Assembly: GCA_965250085.1 (NCBI GenBank)
Contig: OZ252287.1
Span: 896,001-960,000, forward strand
DNA length: 64,000 nucleotides
Origin: Candidatus Altimarinota bacterium
Lineage (GTDB): Bacteria; Patescibacteriota; Gracilibacteria; CAIRYL01
Reading direction: 5' to 3'
In this document: positions 1-64,000 of the stretch, one piece after another
How positions within the stretch are numbered: position 1 is the stretch's first letter
How the letters are laid out: the number at the start of each line of letters is the position of its first letter
Notes under the pieces: model-generated
Database searches by the model: none
What the model was told of the DNA's origin: nothing
What the model saw: only the letters and a program-made list of their open reading frames with translations
Position numbers and translations under genes: made by a program

Positions 1-2
1 AA

Positions 3-287
3 AGAATTTTGCAAGAGGAAAAAATTGATCTGGTGCAAACGTGTGGACCAGAGAAAATGATGAAAGTTGTAGCGGAGACATGTCAGGAAAAAAATATTTC
101 TTGTGAAGTTTCAGTTGAGAGATACATGAAGTGTGGATTTGGTGTGTGCGGACAGTGCGTTGTGGACGGCAGTGGAGAACGTATGTGCATGGAAGGACCT
201 GTTGTCAGTGGCGAGCGAGTGATCAAGGAGTTCACTGACTTTGGAGAATACCATCGGGGAGCAGAAGGGCAAAAAATTCTCTGGTGA
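3..287 (+). CDS. pyrK: Dihydroorotate dehydrogenase electron-transfer subunit, C-terminal part (5' end outside window)
   Basis: TCGPEKMMK and SVERYMKCGFGVCGQC...MCMEGPV 2Fe-2S motif of the PyrK family. Confidence 0.8.
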   Translation, partial: RILQEEKIDLVQTCGPEKMMKVVAETCQEKNISCEVSVERYMKCGFGVCGQCVVDGSGERMCMEGPVVSGERVIKEFTDFGEYHRGAEGQKILW

Positions 288-363
288 TTTTTCGCTCCTG
301 AAAAATAGGCGTATTCTGTATTCATTATTTGTTATTTTCCTTGGAGGACGGTACATTATTTAC

Positions 364-873
364 ATGGAACATTCTCTTTCTGAGCTTGAAACACACACAC
401 TTTTGCTTCCTTCAGGAGAAAAAATATCTCTTACGGGACTCTGTGTTGATTCTGAAAATGGAAAAATCCTTGGCCTGTGTGCTGGAAAAAACTTTTTTGA
501 TACTGACAACATTGTGACACAAGGATCTCTTTGGAAATATCAGGGCAAAGATAAAGGCACTTTTCAGGGCCATGATTGGAGGCGGTTTCGAATCCAAAAC
601 CACAGAGGTGATGCCCGGGGAGTTGTTTCTGAAATGTGGTTTGATGCCGAAACATTCTTTCTCACTAAAATTGAATGCACCCGTACCTTTTTGAAGCTTT
701 TTCCTCAAAAAAGAATATATCGTCTGTCTGACATATTTGAGGTTCTTCCTTCAAAAAAACGTATCATTGTACATGAAGAAAATCGTGCTTTTGGAGGATA
801 CAGGCTTCCTGTGCAAAATTTGAAGCACGTTCCGAGTGTGGGATCTGCTCAGTGCCAAAAAAAAGCCTCTTGA
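364..873 (+). CDS. Hypothetical protein, possibly PRC-barrel-like
   Basis: Open frame with ATG at 364; two GxxxG-V-S/D-x-W/C-F/V-D-x-E-x-G-like segments. Confidence 0.5.
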   Translation: MEHSLSELETHTLLLPSGEKISLTGLCVDSENGKILGLCAGKNFFDTDNIVTQGSLWKYQGKDKGTFQGHDWRRFRIQNHRGDARGVVSEMWFDAETFFLTKIECTRTFLKLFPQKRIYRLSDIFEVLPSKKRIIVHEENRAFGGYRLPVQNLKHVPSVGSAQCQKKAS

Positions 874-892
874 GTATTTCAAGAAGCTTTTT
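860..892. terminator. Likely bidirectional intrinsic terminator
   Basis: AAAAAGCCTCTTGA-GTATT-TCAAGAAGCTTTTT hairpin between convergent genes. Confidence 0.55.
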
Positions 893-930
893 CTGTATTT
901 TTTGTTTTTGTGTGTGGTATATGTTTGATG

Positions 931-1335
931 CTATACAACCGTATCTCCTACTTCTACAAACAGTCGTACGATCGCGAAAGACAGAAGGACGACAATTATT
1001 CCAATACCAGCCCAAATAAGGATTTTCTTTCCCTTTTCGGTATTTTCTTCATTTCCAGCAGAGGTGAGCATGAGGATACCGGCATAAATCACAAAAATTA
1101 CTGCCAGAAGGCCGAGAAATGAAAGAAAGTAATTTACAAATCCAATAATAGCTTCACGAAATCCGCCAGCAATAGCGTCTTCTGGGCGGTCTTCTTGAAA
1201 GAGAAGATCTGCACCAAGATCCGCACTTTGTGCGAGTACATCTGCTTGTGGGATCAGTCCGATACCCATTCCCAGTAAGAGAATTCCAATGCCAATTTTG
1301 ACAATTGCGGTGTGAGAAAAAGAAAGAGTTTTCAT
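931..1335 (-). CDS. TrbC/VirB2-like pilin (CPR type), paralog 1
   Basis: Signal-like N-terminus; NYFLSFLGLLAVIFVIYAGILMLTSAGNEENTEKGKKILIWAGIGIIVVLLSFAIVRL signature. Confidence 0.8.
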   Translation of the reverse strand: MKTLSFSHTAIVKIGIGILLLGMGIGLIPQADVLAQSADLGADLLFQEDRPEDAIAGGFREAIIGFVNYFLSFLGLLAVIFVIYAGILMLTSAGNEENTEKGKKILIWAGIGIIVVLLSFAIVRLFVEVGDTVV

Positions 1336-1458
1336 AGGAAGCAAGAAAAATATTCTTGAAAGTTCAGATCATTATATCAAATTTTCTCTCTTTTTTCAAG
1401 GGAAATATTGACAGATATTTGCTGTATGCAATACTTCCCTTCTGAATTTAATACCCGC

Positions 1459-2486
1459 ATTCTGTGGTGAAGTGCACCACTTGGGATAAAAAGATATTAG
1501 AGATTGTTATAGAAGTCAAAGACATGGGTGGGAGTTCTAAAGCCGAGAACTTTCATGGGAGTGTTGTTAAGAGTATCAACAAAGGATTGTAACTGGTTTT
1601 GAGAGAAATTCTTGAGGTCAGCTTTCTTAGGGACAAATTTTCTAAGTTTTCCAATGGCGTTTTCTACAGAGCCTTTTTGCCAAGAAGAGTAGGGGTCACA
1701 AAAATAAATAGGGATTCTTAAGTCTTTATATCTTGTGTTTTCTACACCGTTGTCCAAGGTAAGTGAGTATGCAGGGAGTTGGTGCAGAATGTCTCCAAAT
1801 CCCTGCATGGATTCTCTGAGCCGAGACACCTTCTTCACGAATATTTTGAGAGTCGTTCTCTAACGATGACAAGAGTTTGTGGGGAAGCTTTCTTGGGTCT
1901 GCCCATGGTATCTCCTTCGTAGTGTCCAAATCTTTTCTTCTGGTTGATATGCTGAGGTCTTTGGGCAATAAACACTCTATCTTTGATGATTTCATGCTTT
2001 GATTTCTTCTTTCTCCGTTTACGCTTCCTATATCTCTTGCGATAAAGAAGAGGACATAGGTCTTGTCCGTGTGCACTGTAGAGATATGTATAGATGGCAT
2101 CTTTCCCAATACGAACTCTCTTCTCCAAGTACAGTACTCCTGCAATCTTCTCTGGTGACCATTTTAACAACATCTTTTCTCGCATATACTTCTCTATCTC
2201 ATCATCCTCACGTACCTTCATTCCTTGGTATTTACTAAATCTTCTTTTGTTCTGTGCTTTTTGATGAGCCTTACACGCATCGTATCCTCCTCTCTTCATC
2301 TTCCGCTTGAGCTCTCTGATGATTGTAGAGTGACTCCTGTTCATCGCTTTGGCTATCGATCTCATCGAATACCCTTTGGAGTGGAGTATTAAGAGTTCTT
2401 GTCTCTCGCTCTTACTGAAGTGTTCATAGTTGTTCATGCACCTAGAGTATTAAATTCTTCCGAGGTGGTGCACTTCAAACTCGAAT
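1459..2486 (-). mobile_element. IS30-family insertion sequence
   Basis: Imperfect 28-bp terminal IRs (1459-1486, 2459-2486; shared core TGAAGTGCACCAC) enclosing IS30 transposase frames; outer limits approximate. Confidence 0.85.
1497..2437 (-). pseudogene. IS30 transposase split by a frameshift near 1835-1845
   Basis: N-part has HTH (SMRSIAKAMNRSHSTIIRELKR), WSPEKIAG, GHYEGDT; C-part in another frame has SLTLDNGVE, YFCDPYSSWQKGSVEN, LNNTPMKVLGFRTP. Confidence 0.85.
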
Positions 2487-2508
2487 TGAGGATAATTATT
2501 TAAGAAAT

Positions 2509-2790
2509 ATGGCTGAATCTTTCCCCATTTCTTTAAATGATACCCGCAACTTCCAAGACAATGATGTCTGTCCTGATGAGGAAACCTTGGCTTTTTTGAT
2601 TGATGGTACAGAATTTCCAGAAGGTGGTCTTCAAGAAGAACGCAAAAGTTCTGAAGCTGTCTGCCATTGGACCCGAGAAAGCCTTGTCAGTCACTTGAAT
2701 GGCTGTGTGAGATGTTCTGAAATTTTTACCGGGACGCAACAATTGTTGGAAGACATTCTCGAAGAATCCTTCTCGGAAACTGGCGTATAG
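2509..2790 (+). CDS. Small hypothetical protein with anti-sigma-like zinc motif
   Basis: CPDEETLAFLIDG...HLNGCVRC fits the zf-HC2 HxxxCxxC pattern. Confidence 0.55.
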   Translation: MAESFPISLNDTRNFQDNDVCPDEETLAFLIDGTEFPEGGLQEERKSSEAVCHWTRESLVSHLNGCVRCSEIFTGTQQLLEDILEESFSETGV

Positions 2791-2839
2791 TCAGTTCTTC
2801 ATGTTTCCAGAACGTGGAAAGATTTTTCTGCACACAAAT

Positions 2840-4024
2840 TTAAGATTCAAAATTCAAGTTGACCCTGAGCACGCGACGCGAACCACGATCTTCATGCCCA
2901 GCGTCAGGACTAGCCTCACCCGAATACATGTACCCATAGTGACAACCGGCATTTCGAGCACGCGAAGGATTTTTTCCACTTTCCACCCATATACTCATTT
3001 TTCTCTCAAACTGTTCTTCATTATTTACACGCTTATATTCACTTTTCAGATCAATAAGGCCTCGTTCTGAAAGAACTTGTACTCCATCAAGTATTTCAGT
3101 GGCATCACCTTTTACGACCACAGTTCTACCATCAGTATTGACATACGATATTCTCGTTGCCTGAGATCGAGCAGTATAGTAATTAAATCCCAAGGTTTCT
3201 TCAGGTGGTTCGGCACATCCATCTCCGACAACAAGTTGTCCCTCTTTATTGAGAAAATAAACCTGAGCTTGTTCCAGAGATTCCACGCCTGACAAAAAAT
3301 CAGGCATATTAGGGATAGCTCCTGCAATTTCTTCCCATGTTTTCAGTTGTCCTTTATATGTGCGATCTGCTTTAGAAAGGGCTTCATATTGCCTTGAAAG
3401 TGACACAAGTCTTGGGTCTTCAGGCAGAATATCTTCATCTTTTTCCACAGAATTTTCTCCAATACGAGCCTTTGCAATATCTTCACGAATGCTATGGACC
3501 ATAGCTTCGAAGAGAGCTGGTCCTTCTAAAATTGTATCTATCTTTCTTCCAAGCCATTCAAGATTGTGGGCGAACAGGTCGAGTTTTTCGGCTGCTTCTC
3601 CCGGCAAAGGTGAAAATCCTAAGAGTGTTGTGGGGTTATCGTGGTCATAATCAGCATATTGAGTATATTCACTTGATGATGATTGAAGATCCAGTGTCAT
3701 TCGAAAAAAGAAATCCCCTCTGCAATTTTTGATTACTGTTTCAAAAGGGGTTGATTCTTCTGGCGGAGAATCGTGTGAAAATGATTCGAATTGTCTTAAT
3801 TCCTCTAGTGCTTGAGCATGAGTAGCCATCATGCAGGATACAATTTGCTGTGTAATAGTGTCATACGAAGGTTCTTCTGGGGATGTTCCGAGTATTCCAA
3901 ATGTATATCCTGCAAGAGGGAGTGATCGTAAAAATTGCGAAATGACCTCTTCTATTTGTTGTCGCTCTTGATCTGGTGAAAGCGTTGGCGTTGCTGCTTG
4001 TACTGGAAGAATTTCTGTTGTCAT
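2840..4024 (-). CDS. Hypothetical protein with DUF4256/C-type-lectin-like C-terminus (possible DGR target)
   Basis: 394-aa ORF; C-terminal SIWVESG...ARNA...RGSRRVLRV resembles CLec-fold variable-protein ends. Confidence 0.6.
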   Translation of the reverse strand: MTTEILPVQAATPTLSPDQERQQIEEVISQFLRSLPLAGYTFGILGTSPEEPSYDTITQQIVSCMMATHAQALEELRQFESFSHDSPPEESTPFETVIKNCRGDFFFRMTLDLQSSSSEYTQYADYDHDNPTTLLGFSPLPGEAAEKLDLFAHNLEWLGRKIDTILEGPALFEAMVHSIREDIAKARIGENSVEKDEDILPEDPRLVSLSRQYEALSKADRTYKGQLKTWEEIAGAIPNMPDFLSGVESLEQAQVYFLNKEGQLVVGDGCAEPPEETLGFNYYTARSQATRISYVNTDGRTVVVKGDATEILDGVQVLSERGLIDLKSEYKRVNNEEQFERKMSIWVESGKNPSRARNAGCHYGYMYSGEASPDAGHEDRGSRRVLRVNLNFES

Positions 4025-4095
4025 GTGTATTGTAAAAAATGCACCGTAGCGGCATATTACTCCTTTTTTTCATTTTGTCAATCAGTTCCCTGTCC

Positions 4096-4128
4096 AAAAA
4101 AAGACCCACTTTTACGCTGGGTCTTTTT
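4096..4128 (-). terminator. Intrinsic terminator of pilin paralog 2
   Basis: AAAAAAAGACCCA-CTTTTACGC-TGGGTCTTTTT hairpin just downstream of the pilin stop. Confidence 0.7.
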
Positions 4129-4151
4129 ATTTTCGCAAAATACAAAACTCG

Positions 4152-4538
4152 TTACACCGCTACCGCATCTCCTGCTCCTATAAAGAGTCGTACAATTGAG
4201 TATGAGAGCAGAATAATAATAATTCCTGCTCCTGCCCAAAGGAGAATCTTTTTTCCTTTTTCGGTGCTTTCTTCATTGCCCCCAGAGGTCACCATGAGGA
4301 CTCCCGCATAGATTACAAATACCACGGCAATGAGTCCTAGGAAGGTCAAAAAATAGTTAATAAAACTCACGACAGAATTTCTGAAGTCTCCGCCGGTCAC
4401 ATCTCTTGGCTTGTCTCCATCGCCTATGAGCTGTGCAGCCACATCTGCCTGAGGAATAAATCCCAAAAGGAGCCCTGCTGCAAGGAGAGTAAAGGCGATA
4501 TACCAAAATGTTTTATGGGAAAATACTCGTGCTTTCAT
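4152..4538 (-). CDS. TrbC/VirB2-like pilin (CPR type), paralog 2
   Basis: NYFLTFLGLIAVVFVIYAGVLMVTSGGNEESTEKGKKILLWAG; clearly homologous to 931-1335. Confidence 0.8.
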   Translation of the reverse strand: MKARVFSHKTFWYIAFTLLAAGLLLGFIPQADVAAQLIGDGDKPRDVTGGDFRNSVVSFINYFLTFLGLIAVVFVIYAGVLMVTSGGNEESTEKGKKILLWAGAGIIIILLSYSIVRLFIGAGDAVAV

Positions 4539-4613
4539 AGGAAAAAGGGGAAAAAGAATTGTATCAACACCCTGATTGTAGACTTATCTTTCTGAGAAAT
4601 GCAAATGTTCTTT

Positions 4614-5486
4614 TTAGATTTCCACCAGCTTGAGGCCCACTGTTCCGAGCGAAATAACGCCAATTCCCATCCATTGCCATATGTTGAGTCTCTCGTTATA
4701 GAGGAAGTGAGAAAGGATTGTGGTGACCACAATGCCAGCAACTCCTATTGCTCCAACGATGCCCATAGGTCCCATGGTTCCAGCAAGTGTCAGTGCTCCC
4801 GTTCCGAGAAGTGTACTGCTGGAGATGAAAACAATTATCAGGAGTGTTTTGCGCGGAATCCGCTCTACTTTTTTTCCGGTAACAAGGTAGCGAGCAAATC
4901 CTAAAATAAGAACTGCAAATCCGATAAAAAGTTCCCAAAAGTATCCGGCGGCGAGTGGATTGGTTTGTCTGGCTACCGTCATGACCAAAAAAAATGCAAC
5001 ACTGCCAAATGCTGTTGAACCAAGCGCATACCACAGCCCGTGCCTTGTTCTCTTGTCTAAGTGAGACATGTGATGCTTTTGGAGAGAAAGATATGCCACT
5101 CCCGCCATAATCATCAGGGCAAACAAAAATTCTTTTAAAGAAACTGTTTCTTGTAAAAAAAGATATGCCCACAGAAAGATAAGAACCACGCGGCCACTCC
5201 CAATAGCAGTTGAAATCCCTACTGGTAAAAATCTTTGTGAGAGAAATCCTAAAAAAAGCGCTATTCCCCCCGTAGAAGCGGAAGCCGCGAGTATCGGCCA
5301 CGCAGCGAGTGTGCGGAATGTTTCTCCTTTTCCCACAAAAAAAATCAAAGGAAGCATGGTAATCCCCAAAGAAAGATTGCGATATATCGCGAGGGAAAGT
5401 GCGTCCATACTGCGTGCGTACTTTGTCAGAAAGACAAATTGTACTGAATACGACAACATGGAAAGAACAGAGAGAAAGAAAAACAT
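4614..5486 (-). CDS. DMT/EamA-family transporter
   Basis: 290 aa, about 10 hydrophobic helices in two repeats, FLQETVS and LYNERL end-of-repeat motifs. Confidence 0.8.
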   Translation of the reverse strand: MFFFLSVLSMLSYSVQFVFLTKYARSMDALSLAIYRNLSLGITMLPLIFFVGKGETFRTLAAWPILAASASTGGIALFLGFLSQRFLPVGISTAIGSGRVVLIFLWAYLFLQETVSLKEFLFALMIMAGVAYLSLQKHHMSHLDKRTRHGLWYALGSTAFGSVAFFLVMTVARQTNPLAAGYFWELFIGFAVLILGFARYLVTGKKVERIPRKTLLIIVFISSSTLLGTGALTLAGTMGPMGIVGAIGVAGIVVTTILSHFLYNERLNIWQWMGIGVISLGTVGLKLVEI

Positions 5487-5570
5487 GGAAAAAATTATGA
5501 ATTATAAATTTTGAATTCTAAATGAAACGAAGGACGAATGACTAATAGCCAGTAACGAAGCGCATATTTA

Positions 5571-6248
5571 TTACAACGTCCAATCGATGGGCTCTTTGCT
5601 CTGGGCTTTCAAAATATCATTGGTCTTGGAAAAGTGTTTGCATCCAAAAAACCCATTGTGTGCTGAAAGAGGGGAAGGATGTGCCGCGCTCAGAACAAAG
5701 TGTTTTGATGTGTCTATGACTTTTCCTTTGTCTTGTGCGTACTTGCCCCAAAGAAGAAACACAATGCCTTCTTTTTCTTCTGATAAACGCCGTATGACAC
5801 TATCGGTAAATTCTTCCCATCCTTTTCCCTGATGTGAAGCTGCTTGATGTGCTTCAACTGTCAGGATTGCATTAAGAAGCAGTACTCCCTGGTCTGCCCA
5901 TTTTTGCAAATCTCCAGTTTTTGGGAGAGGAATACCGAGGTCTTCTTGTCTTTCCAGAAAAATATTTTTCAGAGAAGGTGGAAGTGGGACATCCCGTCCT
6001 ACAGAAAAACAAAGCCCGTTTGCCTGTCCTGGTCCATGATATGGATCTTGTCCCAGAATTACTACTCGTACTTTGTCAAAAGCCGCATGATGAAAGGCGG
6101 CAAAAATATTTCTTGGTGACGGATAGAGTGTTTTTTTCTTCGTAATTTCTTGTATCAGAAATTTTTTAAGGGTTGCAAAGTATTCTTTTTGAAATTCGTT
6201 TTCTAATGCTTTTTTCCAGCCGTCCTCTATGTTTGGATTGACTTCCAT
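5571..6248 (-). CDS. ung: Uracil-DNA glycosylase (family 1)
   Basis: VVILGQDPYHG, GLCFS, GVLLLN, HPSPLS motifs. Confidence 0.97.
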   Translation of the reverse strand: MEVNPNIEDGWKKALENEFQKEYFATLKKFLIQEITKKKTLYPSPRNIFAAFHHAAFDKVRVVILGQDPYHGPGQANGLCFSVGRDVPLPPSLKNIFLERQEDLGIPLPKTGDLQKWADQGVLLLNAILTVEAHQAASHQGKGWEEFTDSVIRRLSEEKEGIVFLLWGKYAQDKGKVIDTSKHFVLSAAHPSPLSAHNGFFGCKHFSKTNDILKAQSKEPIDWTL

Positions 6249-6389
6249 GTAGAAAAATTGAAACAAACGAGAGTATACGAATGCCCTCGCAAAAAGTCCA
6301 AGTCTTATTTGCTTTGAGCCTCATCCTTTACTTTTCCGCTCTCGTCGTAGAATATGGGATATAGGAAGCTATATTTTTAAGAAGCGCCG

Positions 6390-7382
6390 ATGAATGATGC
6401 ACGCAAAACGTTTCGGAGCAAAATGTGGGATGTTCTCAGTCATCCTCAAAAACAGAATCCCGATAAAAAAGATGCGCTAAAAACACATCTTTGGGATGCT
6501 ATGGAGCATGGTCGAGGAGGGCTTGGACACTTTGTGAACACCTTTACATTTTTTCTCATTATTCTTTCGCTTGTCATTCTTCCTCTTGAGCTTATTCCTG
6601 CTCTTGAGAAATATCATATTTTTGCAGAAATTATTGAAATTTTTATTACTGCAGTTTTTACTGTCGAATACGCACTGCTGATCTACTCAGCCCCAAAAAA
6701 ATGGCATTATATTCTTTCCTGGTGGGGCATTATCGATCTGCTTTCCATCTTGCCGTATTATATTTCTCTCGCAAAAGTGAATTCTCAGGTTTTCCGATTT
6801 GTTCGCTTGCTCCGCGTTATCCGTATTTTGAAGATTGCACATATGAAGTCTGAAGAAGAAGTGGTTGATACTGTTCAAAAAAAATCAGAAAAGTTTCTTT
6901 CCCTTATGGATGGGGAATTTATTGAGAGAGTAGTAATGCAACATCCTTTTTTTCTTATTATTGGTCTCTTTGTTCCCCTGCTCTTAGGTGGTGGTGGAGT
7001 CTTGGTTCTGGCACTTGGAAACTTCCATCAAATCGCTCTCACTATTGGTTCCGTACTCTTTGCCTTTATGTTGTTGTTTCTTTATAAGGCATGGCTCGAC
7101 TATCACTATGATGTCATGTATATAACCAATAGGCGTATTATTTTTCAGAATGAACATATTTTCGGTCGCAGTCACAGCAATGTAGAGTTTCGAGATATTA
7201 CCAATATTCATCCTTCTCGCAGAGGCTTGTTTGCCTTTCTTCTTGGGTATGGTTCCCTTGTTCTCGAAACATCTTCCGATCAGAGCATCATTGAACACAA
7301 AAACATTCGCAAGCACCAGGAGGTTGCCAAATGCATCCATGAAAAATGTCATCTGCACAAAGGCACCATAAAGAATGGATAA
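6390..7382 (+). CDS. Voltage-sensor (S1-S4) domain fused to membrane-anchored bacterial PH domain
   Basis: FTVEY (S2), IIDLLSILPYY (S3), RFVRLLRVIRILK (S4); then 2 TM and YITNRRII...LLGYGSLVLET (bPH_2-like). Confidence 0.75.
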   Translation: MNDARKTFRSKMWDVLSHPQKQNPDKKDALKTHLWDAMEHGRGGLGHFVNTFTFFLIILSLVILPLELIPALEKYHIFAEIIEIFITAVFTVEYALLIYSAPKKWHYILSWWGIIDLLSILPYYISLAKVNSQVFRFVRLLRVIRILKIAHMKSEEEVVDTVQKKSEKFLSLMDGEFIERVVMQHPFFLIIGLFVPLLLGGGGVLVLALGNFHQIALTIGSVLFAFMLLFLYKAWLDYHYDVMYITNRRIIFQNEHIFGRSHSNVEFRDITNIHPSRRGLFAFLLGYGSLVLETSSDQSIIEHKNIRKHQEVAKCIHEKCHLHKGTIKNG

Positions 7383-7507
7383 TTCCTCCATGGAGAATTG
7401 CGACATATCTTTCGTTCCTTCGTTAGAATTTTGGGGATTATTTTTTCCTGCTTGCTTTGTGGGAGATTCTTTAAAAAAATTGATGTCGCAATTTGTCTTT
7501 TGTTTTT

Positions 7508-7954
7508 TTATGTATCTGCTTCTTTTTTGGGAGGGAGAAAGGGAATGATTTCTTTCTGTAAAAAAAGATTGGTCATGAGCTGTATGTTGTTCTTTCGGGC
7601 AAATTCGCGCATTTCAAATGTGTCACATTTTATCTCACACCATATGCGAAAAATCCCTAAATCTCTCATTTCTTTCAACACTGCAAGCCCTAAGTATGGG
7701 TCTTTTTGTTTTAAGGCAGTATATATAACCACGTCTGGAAAGCGCTTTTTTTTTGCCATTTTTGTAAGATTCGGAAAACAGGGGTCTCCTTGCAGCACTT
7801 TTTCTTCGGCATTGACCGGAGTGACCTTCTGCCATTCGTCTTTCAAAAACATATAGATATCAAATCCTGGTTCTTTTTTATTGTTAGAAGCTCCCACTAC
7901 AGCAAAATGGAATTCTGTTTGAAAAAAATCTTTCGGATCGAAGTATAAAGACAT
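7508..7954 (-). CDS. CoA-binding protein (YccU-like)
   Basis: FAVVGASNNKKEPG, VTPVN, GDPCFPNL motifs. Confidence 0.8.
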   Translation of the reverse strand: MSLYFDPKDFFQTEFHFAVVGASNNKKEPGFDIYMFLKDEWQKVTPVNAEEKVLQGDPCFPNLTKMAKKKRFPDVVIYTALKQKDPYLGLAVLKEMRDLGIFRIWCEIKCDTFEMREFARKNNIQLMTNLFLQKEIIPFLPPKKEADT

Positions 7955-7960
7955 GACACA

Positions 7961-9574
7961 TTACGAAGAAATGGCTGCTTTCAGGAATGCGTTAAAAAGT
8001 GGATGTGGTCTATTGGGACGAGACTTGAACTCTGGGTGAAATTGCGATCCCAACATAAAGGGATGTGTTTTTATCTCGACTATTTCAACAAGATTTCCAT
8101 CTGGCGAATCTCCGGAGATATAAAATCCATTTTTTTGAAGAATCTCTCTGTAGTCATTATTAAATTCATATCGATGTCGATGTCGCTCTGAGATGTTTCG
8201 TTTTTTATATGCTTTATACGCCTTTGTCCCTTTTTTCAGGACACATGGCCACGCTCCAAGGCGCAATGTTCCTCCTTTTGCTTTTTGATCGCTTTGTCCA
8301 GGGAGAAAATGAATGATTTGATGCTTTGCTGTGGCGTCAAACTCTTCTGATGTTGCACCTTGAAGTCCGCACACATTCTTTGCAAACTCAATTCCCATTA
8401 TCTGTGCGCCTAAACAAAGCCCCAGATACGGGATGTTGTTTTCTCGTGCATATTTTGCCACAAGAATTTTTCCTTCGGTCCCTCTTTTTCCAAAACCTCC
8501 TGGGACGCAAATCCCATCGCATTTTTTGAGCGTTTTCCATTCTGTCTTATTCTTTTTTTCAAGTTTTTCAGTATCTATCCAGAGAATACTTGCTTTTCGC
8601 TTGTTGGCAAATGCTGCAGATTTTATCGCTTCTATAACCGAGAGATATGCATCATCTAGTTCATTATATTTTCCACAAAGTCCAATGCGTATCTCTTGTG
8701 ATGTCTTCTGAATATTGTGGAGCATTTTACGCCACTCTGTAAGCCTTGGATGTATTTGTTTCAAGTTCATTTTTTTCTCTAATACCTTCGTTATCCCATA
8801 TTCCTGCAAGCAAATGGGGACTTCGTAGATACTTTGTACTGTTTGTGCTGGGATTACCGCCTCTTCTTCTACACTACAAAATTGCGATATTTTTTGCAGT
8901 AGCTCTTTTGGAATTATGCGATCAGCTCGACAAATAATTATATCCGGCTGAATTCCTGCTTTTCTTACCTCTCGCACTGAGAGTTGAGTTGGTTTTGTTT
9001 TGAGTTCTCCAGCCGCCTCAAGGTATGGCAGCAATGTGAGATGGACAGAGATAACATTTTCTCCTCCTTTTCGCATGCGCATTTGCCTGATTGCTTCAAG
9101 GAATGGCTCTCCTTCTATATCTCCTACGGTTCCTCCTATTTCGGCAATAATAATTTCAGCATTCGCCTTTTCGGCGGCCTGTTCTACCTTTTCTTGAATT
9201 GCATCAGTAATGTGCGGCACCACTTGAATGGTTCTCCCCAAAAAATCACCCTTTCGTTCTTTTTCCAGAACTTCTGAATACACTCTTCCGGTTGTAACTG
9301 TTGAGTATCCTGCCAAGTTTTCGTCAATAAAGCGCTCGTAATGTCCGAGATCCAAGTCTGTTTCGGCTCCGTCATCTGTCACAAAAACTTCTCCGTGTTG
9401 AAAAGGTGACATTGTGCCTGGGTCAACATTTAAATAGGGGTCCAGTTTTTGAATAGATACACGAAATCCGGCCCTTTTGAGAAGCATCGCAATAGAAGCT
9501 GATGCGATTCCCTTCCCTAAGGAAGAGCATACTCCACCAGTAACAAATACATATTTTCGAAGTTTTGCAGGCAT
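7961..9574 (-). CDS. pyrG: CTP synthase
   Basis: YVFVTGGVCSSLGKG, KLDPYLNVDPGTMSPFQHGEVF, GLCLG, ERHRHRYE, QFHPEF. Confidence 0.99.
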   Translation of the reverse strand: MPAKLRKYVFVTGGVCSSLGKGIASASIAMLLKRAGFRVSIQKLDPYLNVDPGTMSPFQHGEVFVTDDGAETDLDLGHYERFIDENLAGYSTVTTGRVYSEVLEKERKGDFLGRTIQVVPHITDAIQEKVEQAAEKANAEIIIAEIGGTVGDIEGEPFLEAIRQMRMRKGGENVISVHLTLLPYLEAAGELKTKPTQLSVREVRKAGIQPDIIICRADRIIPKELLQKISQFCSVEEEAVIPAQTVQSIYEVPICLQEYGITKVLEKKMNLKQIHPRLTEWRKMLHNIQKTSQEIRIGLCGKYNELDDAYLSVIEAIKSAAFANKRKASILWIDTEKLEKKNKTEWKTLKKCDGICVPGGFGKRGTEGKILVAKYARENNIPYLGLCLGAQIMGIEFAKNVCGLQGATSEEFDATAKHQIIHFLPGQSDQKAKGGTLRLGAWPCVLKKGTKAYKAYKKRNISERHRHRYEFNNDYREILQKNGFYISGDSPDGNLVEIVEIKTHPFMLGSQFHPEFKSRPNRPHPLFNAFLKAAISS

Positions 9575-9794
9575 TGAAAAAAAAAACGTCGGCCCTCGCC
9601 TGACGATCCGAGTATACGGATTTTTTGACGGAGGGCAAGAATATTTTTTCCGTGAATCGATTTTTATTGTGTTTTTCTGCTCTTTAGAAACCTTTCCGAA
9701 ATCCTGAAAAGAACCTCTTTTTTTTTTCCAAAAACGAACCCTTTGTTCTCTTCAGAGATATTCCGATACAATGTCACTACGATTTTGGTGTGCA

Positions 9795-12158
9795 ATGCTT
9801 CTTTTTCTTGATGTAGAAACAACTGGCTTTGATCCTACTTCTTCTGAACTCCTGGAGCTTTCTGCTGTGCGCTATGATGGGGAGGGGGTTGTCGCTACAT
9901 TTGATGAGCTCATTTGTCCTTCTCCAGAAGGACCTCTAAACATTCCTCCGGTTGTTGAAAGGCTTACTGGCATCACGCCGGAGATGCTTTCAGAAGGAAA
10001 CCCATTAGAAATTGTCCGCTTTGAGTTTTTAGAAAAATTTCTTCATCCGGACGATATAATTGTTGGTCATAACATTTCGTTTGATACCGGATTTTTGCAA
10101 GAAAAAGGATTTGCTTTTTCACACGCAGAAATTGATACCTATCCACTTTCAACAATTATTTTGCCAAGCGAAGAAAGCTATTCGCTTGAAGTGCTTACTG
10201 AAAAATATAACTTGCCCCATGAAGCCGCGCATCGTGCACTAGGAGATGTTCTTGGAACGCTGGAGTTTTGGAAGTTTTTGGAATACAAATATCATGCTGA
10301 TTTTTCTAAAGAACTACAAAAAACCTATGCTGAACTTTTAGAAAAAACAAATTGGACGGGAAAGCATTTTTTTTCTCTCCTTGCGAACCCAAATCCTGAA
10401 AATTTCACAGATGCGTCTGTAAAGCGGTCTTTTCGGGAAGTACGCTCAAAAGCAAGCACCTCTAAGGAAAAAAAATTTGTTTCTGCGGTAGAATCTTTTT
10501 TTCAAAAAAAGGAATCTGCTCTTTGGGAAGTTTCTTTCTCGTTTCCTTCCGACCCTCTTTTTCTCGCAGTTGAAGCTATCTCGTCCTTTTGCAAAAAAAC
10601 AAAGGAGACGGTATATATTTCATATTCACCTGAAAGAGAAAATTTTATTTCAGATTTTTTCCATTCTCTTAAGAATACTGATGGCGTTTTCTATGAAAAG
10701 TATTTTTCCTCTACGCTCTTGCTCAATGAAAAGAAGTGGGGCGTTTTTCTTGGTCAGCAACAGTTTTCTGAAGAAGAAATTATTGTTGCGCTTAAGGTCT
10801 TGAGGGACCGCAAAAGAGGAGCGGTTTCTGCTCCCAATCTCTATCGAAAGGAATGGTCTGTTTGGCGCCAAATTGCTCAGGGGCAAGTGGGAGAGGGCGG
10901 TCAAGATGCGCTTTTAGAAAAAAAGAAAGCAGGGCGGGTCGTGTTTGTTCCAGAGCGTCATCTCTCCGAAATACAAGGTGAATATCTTTTTCTCGATGGA
11001 GCCGAAGACTTGGAAGACATTCTTACTTCTTTTGCTACGCAAAGTGGCTCTTCTTTGCGTGTTCGTTCTTTTTCTAAACAGGCATCTGTTTCGCTTCAAG
11101 AGGATATTTCGTTTTTCTTTGATCTCTTTGGGGCTTTTTTGAGAAAAATTGTTGGCGAGCACTCGTACCCACTTGATATCCCTTTTGATGCTTCTCTTTC
11201 TTCAAGCACTGAATGGGTCCAATTTTCTCGGCGCCTTCAAGAGCTCGTGAAAAAGAGCAAGAAAGAGCTGGGCTCCTTTCCTTTCCTCTTTTTGCAATTA
11301 TCTCTCTGGTTCGAATTTTTTTCTTCTCCTGCAAAAGAAAATGTTCTTTTGTTTTTTCGTCTCTTTCCAAATGATGAAATCGAGTGGCGAGAGAGTCCGA
11401 CCCTCTTGAGTTCTTCATGCGCAGATCTTTCTAAAAAATTTCCGTCTCTTCTTGCCCTTGGAAGTCATTTTTCTAAAAAAGAAGATGGTGCGTGGGTTTT
11501 TCCTTTTGAGCTTCCCCCAAAATTTTCACAAGAGAAAATATCTCTTGTTCAGGAGATGGTGCCTTTTCAATTTTTTTCGTTTTCCGATGTTTCTCCAAGT
11601 CAAAATACTCCTCGTGCTTCTCTTGAATACTTAAAAAAATTAATTGCTTCTTCTTCAGGAAATGTCCTTGCTCATTTTTCTTCTCAAAAAAATGCCGAAC
11701 ACGCTGAAGAGTTTCTGTTTTCTGTGTTTCCCGATTCCCATTTTGATATCGTAAGCCACAGAAAGGGCGGTTTGGGAAAGATTCTTCACTTCTTACAAAA
11801 ACCGGGACGGAAAATATTTTTAACAACAACCCCTCTTTTGCAGCGCATACAAAAGTCCTTTTCTCTCTTTCCCAGTTTTAATATCTTCTTTTTTCAAAAG
11901 TTCTTATTTGATCCACCACAAAAAACTCTTTTTGCAGCGCGGAAAAAATTTTTTTCTAATGAATTTCTTGATTTTGTGCTTCCCAGAAGCCTTGGTCGGT
12001 TTGAGACCGAACTTTTTCGTTTGAACGAAATGCAATCCATCCCCTATTCTTTTTATTGTTTTGATGCTCGGATTAATGATTCAAGTGGCTTTGGTGGAAA
12101 TTTTGCAAAAATGTCTTCAGATATTTCGCTGAATCAAATTTCTCTTGATAAACTATGA
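9795..12158 (+). CDS. DEDDh 3'-5' exonuclease fused to degenerate DinG-like helicase region
   Basis: FLDVETTG, VGHNISFD, HRALGDV intact; C-terminal GNVLAHFSS and GRF...CFDARI echo DinG motifs, but no Walker A or DEAH. Confidence 0.75.
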   Translation: MLLFLDVETTGFDPTSSELLELSAVRYDGEGVVATFDELICPSPEGPLNIPPVVERLTGITPEMLSEGNPLEIVRFEFLEKFLHPDDIIVGHNISFDTGFLQEKGFAFSHAEIDTYPLSTIILPSEESYSLEVLTEKYNLPHEAAHRALGDVLGTLEFWKFLEYKYHADFSKELQKTYAELLEKTNWTGKHFFSLLANPNPENFTDASVKRSFREVRSKASTSKEKKFVSAVESFFQKKESALWEVSFSFPSDPLFLAVEAISSFCKKTKETVYISYSPERENFISDFFHSLKNTDGVFYEKYFSSTLLLNEKKWGVFLGQQQFSEEEIIVALKVLRDRKRGAVSAPNLYRKEWSVWRQIAQGQVGEGGQDALLEKKKAGRVVFVPERHLSEIQGEYLFLDGAEDLEDILTSFATQSGSSLRVRSFSKQASVSLQEDISFFFDLFGAFLRKIVGEHSYPLDIPFDASLSSSTEWVQFSRRLQELVKKSKKELGSFPFLFLQLSLWFEFFSSPAKENVLLFFRLFPNDEIEWRESPTLLSSSCADLSKKFPSLLALGSHFSKKEDGAWVFPFELPPKFSQEKISLVQEMVPFQFFSFSDVSPSQNTPRASLEYLKKLIASSSGNVLAHFSSQKNAEHAEEFLFSVFPDSHFDIVSHRKGGLGKILHFLQKPGRKIFLTTTPLLQRIQKSFSLFPSFNIFFFQKFLFDPPQKTLFAARKKFFSNEFLDFVLPRSLGRFETELFRLNEMQSIPYSFYCFDARINDSSGFGGNFAKMSSDISLNQISLDKL

Positions 12159-12233
12159 ATGGAATTTTGCTTGATTTATTCTTTAAAATAATTTATAATA
12201 GTTCGATATTTCGTTCTTTTTATCTTTTTTCAA

Positions 12234-13526
12234 ATGAAAACAAATATACACTTTTCACCTGTTCTCATTGCCATTGCAAGCATTGTCGTGCTTCTAATAA
12301 TGGCCTGTGCTCCTTTTTCTTCTCAGGCAGCAAATTCGGATTTGCTTGTGCAAGACGTGGTGGCGGCTCCCTACAATGCCAGTGCCTTTATTTCATGGTC
12401 AGAGCTTTCCGGTGAGTTTGGAGAACCAGTCGTATCCTATGAAGTTTTTTATGGCCTCTCTTCTGTAGAAGAAGGGCTTGTTGAAAGTTACGACGATATG
12501 GCGTCTGTTGTTGGATCTGAAAATTCTGTAGCTCTCTCTGACCTTTCTAATGGTGTTCGGTATTTCGTTTCTGTTCAAGCAAGTTTTGAGGGTGGCGATC
12601 GAAGCGATCTTTCCAGAGAAGTGGTAGTTACTCCATCTTCTGTCTACAGCGAGCTTCCTTCGACAGAAGTTGATCCTTCTCAGGTGTCTCCAGAAGATTC
12701 TGCTATCGATAGTGAATCTCCTGTTGTGGAAGAAGCGCTTGCTCTTACAAAAAATATTATAAAAATATCCTTTTCCGAGGAGGTTTCTCTTCCTGAAATT
12801 CTTCCCGAATTAAGCTTTTCTATAACCGAAAGTGCTGACGCTTCTCTCGGTCTTTCTGTTGTAAATGCAGAGTATAAGGTCGATTATGCCGATTCTCCTG
12901 AAGAGATTGTATACAAAGATATTGTCTTTTTAACCTCTGAAGAAGACATGAATCCTGATGCGGAGTATATTGTCACCGTAAGTGCCGCTATTGCGGACCT
13001 TTCTGGTAATCCTATTGACAGTGGTGTTACTGATTTTGCTCTCTTTGCTGGGACCGATGCTGAAGAAATTCCTGTTTCAGAACTTCCTTTGGTTGCACCA
13101 GAAGCTCCTATTGAAGATTTAAAGCCAGCTGCTCCTGAAGGCGATGTCTCTGCCCCTGAAAATGTATCCGATTTTACTATTAATGCTATTGAGGGTGATG
13201 AAAATTTTCTCCTCAACTTAGAATGGAAAAAAAGCTCTTCTGATGATGTTGATCATCAAGATGTGTATAAGAGCGAGGATGATGGAAGCGCCTGGGATGA
13301 TGAAGCCGAGCTTGATGCTTTTGCTGAAAAGTACAGTACTTCTGCCAGTCCTGAAAGTGAACTCGCATACAAAGTTACTGCTACCGACGACGCTGGGAAT
13401 GAAAACGCTGGAGCTATCCAATCTGTTCGTGTTCCCGCTCTTACTGCAACGGGGGCTCCTCTTGCTCTTGTTTCTCTTGGTTCTCTTTTTGGTCTCGCTG
13501 GAATACGTCGGTTTAGAAAAAAATAA
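12234..13526 (+). CDS. Secreted acidic FN3/Ig-like surface protein with C-terminal anchor
   Basis: Signal peptide; FN3-like ISW...YEVFYG...LSNGVRYFVSVQA; Ig-like DLSGN; C-terminal LTATG + TM + RRFRKK. Confidence 0.8.
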   Translation: MKTNIHFSPVLIAIASIVVLLIMACAPFSSQAANSDLLVQDVVAAPYNASAFISWSELSGEFGEPVVSYEVFYGLSSVEEGLVESYDDMASVVGSENSVALSDLSNGVRYFVSVQASFEGGDRSDLSREVVVTPSSVYSELPSTEVDPSQVSPEDSAIDSESPVVEEALALTKNIIKISFSEEVSLPEILPELSFSITESADASLGLSVVNAEYKVDYADSPEEIVYKDIVFLTSEEDMNPDAEYIVTVSAAIADLSGNPIDSGVTDFALFAGTDAEEIPVSELPLVAPEAPIEDLKPAAPEGDVSAPENVSDFTINAIEGDENFLLNLEWKKSSSDDVDHQDVYKSEDDGSAWDDEAELDAFAEKYSTSASPESELAYKVTATDDAGNENAGAIQSVRVPALTATGAPLALVSLGSLFGLAGIRRFRKK

Positions 13527-13555
13527 CCCTGAAGAAAACAACATGAAAGAACGAC

Positions 13556-13590
13556 AAAAAAGACTCTTTCTCAAGAAAGAGTCTTTTTTT
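13556..13590 (+). terminator. Intrinsic terminator
   Basis: Perfect hairpin AAAAAAGACTCTTTC-TCAA-GAAAGAGTCTTTTTTT. Confidence 0.85.
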
Positions 13591-13648
13591 AGATCCGCCT
13601 TGACGAACGAGACGATGGTTTTTAGAGTGTAAATCCCTTTGTTTTGTA

Positions 13649-14521
13649 GTGCGCTATCAAAAGATATCATTGGCATTCTTTTTTCTCCTTTTGGGAGTTT
13701 TTCTTCTCCTTTTTCTAGAGTCGCAAAAAATGGCTGATGGAAAATTTCATGTGTATTTCTTTGATGTTCCCGTCGGGGACTCCTTTTTGATTCAGTCTCC
13801 TCACGGAAAAAATATTGTTATTGATGGGGGAATTGATAGTTCTGTTGCCTCTCGCTTGGGAGAGGTTTTTCCTTTTTGGCAAAGGACTATTGATCTTTTA
13901 GTTATCAGTCACCCCGATTTAGATCATTTGACTGGTGCATTGGCGTTAGTTCGATCACATGATGTTCGTGGCGTTCTCCTTTCCGGTGCTTTTGCGCCTC
14001 ACGCTTTTTTCCAGGATTTTTTAAAAATAGTAGAAGAAAAAAAAATTCCCATTTTTTTGGCTCATGAAAACAAGGATTTTGTATTTGATGGCCTTTTTTT
14101 TGACATTCTTTTTCCAAATTCCAGTCTGGTGGGCAAAAAAACGTTAAGTATGAATAATTCTTCTGTTGTTTTTCGCGTATCCTATGGTGAAGATTCTGTT
14201 CTTTTTACTGGAGACATTGAAAAAGAAACAGAGAAAATTTTACTTTCACAAGCTTCTTCACTTCAAAGCAGTCTTTTAAAGGTTGCCCATCATGGGAGCA
14301 GAACATCTTCTCTTTCTGAATTCCTTTCTGCCGTTTCTGCTGATCATGCTGTTATTTCCGCAGGGCGGGAAAACTCCTTTGGACATCCTCATGAAGAAGT
14401 CTTGATTCGCCTCGGGGGCATCCCTACTTTTGTGACCAAAGAACTTGGAACAATTCACGCCATTTCTGATGGTTTTGGGTTTCAATTTATAACAGCAGTG
14501 AAGCGTTCTCTATTCCTTTGA
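13649..14521 (+). CDS. ComEC/Rec2-type metallo-beta-lactamase-fold hydrolase (stand-alone)
   Basis: FFDVPVGDS, ISHPDLDHLTG, NNSSVV, LFTGDIE, KVAHHGSRTSS, NSFGHPH. Confidence 0.9.
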   Translation: MRYQKISLAFFFLLLGVFLLLFLESQKMADGKFHVYFFDVPVGDSFLIQSPHGKNIVIDGGIDSSVASRLGEVFPFWQRTIDLLVISHPDLDHLTGALALVRSHDVRGVLLSGAFAPHAFFQDFLKIVEEKKIPIFLAHENKDFVFDGLFFDILFPNSSLVGKKTLSMNNSSVVFRVSYGEDSVLFTGDIEKETEKILLSQASSLQSSLLKVAHHGSRTSSLSEFLSAVSADHAVISAGRENSFGHPHEEVLIRLGGIPTFVTKELGTIHAISDGFGFQFITAVKRSLFL

Positions 14522-14561
14522 TATTTTTTGTAAAAAAAGAGAAAATTTTTCCGAATACACT

Positions 14562-15866
14562 ATGTTCCAAACAATTCTTCTTTGCGCCGGCCAATCTTCT
14601 CGTATGTGGCCATTGGGTGATAAAATATTTTTTGAATACCTTGGAAAATCTCTTTTTGAGCACCAGGTCGAAAGGCTTCTTAAAACAAGCTTTGGTCAGA
14701 AAATACATATAGTTGGAAATGAAAAAAACTTTTCTCTTCTTCAGGAAACCGCTTTTTCTGCTTTTCCTTCTCAAAAAGAGCGTTTCTCCTTTTCTCTTCA
14801 GAAAGACGTATCGGAAGGCATGCTTGGTGGTGTTCTTGCTGCAAAGAGCAATGTTCAGAAGGACGTCCCCCTTTTTATTATGAGTTCTAATGATTTTGTG
14901 GAAAAGTCATACTTTCAATTTCTTCAAGACACCGTCGTTTCCTCTTCCTCCGACATTTTTATCTGTGGAAAAAAAGTGGAAACATATTTTCCTGGTGGAT
15001 ATCTTGTTCTTAATTCCAAAAATCATGTGAAAAAAATTGAAGAAAAACCCCGTCCTGAAAAAGTTCCTTCGAAATATATCAACCTTGTTCTTCATGTTTT
15101 CAAAGATCCTCAAAATCTTTTTTTGTATTTGGAAAAAGAAAGAAAAAAGAGAAGTCACTATGGATATGAGTCCGCTTTGCAAAAACTTTTTGACGATGGC
15201 GTTGTTGCGGAAGCAGTTTTTTACAAAGGTGCTTGGACGACATTAAAGTATCCCTGGCATCATTTCGACATGATGGAGACGTTTTGGAAAACCCTAAAAA
15301 ACCCGCTGATTCACCCTTCTTCACAGGTTTCAAAAAAAGCTTCTGTTGCTGGAAATGTTGTTCTTTCTGAGGGAGTGAAAGTTTTTGATTTCGCGGTTAT
15401 CACGGGTCCTTGTTTTATTGGGAAAGACACAATTGTTGGAACTCATGCACTTGTCCGCGAAAGCCATATTGGCGAGAAATGCGTCATCGGCCATGGGACG
15501 GAAGTGGCGCGGAGCTATCTTCGGTCTCATGTCTGCTTGCATCAGAATTACGTAGGTGACTCCGTTCTCGACGAGGGGGTTTGTTTTGGCGCTGGAACTC
15601 GAACTGGGAATTTTCGCCTCGATAAAAAAAATATTTCCATCCAGGTGCGAAACGAAATCATTCCGACTTCACGGAACAAGGTGGGCGTTTTTTGTGGAAA
15701 AAATGTTTCTGTTGGAATCAATTCGAGTTTCATGCCGGGTGTGAAAGTCGGAAACAACAGCTTCTTGGCTGCTGGCGCTGCTTTTTCCGAGGACATCCCC
15801 GAAGGTGTTTTTTTGAAAGGCCTTTCGTCTTTCTCGGTTAAGAAAAATAATTTTTTTCCACAGTGA
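14562..15866 (+). CDS. Sugar-phosphate nucleotidyltransferase with hexapeptide-repeat domain (GlmU-like)
   Basis: ILLCAGQSSRMWPL; YPW; left-handed beta-helix repeats; YVGDSVL, FGAGTRTGNFRLD. Confidence 0.85.
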   Translation: MFQTILLCAGQSSRMWPLGDKIFFEYLGKSLFEHQVERLLKTSFGQKIHIVGNEKNFSLLQETAFSAFPSQKERFSFSLQKDVSEGMLGGVLAAKSNVQKDVPLFIMSSNDFVEKSYFQFLQDTVVSSSSDIFICGKKVETYFPGGYLVLNSKNHVKKIEEKPRPEKVPSKYINLVLHVFKDPQNLFLYLEKERKKRSHYGYESALQKLFDDGVVAEAVFYKGAWTTLKYPWHHFDMMETFWKTLKNPLIHPSSQVSKKASVAGNVVLSEGVKVFDFAVITGPCFIGKDTIVGTHALVRESHIGEKCVIGHGTEVARSYLRSHVCLHQNYVGDSVLDEGVCFGAGTRTGNFRLDKKNISIQVRNEIIPTSRNKVGVFCGKNVSVGINSSFMPGVKVGNNSFLAAGAAFSEDIPEGVFLKGLSSFSVKKNNFFPQ

Positions 15867-16226
15867 TCGCTTTTTTTATTCTTCTTTTCGCGACTGGAAT
15901 GGGAGGTTTCTCGCTTGTTTCTTTTTTCCCAAAAAATCATAAATTCGCCCTTCTTCCCTTGGAATGGCCCTTTCTTTTTCGAAGCGCAGGTCAAAAAAAA
16001 CACCATCCTTTCGTTCTTTTTTTGTGTTCGGGCCCCTGTTTCTCTTTTACATGACCCTTTTTTCGGGAGGTATGTTTGCTATAAAATATTTTCAATATTT
16101 TCCAATCCTCCATATTATTAATTTTTATTAAATTCTTTTATATATTTCTTAATAAGAAAGGGTTTTCCTGTTTGCAATTTTCTAAAAGAAAAAGTACTCT
16201 ACGTATGCCTTCTTTCTCCCGAAAAA
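15854..16226. other. Candidate replication origin (oriC)
   Basis: Plus strand switches from T-rich to A-rich here; very AT-rich tract ~16080-16160; DnaA-box-like TTTTCCACA at 15854-15862; directly upstream of dnaN. Confidence 0.55.
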
Positions 16227-17330
16227 ATGAAGCTCTCTTGTGAGCAAAAGGATTTACAAAGCGCCCTTTCTCTTGTACAAAAAGCAATAAACCCCCAAAA
16301 CACACTCCCTATATTAGGGAATGTCCTTTTAAAAGCGGAAGGTCAAAAACTCTACCTTTCAGCGACGAACCTGGAAACAGCCATCACAACGTCTTTTTCC
16401 GCTGCCGTCGAAAACGAAGGGGAGATAACAGTTCCTGCCAAGATTTTCTCGAGCTACGTAGGATTTTTGCCGAACGAAAAAATCGCGCTGACCCTCCTCG
16501 ACGGAGAGACTGTTTCTCTCGAAACGAAGAACTCAAAAACGAAAATAAAAGGAATTTCCTCAGAAGAATTTCCCGCAATCCCCTCCGTGGAAAAGGAGGT
16601 GAAATTTTCTCTTCCTCGGGAGGAGCTGAAAAAAGCGATAGACCAGGTGGCGTTTTGTTGTGCGACGTCAACAACAAGGCCCGTCCTTTCGGGCGTGTAT
16701 TTTTGGGGGAGGGAAAAAGACCTGAGACTCGTCGCGACGGATTCATACAGGCTGGGGGAAAAAAAGATGGTTCTTTCGAAGCCGCTTGAAAAAGAACTCA
16801 AGAGCATCGTTCCTTCGCGTGCAATGCAGGAGCTCGAAAAAATACTCGCTTCCTCTGAGGAAAAAACCGCGGAAATCACTTTCTCTGAAAACCAAATTTT
16901 GTGCGAAATAGGGAAAACGCGGCTCATATCCCGCCTTATAGAGGGGAAATTCCCCGAGTACTCGCAAATTATTCCCAAAACATCAAAAACGGGAGCAGAA
17001 TGCGCGGTGGAGGAACTCGTGTTAGGAACAAAAAGAGTCGGTCTTTTTGCGCGAGAAAACAACAACAACGTGCGACTCTCTTTTACCCCAAAAGGGATAG
17101 GGATTACGACAGATGCAACGGAAATAGGGACAGAAGAGTCGCAAATGGACGCAGTGGTGCAAGGCGAAGAATGCTCAATCGCGCTCAATGGGCAATATTT
17201 TTTGGATATTTTGCAATGCCTAGAAGGAGAAAAAGCACAAATAGAAGTGGAAGGAAAACTTTCGCCAGTCGTAGTAAAACCGAAAGACACAAAAGGCTTT
17301 GTTCATGTAATAATGCCGCTCAAAGCCTAA
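16227..17330 (+). CDS. dnaN: DNA polymerase III beta clamp
   Basis: LPILGNVLL, RPVLSGV, VATDSYRL, SRLIEGKFPEY, C-terminal VIMPLK. Confidence 0.98.
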   Translation: MKLSCEQKDLQSALSLVQKAINPQNTLPILGNVLLKAEGQKLYLSATNLETAITTSFSAAVENEGEITVPAKIFSSYVGFLPNEKIALTLLDGETVSLETKNSKTKIKGISSEEFPAIPSVEKEVKFSLPREELKKAIDQVAFCCATSTTRPVLSGVYFWGREKDLRLVATDSYRLGEKKMVLSKPLEKELKSIVPSRAMQELEKILASSEEKTAEITFSENQILCEIGKTRLISRLIEGKFPEYSQIIPKTSKTGAECAVEELVLGTKRVGLFARENNNNVRLSFTPKGIGITTDATEIGTEESQMDAVVQGEECSIALNGQYFLDILQCLEGEKAQIEVEGKLSPVVVKPKDTKGFVHVIMPLKA

Positions 17331-17415
17331 GGAAAAAAGAGCCAAAAAACCGCGCACTTTTATTTCTCTTTTTGGAGAAAAAGAGAAGAAAAATATTTTT
17401 ATTTTGAATATTTTT

Positions 17416-20400
17416 ATGAATATTTGGGAGCAGGAGAAAAAAGGAGCTCTATTGCCAGATTTCTTTGAGAAGCAAAAGGAGATCTTTTTGTGTATGCAAA
17501 AATGGGAAGAGCGAAAAAAACTGACGGTTTCAGGGCTTCCCAATATATCAGCAAAACTTTTTTTCTTAAGAAAATTTTTTCAAGAAGGAAAAAAGGAAAA
17601 AAACATTCTTTTCGTGTTCCCCAACAGAAATGAAGTCCACGAAGCCATTTTGGTAGCACCTTTGTTTTTTTCGGGAGAAACACACATGTTCCATTTATTT
17701 TCTGAGGAAGTGGAAAAAAGAGAGCGAGAAAAAATAGAATGGACACTTTTGCTTTTAAAGCAAAAAAAAGAAGATAAAAAACACATCTTTTTTTGCACAA
17801 GCGAACAGGCACTCGAAGCCTTCCCCCATAAAAAAGATCTGCAAGACCAAAAAACAATACTTACAAAGAAGCAAAAGATATCCCCCTTACAGCTTTTTAA
17901 TGAGCTTACAGATAGGGGATATACACTTACAAATGACCTTTTTCTGCAAAAAGGAGAATATCGCAGAAGTGGAAACATTATAGACGTCTTTCCCATAGGG
18001 AGAAAAAAGCCAATAAAAATAGAAATAGCATATGACACTGTGGAGAGCATCACTGAATTTTCACTCGAAACAAAAAAAATAGGAGAAGACGTACAAAAAA
18101 TAAATCTTTACCCCTGCTCTGCGTCCGAACGCGAAGGATCACTTGGAGACCTCTTGACACCAGAGGATATCCAAATTTGGAATGAGCTTGAAGAAATCAC
18201 AGAAACGAGTTCGAAAAAACTAAAAAAAATACCAGCAAAAATCCTAAAGATATCATCTTTTCCAGAAAATGAAGAAACCTCCGTTCACCTTCGGTTTCTT
18301 TCCGTATTAAAATTTTACAATCTTCCAGATCTTCTTCTTGATTTCCGGGAAAAAGAACAAACCAACTGGAAAACACTTGTTCTTACAAAAAGGAAAGACG
18401 AACTCAAAAATATCCTCACAGAAAAAAAAATATCATTTTCTGAAAATACTAAAAATGCAGGGATCTTGCTTCTTGATACCGGAGAGCTCGAAGCAGTGCC
18501 CCCCTCCTTTCAAAACCCAGAAGAAAAAATGTCTCTTCTTACAGATCGAGAAATCTTTCACCTCAGCACTAAAAAAAAGAAATCAATAAGTTCAGCAGCA
18601 GCAAACATAGAATTTCTCACAAGTCTAAAAGTGGGAGACCTTGTGGTGCACCTCGATCATGGAATCGGAAGATTCTTAGGAATTGGGGAGCAAGAAATAG
18701 ACGGACATATTCGAGAATATCTAGAGATTTCATACCTTCACGAAGACAAGCTTTTCGTTCCCGTGGATCAAGCAGATAAAATTTCACGCTTTATTACCGA
18801 AGAAAGCAGAGAGCCAAAACTTACCAGACTGGGGGGGGTCGAGTGGAAAAACATCCAAAAAAAAGTCAAAAGAGAAACAGAAAAAATAGCAAAAGAACTC
18901 CTGGACATGTATGCCAAAAGAGCACAGGTGAAAGGATTGCAATTTGGTCCTGACACGGAAAGGCAGGAACAATTTGAAAAAAATTTTCCTTACGAAGAAA
19001 CACCGGGTCAAATAACCGCTATTCGAGACACCAAAACAGACTTGGAGAGCACAAAACCAATGGACAGACTTCTGTGCGGAGATGTTGGATTCGGAAAAAC
19101 TGAAGTAGCCATGAGAGCTGCATTCAAAGTGGCAGACAACCAAAAACAAGTAGCCCTTATCGCCCCCATTACCATTCTTGTGCAACAACACTATGAAACA
19201 TTTCAGAAACGAATGAATGAATTCGGAGTAACGGTAGAAATGCTCTCAAGATTTCGAACACCAGCACAACAGAAGAAAATTCTTCAAAAGCTCAAAAAGG
19301 GGACGATAGACATCATTATCGGAACACACCGACTTCTCAGCGATGATGTTGAATTTTATGATCTGGGGCTGGTTATTATTGATGAAGAACAGCGTTTTGG
19401 AGTAAAACAGAAGGAAAAGTTCAAAGACCTCAGAAGCGAAGTTTCCATTCTCACTCTTTCGGCAACCCCGATTCCCCGCACGCTCAATTTAGCTCTCCAC
19501 AAACTCAGAGATATCACAACAATTACAACCCCGCCTCCAGGACGCCTCCCCATCATCACAGAGGTAAGAAAATATTCAGATCACCTCATTAGAGAAGCCA
19601 TTTTGAAAGAAAAAAAGAGAAGAGGGCAAATCTACTTCCTTCATAATCGTGTGGAAACCATTGAATCTATGGCAGAAAAACTGAGACTTCTTGTGCCGGA
19701 AGCTACATTTGCAGTAGGTCATGGTCAAATGAAAGCAGAGATACTTGAAGACAGAATCCTTTCCTTTAAAGAAAAAAAATATGACGTGCTGGTGTCTTCC
19801 ACAATTATTGAAAACGGGATAGACCTTGCGAACGCAAATACGCTGATTGTAAACAACGCAGAAAATTTTGGACTTGCCCAGCTCTATCAACTCAGAGGGC
19901 GAATCGGAAGATCACCCAAACAAGCATACGCATATCTTCTTCATTCGTCCCAAAAACTGAGCCTCAATGCCAAAAAAAGACTCAAGGCCCTTATTGAAGC
20001 ATCAGAACTGGGGAGCGGGTTTCAACTTTCCATGCGAGATTTGGAGATAAGAGGAGCAGGAGATGTGCTTGGAGTGAGTCAACATGGAACTGTAAATGTG
20101 GTGGGAGTAAGTCATTTTTTGAGGCTTCTTAATAAGACAATCAAACAAATGCAGGAAGGGAAAATGACAGAGAAAGACGAAGAAGTAACAGAAGTGCTCA
20201 TAGAAATTCCACTCGATGCCTATATTCCGGGAACATATATTGCCAATACAAAAGAAAAGATTTTGATGTATCAAAAACTCGCAGCGGTTCAAAACCATGA
20301 AAAACTACACGAACTCGTGCAAGAGATGGCAGAAGAATATGGACGGATGCCGGTACAAGTCAAAAGCCTTTTTGAAGTTTTGGACCTCAAAATATCAGCG

Positions 20401-20694
20401 CGTGAAGCCGGAGTAAAAGCCATAAAAATAATTTCGTCAGGCAAAAAAGATCAAGAAGTACAGTTGCACCTCTCTAAAAAAGTGACAGCAGCAGAAATCA
20501 TGAATCTGCTGAAATATCAGTCATATTGGATGATTTCTGGAGAAATGGTAAAAACAGACATTCGAAAACTAGGGTTTCACTGGACAGAGAAAATTAAAGA
20601 AGCTCTGGGAACGTTGAAAAAACAAAAAATTCAAAAACGAAAAAAACAGCAACGAGCGGGAGCGAAGCAGAAAAATAAAAAGAAAAAGAAATAA
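17416..20694 (+). CDS. mfd: Transcription-repair coupling factor
   Basis: VVHLDHGIGRF, DRLLCGDVGFGKTEVA, IDEEQRFG, SATPIPRT, QLRGRIGR, DLEIRGAGD. Confidence 0.97.
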   Translation: MNIWEQEKKGALLPDFFEKQKEIFLCMQKWEERKKLTVSGLPNISAKLFFLRKFFQEGKKEKNILFVFPNRNEVHEAILVAPLFFSGETHMFHLFSEEVEKREREKIEWTLLLLKQKKEDKKHIFFCTSEQALEAFPHKKDLQDQKTILTKKQKISPLQLFNELTDRGYTLTNDLFLQKGEYRRSGNIIDVFPIGRKKPIKIEIAYDTVESITEFSLETKKIGEDVQKINLYPCSASEREGSLGDLLTPEDIQIWNELEEITETSSKKLKKIPAKILKISSFPENEETSVHLRFLSVLKFYNLPDLLLDFREKEQTNWKTLVLTKRKDELKNILTEKKISFSENTKNAGILLLDTGELEAVPPSFQNPEEKMSLLTDREIFHLSTKKKKSISSAAANIEFLTSLKVGDLVVHLDHGIGRFLGIGEQEIDGHIREYLEISYLHEDKLFVPVDQADKISRFITEESREPKLTRLGGVEWKNIQKKVKRETEKIAKELLDMYAKRAQVKGLQFGPDTERQEQFEKNFPYEETPGQITAIRDTKTDLESTKPMDRLLCGDVGFGKTEVAMRAAFKVADNQKQVALIAPITILVQQHYETFQKRMNEFGVTVEMLSRFRTPAQQKKILQKLKKGTIDIIIGTHRLLSDDVEFYDLGLVIIDEEQRFGVKQKEKFKDLRSEVSILTLSATPIPRTLNLALHKLRDITTITTPPPGRLPIITEVRKYSDHLIREAILKEKKRRGQIYFLHNRVETIESMAEKLRLLVPEATFAVGHGQMKAEILEDRILSFKEKKYDVLVSSTIIENGIDLANANTLIVNNAENFGLAQLYQLRGRIGRSPKQAYAYLLHSSQKLSLNAKKRLKALIEASELGSGFQLSMRDLEIRGAGDVLGVSQHGTVNVVGVSHFLRLLNKTIKQMQEGKMTEKDEEVTEVLIEIPLDAYIPGTYIANTKEKILMYQKLAAVQNHEKLHELVQEMAEEYGRMPVQVKSLFEVLDLKISAREAGVKAIKIISSGKKDQEVQLHLSKKVTAAEIMNLLKYQSYWMISGEMVKTDIRKLGFHWTEKIKEALGTLKKQKIQKRKKQQRAGAKQKNKKKKK

Positions 20695-20750
20695 TTCGCA
20701 AATTTTCTTAAAATTCGTCACAATATGTTTATAGAACTCGGAAGTCACAT

Positions 20751-21413
20751 ATGATTCAATTTTCAGAAGTAACCAAAAGCTTTGGACTTCAAACTGTTTT
20801 AAATAACCTTTCGTATCGTCTTAAACAAGGCGAATGTTTGGTAATTACAGGATCCTCTGGAGTCGGAAAAACGACACTCATCAGTCTTCTTATTGGAGCA
20901 GAAAAACCAGACGGTGGACAGATTCTTATTGACAACATTCGAGTGGAAGATCTGTCAGATAGTGAAATGCAAATGTACCGACGTCGCATAGGAGTCGTTT
21001 TCCAAGACTTCAAACTCCTCAAGAAAAAAACCGTATTTGAAAACACAGCATTTGCCCTTGAGGCTTGCGAGATAGAGGAGGAATCCATAGAGCGCAAGGT
21101 AGGAGAAATATTGCAGAGAGTAGGTCTTTCGGCAATGGCACACAAATTCCCCCATCAGCTTTCCGGAGGAGAGAGGCAAAGAACAGCAATCGCCAGAGCA
21201 CTTGTCCATAGCCCAAAACTACTGGTGGCAGATGAGCCTACTGGAAATTTGGACCCAGAAAACACAAGAGAAATAGCACGGTTGCTCAAAAAACTTCATC
21301 AAGAAGACGGACTCACCTTGCTGATAACCACTCATGACCCCATATTTCTTGAAGAGATAGCGCCGTGTAGAGTCGTGCAACTCGAGCAAGGGATTTTTCA
21401 TAAAAAATCATGA
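20751..21413 (+). CDS. ftsE: FtsE-like ABC ATPase
   Basis: GSSGVGKT, RRRIGVVFQDFKLL, LSGGERQR, VADEPTGNLD; no adjacent ftsX. Confidence 0.75.
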   Translation: MIQFSEVTKSFGLQTVLNNLSYRLKQGECLVITGSSGVGKTTLISLLIGAEKPDGGQILIDNIRVEDLSDSEMQMYRRRIGVVFQDFKLLKKKTVFENTAFALEACEIEEESIERKVGEILQRVGLSAMAHKFPHQLSGGERQRTAIARALVHSPKLLVADEPTGNLDPENTREIARLLKKLHQEDGLTLLITTHDPIFLEEIAPCRVVQLEQGIFHKKS

Positions 21414-22474
21414 CGACATACAAAGACTCTGGAGTCGACATTTCAGCAGGAGACAAAGCATCAGAAGTAGCGTATGAGGCGGCGCTCAAAACATTTCCTT
21501 CTCGCAGAGGAATGATTGGAGAGCCCATACAACTCAAAGGCAGCTTCGCAGGAGCACTCGACTTCGGGGACTATTATCTGGTGCTGGGCTCTGATGGAGT
21601 AGGAACCAAGATAGAAATTGCACTCAAAACAGATAATTTTGAAGGACTCGGATACGATCTTCTGGCAATGGTAGCAGATGATGCCATATGCGTCGGAGCA
21701 GAAACAATCGCGATTACCAACACTGTTGATACGAACAAAGTAAACGCCAAGATGATTTCTGTAATGATGGAATCACTGCAGCGCGCATGCACAGAGCAAA
21801 AAGTTGTTATTCCTGGAGGGGAGATCGCGGAGTTGGGCGATTCCATCGGCTCAACCACGTGGAATGCGAGTGGCACTGGCATTGTGGAAAAAGACAAATA
21901 TATTACCGGAGAAAAAATTCAAATTGGAGATACTGTTCTCTCTCTCAAAGAAACAGGATTTCGTTCCAACGGGTTTTCTCTTATCAGACATATTTGTCAG
22001 CAACAAAGCATTTCTTATGCAGATGAATTTGAGAATGGGAAAAGCTGGGGAGAAACGCTTTTAACGCCCGCAAAAATATATAATGATTCCATCTTGTCAC
22101 TTACTGGGCGATTCGGGCAAACGGCGCAAATAAGTATCCATGGCATTGCGCATATTACCGGCGGGGGAATTGCCGGAAATCTGAAACGTATTCTGAGAAA
22201 AAAAAATCTGGGCGCACATCTTCCCGACATTTGGGAACCGCCAGAGATGATGCTGCAGTTGCAAAAAAAAGGAAGAGTGGAAGACAGGGAGGCATATGCG
22301 ACCTGGAACATGGGAAATGGAATGCTTCTGGTCGTTTCCCCTCAAGACGCAGACAAGACAGTTGAATTTCTCGGCAAAGAAGGAGTCAAAGCACAAAAAG
22401 CAGGCGAGATCACCGAGAGCGGAGAGATCACACACCAAAATTTTGGAGCCTTCCAGAAGGAAGAATTCTTATAA
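21410..22474 (+). CDS. purM: Phosphoribosylformylglycinamidine cyclo-ligase
   Basis: TYKDSGVDI, SDGVGTK, GGEIAE, GFRSNGFSL, AHITGGG, WNMGNG. Confidence 0.95.
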   Translation: MTTYKDSGVDISAGDKASEVAYEAALKTFPSRRGMIGEPIQLKGSFAGALDFGDYYLVLGSDGVGTKIEIALKTDNFEGLGYDLLAMVADDAICVGAETIAITNTVDTNKVNAKMISVMMESLQRACTEQKVVIPGGEIAELGDSIGSTTWNASGTGIVEKDKYITGEKIQIGDTVLSLKETGFRSNGFSLIRHICQQQSISYADEFENGKSWGETLLTPAKIYNDSILSLTGRFGQTAQISIHGIAHITGGGIAGNLKRILRKKNLGAHLPDIWEPPEMMLQLQKKGRVEDREAYATWNMGNGMLLVVSPQDADKTVEFLGKEGVKAQKAGEITESGEITHQNFGAFQKEEFL

Positions 22475-23842
22475 AGACGACTTTACCCATATTGTTTTTA
22501 TATTCACGAACTCTTTCAGTCCATAGTGTGAAAGTTCGCGTCCATACCCAGAAATTCCGACGCCACCAAATGGAAGCCGGGGATCTGATTTTACAAATCC
22601 ATTAAAAAAGACGCAGCTCGTATCGAGCTCAGAAATATATTTTTTTGCCATCGCAACATTTTGTGTGAACACTGAGGCACCAAGTCCGAATCGAGTGTCA
22701 TTTGCAACCTCGACCGCTTCATGAGCGGTTTTTACGACAATTACTGCCGCTATTGGCCCAAAGGTTTCCTCCTCATATACCGGCATTCCCTTCTTCACGT
22801 TTGTAAGAATTGTCGGCTGGTAAAAGTGTCCCACTGATCCCTCTTTCTTTCCGCCAGACAGGAGCACGGCTCCCATCTCAATTGATTCTTGAACTTGCCG
22901 CATCACCTCTTCCAGACCACTTTTTCCAGACATGGGACCAATTTCGGTTTTTTCGTCTAACGGATCTCCGAGAATCATTTTTTCTGTCGCTTCTTTGAAT
23001 CGATGCAAAAATTCTTCAGCCCTTTTTTCCACGACGACAAAGCGCTTGGCAGCAATACAGCTCTGTCCGCAATTTTGAAAACGTCCAAATGTAGCCTGAT
23101 CAATAACCAGGTCCATATCCGCATCCTCCAATATGAGAAACGGATTGCTTCCTCCCAGTTCGAGTACGGTTTTTTTGATCTGCTCTCCGCATTGCATCGC
23201 CACCTGACTTCCAGCACGCTCACTCCCCGTAAGCGTTGCTGCTTTGACGCGCGGATCTCCGATGACCCCCTTTACTTCTCGAGAACTGATCAGAAGGCTT
23301 TGAAAGACACCCTCAGGAAATCCAGCATCCAGAAAAAGTTTTTCGAGTGCCAAACTGCACTGTGGAACATTGGAAGCATGTTTGAGAAGTCCCACATTCC
23401 CCGCCATCGCCGCCGGAACAATAAAGCGAATCACCTGCCAAAAGGGAAAATTCCATGGCATTACGGCCAGCACAATTCCGAGAGGCTCAAAAGTGATATA
23501 GCTTTCACTGGCGTCAGTTGCCACCACTTCTTTTTCTAAAAAAGATTCCGCATTTTCTGCATAAAATTCTGAACACCACGCACATTTTTCTATTTCTGCA
23601 ACGCCCTGCGCGAGAGGCTTCCCCATCTCCAGCGCCATAAGCTTTGCCAACTCCTCCTTTTGCTCCCGCAGTACTTCGGCAAGGCGCATCATCAGTTGTT
23701 GCCTCTCAGCAAAGGAGGTTTTTTTCCACGCTTCAAATGTCTTTTGCCCGAGGTCAATTTTCGATGCTATTTCTATATCAGAAAGCTCCTCAAAGGTCTT
23801 GAGAACCTCTTCTGTAGCAGGATTGAGTGATTGAATAGGCAT
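22469..23842 (-). CDS. NAD(P)-dependent succinate-semialdehyde-type aldehyde dehydrogenase
   Basis: MPWNFP, KHAS, LTGSE, LELGGS, catalytic GQSCIA, EETFGP, PFGG. Confidence 0.92.
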   Translation of the reverse strand: MPIQSLNPATEEVLKTFEELSDIEIASKIDLGQKTFEAWKKTSFAERQQLMMRLAEVLREQKEELAKLMALEMGKPLAQGVAEIEKCAWCSEFYAENAESFLEKEVVATDASESYITFEPLGIVLAVMPWNFPFWQVIRFIVPAAMAGNVGLLKHASNVPQCSLALEKLFLDAGFPEGVFQSLLISSREVKGVIGDPRVKAATLTGSERAGSQVAMQCGEQIKKTVLELGGSNPFLILEDADMDLVIDQATFGRFQNCGQSCIAAKRFVVVEKRAEEFLHRFKEATEKMILGDPLDEKTEIGPMSGKSGLEEVMRQVQESIEMGAVLLSGGKKEGSVGHFYQPTILTNVKKGMPVYEEETFGPIAAVIVVKTAHEAVEVANDTRFGLGASVFTQNVAMAKKYISELDTSCVFFNGFVKSDPRLPFGGVGISGYGRELSHYGLKEFVNIKTIWVKSSL

Positions 23843-23852
23843 GGAGAACAGA

Positions 23853-25496
23853 TTATAAATTTTTTGTAATCCGCGGGAGTTCTTCATGAAAGACGCGATG
23901 GTTCTCAGAATAATCAATTGGTATTTCGACCAGATGGACCCCTTTGGATTTTAGACATTTTTTGAGAATCGGCACAAAATCTTCTGTTTTTTTTATACGA
24001 TGTCCTTTTGCACCGTAGCTCTGGGCATATGCCACAAAATCAGGATTGCCATAATCAAGCCCAAAATCAGCAAATTTCATTCCCTCCTGTTTCCATTTGA
24101 TCATGCCATACGCGTCATCTCTGAGCACCAATATCACCAGATCAAGCTCAAGACGGACAGCTGTTTCTACTTCCTGAGAATTCATCAAAAATCCTCCGTC
24201 GCCACAAATAGCCATGACCTTTCGCTCTGGGTGCACCATCTTTGCCGCCATGGCCGAAGGAAGCCCCGCTCCCATAGTCGCCAGAGCGTTATCGACAAGA
24301 AGAGTATTGTATTCATGAGCCACATACTGGCGAGCAAACCAGAGCTTATACATCCCATTATCCAGACAAATAATCCCGTCTCGTGGCACGGCTTCCCGCA
24401 CATCATGCACAATACGCTGTGGAAGAAGAGGAAATTTTTTGGCGGTTTCTTTTTCTGAAATATGCATCCTGAGGACCCCCTGGACCTCTTGGAAACGAGC
24501 AAAATCCCAATGGGTTTGCATTGTTATTTGTTCGGACAAATATGTAAGAGTTCGGGAGATATCACCAACCACCTCGATATCGGGAAAATAGATTTCATCC
24601 ACTTCCGCGGAGCAAAAATTGATATGCAACACCTTGCGAGTGTCATCATGATGCATAAAAAATGGAGGCTTTTCGATCACGTCATGTCCCACGTTAATCA
24701 CCAAATCCGCACATTCAATTGCCCGATGGACAAAATCTCCGTCCGAAAGCGCTGCAGTGCCAATATACTGATCGTGCAGAGAGCCGACCATCCCCTTTCC
24801 CATCTGTGTATTGCAAAAGGGAATACCGGTTTTCTGGAGAAAATTCTCAAGAGCATTGGCGTTTCGTTTGCGATTGGCTCCAGCACCAACCACCACAAGA
24901 GGTTTTTTGGCCGATTCAATAGCATCAACCGCCCATTCTATTGCTCGAGGATCTGGAGCCGGTCTTCGTACTTTGGTTCTCGCAAAAACTTCAGCATCGG
25001 TTTCTTCTGCGGCAATATCTTCGGGGAGTTCCAAATGGACGGCCCCGGGACGCTCTTCCTCAGCGCGCTTTACTGACTCACGAAGAAGTGCGGGGATGGT
25101 GTTGCCATGAGTGATTTGTTTTGTGAACTTCGTAATTGGCTTCATCATCTCTACCACATCAATGATCTGAAATCGCCCTTGTTTGCTCTTTTTGATGGGC
25201 TTTTGACCGGTAATTACCAAAAGAGGCATGGCGCCCAGTTGCGCATACGCGACACCGGTCACCAAATTGGTGGCTCCAGGGCCAAGAGTGGAAAGCGCTA
25301 CACCCACGCGACCCGTCAGGCGCCCATATGTTGCCGCCATAAAAGCCGCCGCTTGTTCATGGCGCGTTACGATGAGTTGAATTTTTGAAGTCCTCAGTGA
25401 CTCCAAAAGATCCAGATTTTCCTCACCTGGAATTCCAAAAATATATTGTACCCCTTCATTTTCCAGACACTTCACAAACAGATCAGAAGCTTTCAT
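23853..25496 (-). CDS. Acetolactate synthase large subunit-like ThDP enzyme
   Basis: IFGIPGEE, RHEQAAAFMA, TLGPGATN, GDGGFLMN ThDP motif. Confidence 0.92.
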   Translation of the reverse strand: MKASDLFVKCLENEGVQYIFGIPGEENLDLLESLRTSKIQLIVTRHEQAAAFMAATYGRLTGRVGVALSTLGPGATNLVTGVAYAQLGAMPLLVITGQKPIKKSKQGRFQIIDVVEMMKPITKFTKQITHGNTIPALLRESVKRAEEERPGAVHLELPEDIAAEETDAEVFARTKVRRPAPDPRAIEWAVDAIESAKKPLVVVGAGANRKRNANALENFLQKTGIPFCNTQMGKGMVGSLHDQYIGTAALSDGDFVHRAIECADLVINVGHDVIEKPPFFMHHDDTRKVLHINFCSAEVDEIYFPDIEVVGDISRTLTYLSEQITMQTHWDFARFQEVQGVLRMHISEKETAKKFPLLPQRIVHDVREAVPRDGIICLDNGMYKLWFARQYVAHEYNTLLVDNALATMGAGLPSAMAAKMVHPERKVMAICGDGGFLMNSQEVETAVRLELDLVILVLRDDAYGMIKWKQEGMKFADFGLDYGNPDFVAYAQSYGAKGHRIKKTEDFVPILKKCLKSKGVHLVEIPIDYSENHRVFHEELPRITKNL

Positions 25497-25644
25497 GAGG
25501 ACAAGATAAAAATTTATGAAGTTCGTACGGTTACTCAAATCTCAGTTGGAACCATTTTTGTCCATAAAGATTATAGACCCTTCTTTTTTTCTTCTAAATA
25601 CAAAAGGAGAGAAAATGGAGAAAAAGGACACAAAAAATAATAAA

Positions 25645-25710
25645 CCCACCCTTTTCAAAGGAGGAGCATCTTTTCTTTCCCCCTTGAAAAGGGGGATGAA
25701 GGGGGTTTAA
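25645..25710. repeat. REP-like palindromic element (CCCCCTT..AAGGGGG family)
   Basis: TCCCCCTTGAAAAGGGGGA hairpin plus a degenerate partner in an intergenic region; related element inside the RHS gene at 37675. Confidence 0.6.
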
Positions 25711-25764
25711 TTAATAAATTATTAACTCTTTTCCCATTTCAGGAGCCGGCTTATAATTATTCGG

Positions 25765-26844
25765 ATGAATGCAGACACAAAACTTTTTTGGGCACAACTG
25801 GATTTTCTCACCATGCGCCGTCTTAAAATTTTAAGGCGATATTTCGGGGATTTGGAAACAGCAAAAGAGCATTTTTCTGAAGCAGAATTTCTCAAGGCCG
25901 GCATACCACGGCGCAGTGTGACGGCTCTTATAAAAAAACAAAGGGAGATGAATTTCAGAAAAATTCAGAAAAAATTTGAAGAATCGGAAGCGACGCTGCT
26001 TTTTTTGGAAGATGGGGACTTTCCCGAGTCGCTCAAAAATATTTCTGACTCGCCTATCTTTCTCTTTATCCAAGGCGAGATACTTCCAGAAGATCTTTTG
26101 TCGCTCTCGGTCGTCGGAACCAGAAGATGTTCTGCTCATGGCAAGCAGTGTGTGCACCATGTGCTCCCCGACATCATTCATGCGGGATTCACCATTGTCT
26201 CTGGCATGGCACGCGGCATTGACTCTCTGGCGCACCAGGAAGCCCTCGCTCGAGGCGGACGCACTATTGCTGTCTGGGGCACGGGAATAGACAGAGTGTA
26301 TCCAGAAGAGAACAAGGCTCTGGCACACAAGATCAGAGAGCAAGGCGCCATTATTTCTGAATTTCCCCTCGGCACGGAGCCCAACAATTACAATTTCCCC
26401 CGCCGGAACCGCCTGATTTCCGGGCTTTCACTCGGGACACTCGTGATAGAAGGCAAAGACAAGTCCGGCTCTCTCATCACTGCGCACCTTGCTCTCGAAC
26501 AGGGGAAAGAGGTGTTTGCCGTCCCCGGATCCCCCTTTCTCCCTCTTTCAGAAGCGACGAATCGTTTGATCAAAAAAGGCGAAGCAAAGCTTGTGCAAAC
26601 CAGCGATGATATTCTGGAAGAATTTGAATTTGTGCACGAAGTGGAGAAAAAACCGCTTCTCAAGCCCGAGAACAAACTGGAAGAGATTATTTGTGGAATT
26701 CTCACCAAAGAACCTCTTGCCTTTGACGAACTGGTGATACAAGCCTCAAAGCCGAGCCATGAGCTCAGCAGTGCCCTCACCGTAATGGCGATGAAAGGTA
26801 TGGTGCGAGACTTGGGAATGAATCAATGGGCGAAGAGTTTTTGA
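25765..26844 (+). CDS. dprA: DNA processing protein DprA
   Basis: SVVGTR, IVSGMARGID, NFPRRNRLISGLS, SGSLITA, VFAVPG, C-terminal winged helix. Confidence 0.97.
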   Translation: MNADTKLFWAQLDFLTMRRLKILRRYFGDLETAKEHFSEAEFLKAGIPRRSVTALIKKQREMNFRKIQKKFEESEATLLFLEDGDFPESLKNISDSPIFLFIQGEILPEDLLSLSVVGTRRCSAHGKQCVHHVLPDIIHAGFTIVSGMARGIDSLAHQEALARGGRTIAVWGTGIDRVYPEENKALAHKIREQGAIISEFPLGTEPNNYNFPRRNRLISGLSLGTLVIEGKDKSGSLITAHLALEQGKEVFAVPGSPFLPLSEATNRLIKKGEAKLVQTSDDILEEFEFVHEVEKKPLLKPENKLEEIICGILTKEPLAFDELVIQASKPSHELSSALTVMAMKGMVRDLGMNQWAKSF

Positions 26845-26859
26845 TCCATAGTTTTCTCC

Positions 26860-26911
26860 CTAAGCGGGAGCAGGTGTCATTCGCTTCGCTCAGAACACTT
26901 GCTCCCGCGTG
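26860..26911. repeat. Empty RAYT-element doublet (right end joined to left end), REP hairpin
   Basis: CTAAGCGGGAGCAGGTGT-CATTCGCTTCGCTCAGA-ACACTTGCTCCCGCGTG; 14-bp stem with one mismatch. Confidence 0.9.
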
Positions 26912-26914
26912 AAG

Positions 26915-27074
26915 AACTTATAGTCATTTTCATAAGAAGAAGACTGTTCATCGAGTCTTACATCCCCATACGGGTAGTAATCTAACAGCTGAATGATATT
27001 CCCTGCATCATCCGTATCCACATTACTGCCCGTCACAGATGATCTGCATAATGATAGATGATAGAGGGAGTGCC
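26915..27074 (-). pseudogene. Isolated RHS-core fragment
   Basis: Near copy of 30951-31108 (GTPSIIYHYADHL...ENDYKF) with a 2-nt insertion; bounded by RAYT ends on both sides. Confidence 0.9.
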
Positions 27075-27364
27075 CTAAGCGGGAGCAGGTGTGCCTTGTG
27101 CCACCTGGTCCTGATATTCTAAAAGGGTCAGCAATTGCAAGAGGACCATGGGGACAAGCAGATGAATGTAGCCAGTACTCTGGCCTAGCCACATATATAG
27201 CCAATCTTTGATGGTACAGGTTACAAAATACAGAGAGCTGTTCATGTCTTTATCAATGCGTATAGAAGGCATAGGTTGTGAACAAAGTAGAGTTAAAAGA
27301 TTGTGAGTGAAGGATGATGGAACCAGGTGTCATTCGCTTCGCTCAGAACACCTGCTCCCGCGTG
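27075..27364 (-). mobile_element. Internally deleted non-autonomous RAYT element (290 bp)
   Basis: Both ends present; RAYT 5' part (MPSIRIDK...KDWLY) joined to the 3' part (YVARPEYW...) at ATAT microhomology. Confidence 0.9.
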
Positions 27365-27390
27365 ATACAAAGTGAATGTTGGTGCACGCG

Positions 27391-27771
27391 TTATCGGGGA
27401 AAAACCATAAAAGATTCTATACTCATTTCTGTCGGTGAGAAAAATCTATTAATCCCAAACCAGAAAGAAATAGCTACAAAAAATACATACGCCAACATCC
27501 TTCCAACTATATGAAAGTCTGAATACTTTTTCATTTTATCCAGATTATAATACATACTAGCAACTCCTATTCCAAGAAAAAGAGAGATAATATATATTAC
27601 CCAAAGCGTAGCTATTCTTCCATTATAGTCGATATTCTCGAAGAATGTGTTAATAATGAAGAAAACAGATGTCAATAAAAATATGAAATTACACCCAAAA
27701 TAAACTAATAGCCACATTAAGTACCTTAATGACAAGGTCAATTCTCTCTTTAATAAAACTATATTTTTCAT
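27391..27771 (-). CDS. Putative immunity protein E (3 TM)
   Basis: AT-rich membrane-protein ORF immediately downstream of the RHS-LysM cassette. Confidence 0.7.
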   Translation of the reverse strand: MKNIVLLKRELTLSLRYLMWLLVYFGCNFIFLLTSVFFIINTFFENIDYNGRIATLWVIYIISLFLGIGVASMYYNLDKMKKYSDFHIVGRMLAYVFFVAISFWFGINRFFSPTEMSIESFMVFPR

Positions 27772-27798
27772 AAAAAAACTAAAAAGAACAAAAAGGGT

Positions 27799-28974
27799 TT
27801 AATCATTTTTGTCATCCTTGTCACTACCCTCTTTCAGGCTCTCAGGAACCCTAATTTTTTGACCGGGATTGATCAGACTTGGGTTATCTAAATTATTGTA
27901 CTCAGCAACCTGATTCCAATCGCTTCCAAAAATACCTGATAATGTATCTCCTTTCTGAACAGTGTAAAATTCAGATTCAGGGAGCTGTGGACCATAAACA
28001 GGTGGCTGAATCGGACCGATAAATACTGAATTTTGATAATTATTTTGCGTAATGTTTAAAGATTGTTCAGGAGATTCATTGAGTTGTTGCTTAATTTCTG
28101 CCAAAGTTTCCCCATTAGGGATAACAGAAGTTGTCATAAACAGAGGCACGGGATCTTCATCTTTACCTGAAAATCCTTTTGCTATGTTTATTAATCCAAC
28201 GCTTCCAACGTGAACTCCCTCATACATTGCACCTACTCCTGCATATGCTGCAATCCCTGAAGATCCATAAGTTAAAGATGCTCCTCCCACCACACCAAGC
28301 CCGCCAATGCCTAATTCTACTGTACCTTCCCCTACTGTTCTCCAATTCACATCCCAACTTGCGGGGTTGTACCATTCTTCCCCACTCGGATCCACATACT
28401 TGAGCGGATTATTCCTCACATATGCATATTTATTGAGTGATTGCGGATCAGAAATATCTCCAAACCAGGGATCAAGGGAAATAAACCTCCCAATCCCACT
28501 ATCATAATACCTCGCCTCATAGTAGTAGAGCCCCGTATCCTCATCCTTCTCTTTGCCCGTAAACTTATAGTCATTTTCATACGAAGAAGACTGTTCATCC
28601 AGCCTCACATCCCCATACGGATAATAATCCAGTAGCTGAAGAACATTCCCCATATCATCTGTATCCACATTGCTTCCGGTGAGATGATCTGTATGGTGAT
28701 ACACCACATCACTCTCATATGAAGGGACACTCACCTCTCCACACCACCAATTCGCCTCCTCAACCACTGGCCAAGCGACCTGTTCACCCGTACTTAAATT
28801 CACCACACACATCTCACCAAAGGTCTCGAGGTAATGTGCTTCCGTAACAGTTCCAGAAAGAGAAGTTTCATTCTCCCAGAGGGGTGATGTGTCTCCAGCA
28901 CAACCTGACAAATCAACTGTGCAAGTACTCCCACTGCCACTGACCAGACCATCAGAAGAGGCGGCTACTTTCAT
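27799..28974 (-). CDS. Orphan RHS cassette E: Cys-rich insert, RHS core, Gly-rich tip with LysM
   Basis: YHHTDHLTGS, FTGKEKDEDTGLYYYEARYYD, NPLKYVDPSG cleavage motif; YTVQKGDTLSGI...INPGQKIRVP LysM. Confidence 0.9.
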   Translation of the reverse strand: MKVAASSDGLVSGSGSTCTVDLSGCAGDTSPLWENETSLSGTVTEAHYLETFGEMCVVNLSTGEQVAWPVVEEANWWCGEVSVPSYESDVVYHHTDHLTGSNVDTDDMGNVLQLLDYYPYGDVRLDEQSSSYENDYKFTGKEKDEDTGLYYYEARYYDSGIGRFISLDPWFGDISDPQSLNKYAYVRNNPLKYVDPSGEEWYNPASWDVNWRTVGEGTVELGIGGLGVVGGASLTYGSSGIAAYAGVGAMYEGVHVGSVGLINIAKGFSGKDEDPVPLFMTTSVIPNGETLAEIKQQLNESPEQSLNITQNNYQNSVFIGPIQPPVYGPQLPESEFYTVQKGDTLSGIFGSDWNQVAEYNNLDNPSLINPGQKIRVPESLKEGSDKDDKND

Positions 28975-29011
28975 GTTTTTTTAAAGAGAAAAATTTGATT
29001 TACCGCACGCG

Positions 29012-29617
29012 TTATACCTGTCCGCTGTGGTGGAAACGTGCGCTAGCGAAAAAAACCTTGAATATAAGATAAATTTTAAGACAAATTTCAAGAAAATTTG
29101 GAACAGAGGCAAAATAATTTTTTTCGATGTTAAATAAGAAAAATAAGTAGGTTTGAGAAAAGAGAATAAGTAAAAGTAGAAATAAGAATACTGTTGTATT
29201 TAAAGATAATTTTATCTTTTCCCTTGATTGAGCTTTTAACAAGAATCCAATAATCAGCCAGCCAAAAGATATAACAATAAAAAGGTAGAGAAAAAAATAC
29301 CCGGCTAGTCCTTCATTTATTTGGAAAGACAAGGTAAAAAAGTAACTTAGTAACGGCAGAGAGAAGAGTAATACGGCCAAGACTATTGTTTTCCAAACTT
29401 CGCTTTTTGTTCTTTGGTAATAGACATAAGATAAAAGACTACTTATCGCCAGTATGACAGAGCACAGTAGTGAAATCCTCACGATGAATAGATTTGAATT
29501 TGTTAAGAATAGAGCAAGAAGAATAAACGATAGCAAAGTACTCCATAGATAAGTTTTTCGTAAAGCTCCCGCAAGGTTTTTCATAAGTTTAAAATAAAAG
29601 TGTTTTAGGAATTTCAT
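29012..29617 (-). CDS. Putative immunity protein D (multi-TM), paralog of 33210-33779
   Basis: NEGLAGYFFLY..ISFGWL aligns with FNGLAGWFFFQ..GSIGWV; follows a hydrolase-tip remnant. Confidence 0.75.
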   Translation of the reverse strand: MKFLKHFYFKLMKNLAGALRKTYLWSTLLSFILLALFLTNSNLFIVRISLLCSVILAISSLLSYVYYQRTKSEVWKTIVLAVLLFSLPLLSYFFTLSFQINEGLAGYFFLYLFIVISFGWLIIGFLLKAQSREKIKLSLNTTVFLFLLLLILFSQTYLFFLFNIEKNYFASVPNFLEICLKIYLIFKVFFASARFHHSGQV

Positions 29618-29739
29618 TCAATAAAATCTTTAATATAACCCCATGCTTAAGAATTTCTTAGCCAACTGTGGATTTCAACGTTTCCGTGTCCTGTATCCCC
29701 AAATCCCAAATTAACAACATTGGCTTCTGGTCTCCATGT
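29614..29739 (-). pseudogene. Remnant of a third hydrolase toxin tip (D)
   Basis: Translates TWRPEANVVNLGFGDTGHGNVEIHSWLRNS*AWGYIKDFIE*, matching IHSWIRSDQAW and FHSWLRTSDAW of tips A and C. Confidence 0.8.
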
Positions 29740-29741
29740 AG

Positions 29742-30053
29742 CTATAGCATCACTTCTTCTATTGTATTGATCAGACCTAAAGAAAAGAGAGCCTTGGTTG
29801 TGAAATAATTAAGAACAAAGTAAAAGATTATAGTAAGAGTAGTTGCAATCAAAATACCCAGGCTCTTTGAGGTAGTCAATTTTTCTGCTAAAAACAGACA
29901 AAACTTACAAATGAGCCATAAATAAGTAAAAAATAGAATAATTATCAAAAATAATTGAATCATTATATATGAATCACCCAGTGGTAATCCAATCTTAAAC
30001 AAAAAATCTGTGATAGCAGTTGCAATATAATTTATAAATGACGGGAAAATCAT
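29742..30053 (-). CDS. Putative immunity protein C (membrane)
   Basis: Hydrophobic AT-rich ORF directly after toxin cassette C. Confidence 0.7.
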   Translation of the reverse strand: MIFPSFINYIATAITDFLFKIGLPLGDSYIMIQLFLIIILFFTYLWLICKFCLFLAEKLTTSKSLGILIATTLTIIFYFVLNYFTTKALFSLGLINTIEEVML

Positions 30054-30082
30054 AATTTCCTATAAAATGATAAAATTAAAAA

Positions 30083-31300
30083 CTAATTATCATCGTTTTT
30101 AGTAGTTTTAGAGCTACCGTCATCATGCAACTCGGGTATACCGTCTTCATTTGTTTCAGCCTTTAAGATACCTAAATTTACAAGCTGATCTTTTATTGAA
30201 TTATTCCAAGCATCAGATGTTCTTAGCCAACTATGAAACTTGTTCGAAGACCAATAAAAGTTTCCACCTCTTGCACGCAAATTAACAGCTTTTTCTAAAG
30301 CGTGTCTAAAACGACCCCTAATAGACATAGGTGGATATGCGACCTTACCAGCAATTTGTACATTATCTGACCTATGATACACATTTATAAAATCAACAAC
30401 GGTTGAGTCTTTATCGGAGAGAAAGTAGTTATCATGAACAGGCGTTCCTAATGTGAGAAGAGTATCCACCTTTCTTCCAAGTCCACTATTTATTGCTTCA
30501 ATGGCAACATTGCCACCATGACTGTGTGCAACTATATTTAGTTGCTCACCTTCGGAAAAATTATAGTTAGAGATAAAACCTTGAAGAGACCTTGCTCCAT
30601 TGGCACGGGCCTCGGTGCTGTTTTTTCCAGACCAGTTGAAAGCCGCAGAAGATTTGTCACCAAGGTCACTAGTTACTCTGTTCATGTAAGAACTGGAAAA
30701 AGAATTTCGACTTTTTCCTGGCAAAACAGTTCCATGAATAAAGATAGTGAGAAGCCCATCAGGATCAATTGCACCCAAGGGATTATTACGGACATAAGTG
30801 TACGAATTTAATTGCTGAGGATCCTTCAGGAAAGTTTCTGGAGAAAGTTTTGCCATCGGGTCAATAGCAGTAAACCTCCCAATCCCAGAATCATAATACC
30901 TCGCTTCATAATAATACAAACCCGTATCCTCATCCTTCTCTTTGCCCGTAAACTTATAGTCATTTTCATAAGAAGAAGACTGTTCATCGAGTCTTACATC
31001 CCCATACGGGTAATAATCCAGTAGCTGAATGATATTCCCTGCATCATCCGTATCCACATTACTGCCCGTCAGATGATCTGCATAATGATAGATGATAGAG
31101 GGAGTGCCGCCCTCTGCCGGAGGTTCCCCTCCTCCTCCATTCCCATGATCCACCGTAATCGCACCGGAACTGTATACCATGACCGGTGCATTGACCCCAT
31201 CGTCAATCACTCCATAGACATACTGATCCCCTTCAGGCAGACCTGAGGTGTCCCAATACAGAGAGCTGTTCATGTCTTTATCAATGCGTATAGAAGGCAT
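30083..31300 (-). CDS. Chimeric orphan RHS cassette C: RAYT N-terminal 15 aa, RHS core, alpha/beta-hydrolase tip
   Basis: MPSIRIDKDMNSSLY fused to WDTSGLPEG...; NPLGAIDPDG; AHSHGG nucleophile elbow; LLTLGTP. Confidence 0.9.
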   Translation of the reverse strand: MPSIRIDKDMNSSLYWDTSGLPEGDQYVYGVIDDGVNAPVMVYSSGAITVDHGNGGGGEPPAEGGTPSIIYHYADHLTGSNVDTDDAGNIIQLLDYYPYGDVRLDEQSSSYENDYKFTGKEKDEDTGLYYYEARYYDSGIGRFTAIDPMAKLSPETFLKDPQQLNSYTYVRNNPLGAIDPDGLLTIFIHGTVLPGKSRNSFSSSYMNRVTSDLGDKSSAAFNWSGKNSTEARANGARSLQGFISNYNFSEGEQLNIVAHSHGGNVAIEAINSGLGRKVDTLLTLGTPVHDNYFLSDKDSTVVDFINVYHRSDNVQIAGKVAYPPMSIRGRFRHALEKAVNLRARGGNFYWSSNKFHSWLRTSDAWNNSIKDQLVNLGILKAETNEDGIPELHDDGSSKTTKNDDN

Positions 31301-31392
31301 AGGTTGTGAACAAAGTAGAGTTAAAAGATTGTGAGTGAAGGATGATGGAACCAGGTGTCATTCGCTTCGCTCAGAACACCTGCTCCCGCGTG
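31256..31392 (-). mobile_element. RAYT left-end stub (REP hairpin, leader, first 15 codons)
   Basis: Matches 27228-27364; CAGGTGT-CATTCGCTTCGCTCAGA-ACACCTGCTCCCGCGTG at 31352-31392. Confidence 0.9.
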
Positions 31393-31395
31393 AAA

Positions 31396-31938
31396 TTAAC
31401 TATCAACTAATAATTCTTTAAAATTCTTACAGGAATCTTTGATATGAGGAACAGTGTGTATTTTTAAGTTAAAAATTATCTCCCATATACGATCGGTATT
31501 TTTCTGTTGATTTTTTTCTTTCTTTATCTCCGTGTTCAAAATTGTCTCGATATCCATATATATTTCTTCAATATCGAGAGACATCTCACCGAGTCTTTCC
31601 TCAGATAATCGTTCTTGAAATTTCTTACTAATTTTTGATCTAAAACTAAAAGTACTAGGATTAGATCCTAAATAAGATTTTCCATCAGAGACATTTAATT
31701 CATCAAGATAGCCAGAAAGCAACCCTGATAACTGTTCTATTTTCTGAAAGTTCTCATAAAGCTCATTCAAGTGACCAAGGTCAAGTTTTTTTAATTTCAG
31801 TAAATTCTTGGTATTGGATAAAGTCAAAATCAGTCTGCCATAATTGCTGTAAAATTCAATTCTCTGATTATCAGAAAAATTACTAAAATTACTAAAAATA
31901 ACTTTTACATCTACATTAGCATCTTTTGGGATATTCAT
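31396..31938 (-). CDS. Putative soluble immunity protein B
   Basis: AT-rich 180-aa ORF directly downstream of basic toxin tip B. Confidence 0.7.
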   Translation of the reverse strand: MNIPKDANVDVKVIFSNFSNFSDNQRIEFYSNYGRLILTLSNTKNLLKLKKLDLGHLNELYENFQKIEQLSGLLSGYLDELNVSDGKSYLGSNPSTFSFRSKISKKFQERLSEERLGEMSLDIEEIYMDIETILNTEIKKEKNQQKNTDRIWEIIFNLKIHTVPHIKDSCKNFKELLVDS

Positions 31939-31965
31939 ATCTAGGATTATTAATATTAAAAAAGT

Positions 31966-32327
31966 CTAATTCTCAAGCTTCTTTTTTAATCTTCTAACAT
32001 TTGTTCTTTTCTTAGCAATTTCTTTCCTGAAGCCTCTTATGTCCTTCTTCCACTTTTTAGCATGGTATTCGTAATCTTGCCGAGTATTCTCTTTCCAGTA
32101 GTTTTTATTTTTTGTAGTGGGATCTTTAATGTACCCTTCATGTTCTTTTCTCCGCTTATTATATGATCTCATTCCCTTTTTTTCACGCCTAATCTGTTCT
32201 TTAATTTTTAATATTTCCTCCTTTCTCATCGCCGAAGGCAAATTGCTCATCCCATGAGCTGTCATGGCAACACCAGTAACAGAAACACCGGCAGAAGTTC
32301 CACATCCTACAGCTCCACCTGCAGTAC
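31966..32327 (-). pseudogene. 5'-truncated RHS-type toxin tip B (very basic)
   Basis: Frame reads TAGGAVGCGTSAGVSVTGVA-MTAHG...RSYNKRRKEHEGYIKDP...KKWKKDI; begins exactly at the RAYT right end. Confidence 0.7.
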
Positions 32328-32867
32328 TTAAGCGGGAGCAGGTGTGCCTTGTGCCACCTGGTCCTGATACTCAAAAGGGTCAGCAATTGCAAGAGGACCA
32401 TGGGGACAAGCAGATGAATGTAGCCAGTACTCTGGCCTAGCCACATATGTTCTTTTTACAGGATTATTTTCTATATATTCTTTTTTTTGCCAAAAATAAT
32501 CCTCAGATTCAATAACCTTGGGCATATTTGTTTTTTCCCAAATACAATACTTTCCATTTTTCATAAAAGCCGATTCTAAAGATGGTTCTGTGGAACGAAT
32601 ATTTTGCATCAATTCATATGCTGTATACTTTTTAAAATCACGGACAAATCCTGCTACATCAGGACATTGTATGATCATGTGAATATGATTGATCATAAAT
32701 ACGTATGCAAAAATTTGCAGGTCTTTATTTTGCTGACAGTATTCAAGTGAATTTGTGAGAAGACCCCAACGATCATAGCGGTCCAAAATATATAGCCAAT
32801 CTTTGATGGTACAGGTTACAAAATACAGAGAGCTGTTCATATCTTTAGAAACACGTATAGAAGGCAT
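32328..32867 (-). CDS. REP-associated tyrosine transposase (RAYT, Y1 HUH family), 179 aa
   Basis: LYFVTCT, AYVFMINHIH (HUH), RDFKKYT, catalytic YIENNPV, W..SSA. Confidence 0.93.
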   Translation of the reverse strand: MPSIRVSKDMNSSLYFVTCTIKDWLYILDRYDRWGLLTNSLEYCQQNKDLQIFAYVFMINHIHMIIQCPDVAGFVRDFKKYTAYELMQNIRSTEPSLESAFMKNGKYCIWEKTNMPKVIESEDYFWQKKEYIENNPVKRTYVARPEYWLHSSACPHGPLAIADPFEYQDQVAQGTPAPA

Positions 32868-32950
32868 AGGTTTTGTGAATAAGGCGGCTAAAGATTGTGA
32901 GTGAAGGATGATGGAAGTCATTCGCCTCGCTCAGAACACCTGCTCCCGCG
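32328..32950 (-). mobile_element. Full-length RAYT element with hairpin ends
   Basis: Right end TTAAGCGGGAGCAGGTGTGCCTTGTGCCACCTGGTCC; left end GTCATTCGCCTCGCTCAGAACACCTGCTCCCGCG; 14-bp terminal inverted repeat. Confidence 0.88.
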
Positions 32951-33228
32951 GAAGATATGATTGATCATAAATACGTATGCAAAAATTTGCAGGTCTTTAT
33001 TTTGCTGACAGTATTCAAGTGAATTTGTGAGAAGACCCCAACGATCATAGCGGTCCAAAATATATAGCCAATCTTTGATGGTACAGGTTACAAAATACAG
33101 AGAGCTGTTCATATCTTTAGAAACACGTATAGAAGGCATAGGTTGTGAACAAAGTAGAGTTAAAAGATTGTGGGTGAAGGATGATAGGAGCAGGTGTCAT
33201 TCGCTTCTCTCAGAACACCTGCCGCGTG
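32951..33228 (-). mobile_element. 5'-partial tandem duplicate of the RAYT element
   Basis: Coding part matches the full copy up to MINHI, then joins the next left end; own left-end hairpin at 33187-33228. Confidence 0.9.
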
Positions 33229-33779
33229 GAGCTTGATTTTATTAAGAGTGGAAAGACCAACAAAAATACTAATAATAAAATCTTGAAGACATGAAATGCA
33301 GAAAATAAAAAATCAGAAGGATCATATAAAAACCAAACATATAAACTATAAAAAACAATGCCAATAAGAGTAGAAAAAAAAATAAAAAAACAAGAAAAAA
33401 ATCCAAGCTTTTTATAAAAATGAAAAGAAATCAAATATGCAAAAACCCAACCTATTGAACCAATTATAACCCCTTGAAAAAAGAACCATCCAGCAAGACC
33501 ATTAAATGTGCGAAAAGTAGAAATGTAATCATGAATCGAATAAACAATGCAAAGAAGTGATAAAGAAACAACTATTTTTAAGAGTGCCGACTCAAAACAA
33601 AAAGAAGAAAAGTAATAATTAGCCAGGCTGAATACAATAAATGATAAAAACACTGGCAATAAAATATGAGTATAGGGAATTGGATAACTCATAAAAATTA
33701 GAAAAACCAAACTGATAACGACTGATGTTACACAGCATCCATAACTTACTTTTTTGACAGCCTTAGGAAAATTATTCAT
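33210..33779 (-). CDS. Putative immunity protein A (multi-TM), cognate of the full-length RHS toxin
   Basis: Directly downstream of RHS; about 6 hydrophobic helices; last residues TRQVF* are read from the REP end. Confidence 0.8.
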   Translation of the reverse strand: MNNFPKAVKKVSYGCCVTSVVISLVFLIFMSYPIPYTHILLPVFLSFIVFSLANYYFSSFCFESALLKIVVSLSLLCIVYSIHDYISTFRTFNGLAGWFFFQGVIIGSIGWVFAYLISFHFYKKLGFFSCFFIFFSTLIGIVFYSLYVWFLYDPSDFLFSAFHVFKILLLVFLLVFPLLIKSSSTRQVF

Positions 33780-33796
33780 ATGACAAAAAGAAAAAC

Positions 33797-36700
33797 TTAT
33801 TCTTTTGAGCCCTCTTCCTGCTTCTTTTTTATAGTTTCTCGATTACGAAGGCTTCGAATCATAGTTCCGATATCACTCCAGGCTTGATCACTTCTTATCC
33901 AACTGTGGATATCTATTTTTTCTTGTGTATAACTCAAAGGCTGATTAAATTCTAAATTAGAAGTTCCACTTGCTCCTCTCCAAGGATGTCGAGGTTTTTC
34001 ATCCGTTCCCTCAGCACCAGCCCATTGAACAATATCTTCTACATGATACACATTATAAACCTCATGAATATTTGTTGTATCTAATTCATAATCTGATCTA
34101 TTTGGAGTTGCCAATAACACTAAAGCATCAACATTTCTGCGAATTCTTTCATTATTAATAGCTTCAATGGCAACATTTCCACCATGACTATGCCCTACTA
34201 TATTTAATTGCTCACCTTCTGCAAATTCGTAATGTTCATTTATATATTTTGCAAGAGCCATAGCAGCTACGGATCGTTCGGACTTATTGTTTCCACCAGA
34301 CCATCGCATATTAATATATTTATTGTCACCCAAGTCAGCGGAGGCTTTTTTCATATAACTTTCTGAGAAAGGATTTGCATCTTTCCTTGGCAAAACAGTT
34401 CCATGAATAAAGATAGTGAGAAGTCCATCAGGATCAATTGCACCTAAAGGATTATTCCGCACATAAGTATAAGAATTAGACTGTTGTGGATCAGTTAAAA
34501 AGGTTTCTGGGATATATCTGGCAATCGGATCCACACTCACAAACCTCCCAATCCCAGAATCATAATACCTCGCCTCATAATAATACAACCCCGTATCTTC
34601 ATCCTTCTCTTTCCCCGTAAACTTATAATCATTTTCATAAGAAGAAGACTGTTCATCCAACCTCACATCTCCATAGGGATAATAGTCGAGGACTTCCAAT
34701 ACATTTCCCATATCATCCGTATCTACATTAGACCCTGTCAGATGATCTGCATGATGGTACACAATCGCAGGAGTGCCGCCCTCTGCCGGAGGTTCCCCTC
34801 CTCCTCCATTCCCATGATCCACCGTAATCGCACCGGAACTGTATACCATGACCGGTGCATTGACCCCATCGTCAATCACTCCATAGACATATTGATCCCC
34901 TTCAGGCAGACCTGAGGTGTCCCATGTATAGCTGTCAGACACATCATCTTCAGAGATCCCCTGCTCGTTGATACTCCTTCCATCAAATCCTTCAGTATCT
35001 GTATCAGAAAAGAAAGAAACAGACGCATCGTCATCGGGATCAGAGTCTGTCCAGGTAATCACAAATGAAGTATCGGCTGTGTCATCCACTCCATCAGGTT
35101 CCACAAGAGTGAGCGTGGGAGGCGTGTTATTCGTCCCTCCTGTATCTCCATGATCTACTGTCACTGGTCCCGCACTGTATACCGTGACCGGAGGATTGAC
35201 CTCATCGTCAATCACTCCATAGACATAGTAGTCTCCACTCAGAAGATCTGTCGTATCCCATGTATAACTATCGGTCGCATCGTCTTCAGAGGTTGCCACC
35301 AGCAGTCTTCCATCAGCACCACTATTATCTGCATCAGAAAAGAAAGAGAGGGAGGCGTCATCATCCGGGTCATCATCTGTCCAGGTAATCCCAAACGACG
35401 TATCGGCTGTGTCATCCGTTCCATCTGGTTCCACAATCGTCAATGAAGGAGCAGTATTCCCCGACCCCCCGCCTTCGTGATATACAAAAACCGAACCCCC
35501 GCTATATGCGATGACGGGTGCATTGACCCCATCGTCAATTATTGCTGAGAGTGGATATTCTCCCTCTGGAATTGCAGAGGTATCCCACAAAAAAGAGTCG
35601 GTCGTATCGTCTTCACTGAGCAGTGGAGACGTAACGGAGACAAATTCAGTTCCATCATGATATCTCACATCGATGGATGCATCGTCATCTGGATCAGAAT
35701 CCGTCCACGTGATGAGAAAACTCTGGTCAGCACCATTATCTTGGTCAAATGCGGGGAAAAGGAAGGTAAATGTGGGCGGAATGTTTCCTTGTGCGTGTGC
35801 GGAAGAAAAAAGCATAGAAGAAAACACGGACGGGATATCGAGATATGAAGAACGCCCATTATTGCCATTTCCGTTCCCGTTGCCATTCCCATTCCCATTC
35901 CCACCGCCCGATGGAGGGGGAGAACCGGGAACAATCTCGGCGTTCGAGAGAGTTGCAACTTTCATACCGCCGGCTGGCAGGGAGACAAAATTCTTCACCT
36001 CGCCATCTTCAATGTCAGAATATTCATTGACATATATTGTCTCTTTTCCACTGGTCGCATTGACCTTTTTCACTCTCGCGCCTCCTTCATCATACTCATA
36101 ATTCACGGTGCTCACTCCATCTGTAGAGCTCAGCATGCGGTCTTTGTAGTCCCAGCTATGGGTCCACGTATCATTGGAAAGAAGATTTCCATTTTTATCA
36201 TATGTGTACGGAACGGTTTGAGATTTCCCTTTCACTTTTGGTGTTATGATTTGAGTAACGGCATGGGGATTCGCTGTCGTCCCAGAACTGGTAGCAGAAC
36301 CTCCTCCTGCATAGGCATAGGTGCCAGCTTCTGAATGGCTCAGCATATTGCCAATGATATCATAGGTAAATTCACGAGTATAATTGTCTCCATTGGCGGC
36401 ATTGGTCACGGTTGCGGAGAGCAGTCTGTCCAGATCGTCATAGGTATAATTCACGGTTTTTGCAGAATTGGTGCTAGACGCATCTACTATTTGGGTAATG
36501 TTTCCCACCGGATCAAAGGTGTAGCTGATGTCTTGTAGTAGGGGCTCAAGATTTTGAGCCTCTACGATAGTGGTTTTATTGGTCAGTCGGTAGATCTGAT
36601 TGATATCATAGGTGTTTACGGTGCTCACGCCATTGGCGGAGTCGATTTGAGAGATACGTCCAATGGGAGAGGAGTCAATATTTGTTATCACCGGTGAAGA

Positions 36701-39700
36701 ACTCAGTCCATCACATCCATTCGTCATGCCAATATCACTGTCAGAAAAACATTGCGAAACAGTTTCTAATTGCCCCGCTCTGCCATATCCATATTCCACC
36801 GCTGTTTTTCCGTCAGGATACGTGATACTCAGCTGGTTCCCCACTAAATCATAGGTGAACGAAGTGGTATAAGTTGTCGCGTTGATATCTTTACTCTCAC
36901 TCAAAACTCGTCCCAAGATATCGTAGGCATAGTCTTTTTCCACGGCTGAGGAAACAATCCGCCTCAGACGTCCGGTGCCATGGGTGCCGAGATCATAGGT
37001 ATAGGTAGCTTGGAGCTGGGAGTCGGGAGCTGGGAGTGTGCGAGAAGACTCTGTCAGCACTCGGTCGAGCTCATCATAGGCATACGTGATTTCCTGATCC
37101 TTTGGATCAATTTGAGAGATGAGATTGCTATTGGCATCATAGTCATAACTCCAGGTGCCAAAGGTGGTATCTCCAGAGGTATGCAGATCCTGCATGGTGA
37201 GACGGCGACCAAGCAGGTCGTAGGTCATACTTCGTTCGTTTCCCTTGGCATCGGTAATCTTCGTGAGATTATTCAATTGATCATAGGTGTAGTTTGTATT
37301 GAAAGTACTGCCATCGAGGTGTTCAGTGACTTGCACCAGATTGCCCCTCGCATCGGATGCAAAATCTTTGGAATGTCCATTGGCATCGGTCACGGTTTGT
37401 GACCATTGGTCGTAGCTGGTAGAAGTGGTGCCGACGGGAGTGGTAATACTCGTGACACGATTGATCGTGTCATACGAGAGCTGGGAGCCAGGAGTTTGGA
37501 GCTGGGAGGAGTCGTAAGAACTTCCGGTCTCAAATGTGGGAAGGGTTTGTTTCTCCACATTTCCCCGATTATCATACTGAGTACTGAGTACTGTGTACTG
37601 ATTACTTCCTTCAGCTTCAGTTCTCGTTTGGATGGTTCTGCCAAAGCCGTCCAGGTACACAATCCCCTCTATCAAAATCTCCCCCAGCCCCTCTTTGCGA
37701 AAGAGGGAGGGTGTATGGGTGTGGGTCGTCGTCGTTACACTATTGGGCACTGAAGAGGTATTGTAGCTATATGTAGCGGCAGTTACTTCGTTCGCAGGTG
37801 ATGCGGGATTGGTGACTCGTGATTCAACCACTCGTCCCAGACTATCTAGCACGGTAATTGATTTCGCTCCATTGGGATCGGTGACTTGTGTGGGTACTCC
37901 GAAAAGGTAATTATATTCATAATTTGTACTGTGTGATTTGGCATTGGTAATTGTCTTGGGATACAGATTTACTGAATCATAGATAATATTAGTGTCGTAT
38001 CCACGGGGATTGGTGATCTTGGTCGGAAGACCGTATCCATTGTATTGAGTTTTCGTAGAAATCCACTGCTGACTGCTGACAACTGACAACTGACTCCTTT
38101 CTGTTCTGTTTCCAATGGAGACCTGCCCCAGCGGGAGATCATCATAATACATTTTGCTTTCTCCAATGACGTTTCCACCATTATCGAGTAACTCCTGTCT
38201 TTTAGGGAGAGAGAGGATATGATCGGTGGTGCTTAGGGCGTATTCAATATTGCTGGTGAGGGTATCGGAGCCGATGTCGGTAAAATTTCCCGCACCATCC
38301 ACAGCATTGACTTCTCCATAGTCAATTTGCTGTGTCATATTTCCGTACGCGTCGTAACTGAATTCTGAAGCGGTAGCTTTGTAATTGACGGAGCTTTGTT
38401 CGGAATAGGTCAGGGCGATGTTTTTTTCTAGGAGTGATTCATAACTATTGGTTCCACGAGGTTTAATATCGTAGAAGTTTTTTACTTCTTGTAATACATC
38501 TCCTACAGGAGTGTATATTTTTTGATTTTTCAGAGATCCTTTGCCGGCAAAATTTTGTGAAGGACTTCCCTGCTCGTATTCGGTCACAACTTTGGAACCA
38601 TCTGGCAGTGTTTTGGTGACGGTTTGAAATCCCAGAAGCTCCTGCTCCTGCACATGATTTCTATACATTTTCCCTCCGGTATATTCGTAGTTTATTTCAC
38701 TGGTATTTCCCAAACCGTCATTTGTAGAGAGTTTAGAAAGTGTCAGGCGGGGAATCGGAAGTTCAATATTAGCGGCACTTCCATCAGCATTGGTATAACT
38801 GGAAGCAGGAGTGTATTCAAAGCTTGCTGACCCTCCGAGAGGACTTGTCACACTGGTAAGGACAGGAAGGTCAAAAATAACGTCTTCTAATTCTGGAGAA
38901 ATATTTCCTTCGTCCATTTCCCGATATCTGTAACGAATATATTTTTCCTGGATACCATCATGGTTGATGTCTGTAAAATCATACACCGCATGAGCATCAG
39001 GATTATTCGGGTTTCCAAATTTCAAATCATTTCTCTGTATAAACGCATCTTCCCAACCGTTCCCATTATTGAGATACACCATACCAAGTGATTGAAAATA
39101 CATATCTGGTAGTCCATCACGATTGATGTCCATGAGTTTCGCATCTGCAAGATATCCATCATACTCGCAAGAATTCTCACCAGGAGTGCTTGAACTGTTG
39201 CAATCTTGCCCACGTTGTTCATACATGCGTGCCGGTAGAATGAGTTCTTCAGTGATATCATCCCATCCTTCTCCAGTGTTTAATAATATTTTCTTGCTCT
39301 CTACAAATGACCCAGGAATAGGATTTTCGTAGTCATAATCATAAAAAGCTTCGTATTGATAATCATGCACCAGGTCATCGAGACCGTCATTATTGATATC
39401 GATAAAAGTGCTTCCTGCTTGATGGTACACATCGTTAGGTATATACCACGCATGATTTGTGTCATCTTCATCAAGCCATCTGTCAGCCCCCTGACCGTTA
39501 TTTTTATAGAATATGTAGTCTTTTGTATTATTTCTTCGCCTTTCTCCATAATTAAACGCATCGAGAAGTGAGTCTTTATTCACATCGAGAAAAAAGTATC
39601 CGTATTTATATTCCGCATTCTCAGAGAGAAGCCACTGAAATGGTTCATTCGGGTCACAGACAAAACGATCACTCTGATTATTTCCATCATCAACACAGTG

Positions 39701-41167
39701 ATTGAGTTCAATATCACCGTTAAAATCAAGATATGATGACGATACAAGAGATTCTCCATCGTGAAGATCATGAAGGCCATGATTAAGAGGTATTACTTCT
39801 TCTGTCAGATCGCCATTCCCCTGATTCAGGTACAGCTTCATTTCATACTCATCATTTCCTACATATCGATTAGCAAAATAATCTTGCCAGCCATCGCTAT
39901 TATAATCGCCAAAAATATAGTGGTAGAGTCTATTTTGCCAATGTCCCCCTAAATTCGGATCCCAATAAGCCGGAAAATCAAGAGAGAATGACCGGGAACC
40001 ATCATAGGATTCATACTCAAACACAGTGGGAGGAAGGGACAGCTCACTTCCATTGGAGACCCCCTTTTGTTCTACGTTTTCCAGAAAAACAATGGTGTCC
40101 TGAGTGGCATAAGAAAATGTATACACGACTTTGTCTCCCGAAAATGGATCGATGACTTCTATCTGATCCAATACATCTCGTTGCTCCACCACTGGAAACA
40201 GTCTGGAATACGATGGGAGCATATCAAATTGTTCAATAGTGCCGGAAAAATAGGGTTCAAAACGAACTTCATAGGGCTGAGTTTCATTTCCATACACAAT
40301 ACGCTGTAAATAGACAGCTCCCTGACTTTTGGTATATTCATACGATATTGTATTGCCATTGGTATCTTTCATTTCCGTAACATACCAGGCGTACATCCTG
40401 CCTCCATCATCACTCTGCTCCCGTGCATCTGACATGGTTCCAAAACGATATATTGTGCCGGTAGCATCAATAATTTCCCAGGTATTATCTATTTTGAATT
40501 CATGGCGCACTACTCCAGCCTGTACCTTGGGAATGTACGTTCCATATCCATTGGCATCAATAGATTCAATGGTGAGTTCTCCACTGCCACCGGCAAAAGG
40601 AGAGAGGAAATTGTTGTTCGTGTACAGATCTTCTACCCCCGTGCGTGAGTATCGTTCTATCTTGGGAAGACTCAAACTCCATCCGGTGCCCAGTTCAGAA
40701 TTGACTTCTTTATTGCTGGCGGAATAGCTCAATTGAACTGAAGGAGTAAAGCCATTCCTTCCGGGTGGCACGAAAATGGGATATGAATACTGCACATCTC
40801 CGGTGAATTCACTCACGGTGTATTCACCACCGAGACCGACAACATTGCTCAAAGGATCCAAATTCATTTCTGGCACAAAGGTAAAATCATCATCTTGTCC
40901 GACTGCATTAGCAGATGAAGAAGCGGCAGACTCAAGAGATTCAGAATCTTGTGTTTCAAGAAGAGGTTCAGCAGAAGATAGTTCTTCGGAAGAATCTTCT
41001 CCAACAGGATTTTCCGCCTCATTGGTAGCAATTGATTCTTCTATAGCCTCTTGTGAATCCAATGTTACAGATTCATCTACCGTCGAAGCGTCCTGTGCAA
41101 ATGCGACAGGCAATATTCCTCCTTGAAGGAGGATAAAAGTACATAAAAAACATAATAATTTTTGCAT
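33797..41167 (-). CDS. 2456-aa secreted SpvB/FG-GAP/YD-repeat RHS polymorphic toxin with alpha/beta-hydrolase tip
   Basis: Signal peptide (..PVAFA-Q); SpvB-like YSYPIFVPPGRNGFTPSVQLSYS; DxNxDGxxD repeats; many YD repeats; three Ig-like repeats; RHS core; NPLGAIDPDG; GHSHGG. Confidence 0.95.
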   Translation of the reverse strand: MQKLLCFLCTFILLQGGILPVAFAQDASTVDESVTLDSQEAIEESIATNEAENPVGEDSSEELSSAEPLLETQDSESLESAASSSANAVGQDDDFTFVPEMNLDPLSNVVGLGGEYTVSEFTGDVQYSYPIFVPPGRNGFTPSVQLSYSASNKEVNSELGTGWSLSLPKIERYSRTGVEDLYTNNNFLSPFAGGSGELTIESIDANGYGTYIPKVQAGVVRHEFKIDNTWEIIDATGTIYRFGTMSDAREQSDDGGRMYAWYVTEMKDTNGNTISYEYTKSQGAVYLQRIVYGNETQPYEVRFEPYFSGTIEQFDMLPSYSRLFPVVEQRDVLDQIEVIDPFSGDKVVYTFSYATQDTIVFLENVEQKGVSNGSELSLPPTVFEYESYDGSRSFSLDFPAYWDPNLGGHWQNRLYHYIFGDYNSDGWQDYFANRYVGNDEYEMKLYLNQGNGDLTEEVIPLNHGLHDLHDGESLVSSSYLDFNGDIELNHCVDDGNNQSDRFVCDPNEPFQWLLSENAEYKYGYFFLDVNKDSLLDAFNYGERRRNNTKDYIFYKNNGQGADRWLDEDDTNHAWYIPNDVYHQAGSTFIDINNDGLDDLVHDYQYEAFYDYDYENPIPGSFVESKKILLNTGEGWDDITEELILPARMYEQRGQDCNSSSTPGENSCEYDGYLADAKLMDINRDGLPDMYFQSLGMVYLNNGNGWEDAFIQRNDLKFGNPNNPDAHAVYDFTDINHDGIQEKYIRYRYREMDEGNISPELEDVIFDLPVLTSVTSPLGGSASFEYTPASSYTNADGSAANIELPIPRLTLSKLSTNDGLGNTSEINYEYTGGKMYRNHVQEQELLGFQTVTKTLPDGSKVVTEYEQGSPSQNFAGKGSLKNQKIYTPVGDVLQEVKNFYDIKPRGTNSYESLLEKNIALTYSEQSSVNYKATASEFSYDAYGNMTQQIDYGEVNAVDGAGNFTDIGSDTLTSNIEYALSTTDHILSLPKRQELLDNGGNVIGESKMYYDDLPLGQVSIGNRTERSQLSVVSSQQWISTKTQYNGYGLPTKITNPRGYDTNIIYDSVNLYPKTITNAKSHSTNYEYNYLFGVPTQVTDPNGAKSITVLDSLGRVVESRVTNPASPANEVTAATYSYNTSSVPNSVTTTTHTHTPSLFRKEGLGEILIEGIVYLDGFGRTIQTRTEAEGSNQYTVLSTQYDNRGNVEKQTLPTFETGSSYDSSQLQTPGSQLSYDTINRVTSITTPVGTTSTSYDQWSQTVTDANGHSKDFASDARGNLVQVTEHLDGSTFNTNYTYDQLNNLTKITDAKGNERSMTYDLLGRRLTMQDLHTSGDTTFGTWSYDYDANSNLISQIDPKDQEITYAYDELDRVLTESSRTLPAPDSQLQATYTYDLGTHGTGRLRRIVSSAVEKDYAYDILGRVLSESKDINATTYTTSFTYDLVGNQLSITYPDGKTAVEYGYGRAGQLETVSQCFSDSDIGMTNGCDGLSSSPVITNIDSSPIGRISQIDSANGVSTVNTYDINQIYRLTNKTTIVEAQNLEPLLQDISYTFDPVGNITQIVDASSTNSAKTVNYTYDDLDRLLSATVTNAANGDNYTREFTYDIIGNMLSHSEAGTYAYAGGGSATSSGTTANPHAVTQIITPKVKGKSQTVPYTYDKNGNLLSNDTWTHSWDYKDRMLSSTDGVSTVNYEYDEGGARVKKVNATSGKETIYVNEYSDIEDGEVKNFVSLPAGGMKVATLSNAEIVPGSPPPSGGGNGNGNGNGNGNGNNGRSSYLDIPSVFSSMLFSSAHAQGNIPPTFTFLFPAFDQDNGADQSFLITWTDSDPDDDASIDVRYHDGTEFVSVTSPLLSEDDTTDSFLWDTSAIPEGEYPLSAIIDDGVNAPVIAYSGGSVFVYHEGGGSGNTAPSLTIVEPDGTDDTADTSFGITWTDDDPDDDASLSFFSDADNSGADGRLLVATSEDDATDSYTWDTTDLLSGDYYVYGVIDDEVNPPVTVYSAGPVTVDHGDTGGTNNTPPTLTLVEPDGVDDTADTSFVITWTDSDPDDDASVSFFSDTDTEGFDGRSINEQGISEDDVSDSYTWDTSGLPEGDQYVYGVIDDGVNAPVMVYSSGAITVDHGNGGGGEPPAEGGTPAIVYHHADHLTGSNVDTDDMGNVLEVLDYYPYGDVRLDEQSSSYENDYKFTGKEKDEDTGLYYYEARYYDSGIGRFVSVDPIARYIPETFLTDPQQSNSYTYVRNNPLGAIDPDGLLTIFIHGTVLPRKDANPFSESYMKKASADLGDNKYINMRWSGGNNKSERSVAAMALAKYINEHYEFAEGEQLNIVGHSHGGNVAIEAINNERIRRNVDALVLLATPNRSDYELDTTNIHEVYNVYHVEDIVQWAGAEGTDEKPRHPWRGASGTSNLEFNQPLSYTQEKIDIHSWIRSDQAWSDIGTMIRSLRNRETIKKKQEEGSKE

Positions 41168-41744
41168 AGTCTAAAAAGAAAAAATTAAAAGACTAGAGCC
41201 TCTCCACTTTTTGTGGAACTAGGCTTTTAGGATCTGTTTCCGCAAAACTCTCCATTTTCTGCTATTCCTCCAGACACTTCTCCAGCCTCTTCGCCTTATC
41301 CAATACATCATCGCAGCATTCCAATGGATCGGAGGCAAACTCGTCATACGATAATAAAAATGAATAAAAATATAAAAATACCGAATAAGTAAACAATATA
41401 CTATATAATTTATTTAAAATAATTCCTCTGGAGACCCCATATTTCTCTAAAAAGCAAGAAGTGGTCAATGATTTTCTTTTACTTTTTAATAAACCCTTAA
41501 TGTTTCATTAAAGGTGTTTTTATGAAAAATGCATGGTTCTACTGCCTCAAAAGTCAGTATTTGCAATTCATATTTTTAAGAAGCGTCAAGAGTAAGTGAG
41601 AAAGTGAATCAATGAATCAGTATATAAGTTGTCAGTATATTCAATTACAAATTACGAATGACAAATTACGAATTCAGTGCTCGGTTCTCAGGGTCGAGAA
41701 AAGGGAGCCTTTATCAAAGATCTTTTTAAGAAAGGAAGCAAAAA

Positions 41745-41860
41745 CGTCATTCTGAGCGAATGAAATGAGCGAAGAATCTGAAAAATACTATACGAGAACT
41801 CTTTGACGCATACCGAAACGAGATCCTTCAGTCGTCACTTATTCCTCCTTCAGGATGACG
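41745..41860. repeat. REPIN-like inverted REP pair
   Basis: CGTCATTCTGAGCGAA...GAAGAATCT then AGATCCTTC...TTCAGGATGACG in inverted orientation, overlapping the tatD stop. Confidence 0.7.
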
Positions 41861-42623
41861 ACAAGCCAAAAAATTGTTCAGCATTTCCAGTCGTAATGCT
41901 GGCAAATTCTTCAAGCTCCATATTTCTCAAATCTGCAATATATCTCGCGGTGTCGGCGACAAATGCCGGTTCACATCGTTTGCCTCGATGAGGAACAGGA
42001 GCGAGGAACGGAGCATCGGTTTCGACCATAAGGTTTTCCAGAGGTATCTTTTTGGCGACGCGCTGAATCTGTAGGCTTTTGGGAAATGTGACAATGCCCG
42101 TAAAGGAAATCATTCCTCCCAATTCGATCACTCTCTCTGCAGTTTGAAAATCTTCAGAAAAACAGTGCCACACAAAAGGGTGTCCATCAAAACCCTGAAG
42201 CATGTCCAGTGTTTCATCTCGTGCAGATCTGGAATGAATGACGAGCGGCTTCTCCAGTTTTTTTGCCAGTTCAAAATGTTTCTCAAATGCATTTTTCTGG
42301 ATTCCTTCTAAAGGGTTGGTCTCACGAAAAAAATCGAAGCCCGTTTCTCCGATAGCGACAACTTTTTTGTGTTCAGCAAACTCTCTAATATGCTCAAAAT
42401 CTTTCTCAAAACTTTTTTCGATATCTGCCGGATGAATAGAAACAGCACCAAAACAATTTTTATACTTCTCAATAATGCGTAGTGTTTTTTGAGCATCTGG
42501 AACGCGACAACCGATACAAATCAATTTTTTTACGCCAGCATGATGTGCGCGCTGGAGAATTTCTGCGCGATCTGAGTCAAAACTTTCAAAATGAATATGA
42601 CAGTGGGAATCAATGAAACGCAT
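41850..42623 (-). CDS. tatD: TatD-family DNase
   Basis: IDSHCH, IHP, AIGETGFDF, LVIHSR, WHCFS, VETDAPFLAP. Confidence 0.95.
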   Translation of the reverse strand: MRFIDSHCHIHFESFDSDRAEILQRAHHAGVKKLICIGCRVPDAQKTLRIIEKYKNCFGAVSIHPADIEKSFEKDFEHIREFAEHKKVVAIGETGFDFFRETNPLEGIQKNAFEKHFELAKKLEKPLVIHSRSARDETLDMLQGFDGHPFVWHCFSEDFQTAERVIELGGMISFTGIVTFPKSLQIQRVAKKIPLENLMVETDAPFLAPVPHRGKRCEPAFVADTARYIADLRNMELEEFASITTGNAEQFFGLSSS

Positions 42624-42975
42624 TATGACTTTTTTAAAAAATCAAAAATGTCTATTGATAAATGTACAGAGCTCAATTACGAATTACAAATTACGAATTA
42701 CAAAAAAAATAAAAAAAGAAGAAGCTTGTCTGTTAGATATCTGTAGAGGAGGGGTTTCCTCCTCCATAAATACTTTAAGGTTGCGGCGGACAAGCAAAGA
42801 AGGGGGGAAGTAGAAAGAAAGGAACAACGCACTAACTGAATGATGAAATTCAGAACTTCTTTCGCCAAACGGGAATGAGTTAGTGCGTTCTTACAAAAGA
42901 AAAGATTGCATTTATTAAATTTTTATTCTATAATATACTTAGTTTCTCCTCATCTCCACACGCATATTTTTTTTC

Positions 42976-43260
42976 ATGTCTATGAGTGTTTCCAAATCTC
43001 AATATTCCTCACATCATATTGATACCAAGCATCCGGCAGTACAGCCAGTGTTGGAGGTGCTTGAAAAGCAACAAAGTGCACACTTCTTTCTCCAACGAAA
43101 ATTCAATCTTCTGCTCTTTGGGGCGCTATTTATTATCAGCATTCTTTCGCTTCTCTACGCAGAGGCAAAGATAGAAAACCATACGCAAGCAAATCTTCTG
43201 AGTGCACTTATGGCGCCAGAACAAGGGATGCATGCGGCAGGAGAGGAAGAAAGTGAGTGA
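42976..43260 (+). CDS. Hypothetical single-pass membrane protein
   Basis: 94-aa ORF with one TM; upstream TTGCAT-17 bp-TATAAT promoter-like sequence at 42906-42934. Confidence 0.65.
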   Translation: MSMSVSKSQYSSHHIDTKHPAVQPVLEVLEKQQSAHFFLQRKFNLLLFGALFIISILSLLYAEAKIENHTQANLLSALMAPEQGMHAAGEEESE

Positions 43261-43296
43261 GTGAATCAGTTGTCAGTATTTTCAATTACAAATTAT

Positions 43297-43325
43297 CCGC
43301 CTTCGCTAGGGCTACGGCGGACAGG
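43297..43325. repeat. REP-like palindrome flanked by heptamer repeats
   Basis: CCGCCTTCGCTAGGGCTACGGCGGACAGG; partial copy near 42775-42794. Confidence 0.55.
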
Positions 43326-43337
43326 CGAATTACGAAT

Positions 43338-43820
43338 TTAGAGTTTTACAAACCGCACATTGCACTTGGTCCATTCCAAATACTTCTGGAAGTCTGAAGA
43401 ACTGATGCCAATGGTAGCAGTATTGATATTGGGATGAAAGAACACGGTGTCGTATTCCAAAAGATCAGCGTCGATAATGACGTTTACTTCTTTCGCACTT
43501 TCATAGATAAGTCCCATAGGTGTTACTGATCCTGGAGTGAGGCAAAGGTATCTTTGAAGTCGCTCCGGAGAAGCAAAACTCAGCTTTGATTCTTTGGTGA
43601 GCTTTTTGATGAAACCAAGGTCAGCTTTTTTATGTCCTTCAATGACCACCAGATAGTGTTGATCTCCTTTTTTATTTCTCAAAAAGAGATTTTTGGTATG
43701 TCCCCCTGGAGGCATTGATTTTTTATACTGTTCTCCTTCTTCTACGGTAAAAATAGCAGGATGGGGATACTCGGTGTATTTGATGCCGAGGCTTTGGAGG
43801 AGTTGATACGGGTCTTGCAT
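43338..43820 (-). CDS. YbaK/ProX aminoacyl-tRNA editing domain protein
   Basis: HPAIFTVEE, HTKNLFLR, LSFAS, PGSVTPMG, FHPNINTAT. Confidence 0.92.
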   Translation of the reverse strand: MQDPYQLLQSLGIKYTEYPHPAIFTVEEGEQYKKSMPPGGHTKNLFLRNKKGDQHYLVVIEGHKKADLGFIKKLTKESKLSFASPERLQRYLCLTPGSVTPMGLIYESAKEVNVIIDADLLEYDTVFFHPNINTATIGISSSDFQKYLEWTKCNVRFVKL

Positions 43821-43859
43821 GGAGAGAATAGTTTTTAATATTAAAGCTTTGCAGAGACA

Positions 43860-44114
43860 CTACTGCCATTCACCAGAGATAAGGCGACTCTTTTTTGCAC
43901 GTGTCCATTTTTTAATCTGAATTTCGCGCTTACGTGCCTCAGACTTTGTTTCAAACAATTGGGAAGAGTACACCAACTGGAAAGGACCTTGATCCTTTGC
44001 AAATTGAGAACCCTTTCCAAGATTATGATCCTTGATGCGTCTCAGAGGATCTGGAGAGATCCCAGTATAAAATCTTCCCGTTCTTGCTTGGGCGATATAA
44101 ACATACCAAGACAT
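43860..44114 (-). CDS. Small GIY-YIG nuclease
   Basis: WYVYI...FYTGIS..RRIKDHN.G...ARKREIQIKKW. Confidence 0.9.
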   Translation of the reverse strand: MSWYVYIAQARTGRFYTGISPDPLRRIKDHNLGKGSQFAKDQGPFQLVYSSQLFETKSEARKREIQIKKWTRAKKSRLISGEWQ

Positions 44115-44190
44115 TTTTATTTCTTAAAGATAAGATCGAGGCCCTTCGATAAATACAGCGTAGCTGTATTTACTCAGGGTCATTCGACTC

Positions 44191-44262
44191 TTAGAGAACG
44201 GTTTCCCCCTAGAGAATGGCTAACCCTTAAAGAATGGTTTCCCCTTAGAGAATGGTTTACCA
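44191..44262. repeat. Four imperfect 18-bp tandem repeats inside a 10-bp inverted repeat
   Basis: TTAGAGAATGGTTTCCCC-like x4; CATTCGACTC (44181) and GAGTCGAATG (44285). Confidence 0.8.
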
Positions 44263-44292
44263 TGAGCGATCCCGCAAAGCGGGAGAGTCGAA

Positions 44293-44379
44293 TGGTGCCG
44301 ATGGAGAGACTCGAACTCTCACGAACCGAAGTTCACAGGCACCTGAAGCCTGCGTGTCTACCAATTCCACCACATCGGC
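44293..44379 (-). tRNA. tRNA-Leu(CAG)
   Basis: GCCGATG acceptor stem, CAGGC-TTCAGGT-GCCTG anticodon arm, long variable arm, GTTCGAGTC, encoded CCA. Confidence 0.96.
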
Positions 44380-44480
44380 GCAAAAAGTATTGTGGCAGAA
44401 ATAAAATATTTCGTCACGAAAAACCCGCCTCTGACATTCCTGTCAAAAGCGAATTATTCGGTCTTAAAATCGAGGAAAAA

Positions 44481-44726
44481 TTATCCCATATTCTCTCCAC
44501 CACCCTTCTTGTGGCAAGGGCATTTGTGAGCGAAGAGTTTCATTACTCCAGCAACACCAATAAGGAGATAGACGATATTTTCTACCGCCGGCATGCTCCC
44601 CAAGAGCATGTTGACAACATTCCAATTGCCGCCAAAAAAATGACTAAGGCCTACAAGACCCCAGTTGAGCGCTCCAATAACTACCAAGAGGCAGATGAGC
44701 TTACACATACTGCAAGGCTTTGACAT
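44481..44726 (-). CDS. DUF378 family small membrane protein
   Basis: LLVVIGALNWGLVG...NVV..LLG...IVYLLIGVAG. Confidence 0.9.
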   Translation of the reverse strand: MSKPCSMCKLICLLVVIGALNWGLVGLSHFFGGNWNVVNMLLGSMPAVENIVYLLIGVAGVMKLFAHKCPCHKKGGGENMG

Positions 44727-44932
44727 AAGAAAAGAGGGAAAGAAATAAAAAGCTGAGGTGAGTGTATCATTTTATCAGGAATTTTTACAATTTTCTGAAG
44801 CTCAGCGGTCATCGGCAAGGAAATACGTTGTCAGTTGTAAGTGGTCAGCAGGAAGAATCATGGGGCATCTTCGGGGCTGACAACGTATTTACCGACTTTC
44901 TAATTCACTTCTCTACGAGGTATGTACACCTC

Positions 44933-46447
44933 TCAGAACCGCGACCGGTATTGCAGCGCTTCAGCAACATGCTGTTTCTCAATATTTTTTTCTTTCGTAA
45001 GATCTGCAATAGTTCGCGCGACCTTTAGAATCCGATGGAACCCTCGGGCAGATAAATTCATCTGGCCCATAGCCATGCGAAGAATTTCTTTTGTCTGCAG
45101 GTCAACTCCGCAAAATTTTTTTACTTCTTCCACATGCATCTGCGCATTTGAAAAAATGGAAGACTCCTGAAATCTTTGCACTTGTATGTCACGAGCTTTT
45201 TGAACACGTTCTCGAATTCTACTGGAGCTTTCAGAAGGATGGTCTCCTGTGAGTTTTTCAAATTGGACCGGTGCGACATCTATATACAGATCTATACGAT
45301 CGAGTAATGGACCAGAAAGCTTCTTTCGATATTTAGGATCAATCTCAAATGAGGTTCCATCAGAACCAGGATCATACCCAGATGGACTCGGATTCATAGC
45401 GGCAATAAGGAGAAAGTTGCACGGAAAAGAAGCACTGCCACTTGCGCGAGAAATGGTGATGGTCCTGTCTTCAAGCGGCTGCCTCAAAACCTCAAGAGTA
45501 CTGGCGGGGAACTCCGCGAGTTCATCGAGAAAAAGGACTCCATGATGAGCGAGAGATATTTCTCCCGGACGAGGATCTTTGCCACCCCCCACCAAAGACA
45601 CACTCGACGCGGTATGGTGTACAACTCGGAAGGGACGAGCAGAAATAAGTGGAGATTCTGGCGGAAGAAGATTTGCTATGGAATAAATTTTTGTTGCCTC
45701 GAGTGCTTCTTCTTTTGTCATTTGTGGAAGAATGGATCGCACAGCGCGCGCCATGAGGGTCTTTCCAGACCCAGGGGTGCCATTCATAAGGATGTTGTGA
45801 CCACCTGCAGCGGCAATTTCCAGAGCTCTTTTGGCATTTTCCTGCCCTTTAATAGAAGCAAAGTCCTGAAGAGATTCTTCGCCCACTTCTATATCGTGCA
45901 TCTGAGTGGTAGGAGTGGGATCAAGAGCTTTCTCTCCCAGAAGGTGTGACAAAACCTCCAGGAAATTTTCGGCACCATAGACCTCAATACCTTCGACCAA
46001 GGCAGCCTCTTTGGCATTTACTTTGGGCAAAAAAACACGAGTATATCCTCTTTTTTTTGCCTCTGTGCAAATGGGAAGAACGCCATTTATGCTCCGCAAA
46101 TTACCATCAAGAGCCAATTCTCCAAGAAAGATGCTTTCCTGAAACACATTCGAAGAAACTTCCAGCTGATTATTAATAATAGTAATTCCCAGGGCAATAG
46201 GAAGATCAAACCCCGGACCAATTTTTCGAATGTCAGCTGGAGCTAAATTGACGGTAATACGAGTGCTGGGGAATCGAAACCCTGAATTTTTCACAGCTGA
46301 ACGAACTCTTTCTTTTGCTTCCTGAACAGCAGTGTCGCCCAACCCTACAATAAAGAATTTCGGCATGCCTCTGGCAACATCAACTTCAACTTCTACGGGG
46401 AGGCACTCCAGTCCCCGGACGGCCATGGAGTGAATTTTTATTGGCAT
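44933..46447 (-). CDS. comM: ComM/YifB Mg-chelatase-like AAA+ ATPase
   Basis: IVGLGD, ITVNLAPAD, GELALDG, GTPGSGKT, PGEISLAHHGVLFLDE, SGPLLDRID, ARTIADL. Confidence 0.95.
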   Translation of the reverse strand: MPIKIHSMAVRGLECLPVEVEVDVARGMPKFFIVGLGDTAVQEAKERVRSAVKNSGFRFPSTRITVNLAPADIRKIGPGFDLPIALGITIINNQLEVSSNVFQESIFLGELALDGNLRSINGVLPICTEAKKRGYTRVFLPKVNAKEAALVEGIEVYGAENFLEVLSHLLGEKALDPTPTTQMHDIEVGEESLQDFASIKGQENAKRALEIAAAGGHNILMNGTPGSGKTLMARAVRSILPQMTKEEALEATKIYSIANLLPPESPLISARPFRVVHHTASSVSLVGGGKDPRPGEISLAHHGVLFLDELAEFPASTLEVLRQPLEDRTITISRASGSASFPCNFLLIAAMNPSPSGYDPGSDGTSFEIDPKYRKKLSGPLLDRIDLYIDVAPVQFEKLTGDHPSESSSRIRERVQKARDIQVQRFQESSIFSNAQMHVEEVKKFCGVDLQTKEILRMAMGQMNLSARGFHRILKVARTIADLTKEKNIEKQHVAEALQYRSRF

Positions 46448-46588
46448 GAGCATTCTTAAAAAATCCTTCATACCAAAACAAAAATTTACACAGAGAGGGA
46501 AGAAAAAAAGGTAAAAACTTAAGAAGTGCTTAATAATTTCTTTAAAACTTTTCTTAAGAAACGTTTGATTTTAAAAAATTCGTGCAAT

Positions 46589-46622
46589 ACAAAAAAAGCA
46601 CAGCAAGCTGTACTCTTTTTGT
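46589..46622 (-). terminator. Intrinsic terminator (minus strand)
   Basis: Minus strand ACAAAAAGAGTACAGC-TT-GCTGTGCTTTTTTTGT. Confidence 0.65.
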
Positions 46623-47140
46623 TTGTGTATTTGTTCTGATAGTTCCGGCATCGGAAGACACGAAAGTGCTTGAGCGCGGAGTCAGAAACTTCATTGACGA
46701 GATGAAAATTCTCCACTGGCCTGGGGAAGTGTTTTGGTCTTTCCGTGACCTGCTCCATGGGTGTTCTTCGCGTCTCTCGGCAACCAGGGCTGAAAGGGAA
46801 AAACGGAGCAATTTTCGGTGTGGAATCTAGAGATCGTCGAGGTCTAAAGATCCGCATCGGAAAGTAAAGAAAGGAGAGCCTCTTCTCTATCCGCTCAAGA
46901 CAAATATTTTTTCTTCATGTGTGGTCGGAGAGAAGAACGGCTCACCTTTTCTCACTTTCTCGAAAGAGGAGAAAAGGATTGATATCAAGTGGTGGAAAGG
47001 AACAGGGGGTATGTATTTGTATTCTTTTATCCTTTTATATGAGGATGTATATTTGTTTTGAAGGGTTTTGAAACGAGTGGGAGAAGAAAGTGAAGACCGT
47101 TGTCGAAGGTTCGTTAGCCCATTTCTATCTCAACGTTTCA
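46590..47140 (-). ncRNA. Candidate ~550-nt structured non-coding RNA (unassigned)
   Basis: Bounded by a sigma70-like promoter and a terminator; several long hairpins; no convincing ORF. Confidence 0.4.
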
Positions 47141-47144
47141 GGCA

Positions 47145-47173
47145 ATCGTATCAAACGAAATACAAATTGTCAA
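47145..47173 (-). promoter_or_regulatory. Sigma70-type promoter
   Basis: TTGACA (47173-47168), 17-bp spacer, TACGAT (47150-47145). Confidence 0.65.
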
Positions 47174-47415
47174 CAGAAACCAATTGCGATATTCTATAAA
47201 CATTTCAAAAGGACACTTTAAAAAAAAATCAAAAATTCTAATATCAAAATCTGAAACAAAATCAAATGTTCAAAATTCAAAAAAATAGCAGAGATGAATG
47301 TTTTTAAAGTTAATTTTTTTAAGAATCAAAATTTGTTTTGAAATTCCGATTTCGCACTGTTTCGAATATATTGAAAATTATGCAGGTGTATACTCTATGC
47401 GTATTTTTTCACACA

Positions 47416-48273
47416 ATGATTCCAGGGCTTCTCCTTGTCAACAAACCATCGGGGAAAACGAGCTTTGACGTCATTCAGCAAATTCGAAAGACACTCAACA
47501 CAAAAAAAGTAGGTCACGCGGGGACACTCGATCGCTTTGCCACAGGTCTTGTTGTCGTAGCAGTTGGAGAAGCCACAAAGGTCCTCTCTGAGCTTCTTTT
47601 GTCAGACAAAACATATATCGCGGAACTTCACTTTGGGATTACTTCTGATACTGATGATTCGGAAGGAGAAAAGATAATCATGCCAAATATTAAGAAGTTT
47701 TCTCGATCAGATTTGCAGAGCGTACTCTCCAAATTTTTGGGAAAAATTCAGCAAATGCCCCCACTCTATTCAGCACTGAAATCTCAGGGAAAACGACTTT
47801 CTGATCGCGTCCGACGCGGAGAAGATATGCAAGTAATTCAACAGCAGAAAACAAGGGAGGTTGAAATACTCTCCATAGAAATTCTTGAATTTGCATTTCC
47901 AAAAGTGACGATAGAGGTGCAATGTGGCAGCGGAACATATGTTCGCTCTTTGGCACGAGATCTCGGAAAGGAAATGCAAACAGGAGCGCATCTTTCCGCC
48001 CTTCAAAGAACTCAGATTTGGCCCTTCCGTATTATCAATGCAAAATCCCCTGATGAGATTCATCGAGAGGACGTCTTGCCATTACAACCAATTTTTTTTC
48101 CATTTCCCAGCCGAGAAATTTCAAAACAAGAAGCACATGATATTCGGCATGGAAAATCAATCTTTTTAAAAGGAGTACACTCGGGAAAAGTAAGTCTGTT
48201 TCATGAAAGAGCACTTGTGGCGTTTGCAGAAGAGGAACAAGGAAAAATATTTCCCAAACGAGTATTTCTCTAA
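47416..48273 (+). CDS. truB: tRNA pseudouridine(55) synthase
   Basis: NKPSGKTSFD, VGHAGTLD, QMPPLYSALK, CGSGTYVRSLARD. Confidence 0.96.
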   Translation: MIPGLLLVNKPSGKTSFDVIQQIRKTLNTKKVGHAGTLDRFATGLVVVAVGEATKVLSELLLSDKTYIAELHFGITSDTDDSEGEKIIMPNIKKFSRSDLQSVLSKFLGKIQQMPPLYSALKSQGKRLSDRVRRGEDMQVIQQQKTREVEILSIEILEFAFPKVTIEVQCGSGTYVRSLARDLGKEMQTGAHLSALQRTQIWPFRIINAKSPDEIHREDVLPLQPIFFPFPSREISKQEAHDIRHGKSIFLKGVHSGKVSLFHERALVAFAEEEQGKIFPKRVFL

Positions 48274-48276
48274 AAC

Positions 48277-49242
48277 TTATTCCACAAAGGTCAGCCATTT
48301 TTTATATTTTTCCTTCCCGTTAAGACCCTCAATATCTCCGTGAACGATTCGCAAATAGAACTCGCTCAATTGAGCGGTAATTGCCCCAATAGTACCATCG
48401 CCTATTATATGACGTCCTTCTGGAGATACTGCATTTGGATTTATAGTAATACTTCCTATTGGTTTTACTTCCGCGGCAGTTCCAGTAAAAAACATTTCAT
48501 CTGCGAGCAGGAGTTCTTCGGGAAGGATGTTTCGCACTTCTGTACTGATGCCCAGTTCAAGCTTGGCAATAGTCATAATTGTACCGCGGGTAAATCCAGG
48601 GAGAATATGGTCTTCTTTAGGAGTGATGAGTTTTCCATTTTTTATCAAGAAAATATTGGTTCCAGGACCTTCTGCAACATTTCCGTCTACTGAGTCTAAC
48701 TGGAGAGCTTCATCGAACCCTCTTTTGTTCCTGGCATCTCTACTTGCTCTGCGTCCATTTCCATAATTCTGACTCACCTTTGCCTTCATATCTGCTGTGT
48801 CAGGATGCAGGCGTCGTATTTTTGAAATACCAACATTGAGGACCCCCTCAAGATATGAGAACGGCTCTACAAAGGCAGAAAAATGAACAGAAAGATCATT
48901 TTCGTGAAGACCAAGTTTTTCTGGTCGCCAAAATCCAGGCCGAATATAACGATCTTTTTTCTCCACTTCTCTAGCAGCACGAACAAGCTCTAAAATCGCT
49001 TCTCGAACTTGATCTCTGGACAGAGTCATCACCATGTCCTCAGATTCTGCAGAATGAAAAAGACGATCGACACAATCATCGAGGCGGAAGATAACGGCTC
49101 TTCCGTCATCCATCTCTCTGACCCGAATGCCATCCCAAGCTTTACCTGCGTATTCGACACTATGGCTCCCAACAGAAATCCGAGCCTCCTCTTCGGGGAC
49201 AAGTTCATCGATATGCCATACGGGAACACCTTTTTCTGGCAT
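48277..49242 (-). CDS. ilvE: Branched-chain amino-acid aminotransferase (class IV PLP)
   Basis: YIRP, KAKVSQNY (PLP Lys), EGPGTNIF, ILPGFTR, DEMFFTGTAAEV. Confidence 0.8.
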   Translation of the reverse strand: MPEKGVPVWHIDELVPEEEARISVGSHSVEYAGKAWDGIRVREMDDGRAVIFRLDDCVDRLFHSAESEDMVMTLSRDQVREAILELVRAAREVEKKDRYIRPGFWRPEKLGLHENDLSVHFSAFVEPFSYLEGVLNVGISKIRRLHPDTADMKAKVSQNYGNGRRASRDARNKRGFDEALQLDSVDGNVAEGPGTNIFLIKNGKLITPKEDHILPGFTRGTIMTIAKLELGISTEVRNILPEELLLADEMFFTGTAAEVKPIGSITINPNAVSPEGRHIIGDGTIGAITAQLSEFYLRIVHGDIEGLNGKEKYKKWLTFVE

Positions 49243-49400
49243 TTTATAAATCAAAAACAGGAGCGCAATTATTCACATTATTGTGCCAATTGTCAATTTA
49301 GAAACAAGATCAAAGTGAGATACAAACGAGATCTATTGCCAAGTAAAAAATTGACAACATCTTTTTAAAATAGTTTAATAGATATCCTGTTACTATTTTT

Positions 49401-51119
49401 ATGGCAAAATCTCTTGAAGGATCTTCTGCATTGTCGCTATCTTCATTAGCAATGGAAGAGTTTTTTAGCCATGCAACGACGCAAGAACTAATGAAGGGAA
49501 TACTATCCGATTCAGACGATGAATCGCGTGCCTTAGAACAAATATTAAAAAATCCTCAACTTTTATTGCAATTATATGCGGACTGTATGCAGGTACGCAT
49601 AGAAGATGTTCCGTTTGAAAAGATAGAAAGCATCAGACTCTTTTTTCACGAACGCATTGCCACCCTCTGTCTTAAAAATCAAGAAACAAAGCAGTATGAG
49701 ATACAGCATCTTCAGTTCTTTCAAGAACATGCCCTCATGTTCATGGCTAATGGTTTTGTGCCCGTGTTGTGTGGAGAGAGGGATAATGCATGGGGAGCTC
49801 CCCTATATCCACTTTATGGAAGGATTGGAGGAGAAACGAATGGAACAGCATTTCCAGCCGAGCATATTAAACTTCTCAAGCTTCCTGAAGGAATAACAAT
49901 GGCTGATTTTGTGGAGCCTGCTGACAGAGAAGAGGTGATGCAAAAAGCGCAGAAAGGAACTCTGGGATTTAGCGAAGAGAACATAGCTCCGTATATGAGC
50001 GTACTTACGATGTCCGCGCATCGACAAGAAGGTCAGATCGATCATGTGGAATGTTCAAGCCCCATCACGGTTCCCATTGGAAATATTGCATCACATCCAC
50101 TAGAACAAGTGAGGCAGTATGGGACAGGGCTTTTTGAAGGGATGGCAGCAGAAAGAGGTCCTGATGGAGATATATATATTTTTGGACTGCAAAATCATTG
50201 GAAAAGAATGAACAAGGGAGCTGTCTTTCTCGGAATGCCAAAGGTTCCGATGGAAGCTTTTAAAAAAATGGTGATAGACACCATAAGAGCCAATGTGGAT
50301 TCCATCCCTCCGGCGGGGCAGGGAAGACTGTATCTTCGCCCCAATCTCTGGGACCATGGAGAGAAGATACACGTCGATACGTCTGATAAGTGTTTTGCGC
50401 TTTTGATTTCTGCCGTTACGATTGGAAGTCTGGAGAGTTATTTTGCCAAAGGAGAAAAAATATTTTTTATGCCTACAAATTTTCATCGAGCGGTAGACAG
50501 AGGCCTTGGCCAAACAAAGGCTATCGGGAACTACTCAGGCACTATTCAGCTTTTACAAAAGCTTGAGCAGCACAGGATGCATGGAGTGGTCTTTCTTGAT
50601 CCAAAGCAAAAGCGGATAGAAGAAACAAATGCATCTGGCGTGATTTTCATTCAGAAGACAAAAGACGGAGACTATCGGATCATTACACCAAGTCTCAAGC
50701 ACCAGACGATTCTGGACAGCATTACCCGAAAAACAATACTGGCTCTTGCCAAAGATAAGGGATGGGAAGTCGAAGAAAAAGATATCCATCCAGATGAAAT
50801 CTACGCGCTCACCCAAGAAGATGCAGAAGAACCAATTGTTGAAATGTATGCCATAGGAACTGGCGCAGGAATGGCTCCAGTTAATAAGCTTCAAATGGGA
50901 ACATTTACTATTGATGATGAAACAGGAGAAGGGTATTTGAAAAAAGAGGGGAAACCTCTTGTGGTCAGTGAGTATGATTTACAAAATCCATGGGGAGAAG
51001 CCGGAAAAATAATTTTAGAAAAATTACTCAAGGCAAAAAATGGAGTACTGGCAACAGAACACCCAGAAAAAGAATATTTACAGTGGGTAACAAGGATCAG
51101 CCTTGATTCCACAGACTAA
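49401..51119 (+). CDS. Class IV aminotransferase with ~220-aa N-terminal extension
   Basis: QYGTGLFEGM, LYLRP, TKAIGNY, ILDSITRKT, GTGAG. Confidence 0.8.
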   Translation: MAKSLEGSSALSLSSLAMEEFFSHATTQELMKGILSDSDDESRALEQILKNPQLLLQLYADCMQVRIEDVPFEKIESIRLFFHERIATLCLKNQETKQYEIQHLQFFQEHALMFMANGFVPVLCGERDNAWGAPLYPLYGRIGGETNGTAFPAEHIKLLKLPEGITMADFVEPADREEVMQKAQKGTLGFSEENIAPYMSVLTMSAHRQEGQIDHVECSSPITVPIGNIASHPLEQVRQYGTGLFEGMAAERGPDGDIYIFGLQNHWKRMNKGAVFLGMPKVPMEAFKKMVIDTIRANVDSIPPAGQGRLYLRPNLWDHGEKIHVDTSDKCFALLISAVTIGSLESYFAKGEKIFFMPTNFHRAVDRGLGQTKAIGNYSGTIQLLQKLEQHRMHGVVFLDPKQKRIEETNASGVIFIQKTKDGDYRIITPSLKHQTILDSITRKTILALAKDKGWEVEEKDIHPDEIYALTQEDAEEPIVEMYAIGTGAGMAPVNKLQMGTFTIDDETGEGYLKKEGKPLVVSEYDLQNPWGEAGKIILEKLLKAKNGVLATEHPEKEYLQWVTRISLDSTD

Positions 51120-53329
51120 AGATAGATTTCCCTTGGTTTCGCTCCTCTTGCCGGTCCGATCATTCCTTTCTCTTCCAAAATATCGAGAATACGTGCCGCA
51201 CGCGCATATCCTACGGAGAGACGTCTTTGCAGTAATGATGCTGAAGCTTTTCCTGTACTGCGAATTACCTCTATGGCAGCTCCTTCCAGATCATCGCTCC
51301 CCCCACCCCCTCCAAATCCTCCTCCATGTGCGTTGGGGGCTGCATTCTCTTCAGAGATAAGGTCAATTTGTTCCGCATCCCCTGCGGTCAATTTTACATG
51401 ATTCACCACCCGCTCAGTCTCTTTCCCGGAAATATAAATTCCCTGAATGCGCTGCGGCCTGGAAAGCTTGGGATTGGTATAGAGCATATCTCCTTTTCCG
51501 AGGAGATCTTCAGCCCCAATACTGTCGAGAATTGTCCTTGAATCGATAGAAGAAGTTACTGAAAAAGAAATACGGGTAGGAATGTTTGCCTTAATCAGTC
51601 CGGTCACCACATCCACAGAAGGTCTTTGAGTCGCAATCAGCAAGTGCATACCCACAGCTCGTGCCATCTGTGCAATACGGCAGACCATCGCTTCGGTATC
51701 TTTTTTGTACTGCCGCATCATCAGATCTGCCAGCTCATCAATGACCAAGACAATCTTGGGAATCTTTTCTTCTTCATTGGCATTATATTCTCCAATATTT
51801 CGGTATCCCTTTTCACTAAATTCTGAATAGCGACGCATCATTTCATTGACACTCCACCTGAGAGCAGAAAGAGCCTTGTCGGCATCAGTAATTACTGGTG
51901 TAAGAAGATGAGGAATACCATTAAATGGCATGAGTTCTACTCGCTTTGGATCAACGAGAACAAGGCGAAGATCTGCTGGTGAATTTTGGAACAAGAGAGA
52001 AGTCAAAAAAGTATTCATCGCCACTGATTTTCCCGAGCCAGTAGCACCGGCAATAAGCAAGTGTGGCATATCTGCCAAATCTGCGACGATAGGATCTCCA
52101 GAAACGTTTCTGCCAATCGGCAGGCGAAGCATTCCAGAGGCTTCTGCAAATTCTGGAGAGTCCAAAATTTCCCGAAGGTGGACCACAGTCCGCTCGATAT
52201 TTGGGATTTCGATCCCCACCAGATTTTTACCCGGAATAGGAGCTTCGATACGCACGCTCTTGGCGGAAAGTGAAAGTGCCAATTCGTTTTTAAGGTTTGT
52301 AATCTTCGAAAGCTTCACCGCTTCGTCAGGAACGAGAGTAAATTGCGTCACGGTTGGGCCAATGTGTGCCGTGCGCATCTCTACCGGAATGCCAAAGTTG
52401 GCAAGTGTCTTTTGAATCTCTTCCGCCATGCGCTTGAGCTCACTATCCTTTGTATGAATTTCTGAAACGGAAGGATCCAACAAATCAAGGCCTGGGGGCT
52501 CCCAGTTAGAAGCATCAACGGTAGGAATTGTCTTAGGCGTAGTTTCTTTTTTCTGAGAAGAAGGGTTTTCAACTTTTGGAAATGACGGGCGTTTCACCTG
52601 GAAAGCATCTTTTTCACGTTCTTTTTCCAGAGCTTTTTTCATACCCTTTTCGACTTCTTTCTGCAGAAATTCTGGCCGCAGGATAGTAATTTTTTCAGCA
52701 GATTTTTTTCGAGATCCTTTTTTCTTTTTTCTGGGCACAAAAAAAGTAAGAAGTGACCAGAGCCATATCCCCACCTCTTTGAGGGAGATTTGAAATGCGA
52801 CCAAAACACCAATAAGAAAGAATCCAAACAAGAGCAAAAGAGCGCCTATATCTCCTAAGGACATGCGAAATAAAAGGCTGGAAGCAACTCCAAAAAGCCC
52901 CGCGGCTTCTTCAGGATGATTGAGAAATGGCGAACTCATGTAGATCGAAGGCATACGCCATGTATGAAAAACTCCAGATGCACCAAAAAGTACAAAAAAG
53001 CTTCCCAAGAGAGTTGTGAAATTAAAATTTGTTTTCCGGCCGAAAAATGCTGCAAAACTTAGCCCGGCAAAGAGAAATGGCAAAATCCATGCACCCACTC
53101 CAAAGAGAGTAATTAAAAGCGCACTCGTTTTCTCACCCACGATGCCAAGATTTCCTAAAAGACTCAGCAGAAAGAGGGTTCCGAGGAGTGCAAAAATAAC
53201 CCCCGCTACTTCCTGCGATATTGACTTTGGAATATCGATTTCCATTTTTGGCATTTTTGGAAAGAGAGGAACGCTTTTTTGTTTTTTTCTACGAGGAGTG
53301 GCGCGCCGGCGTCTTCTGCGAATAGCCAT
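51116..53329 (-). CDS. ftsK: DNA translocase FtsK/SpoIIIE
   Basis: N-terminal TMs; PHLLIAGATGSGKS, VIDELADLM, ATQRPS, gamma domain SASLLQRRLSVGYARAARI. Confidence 0.97.
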   Translation of the reverse strand: MAIRRRRRRATPRRKKQKSVPLFPKMPKMEIDIPKSISQEVAGVIFALLGTLFLLSLLGNLGIVGEKTSALLITLFGVGAWILPFLFAGLSFAAFFGRKTNFNFTTLLGSFFVLFGASGVFHTWRMPSIYMSSPFLNHPEEAAGLFGVASSLLFRMSLGDIGALLLLFGFFLIGVLVAFQISLKEVGIWLWSLLTFFVPRKKKKGSRKKSAEKITILRPEFLQKEVEKGMKKALEKEREKDAFQVKRPSFPKVENPSSQKKETTPKTIPTVDASNWEPPGLDLLDPSVSEIHTKDSELKRMAEEIQKTLANFGIPVEMRTAHIGPTVTQFTLVPDEAVKLSKITNLKNELALSLSAKSVRIEAPIPGKNLVGIEIPNIERTVVHLREILDSPEFAEASGMLRLPIGRNVSGDPIVADLADMPHLLIAGATGSGKSVAMNTFLTSLLFQNSPADLRLVLVDPKRVELMPFNGIPHLLTPVITDADKALSALRWSVNEMMRRYSEFSEKGYRNIGEYNANEEEKIPKIVLVIDELADLMMRQYKKDTEAMVCRIAQMARAVGMHLLIATQRPSVDVVTGLIKANIPTRISFSVTSSIDSRTILDSIGAEDLLGKGDMLYTNPKLSRPQRIQGIYISGKETERVVNHVKLTAGDAEQIDLISEENAAPNAHGGGFGGGGGSDDLEGAAIEVIRSTGKASASLLQRRLSVGYARAARILDILEEKGMIGPARGAKPREIYL

Positions 53330-53451
53330 ACAGAATTAAGAGAGAACAAGTCTCCGCCATTTTCTCAGAGTTCCATGGCAGAGGCAAGGAAGGAGATCCT
53401 TTTGGAATACTTTCCTAATAGTATATATTTAAAAAAGCCCTTCCCCCAATT

Positions 53452-54405
53452 ATGTCTCAATTACAAACAGCAAATACTATTGCCTTGATACGCCCCGCCA
53501 ATTTTACCTGGAATACGGAGACAAATGATAATGCGTTTATTCAGTATAATGCCAATATTTTGGACGAACAACAAAAGGCATTAGAGGAATTTGATCGTTT
53601 TTCTCATCTTCTTCAAGATCATGGCATTACTGTTCTCATTTTTAATGACTCCTCTGAGCCTCATACACCCGATAGTATCTTTCCCAACAATGCGATTTCA
53701 ACTCACGTGGATGGAACTCTTTGTTTCTACTCTCTCAAACCACAAAACAGGCGACTTGAAATCATAAAACACAAAGAGTGGATGAATACTCTTCGAGAAA
53801 AATTCACGATATCTAAAATATATGACTACTCTTTCGAACACGAAAAGAAAATATTTCTTGAAGGCACTGGGAGCATGGTCCTGGATCGAGAAAATAAAAT
53901 TTGTTACGCTGCTATTTCTGAGCGAACAACACCACAGATGTTATGTCAGTGGGAAGCCGATCAAGGATATAAAGTGATTTCATTTCACACTTCGCACAAG
54001 TCCTCTGGAACTGAGAAAACGAGCCCCGTATACCATACAAATGTGCTGATGAGCGTGGGAACTCATTTTGTGGCGATATGCTGGGAAGTTATTTCTGATA
54101 AAAATGAAAGAAAAAAACTTCGCGATGCATTTGAAAGTACCAAGAAAACAACAATTGCTATTACACCAGAACAAATGGATCATTTTGCTGGAAATATATT
54201 GGAAGTTCGGAATCAAGAGAATGAACATTTTATCGTCATGTCCCAGAAAGCCTTCAGAAGTTTATCTTTGGATCAAAAAGAACATTTAAAGAGGAAAGGA
54301 GGCAATATTTTAGCCCCTGATATTTCCACAATAGAAACGGTTGGCGGCGGAAGCACCAGATGCATGATGTTAGAAATATTTTTGCCACAAAAAAATACTA
54401 TTTGA
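53452..54405 (+). CDS. Amidinotransferase/arginine-deiminase-superfamily protein (CtlX-like)
   Basis: TPDSIFPNN, LEGTGSMVLD, YHTNV, IETVGGGSTRCM. Confidence 0.9.
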   Translation: MSQLQTANTIALIRPANFTWNTETNDNAFIQYNANILDEQQKALEEFDRFSHLLQDHGITVLIFNDSSEPHTPDSIFPNNAISTHVDGTLCFYSLKPQNRRLEIIKHKEWMNTLREKFTISKIYDYSFEHEKKIFLEGTGSMVLDRENKICYAAISERTTPQMLCQWEADQGYKVISFHTSHKSSGTEKTSPVYHTNVLMSVGTHFVAICWEVISDKNERKKLRDAFESTKKTTIAITPEQMDHFAGNILEVRNQENEHFIVMSQKAFRSLSLDQKEHLKRKGGNILAPDISTIETVGGGSTRCMMLEIFLPQKNTI

Positions 54406-55096
54406 TAACCTGTAAAACCCATCCAGCAAATACATCGAGCCACCCAAAAAAGAAAGCGATTCCTGTGAGGATCAATATCCATCCCATAATGTGATGTGTA
54501 TATTTAGCAATACGTGAAAGTTTTTTTAGCATTTTTTTCACCTCCGGCACAAAAAGACTGCAAATCAGAAAGGGGATGGTGAGACCCAAAGAAAAGAATA
54601 TGAGAAGCCACATTCCAGCGCGAGCAGTTGCTTCACCGGTTGCCAAAAACAAAATCGATCCCCAAATAGGCCCCGTACAGGCAAGAGAAGCAAATCCGAA
54701 GGTAGCTCCGAGAAGAAGATCACGCATGACGCGAGAGGAGGAGTGAAGACGGCTCATAATACCTCCTGGATTCACAGCAGGAAGAGGGATAATATCCAAA
54801 AGCATCAGCCCAAAAATTATAAAAAGAACGCCACCTATGCGCTGAAATAGTTCTTTGTGAACTGCAAGAGGGGTTCCGAGAAAGCGGACACTCATTCCGA
54901 TCAGAGCAAACGCAGTAGCAAAACCAAAGGCAAAGATAAGAGTATTGCCAAATATCTTCCAGCGAGAATTTTTTTGGACAGCACTGCCTCCCAGAAATGC
55001 AAAGAACCCAGGAAGGACAGGAATGATGCACGGCGAAAAAAAGGCCGCAATTCCAGCAAGAAATGCGACCCAAAGTGTAATATTCGCAAGTTCCAT
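54398..55096 (-). CDS. ccdA: CcdA-family thiol-disulfide membrane protein
   Basis: AFLAG..FFSPCIIP and CTGP cysteine motifs, 6 TM. Confidence 0.88.
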   Translation of the reverse strand: MELANITLWVAFLAGIAAFFSPCIIPVLPGFFAFLGGSAVQKNSRWKIFGNTLIFAFGFATAFALIGMSVRFLGTPLAVHKELFQRIGGVLFIIFGLMLLDIIPLPAVNPGGIMSRLHSSSRVMRDLLLGATFGFASLACTGPIWGSILFLATGEATARAGMWLLIFFSLGLTIPFLICSLFVPEVKKMLKKLSRIAKYTHHIMGWILILTGIAFFFGWLDVFAGWVLQVIK

Positions 55097-55102
55097 AATA
55101 TT

Positions 55103-55885
55103 CTATGAGCTGACTTCTTCAATAGCGGCATTGAGAGTCGCCTCAGGAACAGCCCCTGGCACAAGCCTCACCTTTCCAGTTTTTGTGTTGAGTAGAATGT
55201 TCCCAGGAGTTCCGATCACACCGATACTGGCCCCTTCTGTGAAATCTGCTTGAACACGACCAGCCATCTCATCTGAATCAAGACAATTTTGGAAAGCATC
55301 AGCATCAATGCCTATACTACTGGCAATCGCACCAAGACCCTCCACCTTATGAGATCCAAATTCTTCTCCAAAAATGACATCACTAAACTTCCAGAAAGCT
55401 TCATCATCTCCGAGTTTTGCAACACATTCACTCGCTTCGCCTTTCTTTTGAGCTCCAGCATGAATACTCAACGGAAAATGCCGATAAATCCATGCGACTC
55501 GTCCACCAGAATTGTCCACAACGGATTGAGCAGTAGGATGAAATCGTTGGCAATACGGACACTCAAAATCAGAATATTCAATCAAGAGGATCTCTGCATC
55601 GCGGGAACCAACAACATGATCAGATTCGCGCAACCCAGGAACCGATTCGGCTTTTTCTGCAGCTTCTTTTTGCTGAACCTCTTGAGCATTACGAGCTTCT
55701 TCCTCCTGACGACCAACATATCGATCAATTCCTGCATCTACAGCAGAGTCAAGACCTTTCAAATAGTCTCCCAAAGGGGGAACGCCAGTAAAAAGGAAAA
55801 TAAGAACCAGGAGATTCAACACTGACAAAATAGCAATGACAGCATGAATAATTTTTGAAAGAGAAGGATTTTCTTTTTTGGACAT
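55103..55885 (-). CDS. DsbA-family thioredoxin-fold protein
   Basis: N-terminal TM; EYSDFECPYC, YRHFPL, GTP. Confidence 0.9.
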   Translation of the reverse strand: MSKKENPSLSKIIHAVIAILSVLNLLVLIFLFTGVPPLGDYLKGLDSAVDAGIDRYVGRQEEEARNAQEVQQKEAAEKAESVPGLRESDHVVGSRDAEILLIEYSDFECPYCQRFHPTAQSVVDNSGGRVAWIYRHFPLSIHAGAQKKGEASECVAKLGDDEAFWKFSDVIFGEEFGSHKVEGLGAIASSIGIDADAFQNCLDSDEMAGRVQADFTEGASIGVIGTPGNILLNTKTGKVRLVPGAVPEATLNAAIEEVSS

Positions 55886-55978
55886 AAGGAGATAAGAAAG
55901 AGTAAAAATAAGTGCGGAAAATAGTGTCGCGAAATTCTGAAGAAAAGTAAAACACTTTCTCCTGCACATATGTGAGAT

Positions 55979-57748
55979 TTATTCCTGCAAAGAAGGGAAC
56001 CGTTCATTTCTGAGTTTAATAGAGATGTTTTCTGGAAGAGAGGGAATTCGCCTGTTCCAAAATGGCCAAAGAGAGATCTCTACTGCAGAAACTTCTTCTC
56101 GATTGGACAGCAAAGCTTCCGCTTCTTCTTTTGAAAGACCTGTGATTTGTGATTTTATTTCATTTACAAATAAAATCCCTGCTTCACTCCGAGGATCAAT
56201 CAAAAATTCTTCTGCTCCTCGAGAAGGAATAGAAATTTTCAAAAATCCCTCTTGTTCATTTTTTTCGAGAAGCTCAGCTGCATTTTCATTGATATCAATT
56301 GCAGCCAGCCTCATTGAAGAATCAGTTTTAGTAGAAAGATGTGCCCAGAGAAGTTTTCTGAGTTCAGAATCAGAATATGCCCAAGCGCGGACGCGTATTT
56401 TTGCAGCAATAGTAAAGCTTTCTTGCGTCGTTCCAAGAATATCTTTTTCTATTTCCAAGTCCAGAACCTCTTTTTCCACAAAACCTTTTCCCAAAAGCAA
56501 AACAAGATCTGTACTTTCCTCATGATTTTTTTCTTGCAAGAATCGCAAAATATCTTTTTCAGCACCTTCCAAAAGCTCTGACTCAATTTTATTTTGCGCC
56601 GCCTCTATATCGACTTCCGCAATTCTCGGAATCCAATCAGTAAATCCTCCAGAAAAATGTTCTTCAGATTCTGCCCACAGTCCTGTTTGAGAAGACTCTG
56701 GAAGACCCGGAAGAAAAAACTTTTGTGGACTTATATTTCCTCTTTCTCCAACAAATTCTCCAAAAACATCTTGTTCATCGGCAACCACCGGCATTTTAAG
56801 CGTGCCCGGTACTAATTCGCCATTGGGATTTGTGATGGATGAAGGGATAATGACCCAATCTTCTATACGAAAAACAAGTCCTACATTGTTTTGAAACCTC
56901 GTAGTGGGACGAAGACGCTTCTCCTCAGGAAACGCGTTATAAATCACAATTTCTCCATTTGCATTGGTCCCTTGAAACTCTTTGGAGACAGTGGGAAATT
57001 CTATAGCTTTTTCGAAAACAGATTCGAGAGGAACTCCTATCACGTGATCTTCTTTCAAAATATCAGGATCAACATTTCCTTTTTCTGCGTTAATGAGCTG
57101 CAAATTCGTAATGGTTTCAATAGCTTTTGTTTCTGGAGTAATAAAAACAGTTGACCCGGGAAAAGCGACAAAGGAAAGAAAAAAGAATAACGCCACAGAA
57201 AAAAGAAGAAGGAGAGAAAGAGCTTGCCAAGAAGGCTCTGTCAAAAACTCTTTCCAACTCTGAGGACGATGAAATGTGTAGTGAGGATTTTCTTCTATGG
57301 TAATAGGAACTTTTCGTATGGAGGATGGAAAGTCTTTTTCCGTGTTTTTTTTGGCAACAATAGCATCCTTTGGTGCCTTTTTCCCCCAGTGCTCAAGGGA
57401 GGGATGTGCTTCTATAAGGGCCGTTTCACACATTTTACGACCCTTTGGATAATGTGTAATAATTATGAGATTTTTCCCATTTTTTTCTGCTTCTGTGTGA
57501 AGAATTTGAAGATTGACAATACTCTCAAAGATAATAGATTTTCGAGAGAGCACAAATACAGTTGTATCTGATTTACAATTTTTCATGCTTTGGATCAAAT
57601 CTGAGAGATCTGCATTTTGATCCATATAAAAAACTCGCTCATTCATGCTCTTTTTCTTCAAAAAATCAGGCAGAAAGAAAGATACGGACTTTTCTCTTTT
57701 TTGTGAAGAAGCAAAATATCTGTCATGTTTTTTTGAACTCCAAAACAC
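55979..57748 (-). CDS. Conserved CPR membrane protein (baseplate-J-like domain)
   Basis: One TM; ANGEIVIYN, TTRF..GLVFR, GERGNI, ISLWPFW..IP motifs. Confidence 0.7.
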   Translation of the reverse strand: MFWSSKKHDRYFASSQKREKSVSFFLPDFLKKKSMNERVFYMDQNADLSDLIQSMKNCKSDTTVFVLSRKSIIFESIVNLQILHTEAEKNGKNLIIITHYPKGRKMCETALIEAHPSLEHWGKKAPKDAIVAKKNTEKDFPSSIRKVPITIEENPHYTFHRPQSWKEFLTEPSWQALSLLLLFSVALFFFLSFVAFPGSTVFITPETKAIETITNLQLINAEKGNVDPDILKEDHVIGVPLESVFEKAIEFPTVSKEFQGTNANGEIVIYNAFPEEKRLRPTTRFQNNVGLVFRIEDWVIIPSSITNPNGELVPGTLKMPVVADEQDVFGEFVGERGNISPQKFFLPGLPESSQTGLWAESEEHFSGGFTDWIPRIAEVDIEAAQNKIESELLEGAEKDILRFLQEKNHEESTDLVLLLGKGFVEKEVLDLEIEKDILGTTQESFTIAAKIRVRAWAYSDSELRKLLWAHLSTKTDSSMRLAAIDINENAAELLEKNEQEGFLKISIPSRGAEEFLIDPRSEAGILFVNEIKSQITGLSKEEAEALLSNREEVSAVEISLWPFWNRRIPSLPENISIKLRNERFPSLQE

Positions 57749-57835
57749 ATACTATTTTTCGGATACTAATCGGCTTACTTTGCAATCCATTTTCTTTTCT
57801 GAGAAAATAGCGGTCGTATTTTACTTATACGCGCT

Positions 57836-59665
57836 ATGACTCCTGAAGAAGAAAAAAACGTGTTTCTCGAATCACTCAAAAAAGGACAAGAAGCCTCCGA
57901 AGGTCAAAGCCAAGGAAGAAAGAAAAAAGGGCTTTCCGGAATAGCGCTGTTTGCAACGTTGTTTTTGCTGTTTCTTCTGGTGATCACTCTCCTGATCTTC
58001 ATTATTTCTATTGGAGGGGCTAATAATCCTATTCTGCAGAGCTTTGGAATCGACAGCGCAGAGGTCAAAGAGTTTCTCAAGTCACTGGTCAATTGGGTTT
58101 TTGGTGCGCTGACAATTCTCTTGCTCCTGCTCTTCTCCATAGGGCTCTTTCGTGCTATTTCTGCCAAAAAAGAAGAAAAACAAAAAAGGAGAAGATCACT
58201 TCTTTTTGGAGTGGTGTGTGGAGGGCTCATTTTTGCAGTAGTTCTCGCATGGCTTGGTATGTTTACGTACATTACGAACTTGCCAGAGCCAGACTTGGCA
58301 GAAAAATACAAAATTCAGGCTATGAATATGAATGTGACAGACTCCATTACCGCTCCCGCAACACTTTCTTTTTCCGCAGGAGATATTGAAGAAATACTCA
58401 GGCAGCAGGGAAGAAAAGTACAACGATTTTTATGGGACAAAGAAGGGGATGGTATTTTTGAAATCGATAATGGAAAGGATCCCAATATCGATCTGTATTT
58501 CTCTGACCAAGGCCGACAAACGATAGCTCTTCTTGTGGAGCTCGAAAATGGAGAAACAGAAAAATTTCAAATCGCATTCAACATTTCCCAAGTTGTATTT
58601 GAAGCTCTTCCATCTTCAGGAGAAGTCCCTCTCACAGTTGAATTTAACGCCTCTGAAGTTACCAGGGACTTAGCAGTGAGAACATATGAATGGGATTTTG
58701 AAGGAACAGGGGAATACGAGTCTTCATCAAGCCCAAAAACAATTCATACATTTGAAACAATAGGAATTTTTCCAGTAAAACTCAGAGTGATTTTACAAGA
58801 CGATCGTGTAAAAAACTTTGAGAGGGAAGTTACTGTTCTCGGATCACTCTCTGAAGACACAACAAATGCCCCTTCTCTTTTTATGACTACAAATCCAAGA
58901 GCAGACGATCAGGGAAGGATACGAGCAGAAAAAAGTCCATTACTCGTATCTTTTGATGCTACGAAAACAACAGATGCAGAAGATGATATTGTTTCCTTCG
59001 AGTGGGACTTTACGGGAGACGGTATTCCAGATGCATATGGAGAAAAAGCAGAGTACGAATTTATTACCTCGGGCACTTTTGCCGTAACCCTCACAGTTAT
59101 CGACGCAAAAGAGAACAGAAGTACAAAAGAGATTTTGGTCATTACCCAAAAAGATGCTGTATCAGCAATTATTCTTGCAACCCCAGAAACAGGGGCTGCG
59201 CCGCTCACCATAGAGTTTGATGGTTCACATTCCACATGTGGAGACGAATGCCACATTCTTTCTTATGAATGGAATTTTAATGACGGAACACCAGTCCAAG
59301 TAACAGGAGCACACACGACTCACACGTATACCAAGGTAGGAACATTCTCAGTGCAACTTAAAGTGACGACTGACAGTGGAGAAACAGCCGAAGGAGAAAA
59401 AATTGTAGCCGTTCGTGTTCCACCGTTAAGCGCCTGCTTTACTTCTAGCAGGATTCAAGGAACTGCGCCATTGACCATTACATTCCAAGATTGTTCTGAG
59501 GGAACGACTTCTTTCTGGAAATGGGACTTTGGAGATGGCTTCCTTTCCGAGGAACAAGCACCTACGCACGTATTCCAGGACTCAGGAGAATACACAGTGA
59601 TTCTTTCTATTACAAATGAGAATGGGACTACTTCCCAAGCGTCAGAAAATATTACAGCGCAGTAG
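57836..59665 (+). CDS. Membrane-anchored PKD-repeat protein
   Basis: 3 TM then about 5 repeats of PLTV.F...YEWDF.DG...H.F...G.F.V.L.V. Confidence 0.88.
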   Translation: MTPEEEKNVFLESLKKGQEASEGQSQGRKKKGLSGIALFATLFLLFLLVITLLIFIISIGGANNPILQSFGIDSAEVKEFLKSLVNWVFGALTILLLLLFSIGLFRAISAKKEEKQKRRRSLLFGVVCGGLIFAVVLAWLGMFTYITNLPEPDLAEKYKIQAMNMNVTDSITAPATLSFSAGDIEEILRQQGRKVQRFLWDKEGDGIFEIDNGKDPNIDLYFSDQGRQTIALLVELENGETEKFQIAFNISQVVFEALPSSGEVPLTVEFNASEVTRDLAVRTYEWDFEGTGEYESSSSPKTIHTFETIGIFPVKLRVILQDDRVKNFEREVTVLGSLSEDTTNAPSLFMTTNPRADDQGRIRAEKSPLLVSFDATKTTDAEDDIVSFEWDFTGDGIPDAYGEKAEYEFITSGTFAVTLTVIDAKENRSTKEILVITQKDAVSAIILATPETGAAPLTIEFDGSHSTCGDECHILSYEWNFNDGTPVQVTGAHTTHTYTKVGTFSVQLKVTTDSGETAEGEKIVAVRVPPLSACFTSSRIQGTAPLTITFQDCSEGTTSFWKWDFGDGFLSEEQAPTHVFQDSGEYTVILSITNENGTTSQASENITAQ

Positions 59666-59716
59666 AGCTCTCAATATTTACAAATAACTTCTTTAAAAAA
59701 TCTTATATTTATTTTT

Positions 59717-59827
59717 ATGAATAAAAAAACGCAAAAAGCCATGGTAATGACACTCGCCCTTCTTTCTATTCTTGCCCTTCTGGGAAGTGTAATACTCCCG
59801 TTCCTTCCAATTGCGACTGGAAATTAG
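59717..59827 (+). CDS. 36-aa single-TM small protein
   Basis: MNKKTQKAMVMTLALLSILALLGSVILPFLPIATGN*; below the ORF-track cutoff. Confidence 0.6.
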   Translation: MNKKTQKAMVMTLALLSILALLGSVILPFLPIATGN

Positions 59828-59921
59828 GCTTTTTACCTCGAAACATTTAAATTTTCTCAACTTCAGAAAATAGAATCTCTGATTTTAAAACGTGGAACAA
59901 TGATATATCTCAGGATAATTA

Positions 59922-59998
59922 TGGGGCGACCGATGGGATTCGAACCCACGACATCCGGGATCACAACCCGACGTTCTAACCCCTGAACTACGGTCGCC
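59922..59998 (-). tRNA. tRNA-His(GTG)
   Basis: G-1 plus GCGACCG acceptor, TCGGG-TTGTGAT-CCCGG anticodon arm, GGTTCGAATCC, C73 and CCA. Confidence 0.96.
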
Positions 59999-60168
59999 AC
60001 AATACAATAGGTATAAAGCCAAGAAAGTTTAGTGATTCAATATTGAAAATGCAAGATTCAATTTTGGATTTTTTATTTCACATCTTTTTATGTGTGAGAA
60101 AAAGAACAAAGTTGATACGTACATAGCAGAGAGTCTTGCAAATGGGAATTATTTGTCCATAATATCTG

Positions 60169-60741
60169 ATGATGGAAGCAGAGCATATTATCGGTGAGCA
60201 TGTTTTACAAAATGCTCAAGAAGGAGATCAGGAAGCTTTTGAAGAAATTTTTGAAGCTTTTCTCGCTCCCATTTATAGATTCGTTCTTTTTCGAATTGAT
60301 GACATAGAAAATGCAGAAAAACTAACAGAAGAAATTTTTCTCACCATATGGAAAAGGATTAAAAGATTCAAAAAAGACGGAAAAGCACCTTTTGCAGTAT
60401 GGGTATTTCAGATAGCACATAAAAAAATAGTAAACTTTCTAGAAAGAGTAAAAAAAACAAGCCCTGAAAGACAACAGTTTTTAGAAGAAAGTAAAAGAAA
60501 AAAAAGGGAAGAATTAGAAAGAATCTCTTTCGAGGAACAAGAAAAAAGCATGTTGTCTCGGGCACTTGCAAAAACCCCTTCATCTCAAGCAGAGGCAGTT
60601 ATTCTCAAGTATTTTTGTGGGCTTACCAATGAAGACATTGGAATGATTCTTGAAAAAACAAGTGGAGCCGTCCGAATATTACAATCCAGAGGACTCAAAA
60701 AACTAAGAGAAGCATTTGAAGAAGAAGGTCAGGTAACTTAG
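60169..60741 (+). CDS. ECF RNA polymerase sigma factor
   Basis: AQEGDQEAFEEI, AEKLTEEIFL..W, region 4 GLTNEDIG..GAVRILQSRGLKKLR. Confidence 0.9.
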   Translation: MMEAEHIIGEHVLQNAQEGDQEAFEEIFEAFLAPIYRFVLFRIDDIENAEKLTEEIFLTIWKRIKRFKKDGKAPFAVWVFQIAHKKIVNFLERVKKTSPERQQFLEESKRKKREELERISFEEQEKSMLSRALAKTPSSQAEAVILKYFCGLTNEDIGMILEKTSGAVRILQSRGLKKLREAFEEEGQVT

Positions 60742-60756
60742 GAAACATAAATTCTT

Positions 60757-62637
60757 ATGGAAAATTCTTCCGCGTCACTTGAACGGCGACTCTATGAAGG
60801 AAGACACGTTGTTCCTTCAGAGAAATTCCGAGAATCACTAAAGGCTTTTCTCTTTTCACACATGGGAGAGGCAAATGAGGCATGGATACTTCCACTTGCT
60901 CGGAAAATAGGAGAGCAAGAAGACCTCACTCATATTAGAGATATTCTCTGGGAAAACATTGGAACACAAAAAGAATATGAAGAGCAGAGAGAAGCACTAA
61001 ATCCATTGGCACTTCTTAAAAAACCAAAAATCCAAAAAGGAATTACGGCTATCCTTTTGATCACTATCCTCATTTTTGGAGGTGGAAAATTTATACTCGG
61101 CACACAAACAGTAGGAACACATGAGACGTCTGTCGTAAGCACTTCAGAAGAAGCATTTCTTTTACAAGGATCAATTCGTGAGCAACTCACAACAAGTGCA
61201 AATCTTTTAGAAGGCGATACTTTCAGCACCAAGGAAGACACGGCAACGATTTCATTTTTTGACGGGACACTTCTTCATATGGGAAAAAATACGAGCCTTA
61301 TTTTGCAAAGAAATATCCCCCACCCCTCTTTTCCTGACACAGGAGAAATAGACCTCCTTTTAGAGGAAGGACAGATTTGGATTCAAACGAATTCAACTTC
61401 TAATCAAAGCGCAGGCGTTTCTATTATAGCTGGCGATATTGTAGTAATCCCTGAAGCTGCTACGGCTGATATTACGAAAGAAGGCAACACTGTGATGGTA
61501 AGGATATGGGAAAGGAGCGTGAATATCCTTGATCGAAAAAGTCAAAAAAGAGGGATCTTCATAGCGGGAATGAAAGCACGTTTTTCTTTAGTAGAAGAGC
61601 CCATGGTCGAATCGATACAGGGGCAAGATGAATCTGAAGAGTGGATTCGAGGAAGCAAAAATATCGAGAATCAGTATAGCATTGCATCTCGAAAAGAAAT
61701 TTTGGATTCGTACAAGAACCAAACAGGAGTACTCCCAGGCTCTATTTTCTATTTGATAAAAAGGTCACTTGAGAAAGGAAAAGAACTGAGCAACAATCCG
61801 GAAAAACAGTTCCAGAATATAGAAAAAAGATTCCAAGAAGCATTTTTGCTTTCAGAAAAATCAAGAGGAGACCTCGTGCAAAAGACACTTGCCGAAGGAG
61901 TCACATCACTGCAGTCTCTTTTAAGAGAATCTCCGGAATTTAAGCCTTTTGCACTTCATCTCTTTACAAAATTGAAGAAAGAACTTGCCTTTTTTGCAGG
62001 AGATTTACGATATACTGAGATACAAAAAGTCGTTACGGCATCAGAAGCAGAAGTATTTTCGGAAGACCCCATTTTTCTGCATCAGAATATTCTTGAATCC
62101 TTGTGGAGCATTCAATATACTTTTACGGAAAATAAAAATTATGTTCCCAAGGATGAATTTGCAAGATACACAGCACAAAAAGAACTTCTGAGAAATGCCG
62201 TTGCAAAAACTCCAGAACAAAAGAGATCTCTTTTGCAAATCAAGATTCAAGAGCTCCGACTTCTAAACTTTCTCTTTACTAGACTTTTTGCAAAGAGAGA
62301 TATTGAGAGTGGCGAAGAACGTGTTATAGAGGAAGTACTTTCTTTGACAGAAGAACAAGAAAATGTTGCACATCTCCTTTGGAATCCAAAAGCTTTTTCC
62401 AAGTCAGAAAACCCTGTATTGATTTTTGCAGAAAAAGTAGGGATATATGAAACTTTGCAGGGAAAAAAAAATCAGATAGTGCAGCTACTTAGGGAAATAG
62501 AAGACACCCCGCGGTCGCTACCTCTTCTCCACGAAATTCGAAAAGAACTTAACGATGAACTCAGGGACACCCTTACCGAAAAAATGATTGATATAATTGA
62601 AATTGAATTACAACAAACTCTTTTAGCAACAAATTAA
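60757..62637 (+). CDS. Anti-sigma-like membrane protein with FecR and DUF5667-like domains
   Basis: TM; GDTFST..ATISFFDGTLLHMGKNTSL..LEEGQIW (FecR); VLPGSIFYLIKRSLE. Confidence 0.75.
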   Translation: MENSSASLERRLYEGRHVVPSEKFRESLKAFLFSHMGEANEAWILPLARKIGEQEDLTHIRDILWENIGTQKEYEEQREALNPLALLKKPKIQKGITAILLITILIFGGGKFILGTQTVGTHETSVVSTSEEAFLLQGSIREQLTTSANLLEGDTFSTKEDTATISFFDGTLLHMGKNTSLILQRNIPHPSFPDTGEIDLLLEEGQIWIQTNSTSNQSAGVSIIAGDIVVIPEAATADITKEGNTVMVRIWERSVNILDRKSQKRGIFIAGMKARFSLVEEPMVESIQGQDESEEWIRGSKNIENQYSIASRKEILDSYKNQTGVLPGSIFYLIKRSLEKGKELSNNPEKQFQNIEKRFQEAFLLSEKSRGDLVQKTLAEGVTSLQSLLRESPEFKPFALHLFTKLKKELAFFAGDLRYTEIQKVVTASEAEVFSEDPIFLHQNILESLWSIQYTFTENKNYVPKDEFARYTAQKELLRNAVAKTPEQKRSLLQIKIQELRLLNFLFTRLFAKRDIESGEERVIEEVLSLTEEQENVAHLLWNPKAFSKSENPVLIFAEKVGIYETLQGKKNQIVQLLREIEDTPRSLPLLHEIRKELNDELRDTLTEKMIDIIEIELQQTLLATN

Positions 62638-62649
62638 GCACTCATATTT

Positions 62650-64000
62650 ATGAAAAGATTTGCAGATGTCATCGTAACAGGCACTGAGCAAAAAATTGCT
62701 CAAGAAATCATCACTACTCTTCTGAGAGAAGGAAAAGATTGGAATGCAAAAGATATTGAAGAACTTAAAAGCAGATGTACCCGAGGGAATGATATCTCTA
62801 GTTTATCCAATATGAAGATTCTCAAAAGCTATCGTCATCTTATCGCTACCAAGCAAATCCCGGAAACTCCATGGCTCCAAAAAAAACTCCGCAAAAGATC
62901 TATCCGTACTCTTTCCGGCATTGCTCCGATTACGGTACTCACCAAGCCATTTGCGTGCCCTGGTAGATGTGTCTATTGCCCGACGGAGCGTGCTTCAAAA
63001 GATGGGAAGACACTGTTTGAACTCGACTCGGAGAAAAAATATGGAAAACAAAATGTACCCAAAAAGTATAAACGCCCTGGGGCACTTGTCATGCCCAAAA
63101 GTTATATTTCTTCAGAACCAGCAGCAATGAGAGCACTTCTGAACTCATTTGACCCTTGGAAACAAGTCACAAACCGTTTGCAATCCCTGAGAGATACTGG
63201 ACATGAAACCGATAAGTGCGAACTTATTGTGCTGGGAGGAACATTTTCTTTTCTTCCCAAGCGGTATCAAAACTGGTTTGTCAAAAGATGCCTGCAGGCG
63301 ATGAATGGAGACAACACATCTCGCATTCAAAGGAAGACTGTTCAAAAACAAAATGAAGGAGCTGCACATCGATCTATCGGTATTGTGCTGGAAACACGGC
63401 CAGATCATATGGATGAAAATGAAGCACGTCGATTTCGATATATGGGATGTACTCGAGTAGAAATGGGAGTACAAACTCTCAACGACACTGTTTCTGAATA
63501 CACAAAGCGTGGCCACGGAAAGGCAGAAGCAGCGAGAGCTACAAAAATACTCCGCGATGCGGGATATAAAATCTGCCACCATATGATGCCAGGACTCCCC
63601 GGAAGCACTCCCCAAATAGACAGAGAAAGTTTTCATGAACTCTACACATCCTCAGATTTTAAGCCTGATTATCTCAAGATTTATCCCTGCTTGGTTACAC
63701 CTTATTCCGAACTGGAAAAATGGCATCGGGACGGCAAATTTGTCCCCCAAACAGAAAAAGATCTCATTCCTCTTTTACTCGACATCAAAGCCATGACTCC
63801 GCCATGGGTGCGCATTACTCGTTTGATTCGAGATATTCCTCGCACTGCTATCCTTGGAGGATCCAAAACCACAAATTTACGTCAGAATTTGGCAGAGATA
63901 TGTAAAAAACGAGGAACACTTTGCCAATGTATTCGGTGTCGGGAAATCCGAGATGATACTTTTGACCCAGATCAGGTGCGACTCAAAAGGATTGATTATG
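62650..64000 (+). CDS. Elp3 radical-SAM/acetyltransferase tRNA U34 modification enzyme (3' end outside window)
   Basis: Read from DNA: MKRFADV...IRTLSGIAPITVLTKPFACPGRCVYCP, MPKSY, GGTF, ETRPD, HMMPGLPG, KIYP, CIRCREI. Confidence 0.93.
   Translation, partial: MKRFADVIVTGTEQKIAQEIITTLLREGKDWNAKDIEELKSRCTRGNDISSLSNMKILKSYRHLIATKQIPETPWLQKKLRKRSIRTLSGIAPITVLTKPFACPGRCVYCPTERASKDGKTLFELDSEKKYGKQNVPKKYKRPGALVMPKSYISSEPAAMRALLNSFDPWKQVTNRLQSLRDTGHETDKCELIVLGGTFSFLPKRYQNWFVKRCLQAMNGDNTSRIQRKTVQKQNEGAAHRSIGIVLETRPDHMDENEARRFRYMGCTRVEMGVQTLNDTVSEYTKRGHGKAEAARATKILRDAGYKICHHMMPGLPGSTPQIDRESFHELYTSSDFKPDYLKIYPCLVTPYSELEKWHRDGKFVPQTEKDLIPLLLDIKAMTPPWVRITRLIRDIPRTAILGGSKTTNLRQNLAEICKKRGTLCQCIRCREIRDDTFDPDQVRLKRIDY

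Follow-up and report, generated by a model that had tools for sequence, protein, structure and literature searches.

Hairpin-flanked RAYT sequences inside the Rhs toxin arrays of a Candidatus Altimarinota genome: resident mobile element or toxin-shuffling machine?

The cellular role of RAYTs and REP sequences is a long-standing open question, and the genome described here offers a minimal REP population in which nine hairpins are confined to two toxin arrays. The window, a stretch of 64,000 nucleotides from a genome of 1.37 Mb, contains an Rhs toxin array at 26860-41167 on the minus strand, in which RAYT pieces and hairpins lie among the toxin modules. An earlier note on this DNA had proposed that the RAYT enzyme captures, excises or reorders toxin-immunity cassettes, much like an integron. 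The pattern of a hairpin-flanked RAYT inside Rhs arrays is real and unusual. The question is whether it is a machine for shuffling toxins or a resident mobile element, and the locus looks more like the latter.

The array begins with a full-length Rhs-family gene of 2456 aa (33797..41167; this and all following array features are on the minus strand), followed by orphan core/tip modules and small ORFs. The long gene (Pfam RHS_repeat 1e-27, SpvB 1.1e-15) comprises an SpvB-like N-terminal region, RHS repeats, a DUF6443-like stretch, and an Rhs core at 34421-34684 (genome 930421-930684). Its C terminus, tip A, is a lipase-like alpha/beta-hydrolase with weak Pfam matches to PGAP1, Abhydrolase_1, and Tle3 at residues 2299-2373. 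The core domain TIGR03696 recurs in the window at 30752-31015 and 28381-28626, and has three further matches in a second Rhs locus. Tip A is followed by a hydrophobic immunity-like ORF A (33210..33779, 189 aa), whose last codons and stop codon lie inside the first left-end hairpin, LE1. An open frame, tip B (31966..32328), stands directly 3' of a right end (RE) and has no Rhs core; it precedes the immunity-like ORF B (31396..31938, 180 aa), and LE3 starts 6 nt past the stop codon of the latter. Modules that adjoin an RE are truncated and one of them is an Rhs core fragment. The Rhs origin that the earlier note gave to tip B is only putative, as the frame has no detectable homolog: 31966-32328 gave only a sub-threshold Pfam match, and none of 300 longer candidate proteins matched it at E<=1e-3.

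Further along, a fusion ORF of 405 aa (30083..31300) combines a RAYT stub, the Rhs core at 30752-31015, and a lipase-like tip C with 61% identity to tip A. In its 5' core segment (31180-31254), this ORF is nearly identical to 34849-34923 of the main Rhs gene. The immunity-like ORF C behind it (29742..30053, 103 aa) has no hairpin 3' of it. The next module (29012..29689) consists of a lipase-tip 3'-end remnant (29633-29689; 75% identical to 33870-33926, repeat families D13 and D14) and the hydrophobic ORF D (29012-29617, 201 aa). It is followed by an orphan Rhs core (28381-28626) with tip E (27799..28974, 391 aa), which ends in a LysM domain (5.5e-11), and by the hydrophobic immunity-like ORF E (27391..27771, 126 aa), with LE4 starting 29 nt past its stop codon. 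The last piece is a 160-nt Rhs core fragment (26915..27074; repeat families D4 and D11, tblastn), which abuts an RE and is 97-100% identical to 30951-31108. The housekeeping gene dprA (25765..26844, plus strand; DNA_processg_A 3.2e-75) closes the array and lies outside the system. Tips are distinct or diverged, with 60-64% identity among three lipase tips, and the small immunity-like ORFs have no Pfam family and no detectable similarity to one another. A full gene with RHS repeats and core, then orphan core and tip fragments with small ORFs, is the arrangement of an Rhs orphan array. The locus is probably a classic Rhs C-terminal-displacement array with orphan core/tip modules and immunity-like ORFs, a judgement made jointly with that on the RAYT/REP element living and decaying in it.

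The only intact RAYT gene (P0001; 32867-32331, minus strand, 179 aa) is part of the full element. It passes the RAYT family model NF047646 (NCBIfam REP_Tyr_transpos) by a narrow margin, with 82.4 bits against a cut-off of 80 over positions 8-146 of 146, and falls below threshold for the IS200 model NF033573 (23.2 bits against 55). The RAYT profile matches E. coli TnpArep (4er8) at 9.9e-11 over residues 5-137, compared with 0.007 for ISDra2 TnpA. Residues H61, H63, Y131, N135, and P136 are invariant in all eight aligned RAYT homologs; the predicted catalytic tyrosine is presumably the one assigned in the TnpArep literature. Judged by its sequence, the gene is a RAYT-family Y1 HUH enzyme with the HUH and Tyr residues kept, in agreement with the earlier note. 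RAYTs are typically single copy and vertically inherited. The complement here consists of the intact copy, four decayed derivatives, and a 54%-identical paralog (68% in the element BLAST), and the nearest relatives are only 45-55% identical. The GGAGTC-type hairpin of the paralog has two copies in the genome, where shuffles give 0-2.

Read on the minus strand, the five LE hairpins of the array lie at 33233-33186, 32954-32907, 31394-31347, 27366-27319, and 26913-26866, and the three RE ends at 32372-32329, at 27120-27076, and in the RE tail of a hybrid at 26913-26860. All are in Rhs orientation, and the earlier counts of both kinds were confirmed, as were the RAYT pieces between them (a 5' fragment, the full gene, a stub fused to core/tip C, a mini element, and a solo LE/RE hybrid). 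The LE and RE hairpins have GCGGGAGCAGGTGT in common, which forms a 14-nt inverted terminal repeat. At up to two mismatches it has seven matches in the window, all within 26864-32949, where 0.08 are expected; none of 100 shuffles reached seven.

The full element (32329..32954), the only full copy, consists of LE2 (32954-32907), the RAYT gene, and RE. Its RE, with a hairpin at 32364-32335 (-7.8 kcal/mol) and its end at 32329, lies within the last RAYT codons. RAYT and RE are thus present as first described, but LE2 is not intact: 7 nt of its 3' arm are missing and it is unfoldable (-3.1 kcal/mol, z +1.6). The gene is still flanked by inverted palindromes, of which the full copy's own LE is damaged. 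Upstream, LE1 (33233-33186) and a RAYT 5' fragment (33139-32955) together span 32955..33233 (repeat families D1, D6, and D7) and are 92% identical to the full element. LE1 has a 3-nt deletion in its 5' arm and folds at -8.0 kcal/mol; the fragment has its start codon at 33139, runs for about 62 codons, and ends inside the HUH motif where LE2 starts. LE3, the RAYT 5' leader, and RAYT codons 1-15 (stub 31300-31256) occupy 31255..31394 and are 83% identical to the full element. LE3 has the same sequence as LE4 over their common part and folds at -8.2 kcal/mol. The stub is joined to the Rhs core at 1-3 nt of microhomology, so that orphan C has the RAYT start codon. The 291-bp mini element (27076..27366) holds LE4, the first 27 or so codons of RAYT, the 3' end of that gene, and RE, with an internal deletion at an ATAT microhomology. 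It matches the full element at both ends, with 98.3% and 86.6% identity (repeat families D10, 100%, and D15, 94%), and in its sequence resembles a MITE or a REPIN. The solo hairpin (26860..26913) joins an LE 5' arm and loop to an RE 3' arm and tail, has a 13-14 bp stem (-13.4 kcal/mol, z -2.8), and lies 16 nt from the dprA stop codon.

Might this mosaic be a product of assembly? Read evidence came from short Logan contigs of four runs of one sample (DNA or unspecified type; none of the four is recorded as RNA). The region is rich in repeats and no contig from the four runs spans one, which would allow an assembler to have mis-joined or duplicated LE, RE, and RAYT pieces. Against this, the unique segments between the repeats were all recovered with zero mismatches in all four runs, and over the repeats the summed word depth is about 2-3 times higher, matching the assembled copy numbers, contig depth being a rough guide. 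The copies also differ from one another (83-99% identity, distinct indels), as collapsed or invented repeats would not. Agreement among the runs is non-independent support, because they may derive from the assembled sample. Misassembly is a very improbable explanation.

The ends of the element are sharp. Six aligned LE copies share their sequence from CAC-GCGGG onward with unrelated 5' flanks, and every RE copy stops at one and the same point, with unrelated sequence downstream, which upholds the earlier description of hairpin ends at module boundaries. The ends are also not scattered. All seven exact genomic copies of GCGGGAGCAGGTGT lie in the two Rhs loci; at up to one mismatch this holds for 9 of 11, and the same nine form hairpins, whereas the other two (1045662 and 1190032) are without a palindromic partner and look like chance matches. 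Hairpins of this family thus number nine, all in two Rhs loci that make up about 1.8% of the genome, and element BLAST of the whole genome found no match outside these loci except the paralog gene. The flanking repeat is therefore not dispersed through extragenic space. Contrary to the earlier note, which knew hairpins from this array alone, two LE-type hairpins stand at genome 147547 and 149308 in the second Rhs locus, 780 kb away. One of these, LE6, matches LE1 at about 95% identity, whereas the lipase tips beside them share only 62% protein identity; LE6 was therefore not simply carried along in an old duplication. Neutral insertion does not easily explain the confinement of every hairpin to two Rhs loci separated by 780 kb.

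This confinement is the first argument for a functional coupling, in which the hairpins are single-strand recombination sites at cassette boundaries, used by the RAYT on toxin-immunity modules. Such sites would let the RAYT delete, duplicate, move, or import modules, either with LE...RE spans such as 31394-27076 (tips C-E) as composite peel-and-paste units or with a constant junction site downstream of each immunity gene. The repeated end points with unrelated flanks fit this proposal, as does the bracketing of three modules by LE3 and RE2 in correct orientation. Five of the seven LEs of both loci start 0-55 nt past an immunity-like ORF, the seventh LE following immF in the second locus; two of the seven immunity boundaries have no hairpin. 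Module-boundary placement is in any case nearly forced, because these boundaries are the only non-coding gaps in such arrays or almost so. One deletion variant, found in each of the four runs of the sample, has the exact 5' boundary of LE4 fused to the foot of a different hairpin within tip C. Hairpins of the kind at that foot take up about 0.8% of the genome. The Logan contigs, in which rare forms could be missed, showed neither a circle nor an alternative LE/RE junction. The modules that adjoin an RE are not intact cassettes, the intact RAYT has a broken LE of its own, and core homology by itself accounts for the exchange of orphans. We regard the functional coupling as unlikely.

The same positions admit another reading, that the hairpins are selected, REP-like 3'-end structures in RNA or DNA, which stabilise or modulate the immunity transcript upstream of them. 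The RAYT would serve only to maintain and spread them, a part proposed for RAYTs in REPIN-RAYT systems, and their confinement to Rhs arrays would reflect where 3' structures are useful. Besides the short distance to immunity stop codons in both loci, the stem energies of -8 to -13 kcal/mol speak for it, and so do hairpins after small ORFs in a relative, including one type after three of them. Most LE folds reach z-scores of only about -1, no T-run follows the hairpins, and a terminator scan found two sites where 4.1 are expected, none of them at a hairpin. The two immunity boundaries without hairpins count against this reading as well, and we hold it to be distinctly improbable. REPs near stop codons are discussed as regulators in the available text of a recent preprint (10.1101/2024.07.17.603846).

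On whether RAYTs and Rhs genes travel together, the relatives give a divided answer. RAYT matches occur in 204 of 401 genomes of the class, with up to 14 in a genome and multiple copies in many. All 14 RAYT loci fetched from relatives have no Rhs within 10 kb, and the Rhs loci fetched from six relatives (G001, G004, G007, G021, G032, and G034) have no RAYT. The latter goes part of the way towards arrays of relatives free of RAYT ends, a pattern that the earlier note had named as contrary to its proposal. Among about 20 genomes present in both listings, compared by eye among the matches listed (150 of 731 for RAYT, 150 of 193 for the Rhs core), only this genome has the two as neighbours. On the other side, the layout arose independently in genome G015 with a different RAYT/hairpin family. 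Within the Rhs array there or at its end lie two full copies and three 221-nt mini elements, with 9 of the genome's 16 hairpins, and a further hairpin and a RAYT fragment adjoin two other Rhs pieces. The G015 hairpins also follow small ORFs, a third hairpin type (D10) doing so after three. An Rhs-family gene of G029 is followed, 7 nt on, by the start of a RAYT-like gene, and among 35 Bacteroidota-type RAYT loci, five firm cases and one weak case have an Rhs/polymorphic-toxin gene directly upstream on the same strand. Co-location is thus confirmed in some lineages, but most loci of relatives are unlinked. The accessible portions of the literature on RAYTs with Rhs or toxin-immunity genes contained no RAYT-Rhs link.

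Taken together, the findings do not support integron-like capture, excision, or reordering by the RAYT: the contigs contain no circle, RE modules are truncated, two element junctions are deletions at microhomologies and not events at hairpin feet, LE2 is defective, and the 14 fetched loci lack Rhs. The best explanation, and probably the correct one, is a locus-restricted RAYT/REP element that lives and decays in a classic Rhs displacement array, its ends being recombinogenic as a by-product. A small element family, with the RAYT gene between two mutually inverted-repeat hairpins, would have colonised the array and left the 5' fragment, the toxin-fused stub, the mini element, and the solo hairpin. 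On several occasions within the arrays, the RAYT or its ancestors may have cut single strands at the feet of hairpins and joined them, and homologous recombination of the ordinary kind between Rhs cores, along with deletions at microhomologies, may account for the remaining changes. Orphan cores that are 97-100% identical are enough for ordinary recombination. Decay is visible in the unfoldable LE2, in the microhomology joints of the stub-core junction and the mini-element deletion, and in the truncated modules after RE. The element could persist where arrays are dispensable and are hot spots of recombination and horizontal transfer, with a conserved Rhs core on one side and a housekeeping gene on the other. 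It would reshape the array as a by-product rather than act as a dedicated cassette-capture system.

On this modest reading, the locus illustrates the co-evolution of an HUH element and an Rhs array in streamlined genomes, and indicates that an orphan toxin can acquire its start codon from a transposase gene. There is an independent parallel in another family of the same order, and RAYTs follow Rhs/polymorphic-toxin genes in other lineages. A bolder generalisation, which we consider quite improbable, is that in some small-genome bacteria and some Bacteroidota, RAYTs and REP hairpins provide polymorphic-toxin loci with an HUH-based system of single-strand recombination, the hairpin just 3' of each immunity gene being the site where the RAYT cuts and ligates to delete, duplicate, or import modules. 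If true, RAYTs would have a role in the cell, and Rhs arrays a second, integron-like way to diversify.

How does the locus compare with known systems? Integrons, whose recombination sites are folded single strands, and the rAID-1 arrays of Bacteroidales resemble it as arrays of toxin-defence genes that have an associated recombinase and repeats between the genes. For the rAID-1 arrays, the preprint that describes them uses the words "reminiscent of integrons" (10.1101/471110). These systems have XerD- or IntI-type tyrosine recombinases at one array end and intact cassettes, whereas here an HUH Y1 nuclease stands mid-array, cassettes next to an RE are truncated, and two of seven boundaries are without a hairpin. 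One site per intact cassette does not describe the locus, with hairpins after five of seven immunity-like ORFs and truncated modules after RE. A head-of-array recombinase with a primary attachment site does not fit either, as a scan of 16 ORFs in 25.7-41.2 kb gave no match to an integrase or Xer family.

With IS200/IS605 elements and their PATE and MITE derivatives, the element shares a Y1 HUH transposase, hairpin ends with sharp boundaries, and an internally deleted non-autonomous copy. IS200/IS605 ends are not known to have terminal inverted repeats, in contrast to the mutually inverted ends here. Membership in this group was rejected on one complete copy with no second intact one, derivatives found only in Rhs loci, and the HMM score below its cut-off.

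Classical E. coli Rhs elements carry insertion sequences of the H-rpt/ISAs1 type. Like Rhs/CDI orphan arrays, the locus has a full rhs gene, then orphan cores with different tips and small ORFs, and core segments of high identity; unlike them, it is interleaved with RAYT sequences and hairpins, and one orphan took a RAYT start codon. An earlier study (PMC3150448) portrays orphan modules as mobile and subject to exchange. In the RAYT/REPIN systems, RAYT groups 2 and 3 are linked, according to another (PMC5581495), with REP 16-mers that number from tens to hundreds and are dispersed across extragenic space. The present family differs in having only its nine hairpins, all in Rhs loci, and in its partial gene copies, a behaviour typical of insertion sequences. 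It resembles these systems in a gene that passes the RAYT model, keeps HUH and Tyr, and is nearer to E. coli TnpArep (4er8) than to IS200/IS605 TnpA, in two palindromic repeats inverted around that gene, and in doublet (mini element) and singlet derivatives.

The source genome is a single contig of 1,368,807 bp with 40% G+C, and the array in the window can be explained without a new mechanism, as an ordinary Rhs displacement array in which core homology is still live. The main Rhs-family gene (33797-41167, minus strand) encodes 2456 aa with an SpvB-like N-terminal region and RHS repeats, and its last 160 residues give a weak alpha/beta-hydrolase (lipase-like) match. Orphan Rhs modules fill the stretch between this gene and dprA (25765-26844, plus strand), which forms the distal border of the array. 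The Rhs core domain TIGR03696 is present in the main gene (34421-34684) and in orphans C (30752-31015) and E (28381-28626). The tip of orphan C is lipase-like, with 61% identity to tip A, and a LysM domain lies at the end of orphan E. Each module is followed by a small, mostly hydrophobic ORF; these immunity-like ORFs have no family match and no similarity among themselves. A homolog search for longer proteins related to tip B returned none. Remnants include the 3' end of a lipase tip (29633-29689) and a 160-nt Rhs core fragment (26915-27074), which is a 97-100% copy of 30951-31108. Because the core of orphan C, beside a RAYT stub, is almost identical to that of the main gene, Rhs-core recombination appears to be recent and active here. 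The main gene also has three tandem units of ~330 nt (~110 aa; 34800-35719, 62-82% identity) just upstream of its core domain, and the core of orphan C begins inside the last unit of this type. A promoter scan detected 25 promoter-like sites versus 22.4 +/- 4.4 expected, and a terminator scan 2 terminator-like sites versus 4.1 expected.

The full RAYT gene of the array (32867-32331, minus strand) encodes a protein of 179 aa, P0001, which passes the NCBIfam RAYT model (82.4 bits, cut-off 80). In an alignment of eight homologs, residues H61, H63, and Y131 are invariant. A profile of this alignment retrieved E. coli TnpArep (4er8) with an E-value of 9.9e-11 and ISDra2 TnpA only with 0.007, while a PDB search with P0001 as a single sequence gave no match. 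On the sense strand, a left-end (LE) hairpin precedes the gene and a right-end (RE) hairpin lies at its end. In the LE, a 17-nt loop separates the 5' arm GCGGGAGCAGGTGT from a 3' arm. The RE carries the complement of the LE 14-mer as its 3' arm, so LE and RE are mutual inverted repeats; the available text of one study describes inverted flanking repeats as a known arrangement for RAYT genes and REPs (PMC5581495). Folding energies of the hairpins as single-stranded DNA range from -7.8 to -13.4 kcal/mol; the one hairpin that fails to fold is LE2 of the full copy, from which 7 nt have been lost.

The inventory of RAYT pieces and ends in the earlier note was correct, as the full copy and four derivatives were all recovered. 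The first derivative is LE1 with ~62 codons (33233-32955); it has 99% identity to the full copy over 193 nt and ends within the HUH motif. The second is LE3 with 15 codons, joined to the core of orphan C (31394-31255), and the third is a 291-bp mini element with both ends present (27366-27076). The fourth is a solo hairpin made of the 5' half of an LE and the 3' half of an RE (26913-26860). Through the joint in the second derivative, orphan toxin C has gained the RAYT leader, start codon, and first 15 codons (31256-31300 with 30083-31255), which makes it a predicted free-standing core and lipase ORF of 405 aa.

In six aligned LE copies (LE6 and immunity-like ORF G come from a second Rhs locus), the common sequence starts at one point (CAC-GCGGG; C-GCGGG in LE2). 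The upstream flanks are unrelated, being the ends of immunity-like ORFs A, B, E, and G, a RAYT fragment, and an Rhs core fragment. The three RE ends all stop at ...CCCGCTTA(A)G, with unrelated DNA after this point. Exact recurrent end points with differing flanks would be the expected trace of a site-specific nuclease/ligase acting at the hairpin feet. Two other junctions differ: the stub-core joint (31255/31254) and the deletion inside the mini element lack a hairpin and show microhomology of 1-4 nt. Element copies are mosaic: LE3 equals LE4 through codon 15, loop and arm variants are common to LE1 and LE6, and coding variants are common to LE1 and LE2. The element ends have probably acquired new flanks on several occasions, and the element has undergone ordinary deletions as well. 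What remains is one intact RAYT gene with a now damaged left end, and several derivatives that are probably non-autonomous or dead.

At up to two mismatches, the 14-mer occurs 7 times in the window versus 0.08 expected. Genome-wide there are 7 exact copies and 11 with at most one mismatch; nine of these 11 form hairpins, all nine in Rhs loci. Seven hairpin-forming 14-mers are located in the window as arms of the five LE and three RE ends. The remaining two, at genome positions 147547 and 149308, are separate LE-type hairpins in the second Rhs locus (genome 140473-150487, plus strand; L050 4474-14491). The main gene of this locus encodes 2117 aa, and two orphan modules accompany it; the locus includes an orphan core with a lipase tip (62% identity to tip A) and a further core fragment. 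An LE-type hairpin directly follows each of its two immunity-like ORFs, and a very weak RAYT remnant is found after the first hairpin (E 0.003-0.008 in a 377-nt search space). An interpretation of the hairpin at 147547 as an inverted RE was dropped; the downstream RAYT remnant and the arm order better fit an LE-type hairpin in the orientation of the Rhs gene. The two Rhs loci together make up ~1.8% of the genome. The ends are clearly not scattered genome-wide without Rhs enrichment, and the observation of the earlier note is confirmed and extended.

A BLAST search of the genome with the element gave no match elsewhere, apart from a 68%-identical paralogous RAYT gene (genome 1238737-1239207; L049 9738-10238). 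Its product has 54% identity to P0001 and scores 95.3 bits with the RAYT HMM, above P0001. Upstream of the paralog are two GGAGTC...GACTCC hairpins, the sole copies in the genome of a type that fills the Rhs array of the relative G015. A third Y1-transposase-like match (genome 394447-394788) lies in a 187-aa frame and is distant, with 26% identity to residues 32-138 of P0001. Metagenome scans yielded 0 matches with a 30-nt LE pattern, and with the RAYT protein a best identity of 55% and nothing nearer.

The RAYT/hairpin family is best explained as a RAYT/REP element with its entire population inside Rhs arrays. Two properties of the arrays probably contribute to this confinement: they are a dispensable part of a very compact genome, and they are where foreign DNA enters by recombination, between the conserved core and the housekeeping gene. 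Local hopping may also contribute to the clustering. A functional link between the RAYT or its hairpins and the Rhs arrays gains from the limitation of the hairpins to two distant Rhs loci and from a near-identical LE beside lipase modules that are only 62% identical, but we consider it unlikely. The location of hairpins at module boundaries carries little weight alone because boundaries are the only gaps. REPs usually sit at gene ends, and hairpins 3' of immunity genes agree with this placement. The more specific proposal of the earlier note, that the RAYT captures, excises, or reorders toxin-immunity cassettes like an integron, is not supported but keeps a small probability. The modules beside RE ends are truncated and the only intact RAYT has a broken LE, both of which argue against a dedicated capture machine, as do the many loci of relatives in which RAYT and Rhs are not linked.

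Sequencing data on the region come from four runs of one sample and study, as short Logan contigs. The contigs cover all unique segments with no mismatch and end wherever a repeat occurs, which places module order and rare forms beyond their reach; no circle junction turned up among them. All four runs contain contigs that join 27364 to 30696, a 3331-bp deletion that accounts for a substantial share of the depth there. One side of the joint is the exact 5' boundary of LE4 and the other is the foot of a 9-bp hairpin within tip C (30693-30720); the deletion would take out immunity C through immunity E. This variant at a hairpin boundary is a further point for a functional link. Hairpins of the 9-bp hairpin's strength number 401 in 1.37 Mb (~0.8% of the genome), and a 2-nt CA overlap that we read at the joint makes replication slippage also possible. 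Loose contig ends, each in one run only, occur at 28075, 30081, 29932, 33432, 27649, 27707, 28994, and 32215.

Homologs of P0001 with 45-54% identity are present in 14 of 40 relatives, and none of the 14 fetched loci (flanks up to +/-10 kb) has an Rhs gene nearby. Rhs genes occur in 10 of the 40, and no RAYT was found in the fetched Rhs loci of G001, G004, G007, G021, G032, and G034. The two exceptions are G015 and G029. The complete genome of G015, from another family of the same order, includes an array of Rhs orphans that carry VanY/M15 and CHAP tips. In the distal part of this array are two identical RAYT-like genes (29% identity to P0001) together with three mini elements of 221 nt each; 9 of the 16 GGAGTC-type hairpins in the genome (control count 2) also lie there. 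A further such hairpin adjoins an isolated Rhs fragment, and a second Rhs gene has a RAYT N-terminal fragment just upstream. In the same Rhs array, copies of a third hairpin family, CGAGTC...GACTCG (L051 8332-8399, 11537-11604, and 15450-15517), directly follow three immunity-like ORFs, each ahead of the point where the next orphan starts, with no RAYT piece there. The independent repetition of the RAYT/hairpin pattern in G015 also favors a functional link. In G029, 7 nt separate the end of a 2333-aa Rhs-family gene from the start of a gene for a 222-aa RAYT-like protein (L093 10203-10871), which has an internal GIGSV repeat run after the HUH motif and before the C-terminal half.

Outside the class, 35 Bacteroidota-type RAYT loci with 33-63% identity to P0001 were inspected. 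In four (L012, L013, L058, and L068), a same-strand Rhs gene is directly upstream of the RAYT, separated from it by immunity-like ORFs, and in L006 a Tox-SHH polymorphic toxin takes this upstream position. A DUF6443 protein upstream of the RAYT in L001 is a weaker case. Many other contigs do not extend far enough for a verdict, and the remainder have housekeeping neighbours. Class-wide, RAYTs are present in 204 of 401 genomes, often in multiple copies, and Rhs cores in 94 of 401. Among the best 150 of 731 RAYT matches and the best 150 of 193 Rhs-core matches, no further neighbours on the same contig were found.

Isoleucyl-tRNA-synthetase-like genes (tRNA-synt_1, Anticodon_1, DUF5915) of G035 (L095 2452-6210, minus strand), G018 (L096 4494-9863, plus strand), and G090 (L097 2336-6088, minus strand) have an in-frame Y1_Tnp/RAYT domain insert at approximately residues 340-490. 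The G018 gene also has His_Phos_1, GNAT, and AAA inserts, and several more RAYT matches lie within frames of 950-1311 aa among the class-wide matches listed. In some families of the class (e.g. G146, G351, G152, G375, and G387), the Rhs core matches contain one to five in-frame TGA codons and no other stops, which suggests that TGA is read as sense in such lineages. The Rhs genes of the source genome are open under table 11.

The find is a RAYT/REP family confined to Rhs toxin arrays. A preprint that mentions both RAYT and Rhs handles each separately in its available text (10.1101/2024.07.17.603846). HMM match, catalytic residues, and inverted flanking palindromes place the gene in the RAYT family; however, its element is without the dispersed, over-represented REPs that the available text of PMC5581495 gives as the genomic hallmark of RAYTs. 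The window gene is no member of IS200/IS605, as it fails the IS200 model (23.2 bits, cut-off 55). As far as its available text goes, rAID-1 of Bacteroidales is an anti-toxin gene array with integron-like repeats and a XerD-type recombinase (10.1101/471110). No HUH-based equivalent was found in the literature searched on RAYT. rAID-1 is a precedent for the combination of an anti-toxin array, a recombinase, and integron-like repeats, but its enzyme is of the XerD type, whereas that of the window is an HUH enzyme.

Follow-up and report, generated by a model that had tools for sequence, protein, structure and literature searches.

A probable recombination scar joining a RAYT-type transposase start to an orphan RHS toxin cassette

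The RHS array and the fused reading frame

The window, i.e. the whole 64,000-nucleotide stretch of DNA analysed here, belongs to a host genome that is a single 1.37-Mb contig. On its minus strand, a full-length main RHS gene (41167..33797) has orphan C (31300..30083) downstream of it on the same strand. Orphan C shows the features by which orphan rhs-CT genes are recognized, namely this position, a 3' core followed by a variable tip, and a direct repeat shared with the main gene. We rate the locus as an ordinary orphan RHS array that was colonised by an IS200-like RAYT element. Its genes and fragments, apart from the element and orphan C itself, are:

33797..41167, minus strand: main RHS gene, 2456 aa, with SpvB, RHS repeats, tandem repeat domains and the tip A hydrolase
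33210..33779, minus strand: candidate immunity gene for tip A (immunity A), 189 aa, membrane protein; its last codons and stop lie within hairpin copy A
31966..32328, minus strand: ORF99 together with the open frame upstream of it, starting from the RE of element copy B; possibly the 3' remnant of another tip
31396..31938, minus strand: ORF180, without family match, ending 2-4 nt before hairpin copy C; possibly the immunity gene of that remnant
29742..30053, minus strand: ORF103, a small membrane protein; candidate immunity gene or fragment
29012..29617, minus strand: ORF201, a membrane protein; candidate immunity gene for tip C
27799..28974, minus strand: orphan B, 391 aa, with an Rhs-associated core, a LysM-bearing tip and its own ATG
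26915..27074, minus strand: RHS fragment of c-type, 160 nt, beginning exactly at the RE of element copy D

At the 5' edge of orphan C, an element end with its hairpin, the 52-nt leader and the first 15 codons of a RAYT-type transposase gene run on the minus strand into an RHS fragment, to which they are joined at 31255:

30083-31300, minus strand: fused open reading frame of 405 aa with an ATG start, composed of 15 aa of transposase, half a repeat domain, the Rhs-associated core with DPDGL and toxin tip C
31256..31300, minus strand: first 15 RAYT codons (MPSIRIDKDMNSSLY), matching the N-terminus of a paralogue
31255, minus strand: junction base T, attributable to either parent (1-nt microhomology)
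30086..30760, minus strand: tip C, a predicted minimal alpha/beta-hydrolase (lipase-like) toxin domain with Ser260, Asp312 and His356

An earlier note on this DNA had described LE, leader and 15 RAYT codons as joined in frame to the RHS part at CTGTAT/TGGGAC and the resulting 405-aa frame as open, and both descriptions proved exact. Since a diverged transposase paralogue elsewhere in the genome begins with MPSIRIKKDMN, MPSIRIDKDMNSSLY can be regarded as a true transposase N-terminus. The break point lies in the middle of the repeat domain, and the N-terminal parts of the product consist only of the 15 transposase residues and the remaining half of this domain, shell and export parts being absent. 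The 405-aa product would thus have neither a signal peptide nor an RHS shell. Its residues 1-63 are predicted to be disordered (pLDDT <50 in the structure model), and the Rhs-associated core is recognized by TIGR03696 at residues 96-183 with 80.6 bits (cutoff 32.5).

Tip C looks intact and is predicted to be a lipase-type toxin tip. It was modelled with a pLDDT of ~85-96 across residues 181-396, and Foldseek placed Bacillus lipase A at the top (E 6e-6, probability 1.0, TM on target 0.60-0.65), followed by cutinases and esterases. The nucleophile elbow reads AHSHGG, and S260, D312 and H356 are invariant in 34 sequences. The Pfam lipase models were narrowly missed (PGAP1 with 23.2 against 24.3, Lipase_2 with 18.6 against 20.3), and a sequence search of the PDB returned marginal lipase matches only (E 0.059 and 0.47). 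For the two downstream membrane proteins ORF103 and ORF201 no family match was found; ORF201 shows a weak resemblance to immunity A, with 23% identity across 162 aa and an E of 1e-4 in a database of 8 proteins. From its sequence, orphan C is best described as a putatively intact reserve tip of the lipase type with downstream candidates for membrane-bound immunity proteins.

The element and the mosaic edge of orphan C

In this genome, the element is represented by one full-length copy, three copies that are truncated and a pair of solo hairpins; those described here are:

32918..33235, minus strand: copy A, carrying an undamaged hairpin, the leader and the 5' part of the transposase gene as a stub (73-aa ORF); a tandem partial duplicate of copy B
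32328..32959, minus strand: copy B, with a hairpin carrying a 6-nt deletion, the full RAYT gene (32864..32328) and the RE hairpin within the 3' end of the gene
31352..31394, minus strand: LE hairpin of copy C with a 7+4-bp stem, found by alignments and by nhmmer (31346-31397, E 1.3e-18); DNA fold -8.2 kcal/mol
31301..31351, minus strand: transposase leader from hairpin to ATG, G-poor, without a promoter-like match
27075..27369, minus strand: copy D, retaining LE and 27 codons, followed after an internal out-of-frame deletion by the 3' end of the transposase gene and RE
26866..26916, minus strand: mini element E of ~56 nt, in which the LE 5' arm is joined to the 3' arm and terminus of the RE; DNA fold -13.4 kcal/mol, z -3.4

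The element end at 31255-31393 recurs at 27227-27365 (139/139), 33094-33228 (90.6%) and 32822-32950 (83.3%), and each of these copies runs on into the transposase reading frame. Only copy B, whose gene ends at 32328, encodes a full-length transposase. Its protein (32328..32921) passed the NCBIfam RAYT model NF047646 with 81.9 bits (cutoff 80) and Pfam Y1_Tnp with 28.1 (cutoff 23), and failed the IS200 transposase model NF033573 with 22.9 bits (cutoff 55). It contains NHIHMI and KKYTAYEL, which we take to be the HUH motif and the region of the catalytic tyrosine. The LE hairpin folds in 5 copies; that of the RE is part of the coding sequence, at the 3' end of the transposase gene. Copies B, D and E share the right terminus ...CCCGCTTAR, directly after which their flanks diverge, while the left terminus is resolved to within ~3 nt; the flanks 5' of the left ends (CTC, TTC, TTT, TAT, CTT and GTC) are pyrimidine-rich without a clear target. 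The element therefore has subterminal hairpins at both ends, defined termini and no terminal inverted repeats, as in IS200/IS605. In the 1.37-Mb genome, 6 hairpins were matched at E ≤ 7e-14, the next best match having an E of 0.22. A RAYT in the usual sense is a single-copy gene accompanied by many REP/REPIN hairpins across the genome; here we found the 6 hairpins and three truncated gene copies, and the organisation of the element is IS-like.

The direct repeat of orphan C with the main gene and the segments into which its 5' part can be divided are:

30719-31255, minus strand: direct repeat of the main RHS gene (34388-34924), 537 bp, gapless, with 463/537 (86.2%) identical nucleotides and 162/179 identical residues
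31109..31255, minus strand: RHS segment of main-gene type, differing from main gene 34778-34924 at 1 of 146 aligned nt
30951..31108, minus strand: RHS segment of c-type, differing from 26915-27074 by 4/158 mismatches and a 2-nt indel

Chance cannot account for the repeats (BLAST E 1e-68 and 0). The 537-bp homolog that the earlier note had delimited was confirmed and aligns without gaps, but its identity is very uneven. The homology also extends beyond 30719 through the toxin domain at lower identity, since the hydrolases of tips A and C are homologues (42% aa). Within the 537 bp, which hold perfect runs of 122 and 32 nt, there is a single mismatch in 31101-31255, after which identity varies between 57 and 95% per 60-nt window.

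This unevenness reflects a three-part mosaic at the 5' end of the orphan C cassette. The transposase stub is identical to that of the decayed copy D at 27227-27365 (139/139, 0 mismatches). The adjoining segment is of main-gene type and differs from copy D at 79/141 positions. From GGCACTCC onward, orphan C follows the RHS fragment that adjoins copy D, and this c-type part differs from the main gene at 35/158 positions; within the comparison to the main gene, the contrast between the two segments (1/146 vs 35/158) is strong (Fisher p = 3e-10). The switch falls exactly where the right end of copy D meets RHS DNA. Since the divergence of orphan C from copy D does not differ significantly between the stub (0/139) and the c-type part (4/158; p = 0.08), the sequences fit orphan C and copy D being sister copies of one unit. 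The RHS fragment of copy D lies in frame with the transposase 3' end as well, which we rejected as meaningful because it depends on two frameshifts.

Truncated 5' stubs of the transposase occur three times in the locus (copies at 33139, 31300 and 27272). Only the one at 31300 reads through into a long ORF, the other junctions being out of frame or short, so that the in-frame state (1/3 of the stub junctions) matches the 1-in-3 probability which the earlier note had itself pointed out. The in-frame outcome is most simply explained by chance. An in-frame join that keeps an authentic start and its native leader is also what selection for expression would produce, and from one event chance is unprovable.

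Scar, start site or turnover agent

We propose that recombination left the fused frame as a scar at the 5' border of an orphan toxin/immunity cassette of the RHS type, within an array colonised by a small IS200-like element that encodes a RAYT-class tyrosine (HUH) transposase, and we consider this the probable explanation of the mosaic. The precursor of orphan C would have started directly at the right end of the element, as the fragment of copy D does today. The transposase body and the right end would then have been replaced by the main-gene sequence that precedes GGCACTCC, in a repair that was presumably homologous on the RHS side and illegitimate, with a 1-nt overlap, at transposase codon 15. 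Such a repair would resemble homology-facilitated illegitimate recombination, or synthesis-dependent repair followed by end joining. The order of events could also have been different, a C-like ancestor having given rise to copy D through an insertion at GGC^GGCACTCC and subsequent recombination between left ends. The crossover would lie no more than 8 nt from where the homology begins; for an exchange of the RecA type this is unusual and counts against the scar. Neither the metagenome contigs nor 19 genomes of the order provided sister-strain or population data by which the events could be polarised. The 405-aa product gave 585 matches at E ≤ 1e-5 in a protein search, and because the best one outside its own genome is only 51% identical, there is no sister allele for this purpose.

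A trivial origin of the mosaic would be mis-threading of the assembly through the exact repeats of 139 and 122 nt that lie on both sides of the junction. The sequence occurs in 4 public runs from one sample and one study, with no RNA run among those listed, and the Logan contigs of these four runs break at 30741 and 31364. Nevertheless, the parents share only 1 nt at the junction, and an overlap graph could therefore not create it without reads that contain it. Furthermore, a copy-specific mismatch at 31223 is 32 nt away from the junction and 122 nt from the switch to c-type sequence, within the length of one short read, 83-91% of the 31-mers sampled from 30700-31700 are present in the runs, and the genome is one 1.37-Mb contig. 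Among the Logan pieces listed for 26500-41500, which break at repeats, none bridges 31255, no joint is reported and no loose end lies at 31255. We consider an artefact highly improbable. In other data, the exact 37-nt junction pattern had 0 matches in metagenome contigs, the stub DNA had no match in 60 relatives, and 31256-31420 had none in a plasmid collection; with the DNA of the whole fusion region as query, only the conserved core (query positions 328-983) was matched in the same 60 relatives.

Orphan RHS cassettes are generally regarded as a silent reserve awaiting activation by recombination. According to the earlier note, a cassette that would otherwise be silent receives its expression signals from the element. 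In its full form, this idea makes the element end a portable promoter and start site that drives both the 405-aa fusion and the immunity genes downstream of it, providing immunity to tip C or an internal toxin of the toxin-antitoxin kind. The authentic transposase ATG has indeed been kept together with its native 52-nt leader, which is near-identical in copies A, C and D, and no stop codon interrupts the frame across a toxin that looks intact. The stub also provides an ATG whose surroundings are poor in G, as is usual for starts in this genome; Shine-Dalgarno sequences are not enriched there (context compared over 630 long ORFs), and translation from this ATG is possible. In Salmonella, orphan tips without delivery parts are expressed in a toxin-antitoxin-like manner (PMC7043789). 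The sequence gives no support to the promoter part. No sigma-70-like site was found on the minus strand at 31301-31500, the 139 nt retained from the element contain no promoter-like site, and the whole region has 15 sigma-70-like sites compared to 14.3 ± 3.9 in shuffles. The sequence 5' of the hairpin differs in every copy, so that any promoter would be confined to ~90 nt. Same-strand ORFs lie immediately upstream, and because ORF180 ends 2-4 nt before the element end, read-through transcription would be an equally good source. The in-frame junction is at chance level, the in-frame Met41 or possible promoters inside the core would serve equally well, and the N-terminal 63 residues are a disordered fragment of a domain. 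In addition, other orphan fragments of the genome have start codons without any transposase stub. Thus, we regard a role of the element end in driving the cassette as unlikely.

The element could alternatively be an active agent of cassette turnover, whose hairpins are nicked at cassette borders and thereby start templated repair or mobilise tip-immunity cassettes, the stub being a by-product. All 6 hairpins of the genome lie inside its two RHS loci, four of them ≤ ~30 nt past the stop of an immunity-like gene, the switch of the mosaic coincides with the right-end terminus, and mini element E and copy D bracket a 160-nt RHS piece in the manner of a composite element. Among distant RAYT relatives in Flavobacteriia, 3/24 loci have an RHS core end and a small ORF just upstream on the same strand (counted by tblastn; Pfam covered 112/148 ORFs in 20/24 loci), and a fourth has a DUF6443 giant upstream. 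The closest RAYT homologues speak against such a role. Among 40 loci of the same class (37-57% identity, up to ±8 kb, many cut by contig ends), chosen as the best places outside the own genome with the short-contig match G019:C73 replaced by G046:C56, an RHS core end was present in none, which led us to reject a general link between RAYT and RHS in close relatives, and the hairpin occurred in none either. The 32-nt hairpin pattern was likewise matched in 0/19 other genomes of the order and in no metagenome contig. The only full-length copy has its hairpin destroyed by the 6-nt deletion, and local duplication and recombination in a repeat-rich array account for the clustering without a dedicated role. 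We therefore find turnover by the element quite improbable. It is more of a long shot still that the element is a specialised resident of RHS arrays, in which nicks at border hairpins and repair templated by the main gene create, patch or re-prime orphans, and in which the in-frame stub is kept for translating immunity to tip C.

The deployment of orphan C would most likely proceed by recombination with the main gene through the near-identical 155-nt direct repeat. The earlier note's proposal that the shared segment permits tip A to be replaced by tip C is borne out by a direct repeat of the main gene at a distance of 3.67 kb with perfect runs of 122 and 32 nt; such an event would delete tip A plus the intervening 3.67 kb. 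A main::tip C recombinant was not seen among the pieces listed from the Logan contigs of the 4 runs on 26500-41500, which break at repeats.

If the stub were functional, orphan cassettes would have a second way of being expressed, through a start codon taken over from a mobile element, and this would be relevant mainly to immunity. In the present case, the evidence points to the scar, and the useful result is that the rebuilding of an orphan's 5' edge beside an element terminus can be followed nucleotide by nucleotide, with one homologous and one illegitimate side (1-nt overlap). It also places a RAYT-class protein in an IS-like organisation, restricted to toxin loci, in a small-genome uncultured bacterium. 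The locus would make a compact model of toxin-cassette turnover if expression were driven by the stub or if cassette borders were cut by the transposase, and an element specialised on RHS arrays would connect the diversification of polymorphic toxins with a single-strand transposase.

Relation to known systems

To our knowledge, an in-frame fusion of a transposase start to a toxin tip has not been reported before. The Rhs elements of E. coli carry H-rpt (ISAs1-type) insertion sequences, and orphan cdiA-CT/cdiI arrays are interspersed with transposase fragments. As in these arrays, displaced toxin tips have here gathered insertion-sequence remnants at their borders, although of a different IS family. 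No paper linking RAYT and Rhs was found in the literature, of which partial texts were covered.

As described for IS200/IS605 elements and RAYTs (PMC5581495), the element encodes a Y1 HUH transposase of ~180 aa, has imperfect hairpins near both ends and, with ~0.63 kb, consists of almost nothing but the transposase gene. Its protein passes the RAYT model and fails the IS200 model, yet the element has only 6 cognate hairpins, several decayed copies and defined termini, and so is organised like an IS and not like a single-copy RAYT with many REPs. RAYT groups 1 and 6 have been described to behave like insertion sequences (Bertels et al. 2017, PMC5581495).

The closest parallel for the array is the rhs locus of Salmonella Typhimurium LT2, where an orphan tip with its immunity gene likewise lies 3' of a full-length rhs gene on the same strand, the immunity gene being a candidate in our case. 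There, main and orphan rhs recombine through a 522-bp region of 95% identity (Koskiniemi et al. 2014, PMC3967940), which fuses the orphan to the main gene. The core direct repeat is of similar length here (537 bp), with 86% identity overall and one near-identical block of 155 nt. The Salmonella orphan is without translation initiation signals, in contrast to orphan C, which gained an ATG from the transposase stub, and the host here is an uncultured bacterium with a small genome (1.37 Mb). Salmonella orphan tips that lack delivery parts are transcribed and translated together with their immunity genes, and their promoters lie within the rhs core, 89 nt upstream of the region coding for PxxxxDPxGL (Starsta et al. 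2020, PMC7043789). Whereas the promoters are located in the conserved core in that system, none was identified here, and the proposed source would be the end of a mobile element.

Layout of the RHS array and the fused reading frame

The host genome is a single contig of 1,368,807 bp with a G+C content of 40%, and its closest named protein relatives come from candidate-phyla-radiation groups. The RHS toxin array spans 41167-26866 on the minus strand.

Features of the RHS toxin array and of a second RHS locus (window coordinates unless marked as genome)
41167..33797 (-): main gene, 2456 aa; matches SpvB and RHS repeats and ends in a hydrolase tip with weak PGAP1 similarity (tip A)
next after the main gene (-): immunity A candidate, a 189-aa membrane protein
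after immunity A (-): a small element present twice in tandem, first as a 5' stub (copy A), then in full (copy B)
between copy B and orphan C (-): ORF99 and ORF180
31394..30083 (-): orphan C with its element end (copy C)
after orphan C (-): two membrane ORFs of 103 aa and 201 aa
28974..27799 (-): second orphan with a LysM-bearing tip, then a 126-aa membrane ORF
array end (-): decayed element copy D, then 160 nt of RHS sequence, then a solo hairpin (copy E)
genome 140896-150486 (140.9-150.5 kb) (+): second RHS locus with two further orphans and one solo hairpin

The 405-aa ORF at 30083..31300 described in the earlier note exists, and its junction CTGTAT/TGGGAC is exact, with one T assignable to either parent. 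The 139 nt at 31255-31393 recur at 27227-27365 (139/139 identical), 33094-33228 (90.6%) and 32822-32950 (83.3%), and in these three other copies the ATG opens the transposase frame. Because a diverged paralogue at genome 1,238,737 begins with MPSIRIKKDMN, the 15 retained codons are a genuine, conserved transposase N-terminus. The reported 537-bp homology to the main gene is gapless with 463/537 identical positions (162/179 residues; codon differences 37 synonymous and 17 non-synonymous), but it does not end there: since tips A and C are themselves homologues, the similarity extends into the toxin domain at 57-82%. The observation of a fusion is therewith confirmed and refined.

The prior for an in-frame join is 1 in 3, and among the three truncated transposase 5' stubs of the locus only copy C reads on; the stub of copy A meets the following hairpin 73 codons in, and an internal deletion puts copy D out of frame. 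The join splits the last tandem repeat domain of the RHS protein mid-domain, residues 1-63 of the fused product are predicted to be disordered, and the other orphan fragments possess their own start codons. Nothing in this points to selection for the fusion.

In the main protein, the RHS shell and the final core are separated by an insert (about 34925-36100, -; residues about 1830-2230) that comprises a run of (Gly-Asn)n and, in tandem, three repeat domains of ~110 aa each (..TWTDSDPDDDAS..WDTS..IDDGVN..). Such an insert upstream of the Rhs-associated core is unusual, and orphan C starts partway through the last of these repeats. Beginning at the right terminus of copy B, the frame of ORF99 stays open (31966-32337, -), with a Gly/Ala/Val-rich start and a Lys-rich continuation. 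Neither ORF99 nor ORF180 has a family match; the former may be the surviving 3' part of a further toxin tip that the element interrupted, and the latter the immunity gene of that tip. Hairpin copy A contains the final codons of the immunity A candidate together with its stop (...STRQVF-stop; 33210-33235, -), and the hairpin likewise closes the ORF at 26890 that covers the RHS fragment (...TREQVF-stop).

A three-part mosaic at the 5' edge of orphan C

The key new point is a three-part mosaic, which emerged from a three-way alignment of orphan C with copy D and the main gene, in which the differences were counted per part.

Differences of orphan C from copy D and from the main gene
stub (46 nt in the three-way alignment; 139 nt elsewhere): copy D, 0; main gene, 34/46
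next 146 nt: copy D, 79/141; main gene, 1/146
following 158 nt: copy D, 4 plus a 2-nt indel; main gene, 35/158

In the comparison with the main gene, 1/146 versus 35/158 gives p = 3e-10; the distances of the stub and of the last part from copy D do not differ significantly (p = 0.08). The switch from main-type to c-type sequence, the type of the 160-nt RHS fragment beside copy D, is located within the common octamer GGCACTCC, which in copy D is the first RHS sequence past the right terminus of the element. The simplest reading would be that C and D share one ancestral unit, the element right end followed directly by c-type RHS sequence, and that in C the 146-147 nt preceding GGCACTCC in the main gene replaced the transposase body and right end. 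This replacement would require a homologous side in RHS sequence and an illegitimate side at codon 15, with a 1-nt overlap. The reverse order, in which the element inserted into a C-like gene at that site and left ends then recombined with each other, could also have led to this arrangement; a sister genome able to order the events was not found among relatives, metagenome contigs and 19 other genomes of the order. A Logan contig of one run lacks 2 nt at 27034, the TG that the RHS fragment of copy D has in excess of orphan C, which reflects either population variation or an orphan C contig placed on copy D.

An IS-like RAYT element confined to the toxin loci

The full copy encodes a protein (32864..32328, counted from its Met) that reaches 81.9 bits with the REP-associated tyrosine transposase model of NCBIfam, above the cutoff of 80, and passes Pfam Y1_Tnp as well; it fails the IS200 equivalog (22.9 bits versus a cutoff of 55). 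Each element copy opens with an imperfect hairpin (consensus stem GGAGCAGGTGT/ACACCTGCTCC, loop 17 nt), and a second hairpin holds the 3' end of the transposase gene, followed by ...CCCGCTTAR. Since copies B, D and E have wholly different flanking sequence past this common end, the right terminus is defined; the left terminus is located to within about 3 nt, and the whole element measures about 0.63 kb. Copy E (26866-26916, -), a mini element of 56 nt, consists of the left hairpin arm and loop fused to the right arm and the terminus on that side, and it folds best of all copies (-13.4 kcal/mol, z -3.4). In copy B, the only full-length one, a 6-nt loss abolishes folding of the hairpin. The element is thus a RAYT by protein family and an IS200-like insertion sequence by organisation; IS-like RAYT groups have been described by Bertels et al. 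(PMC5581495).

Copies E and D bracket the 160-nt RHS fragment in the manner of a composite element. A tandem partial duplication at 32683-33222 (-), about 270 nt and 92% identical, covers the element left end and the first 62 codons; the hairpin is intact in its upstream copy, and the downstream one is the full-length copy with the destroyed hairpin. A second RAYT paralogue (genome 1238737-1239237, +; 166 aa, 54% identical) has no RHS gene nearby and is flanked by different hairpins of the GGTTCA...TGAACC type.

A hairpin profile run over the whole genome returned six copies (E <= 7e-14; next best match E 0.22), all six within the two RHS loci. Of 40 loci with the closest RAYT homologues (37-57% identity, same class), none had an RHS core end over flanks of up to 8 kb and none carried the hairpin, which the 19 other searched genomes of the order lack as well; the best explanation for the clustering in this genome is thus that the element spread locally in a repeat-rich array. 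In 3/24 loci of distant Flavobacteriia relatives (33-38% identity), an RHS core end and a small ORF lie directly upstream on the same strand, with the RAYT homologue 0.2-1.1 kb downstream of the RHS toxin-immunity pair. At a fourth Flavobacteriia locus a DUF6443 giant lies upstream of the RAYT homologue, in a scan that took in 112/148 ORFs from 20/24 loci.

At the second RHS locus (1974-11991 in locus extract L011), the main gene (2117 aa) has a different tip and is followed by a 215-aa membrane ORF, a 356-aa orphan with a hydrolase tip and a 111-aa ORF. A solo element hairpin comes next, at about 10798-10851 of the extract, and then a third orphan, which breaks off at LLTIFIHG.

Expression and tip replacement

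The element end had been proposed to provide expression signals. A consensus scan of the minus strand at 31301-31500 found no sigma-70-like site, and across the region such sites are not in excess (15 versus 14.3 +/- 3.9 in shuffles). Shine-Dalgarno enrichment is absent genome-wide (630 long ORFs versus random windows), GGAG, GAGG and AGGA being rarer at -20..-4 of these ORFs than in random windows, so the missing motif before ATG 31300 is uninformative either way. G is depleted upstream of long ORFs (-20 to -1; down to 8-13% at -17 to -1), and the G-poor leader before this ATG is thus a normal start context. ORF180, on the same strand, stops 2-4 nt short of hairpin copy C, after which there is no T-run, making read-through into orphan C plausible. 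Core-internal promoters drive transcription of both orphan and main tips in Salmonella (PMC7043789). Among the public sequencing runs listed for this sequence, none is of RNA. Judged from these sequence features, expression capture by the element end is unsupported.

Residues 96-183 of orphan C match the Rhs-associated core (80.6 bits), with DPDGL at the end. Tip C (residues 181-396) is, according to its predicted structure, a minimal alpha/beta-hydrolase: the AlphaFold model is confident across the tip, Foldseek neighbours are Bacillus lipase A, cutinases and esterases, scores against Pfam lipase models are slightly below the cutoffs, and an alignment of 34 sequences shows no variation at Ser260, Asp312 or His356. 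It is 42% identical to tip A and 48% to the 356-aa orphan of the second locus. ORF201 is weakly similar to immunity A and is a candidate immunity gene for tip C.

Taken together, the locus is an orphan RHS array of the ordinary kind that contains insertion-sequence debris, notable mainly for a clean mosaic that records the rebuilding of one orphan's 5' edge, and also for an IS-like RAYT confined to toxin loci. The further proposal that the shared segment allows tip A to be replaced by tip C is supported in that the repeat common to the main gene and orphan C is direct, with perfect runs of 122 and 32 nt. Recombination there would put tip C on the main gene, with loss of 3,669 bp that hold tip A, immunity A, the element copies, ORF99 and ORF180. 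This recombinant was not seen in public contigs, which cannot show rare forms. The mechanism itself is already known: in Salmonella, a tip swap of this kind was shown experimentally (PMC3967940), where the repeat with the main gene measures 522 bp and is 95% identical, compared with 537 bp and 463/537 here.
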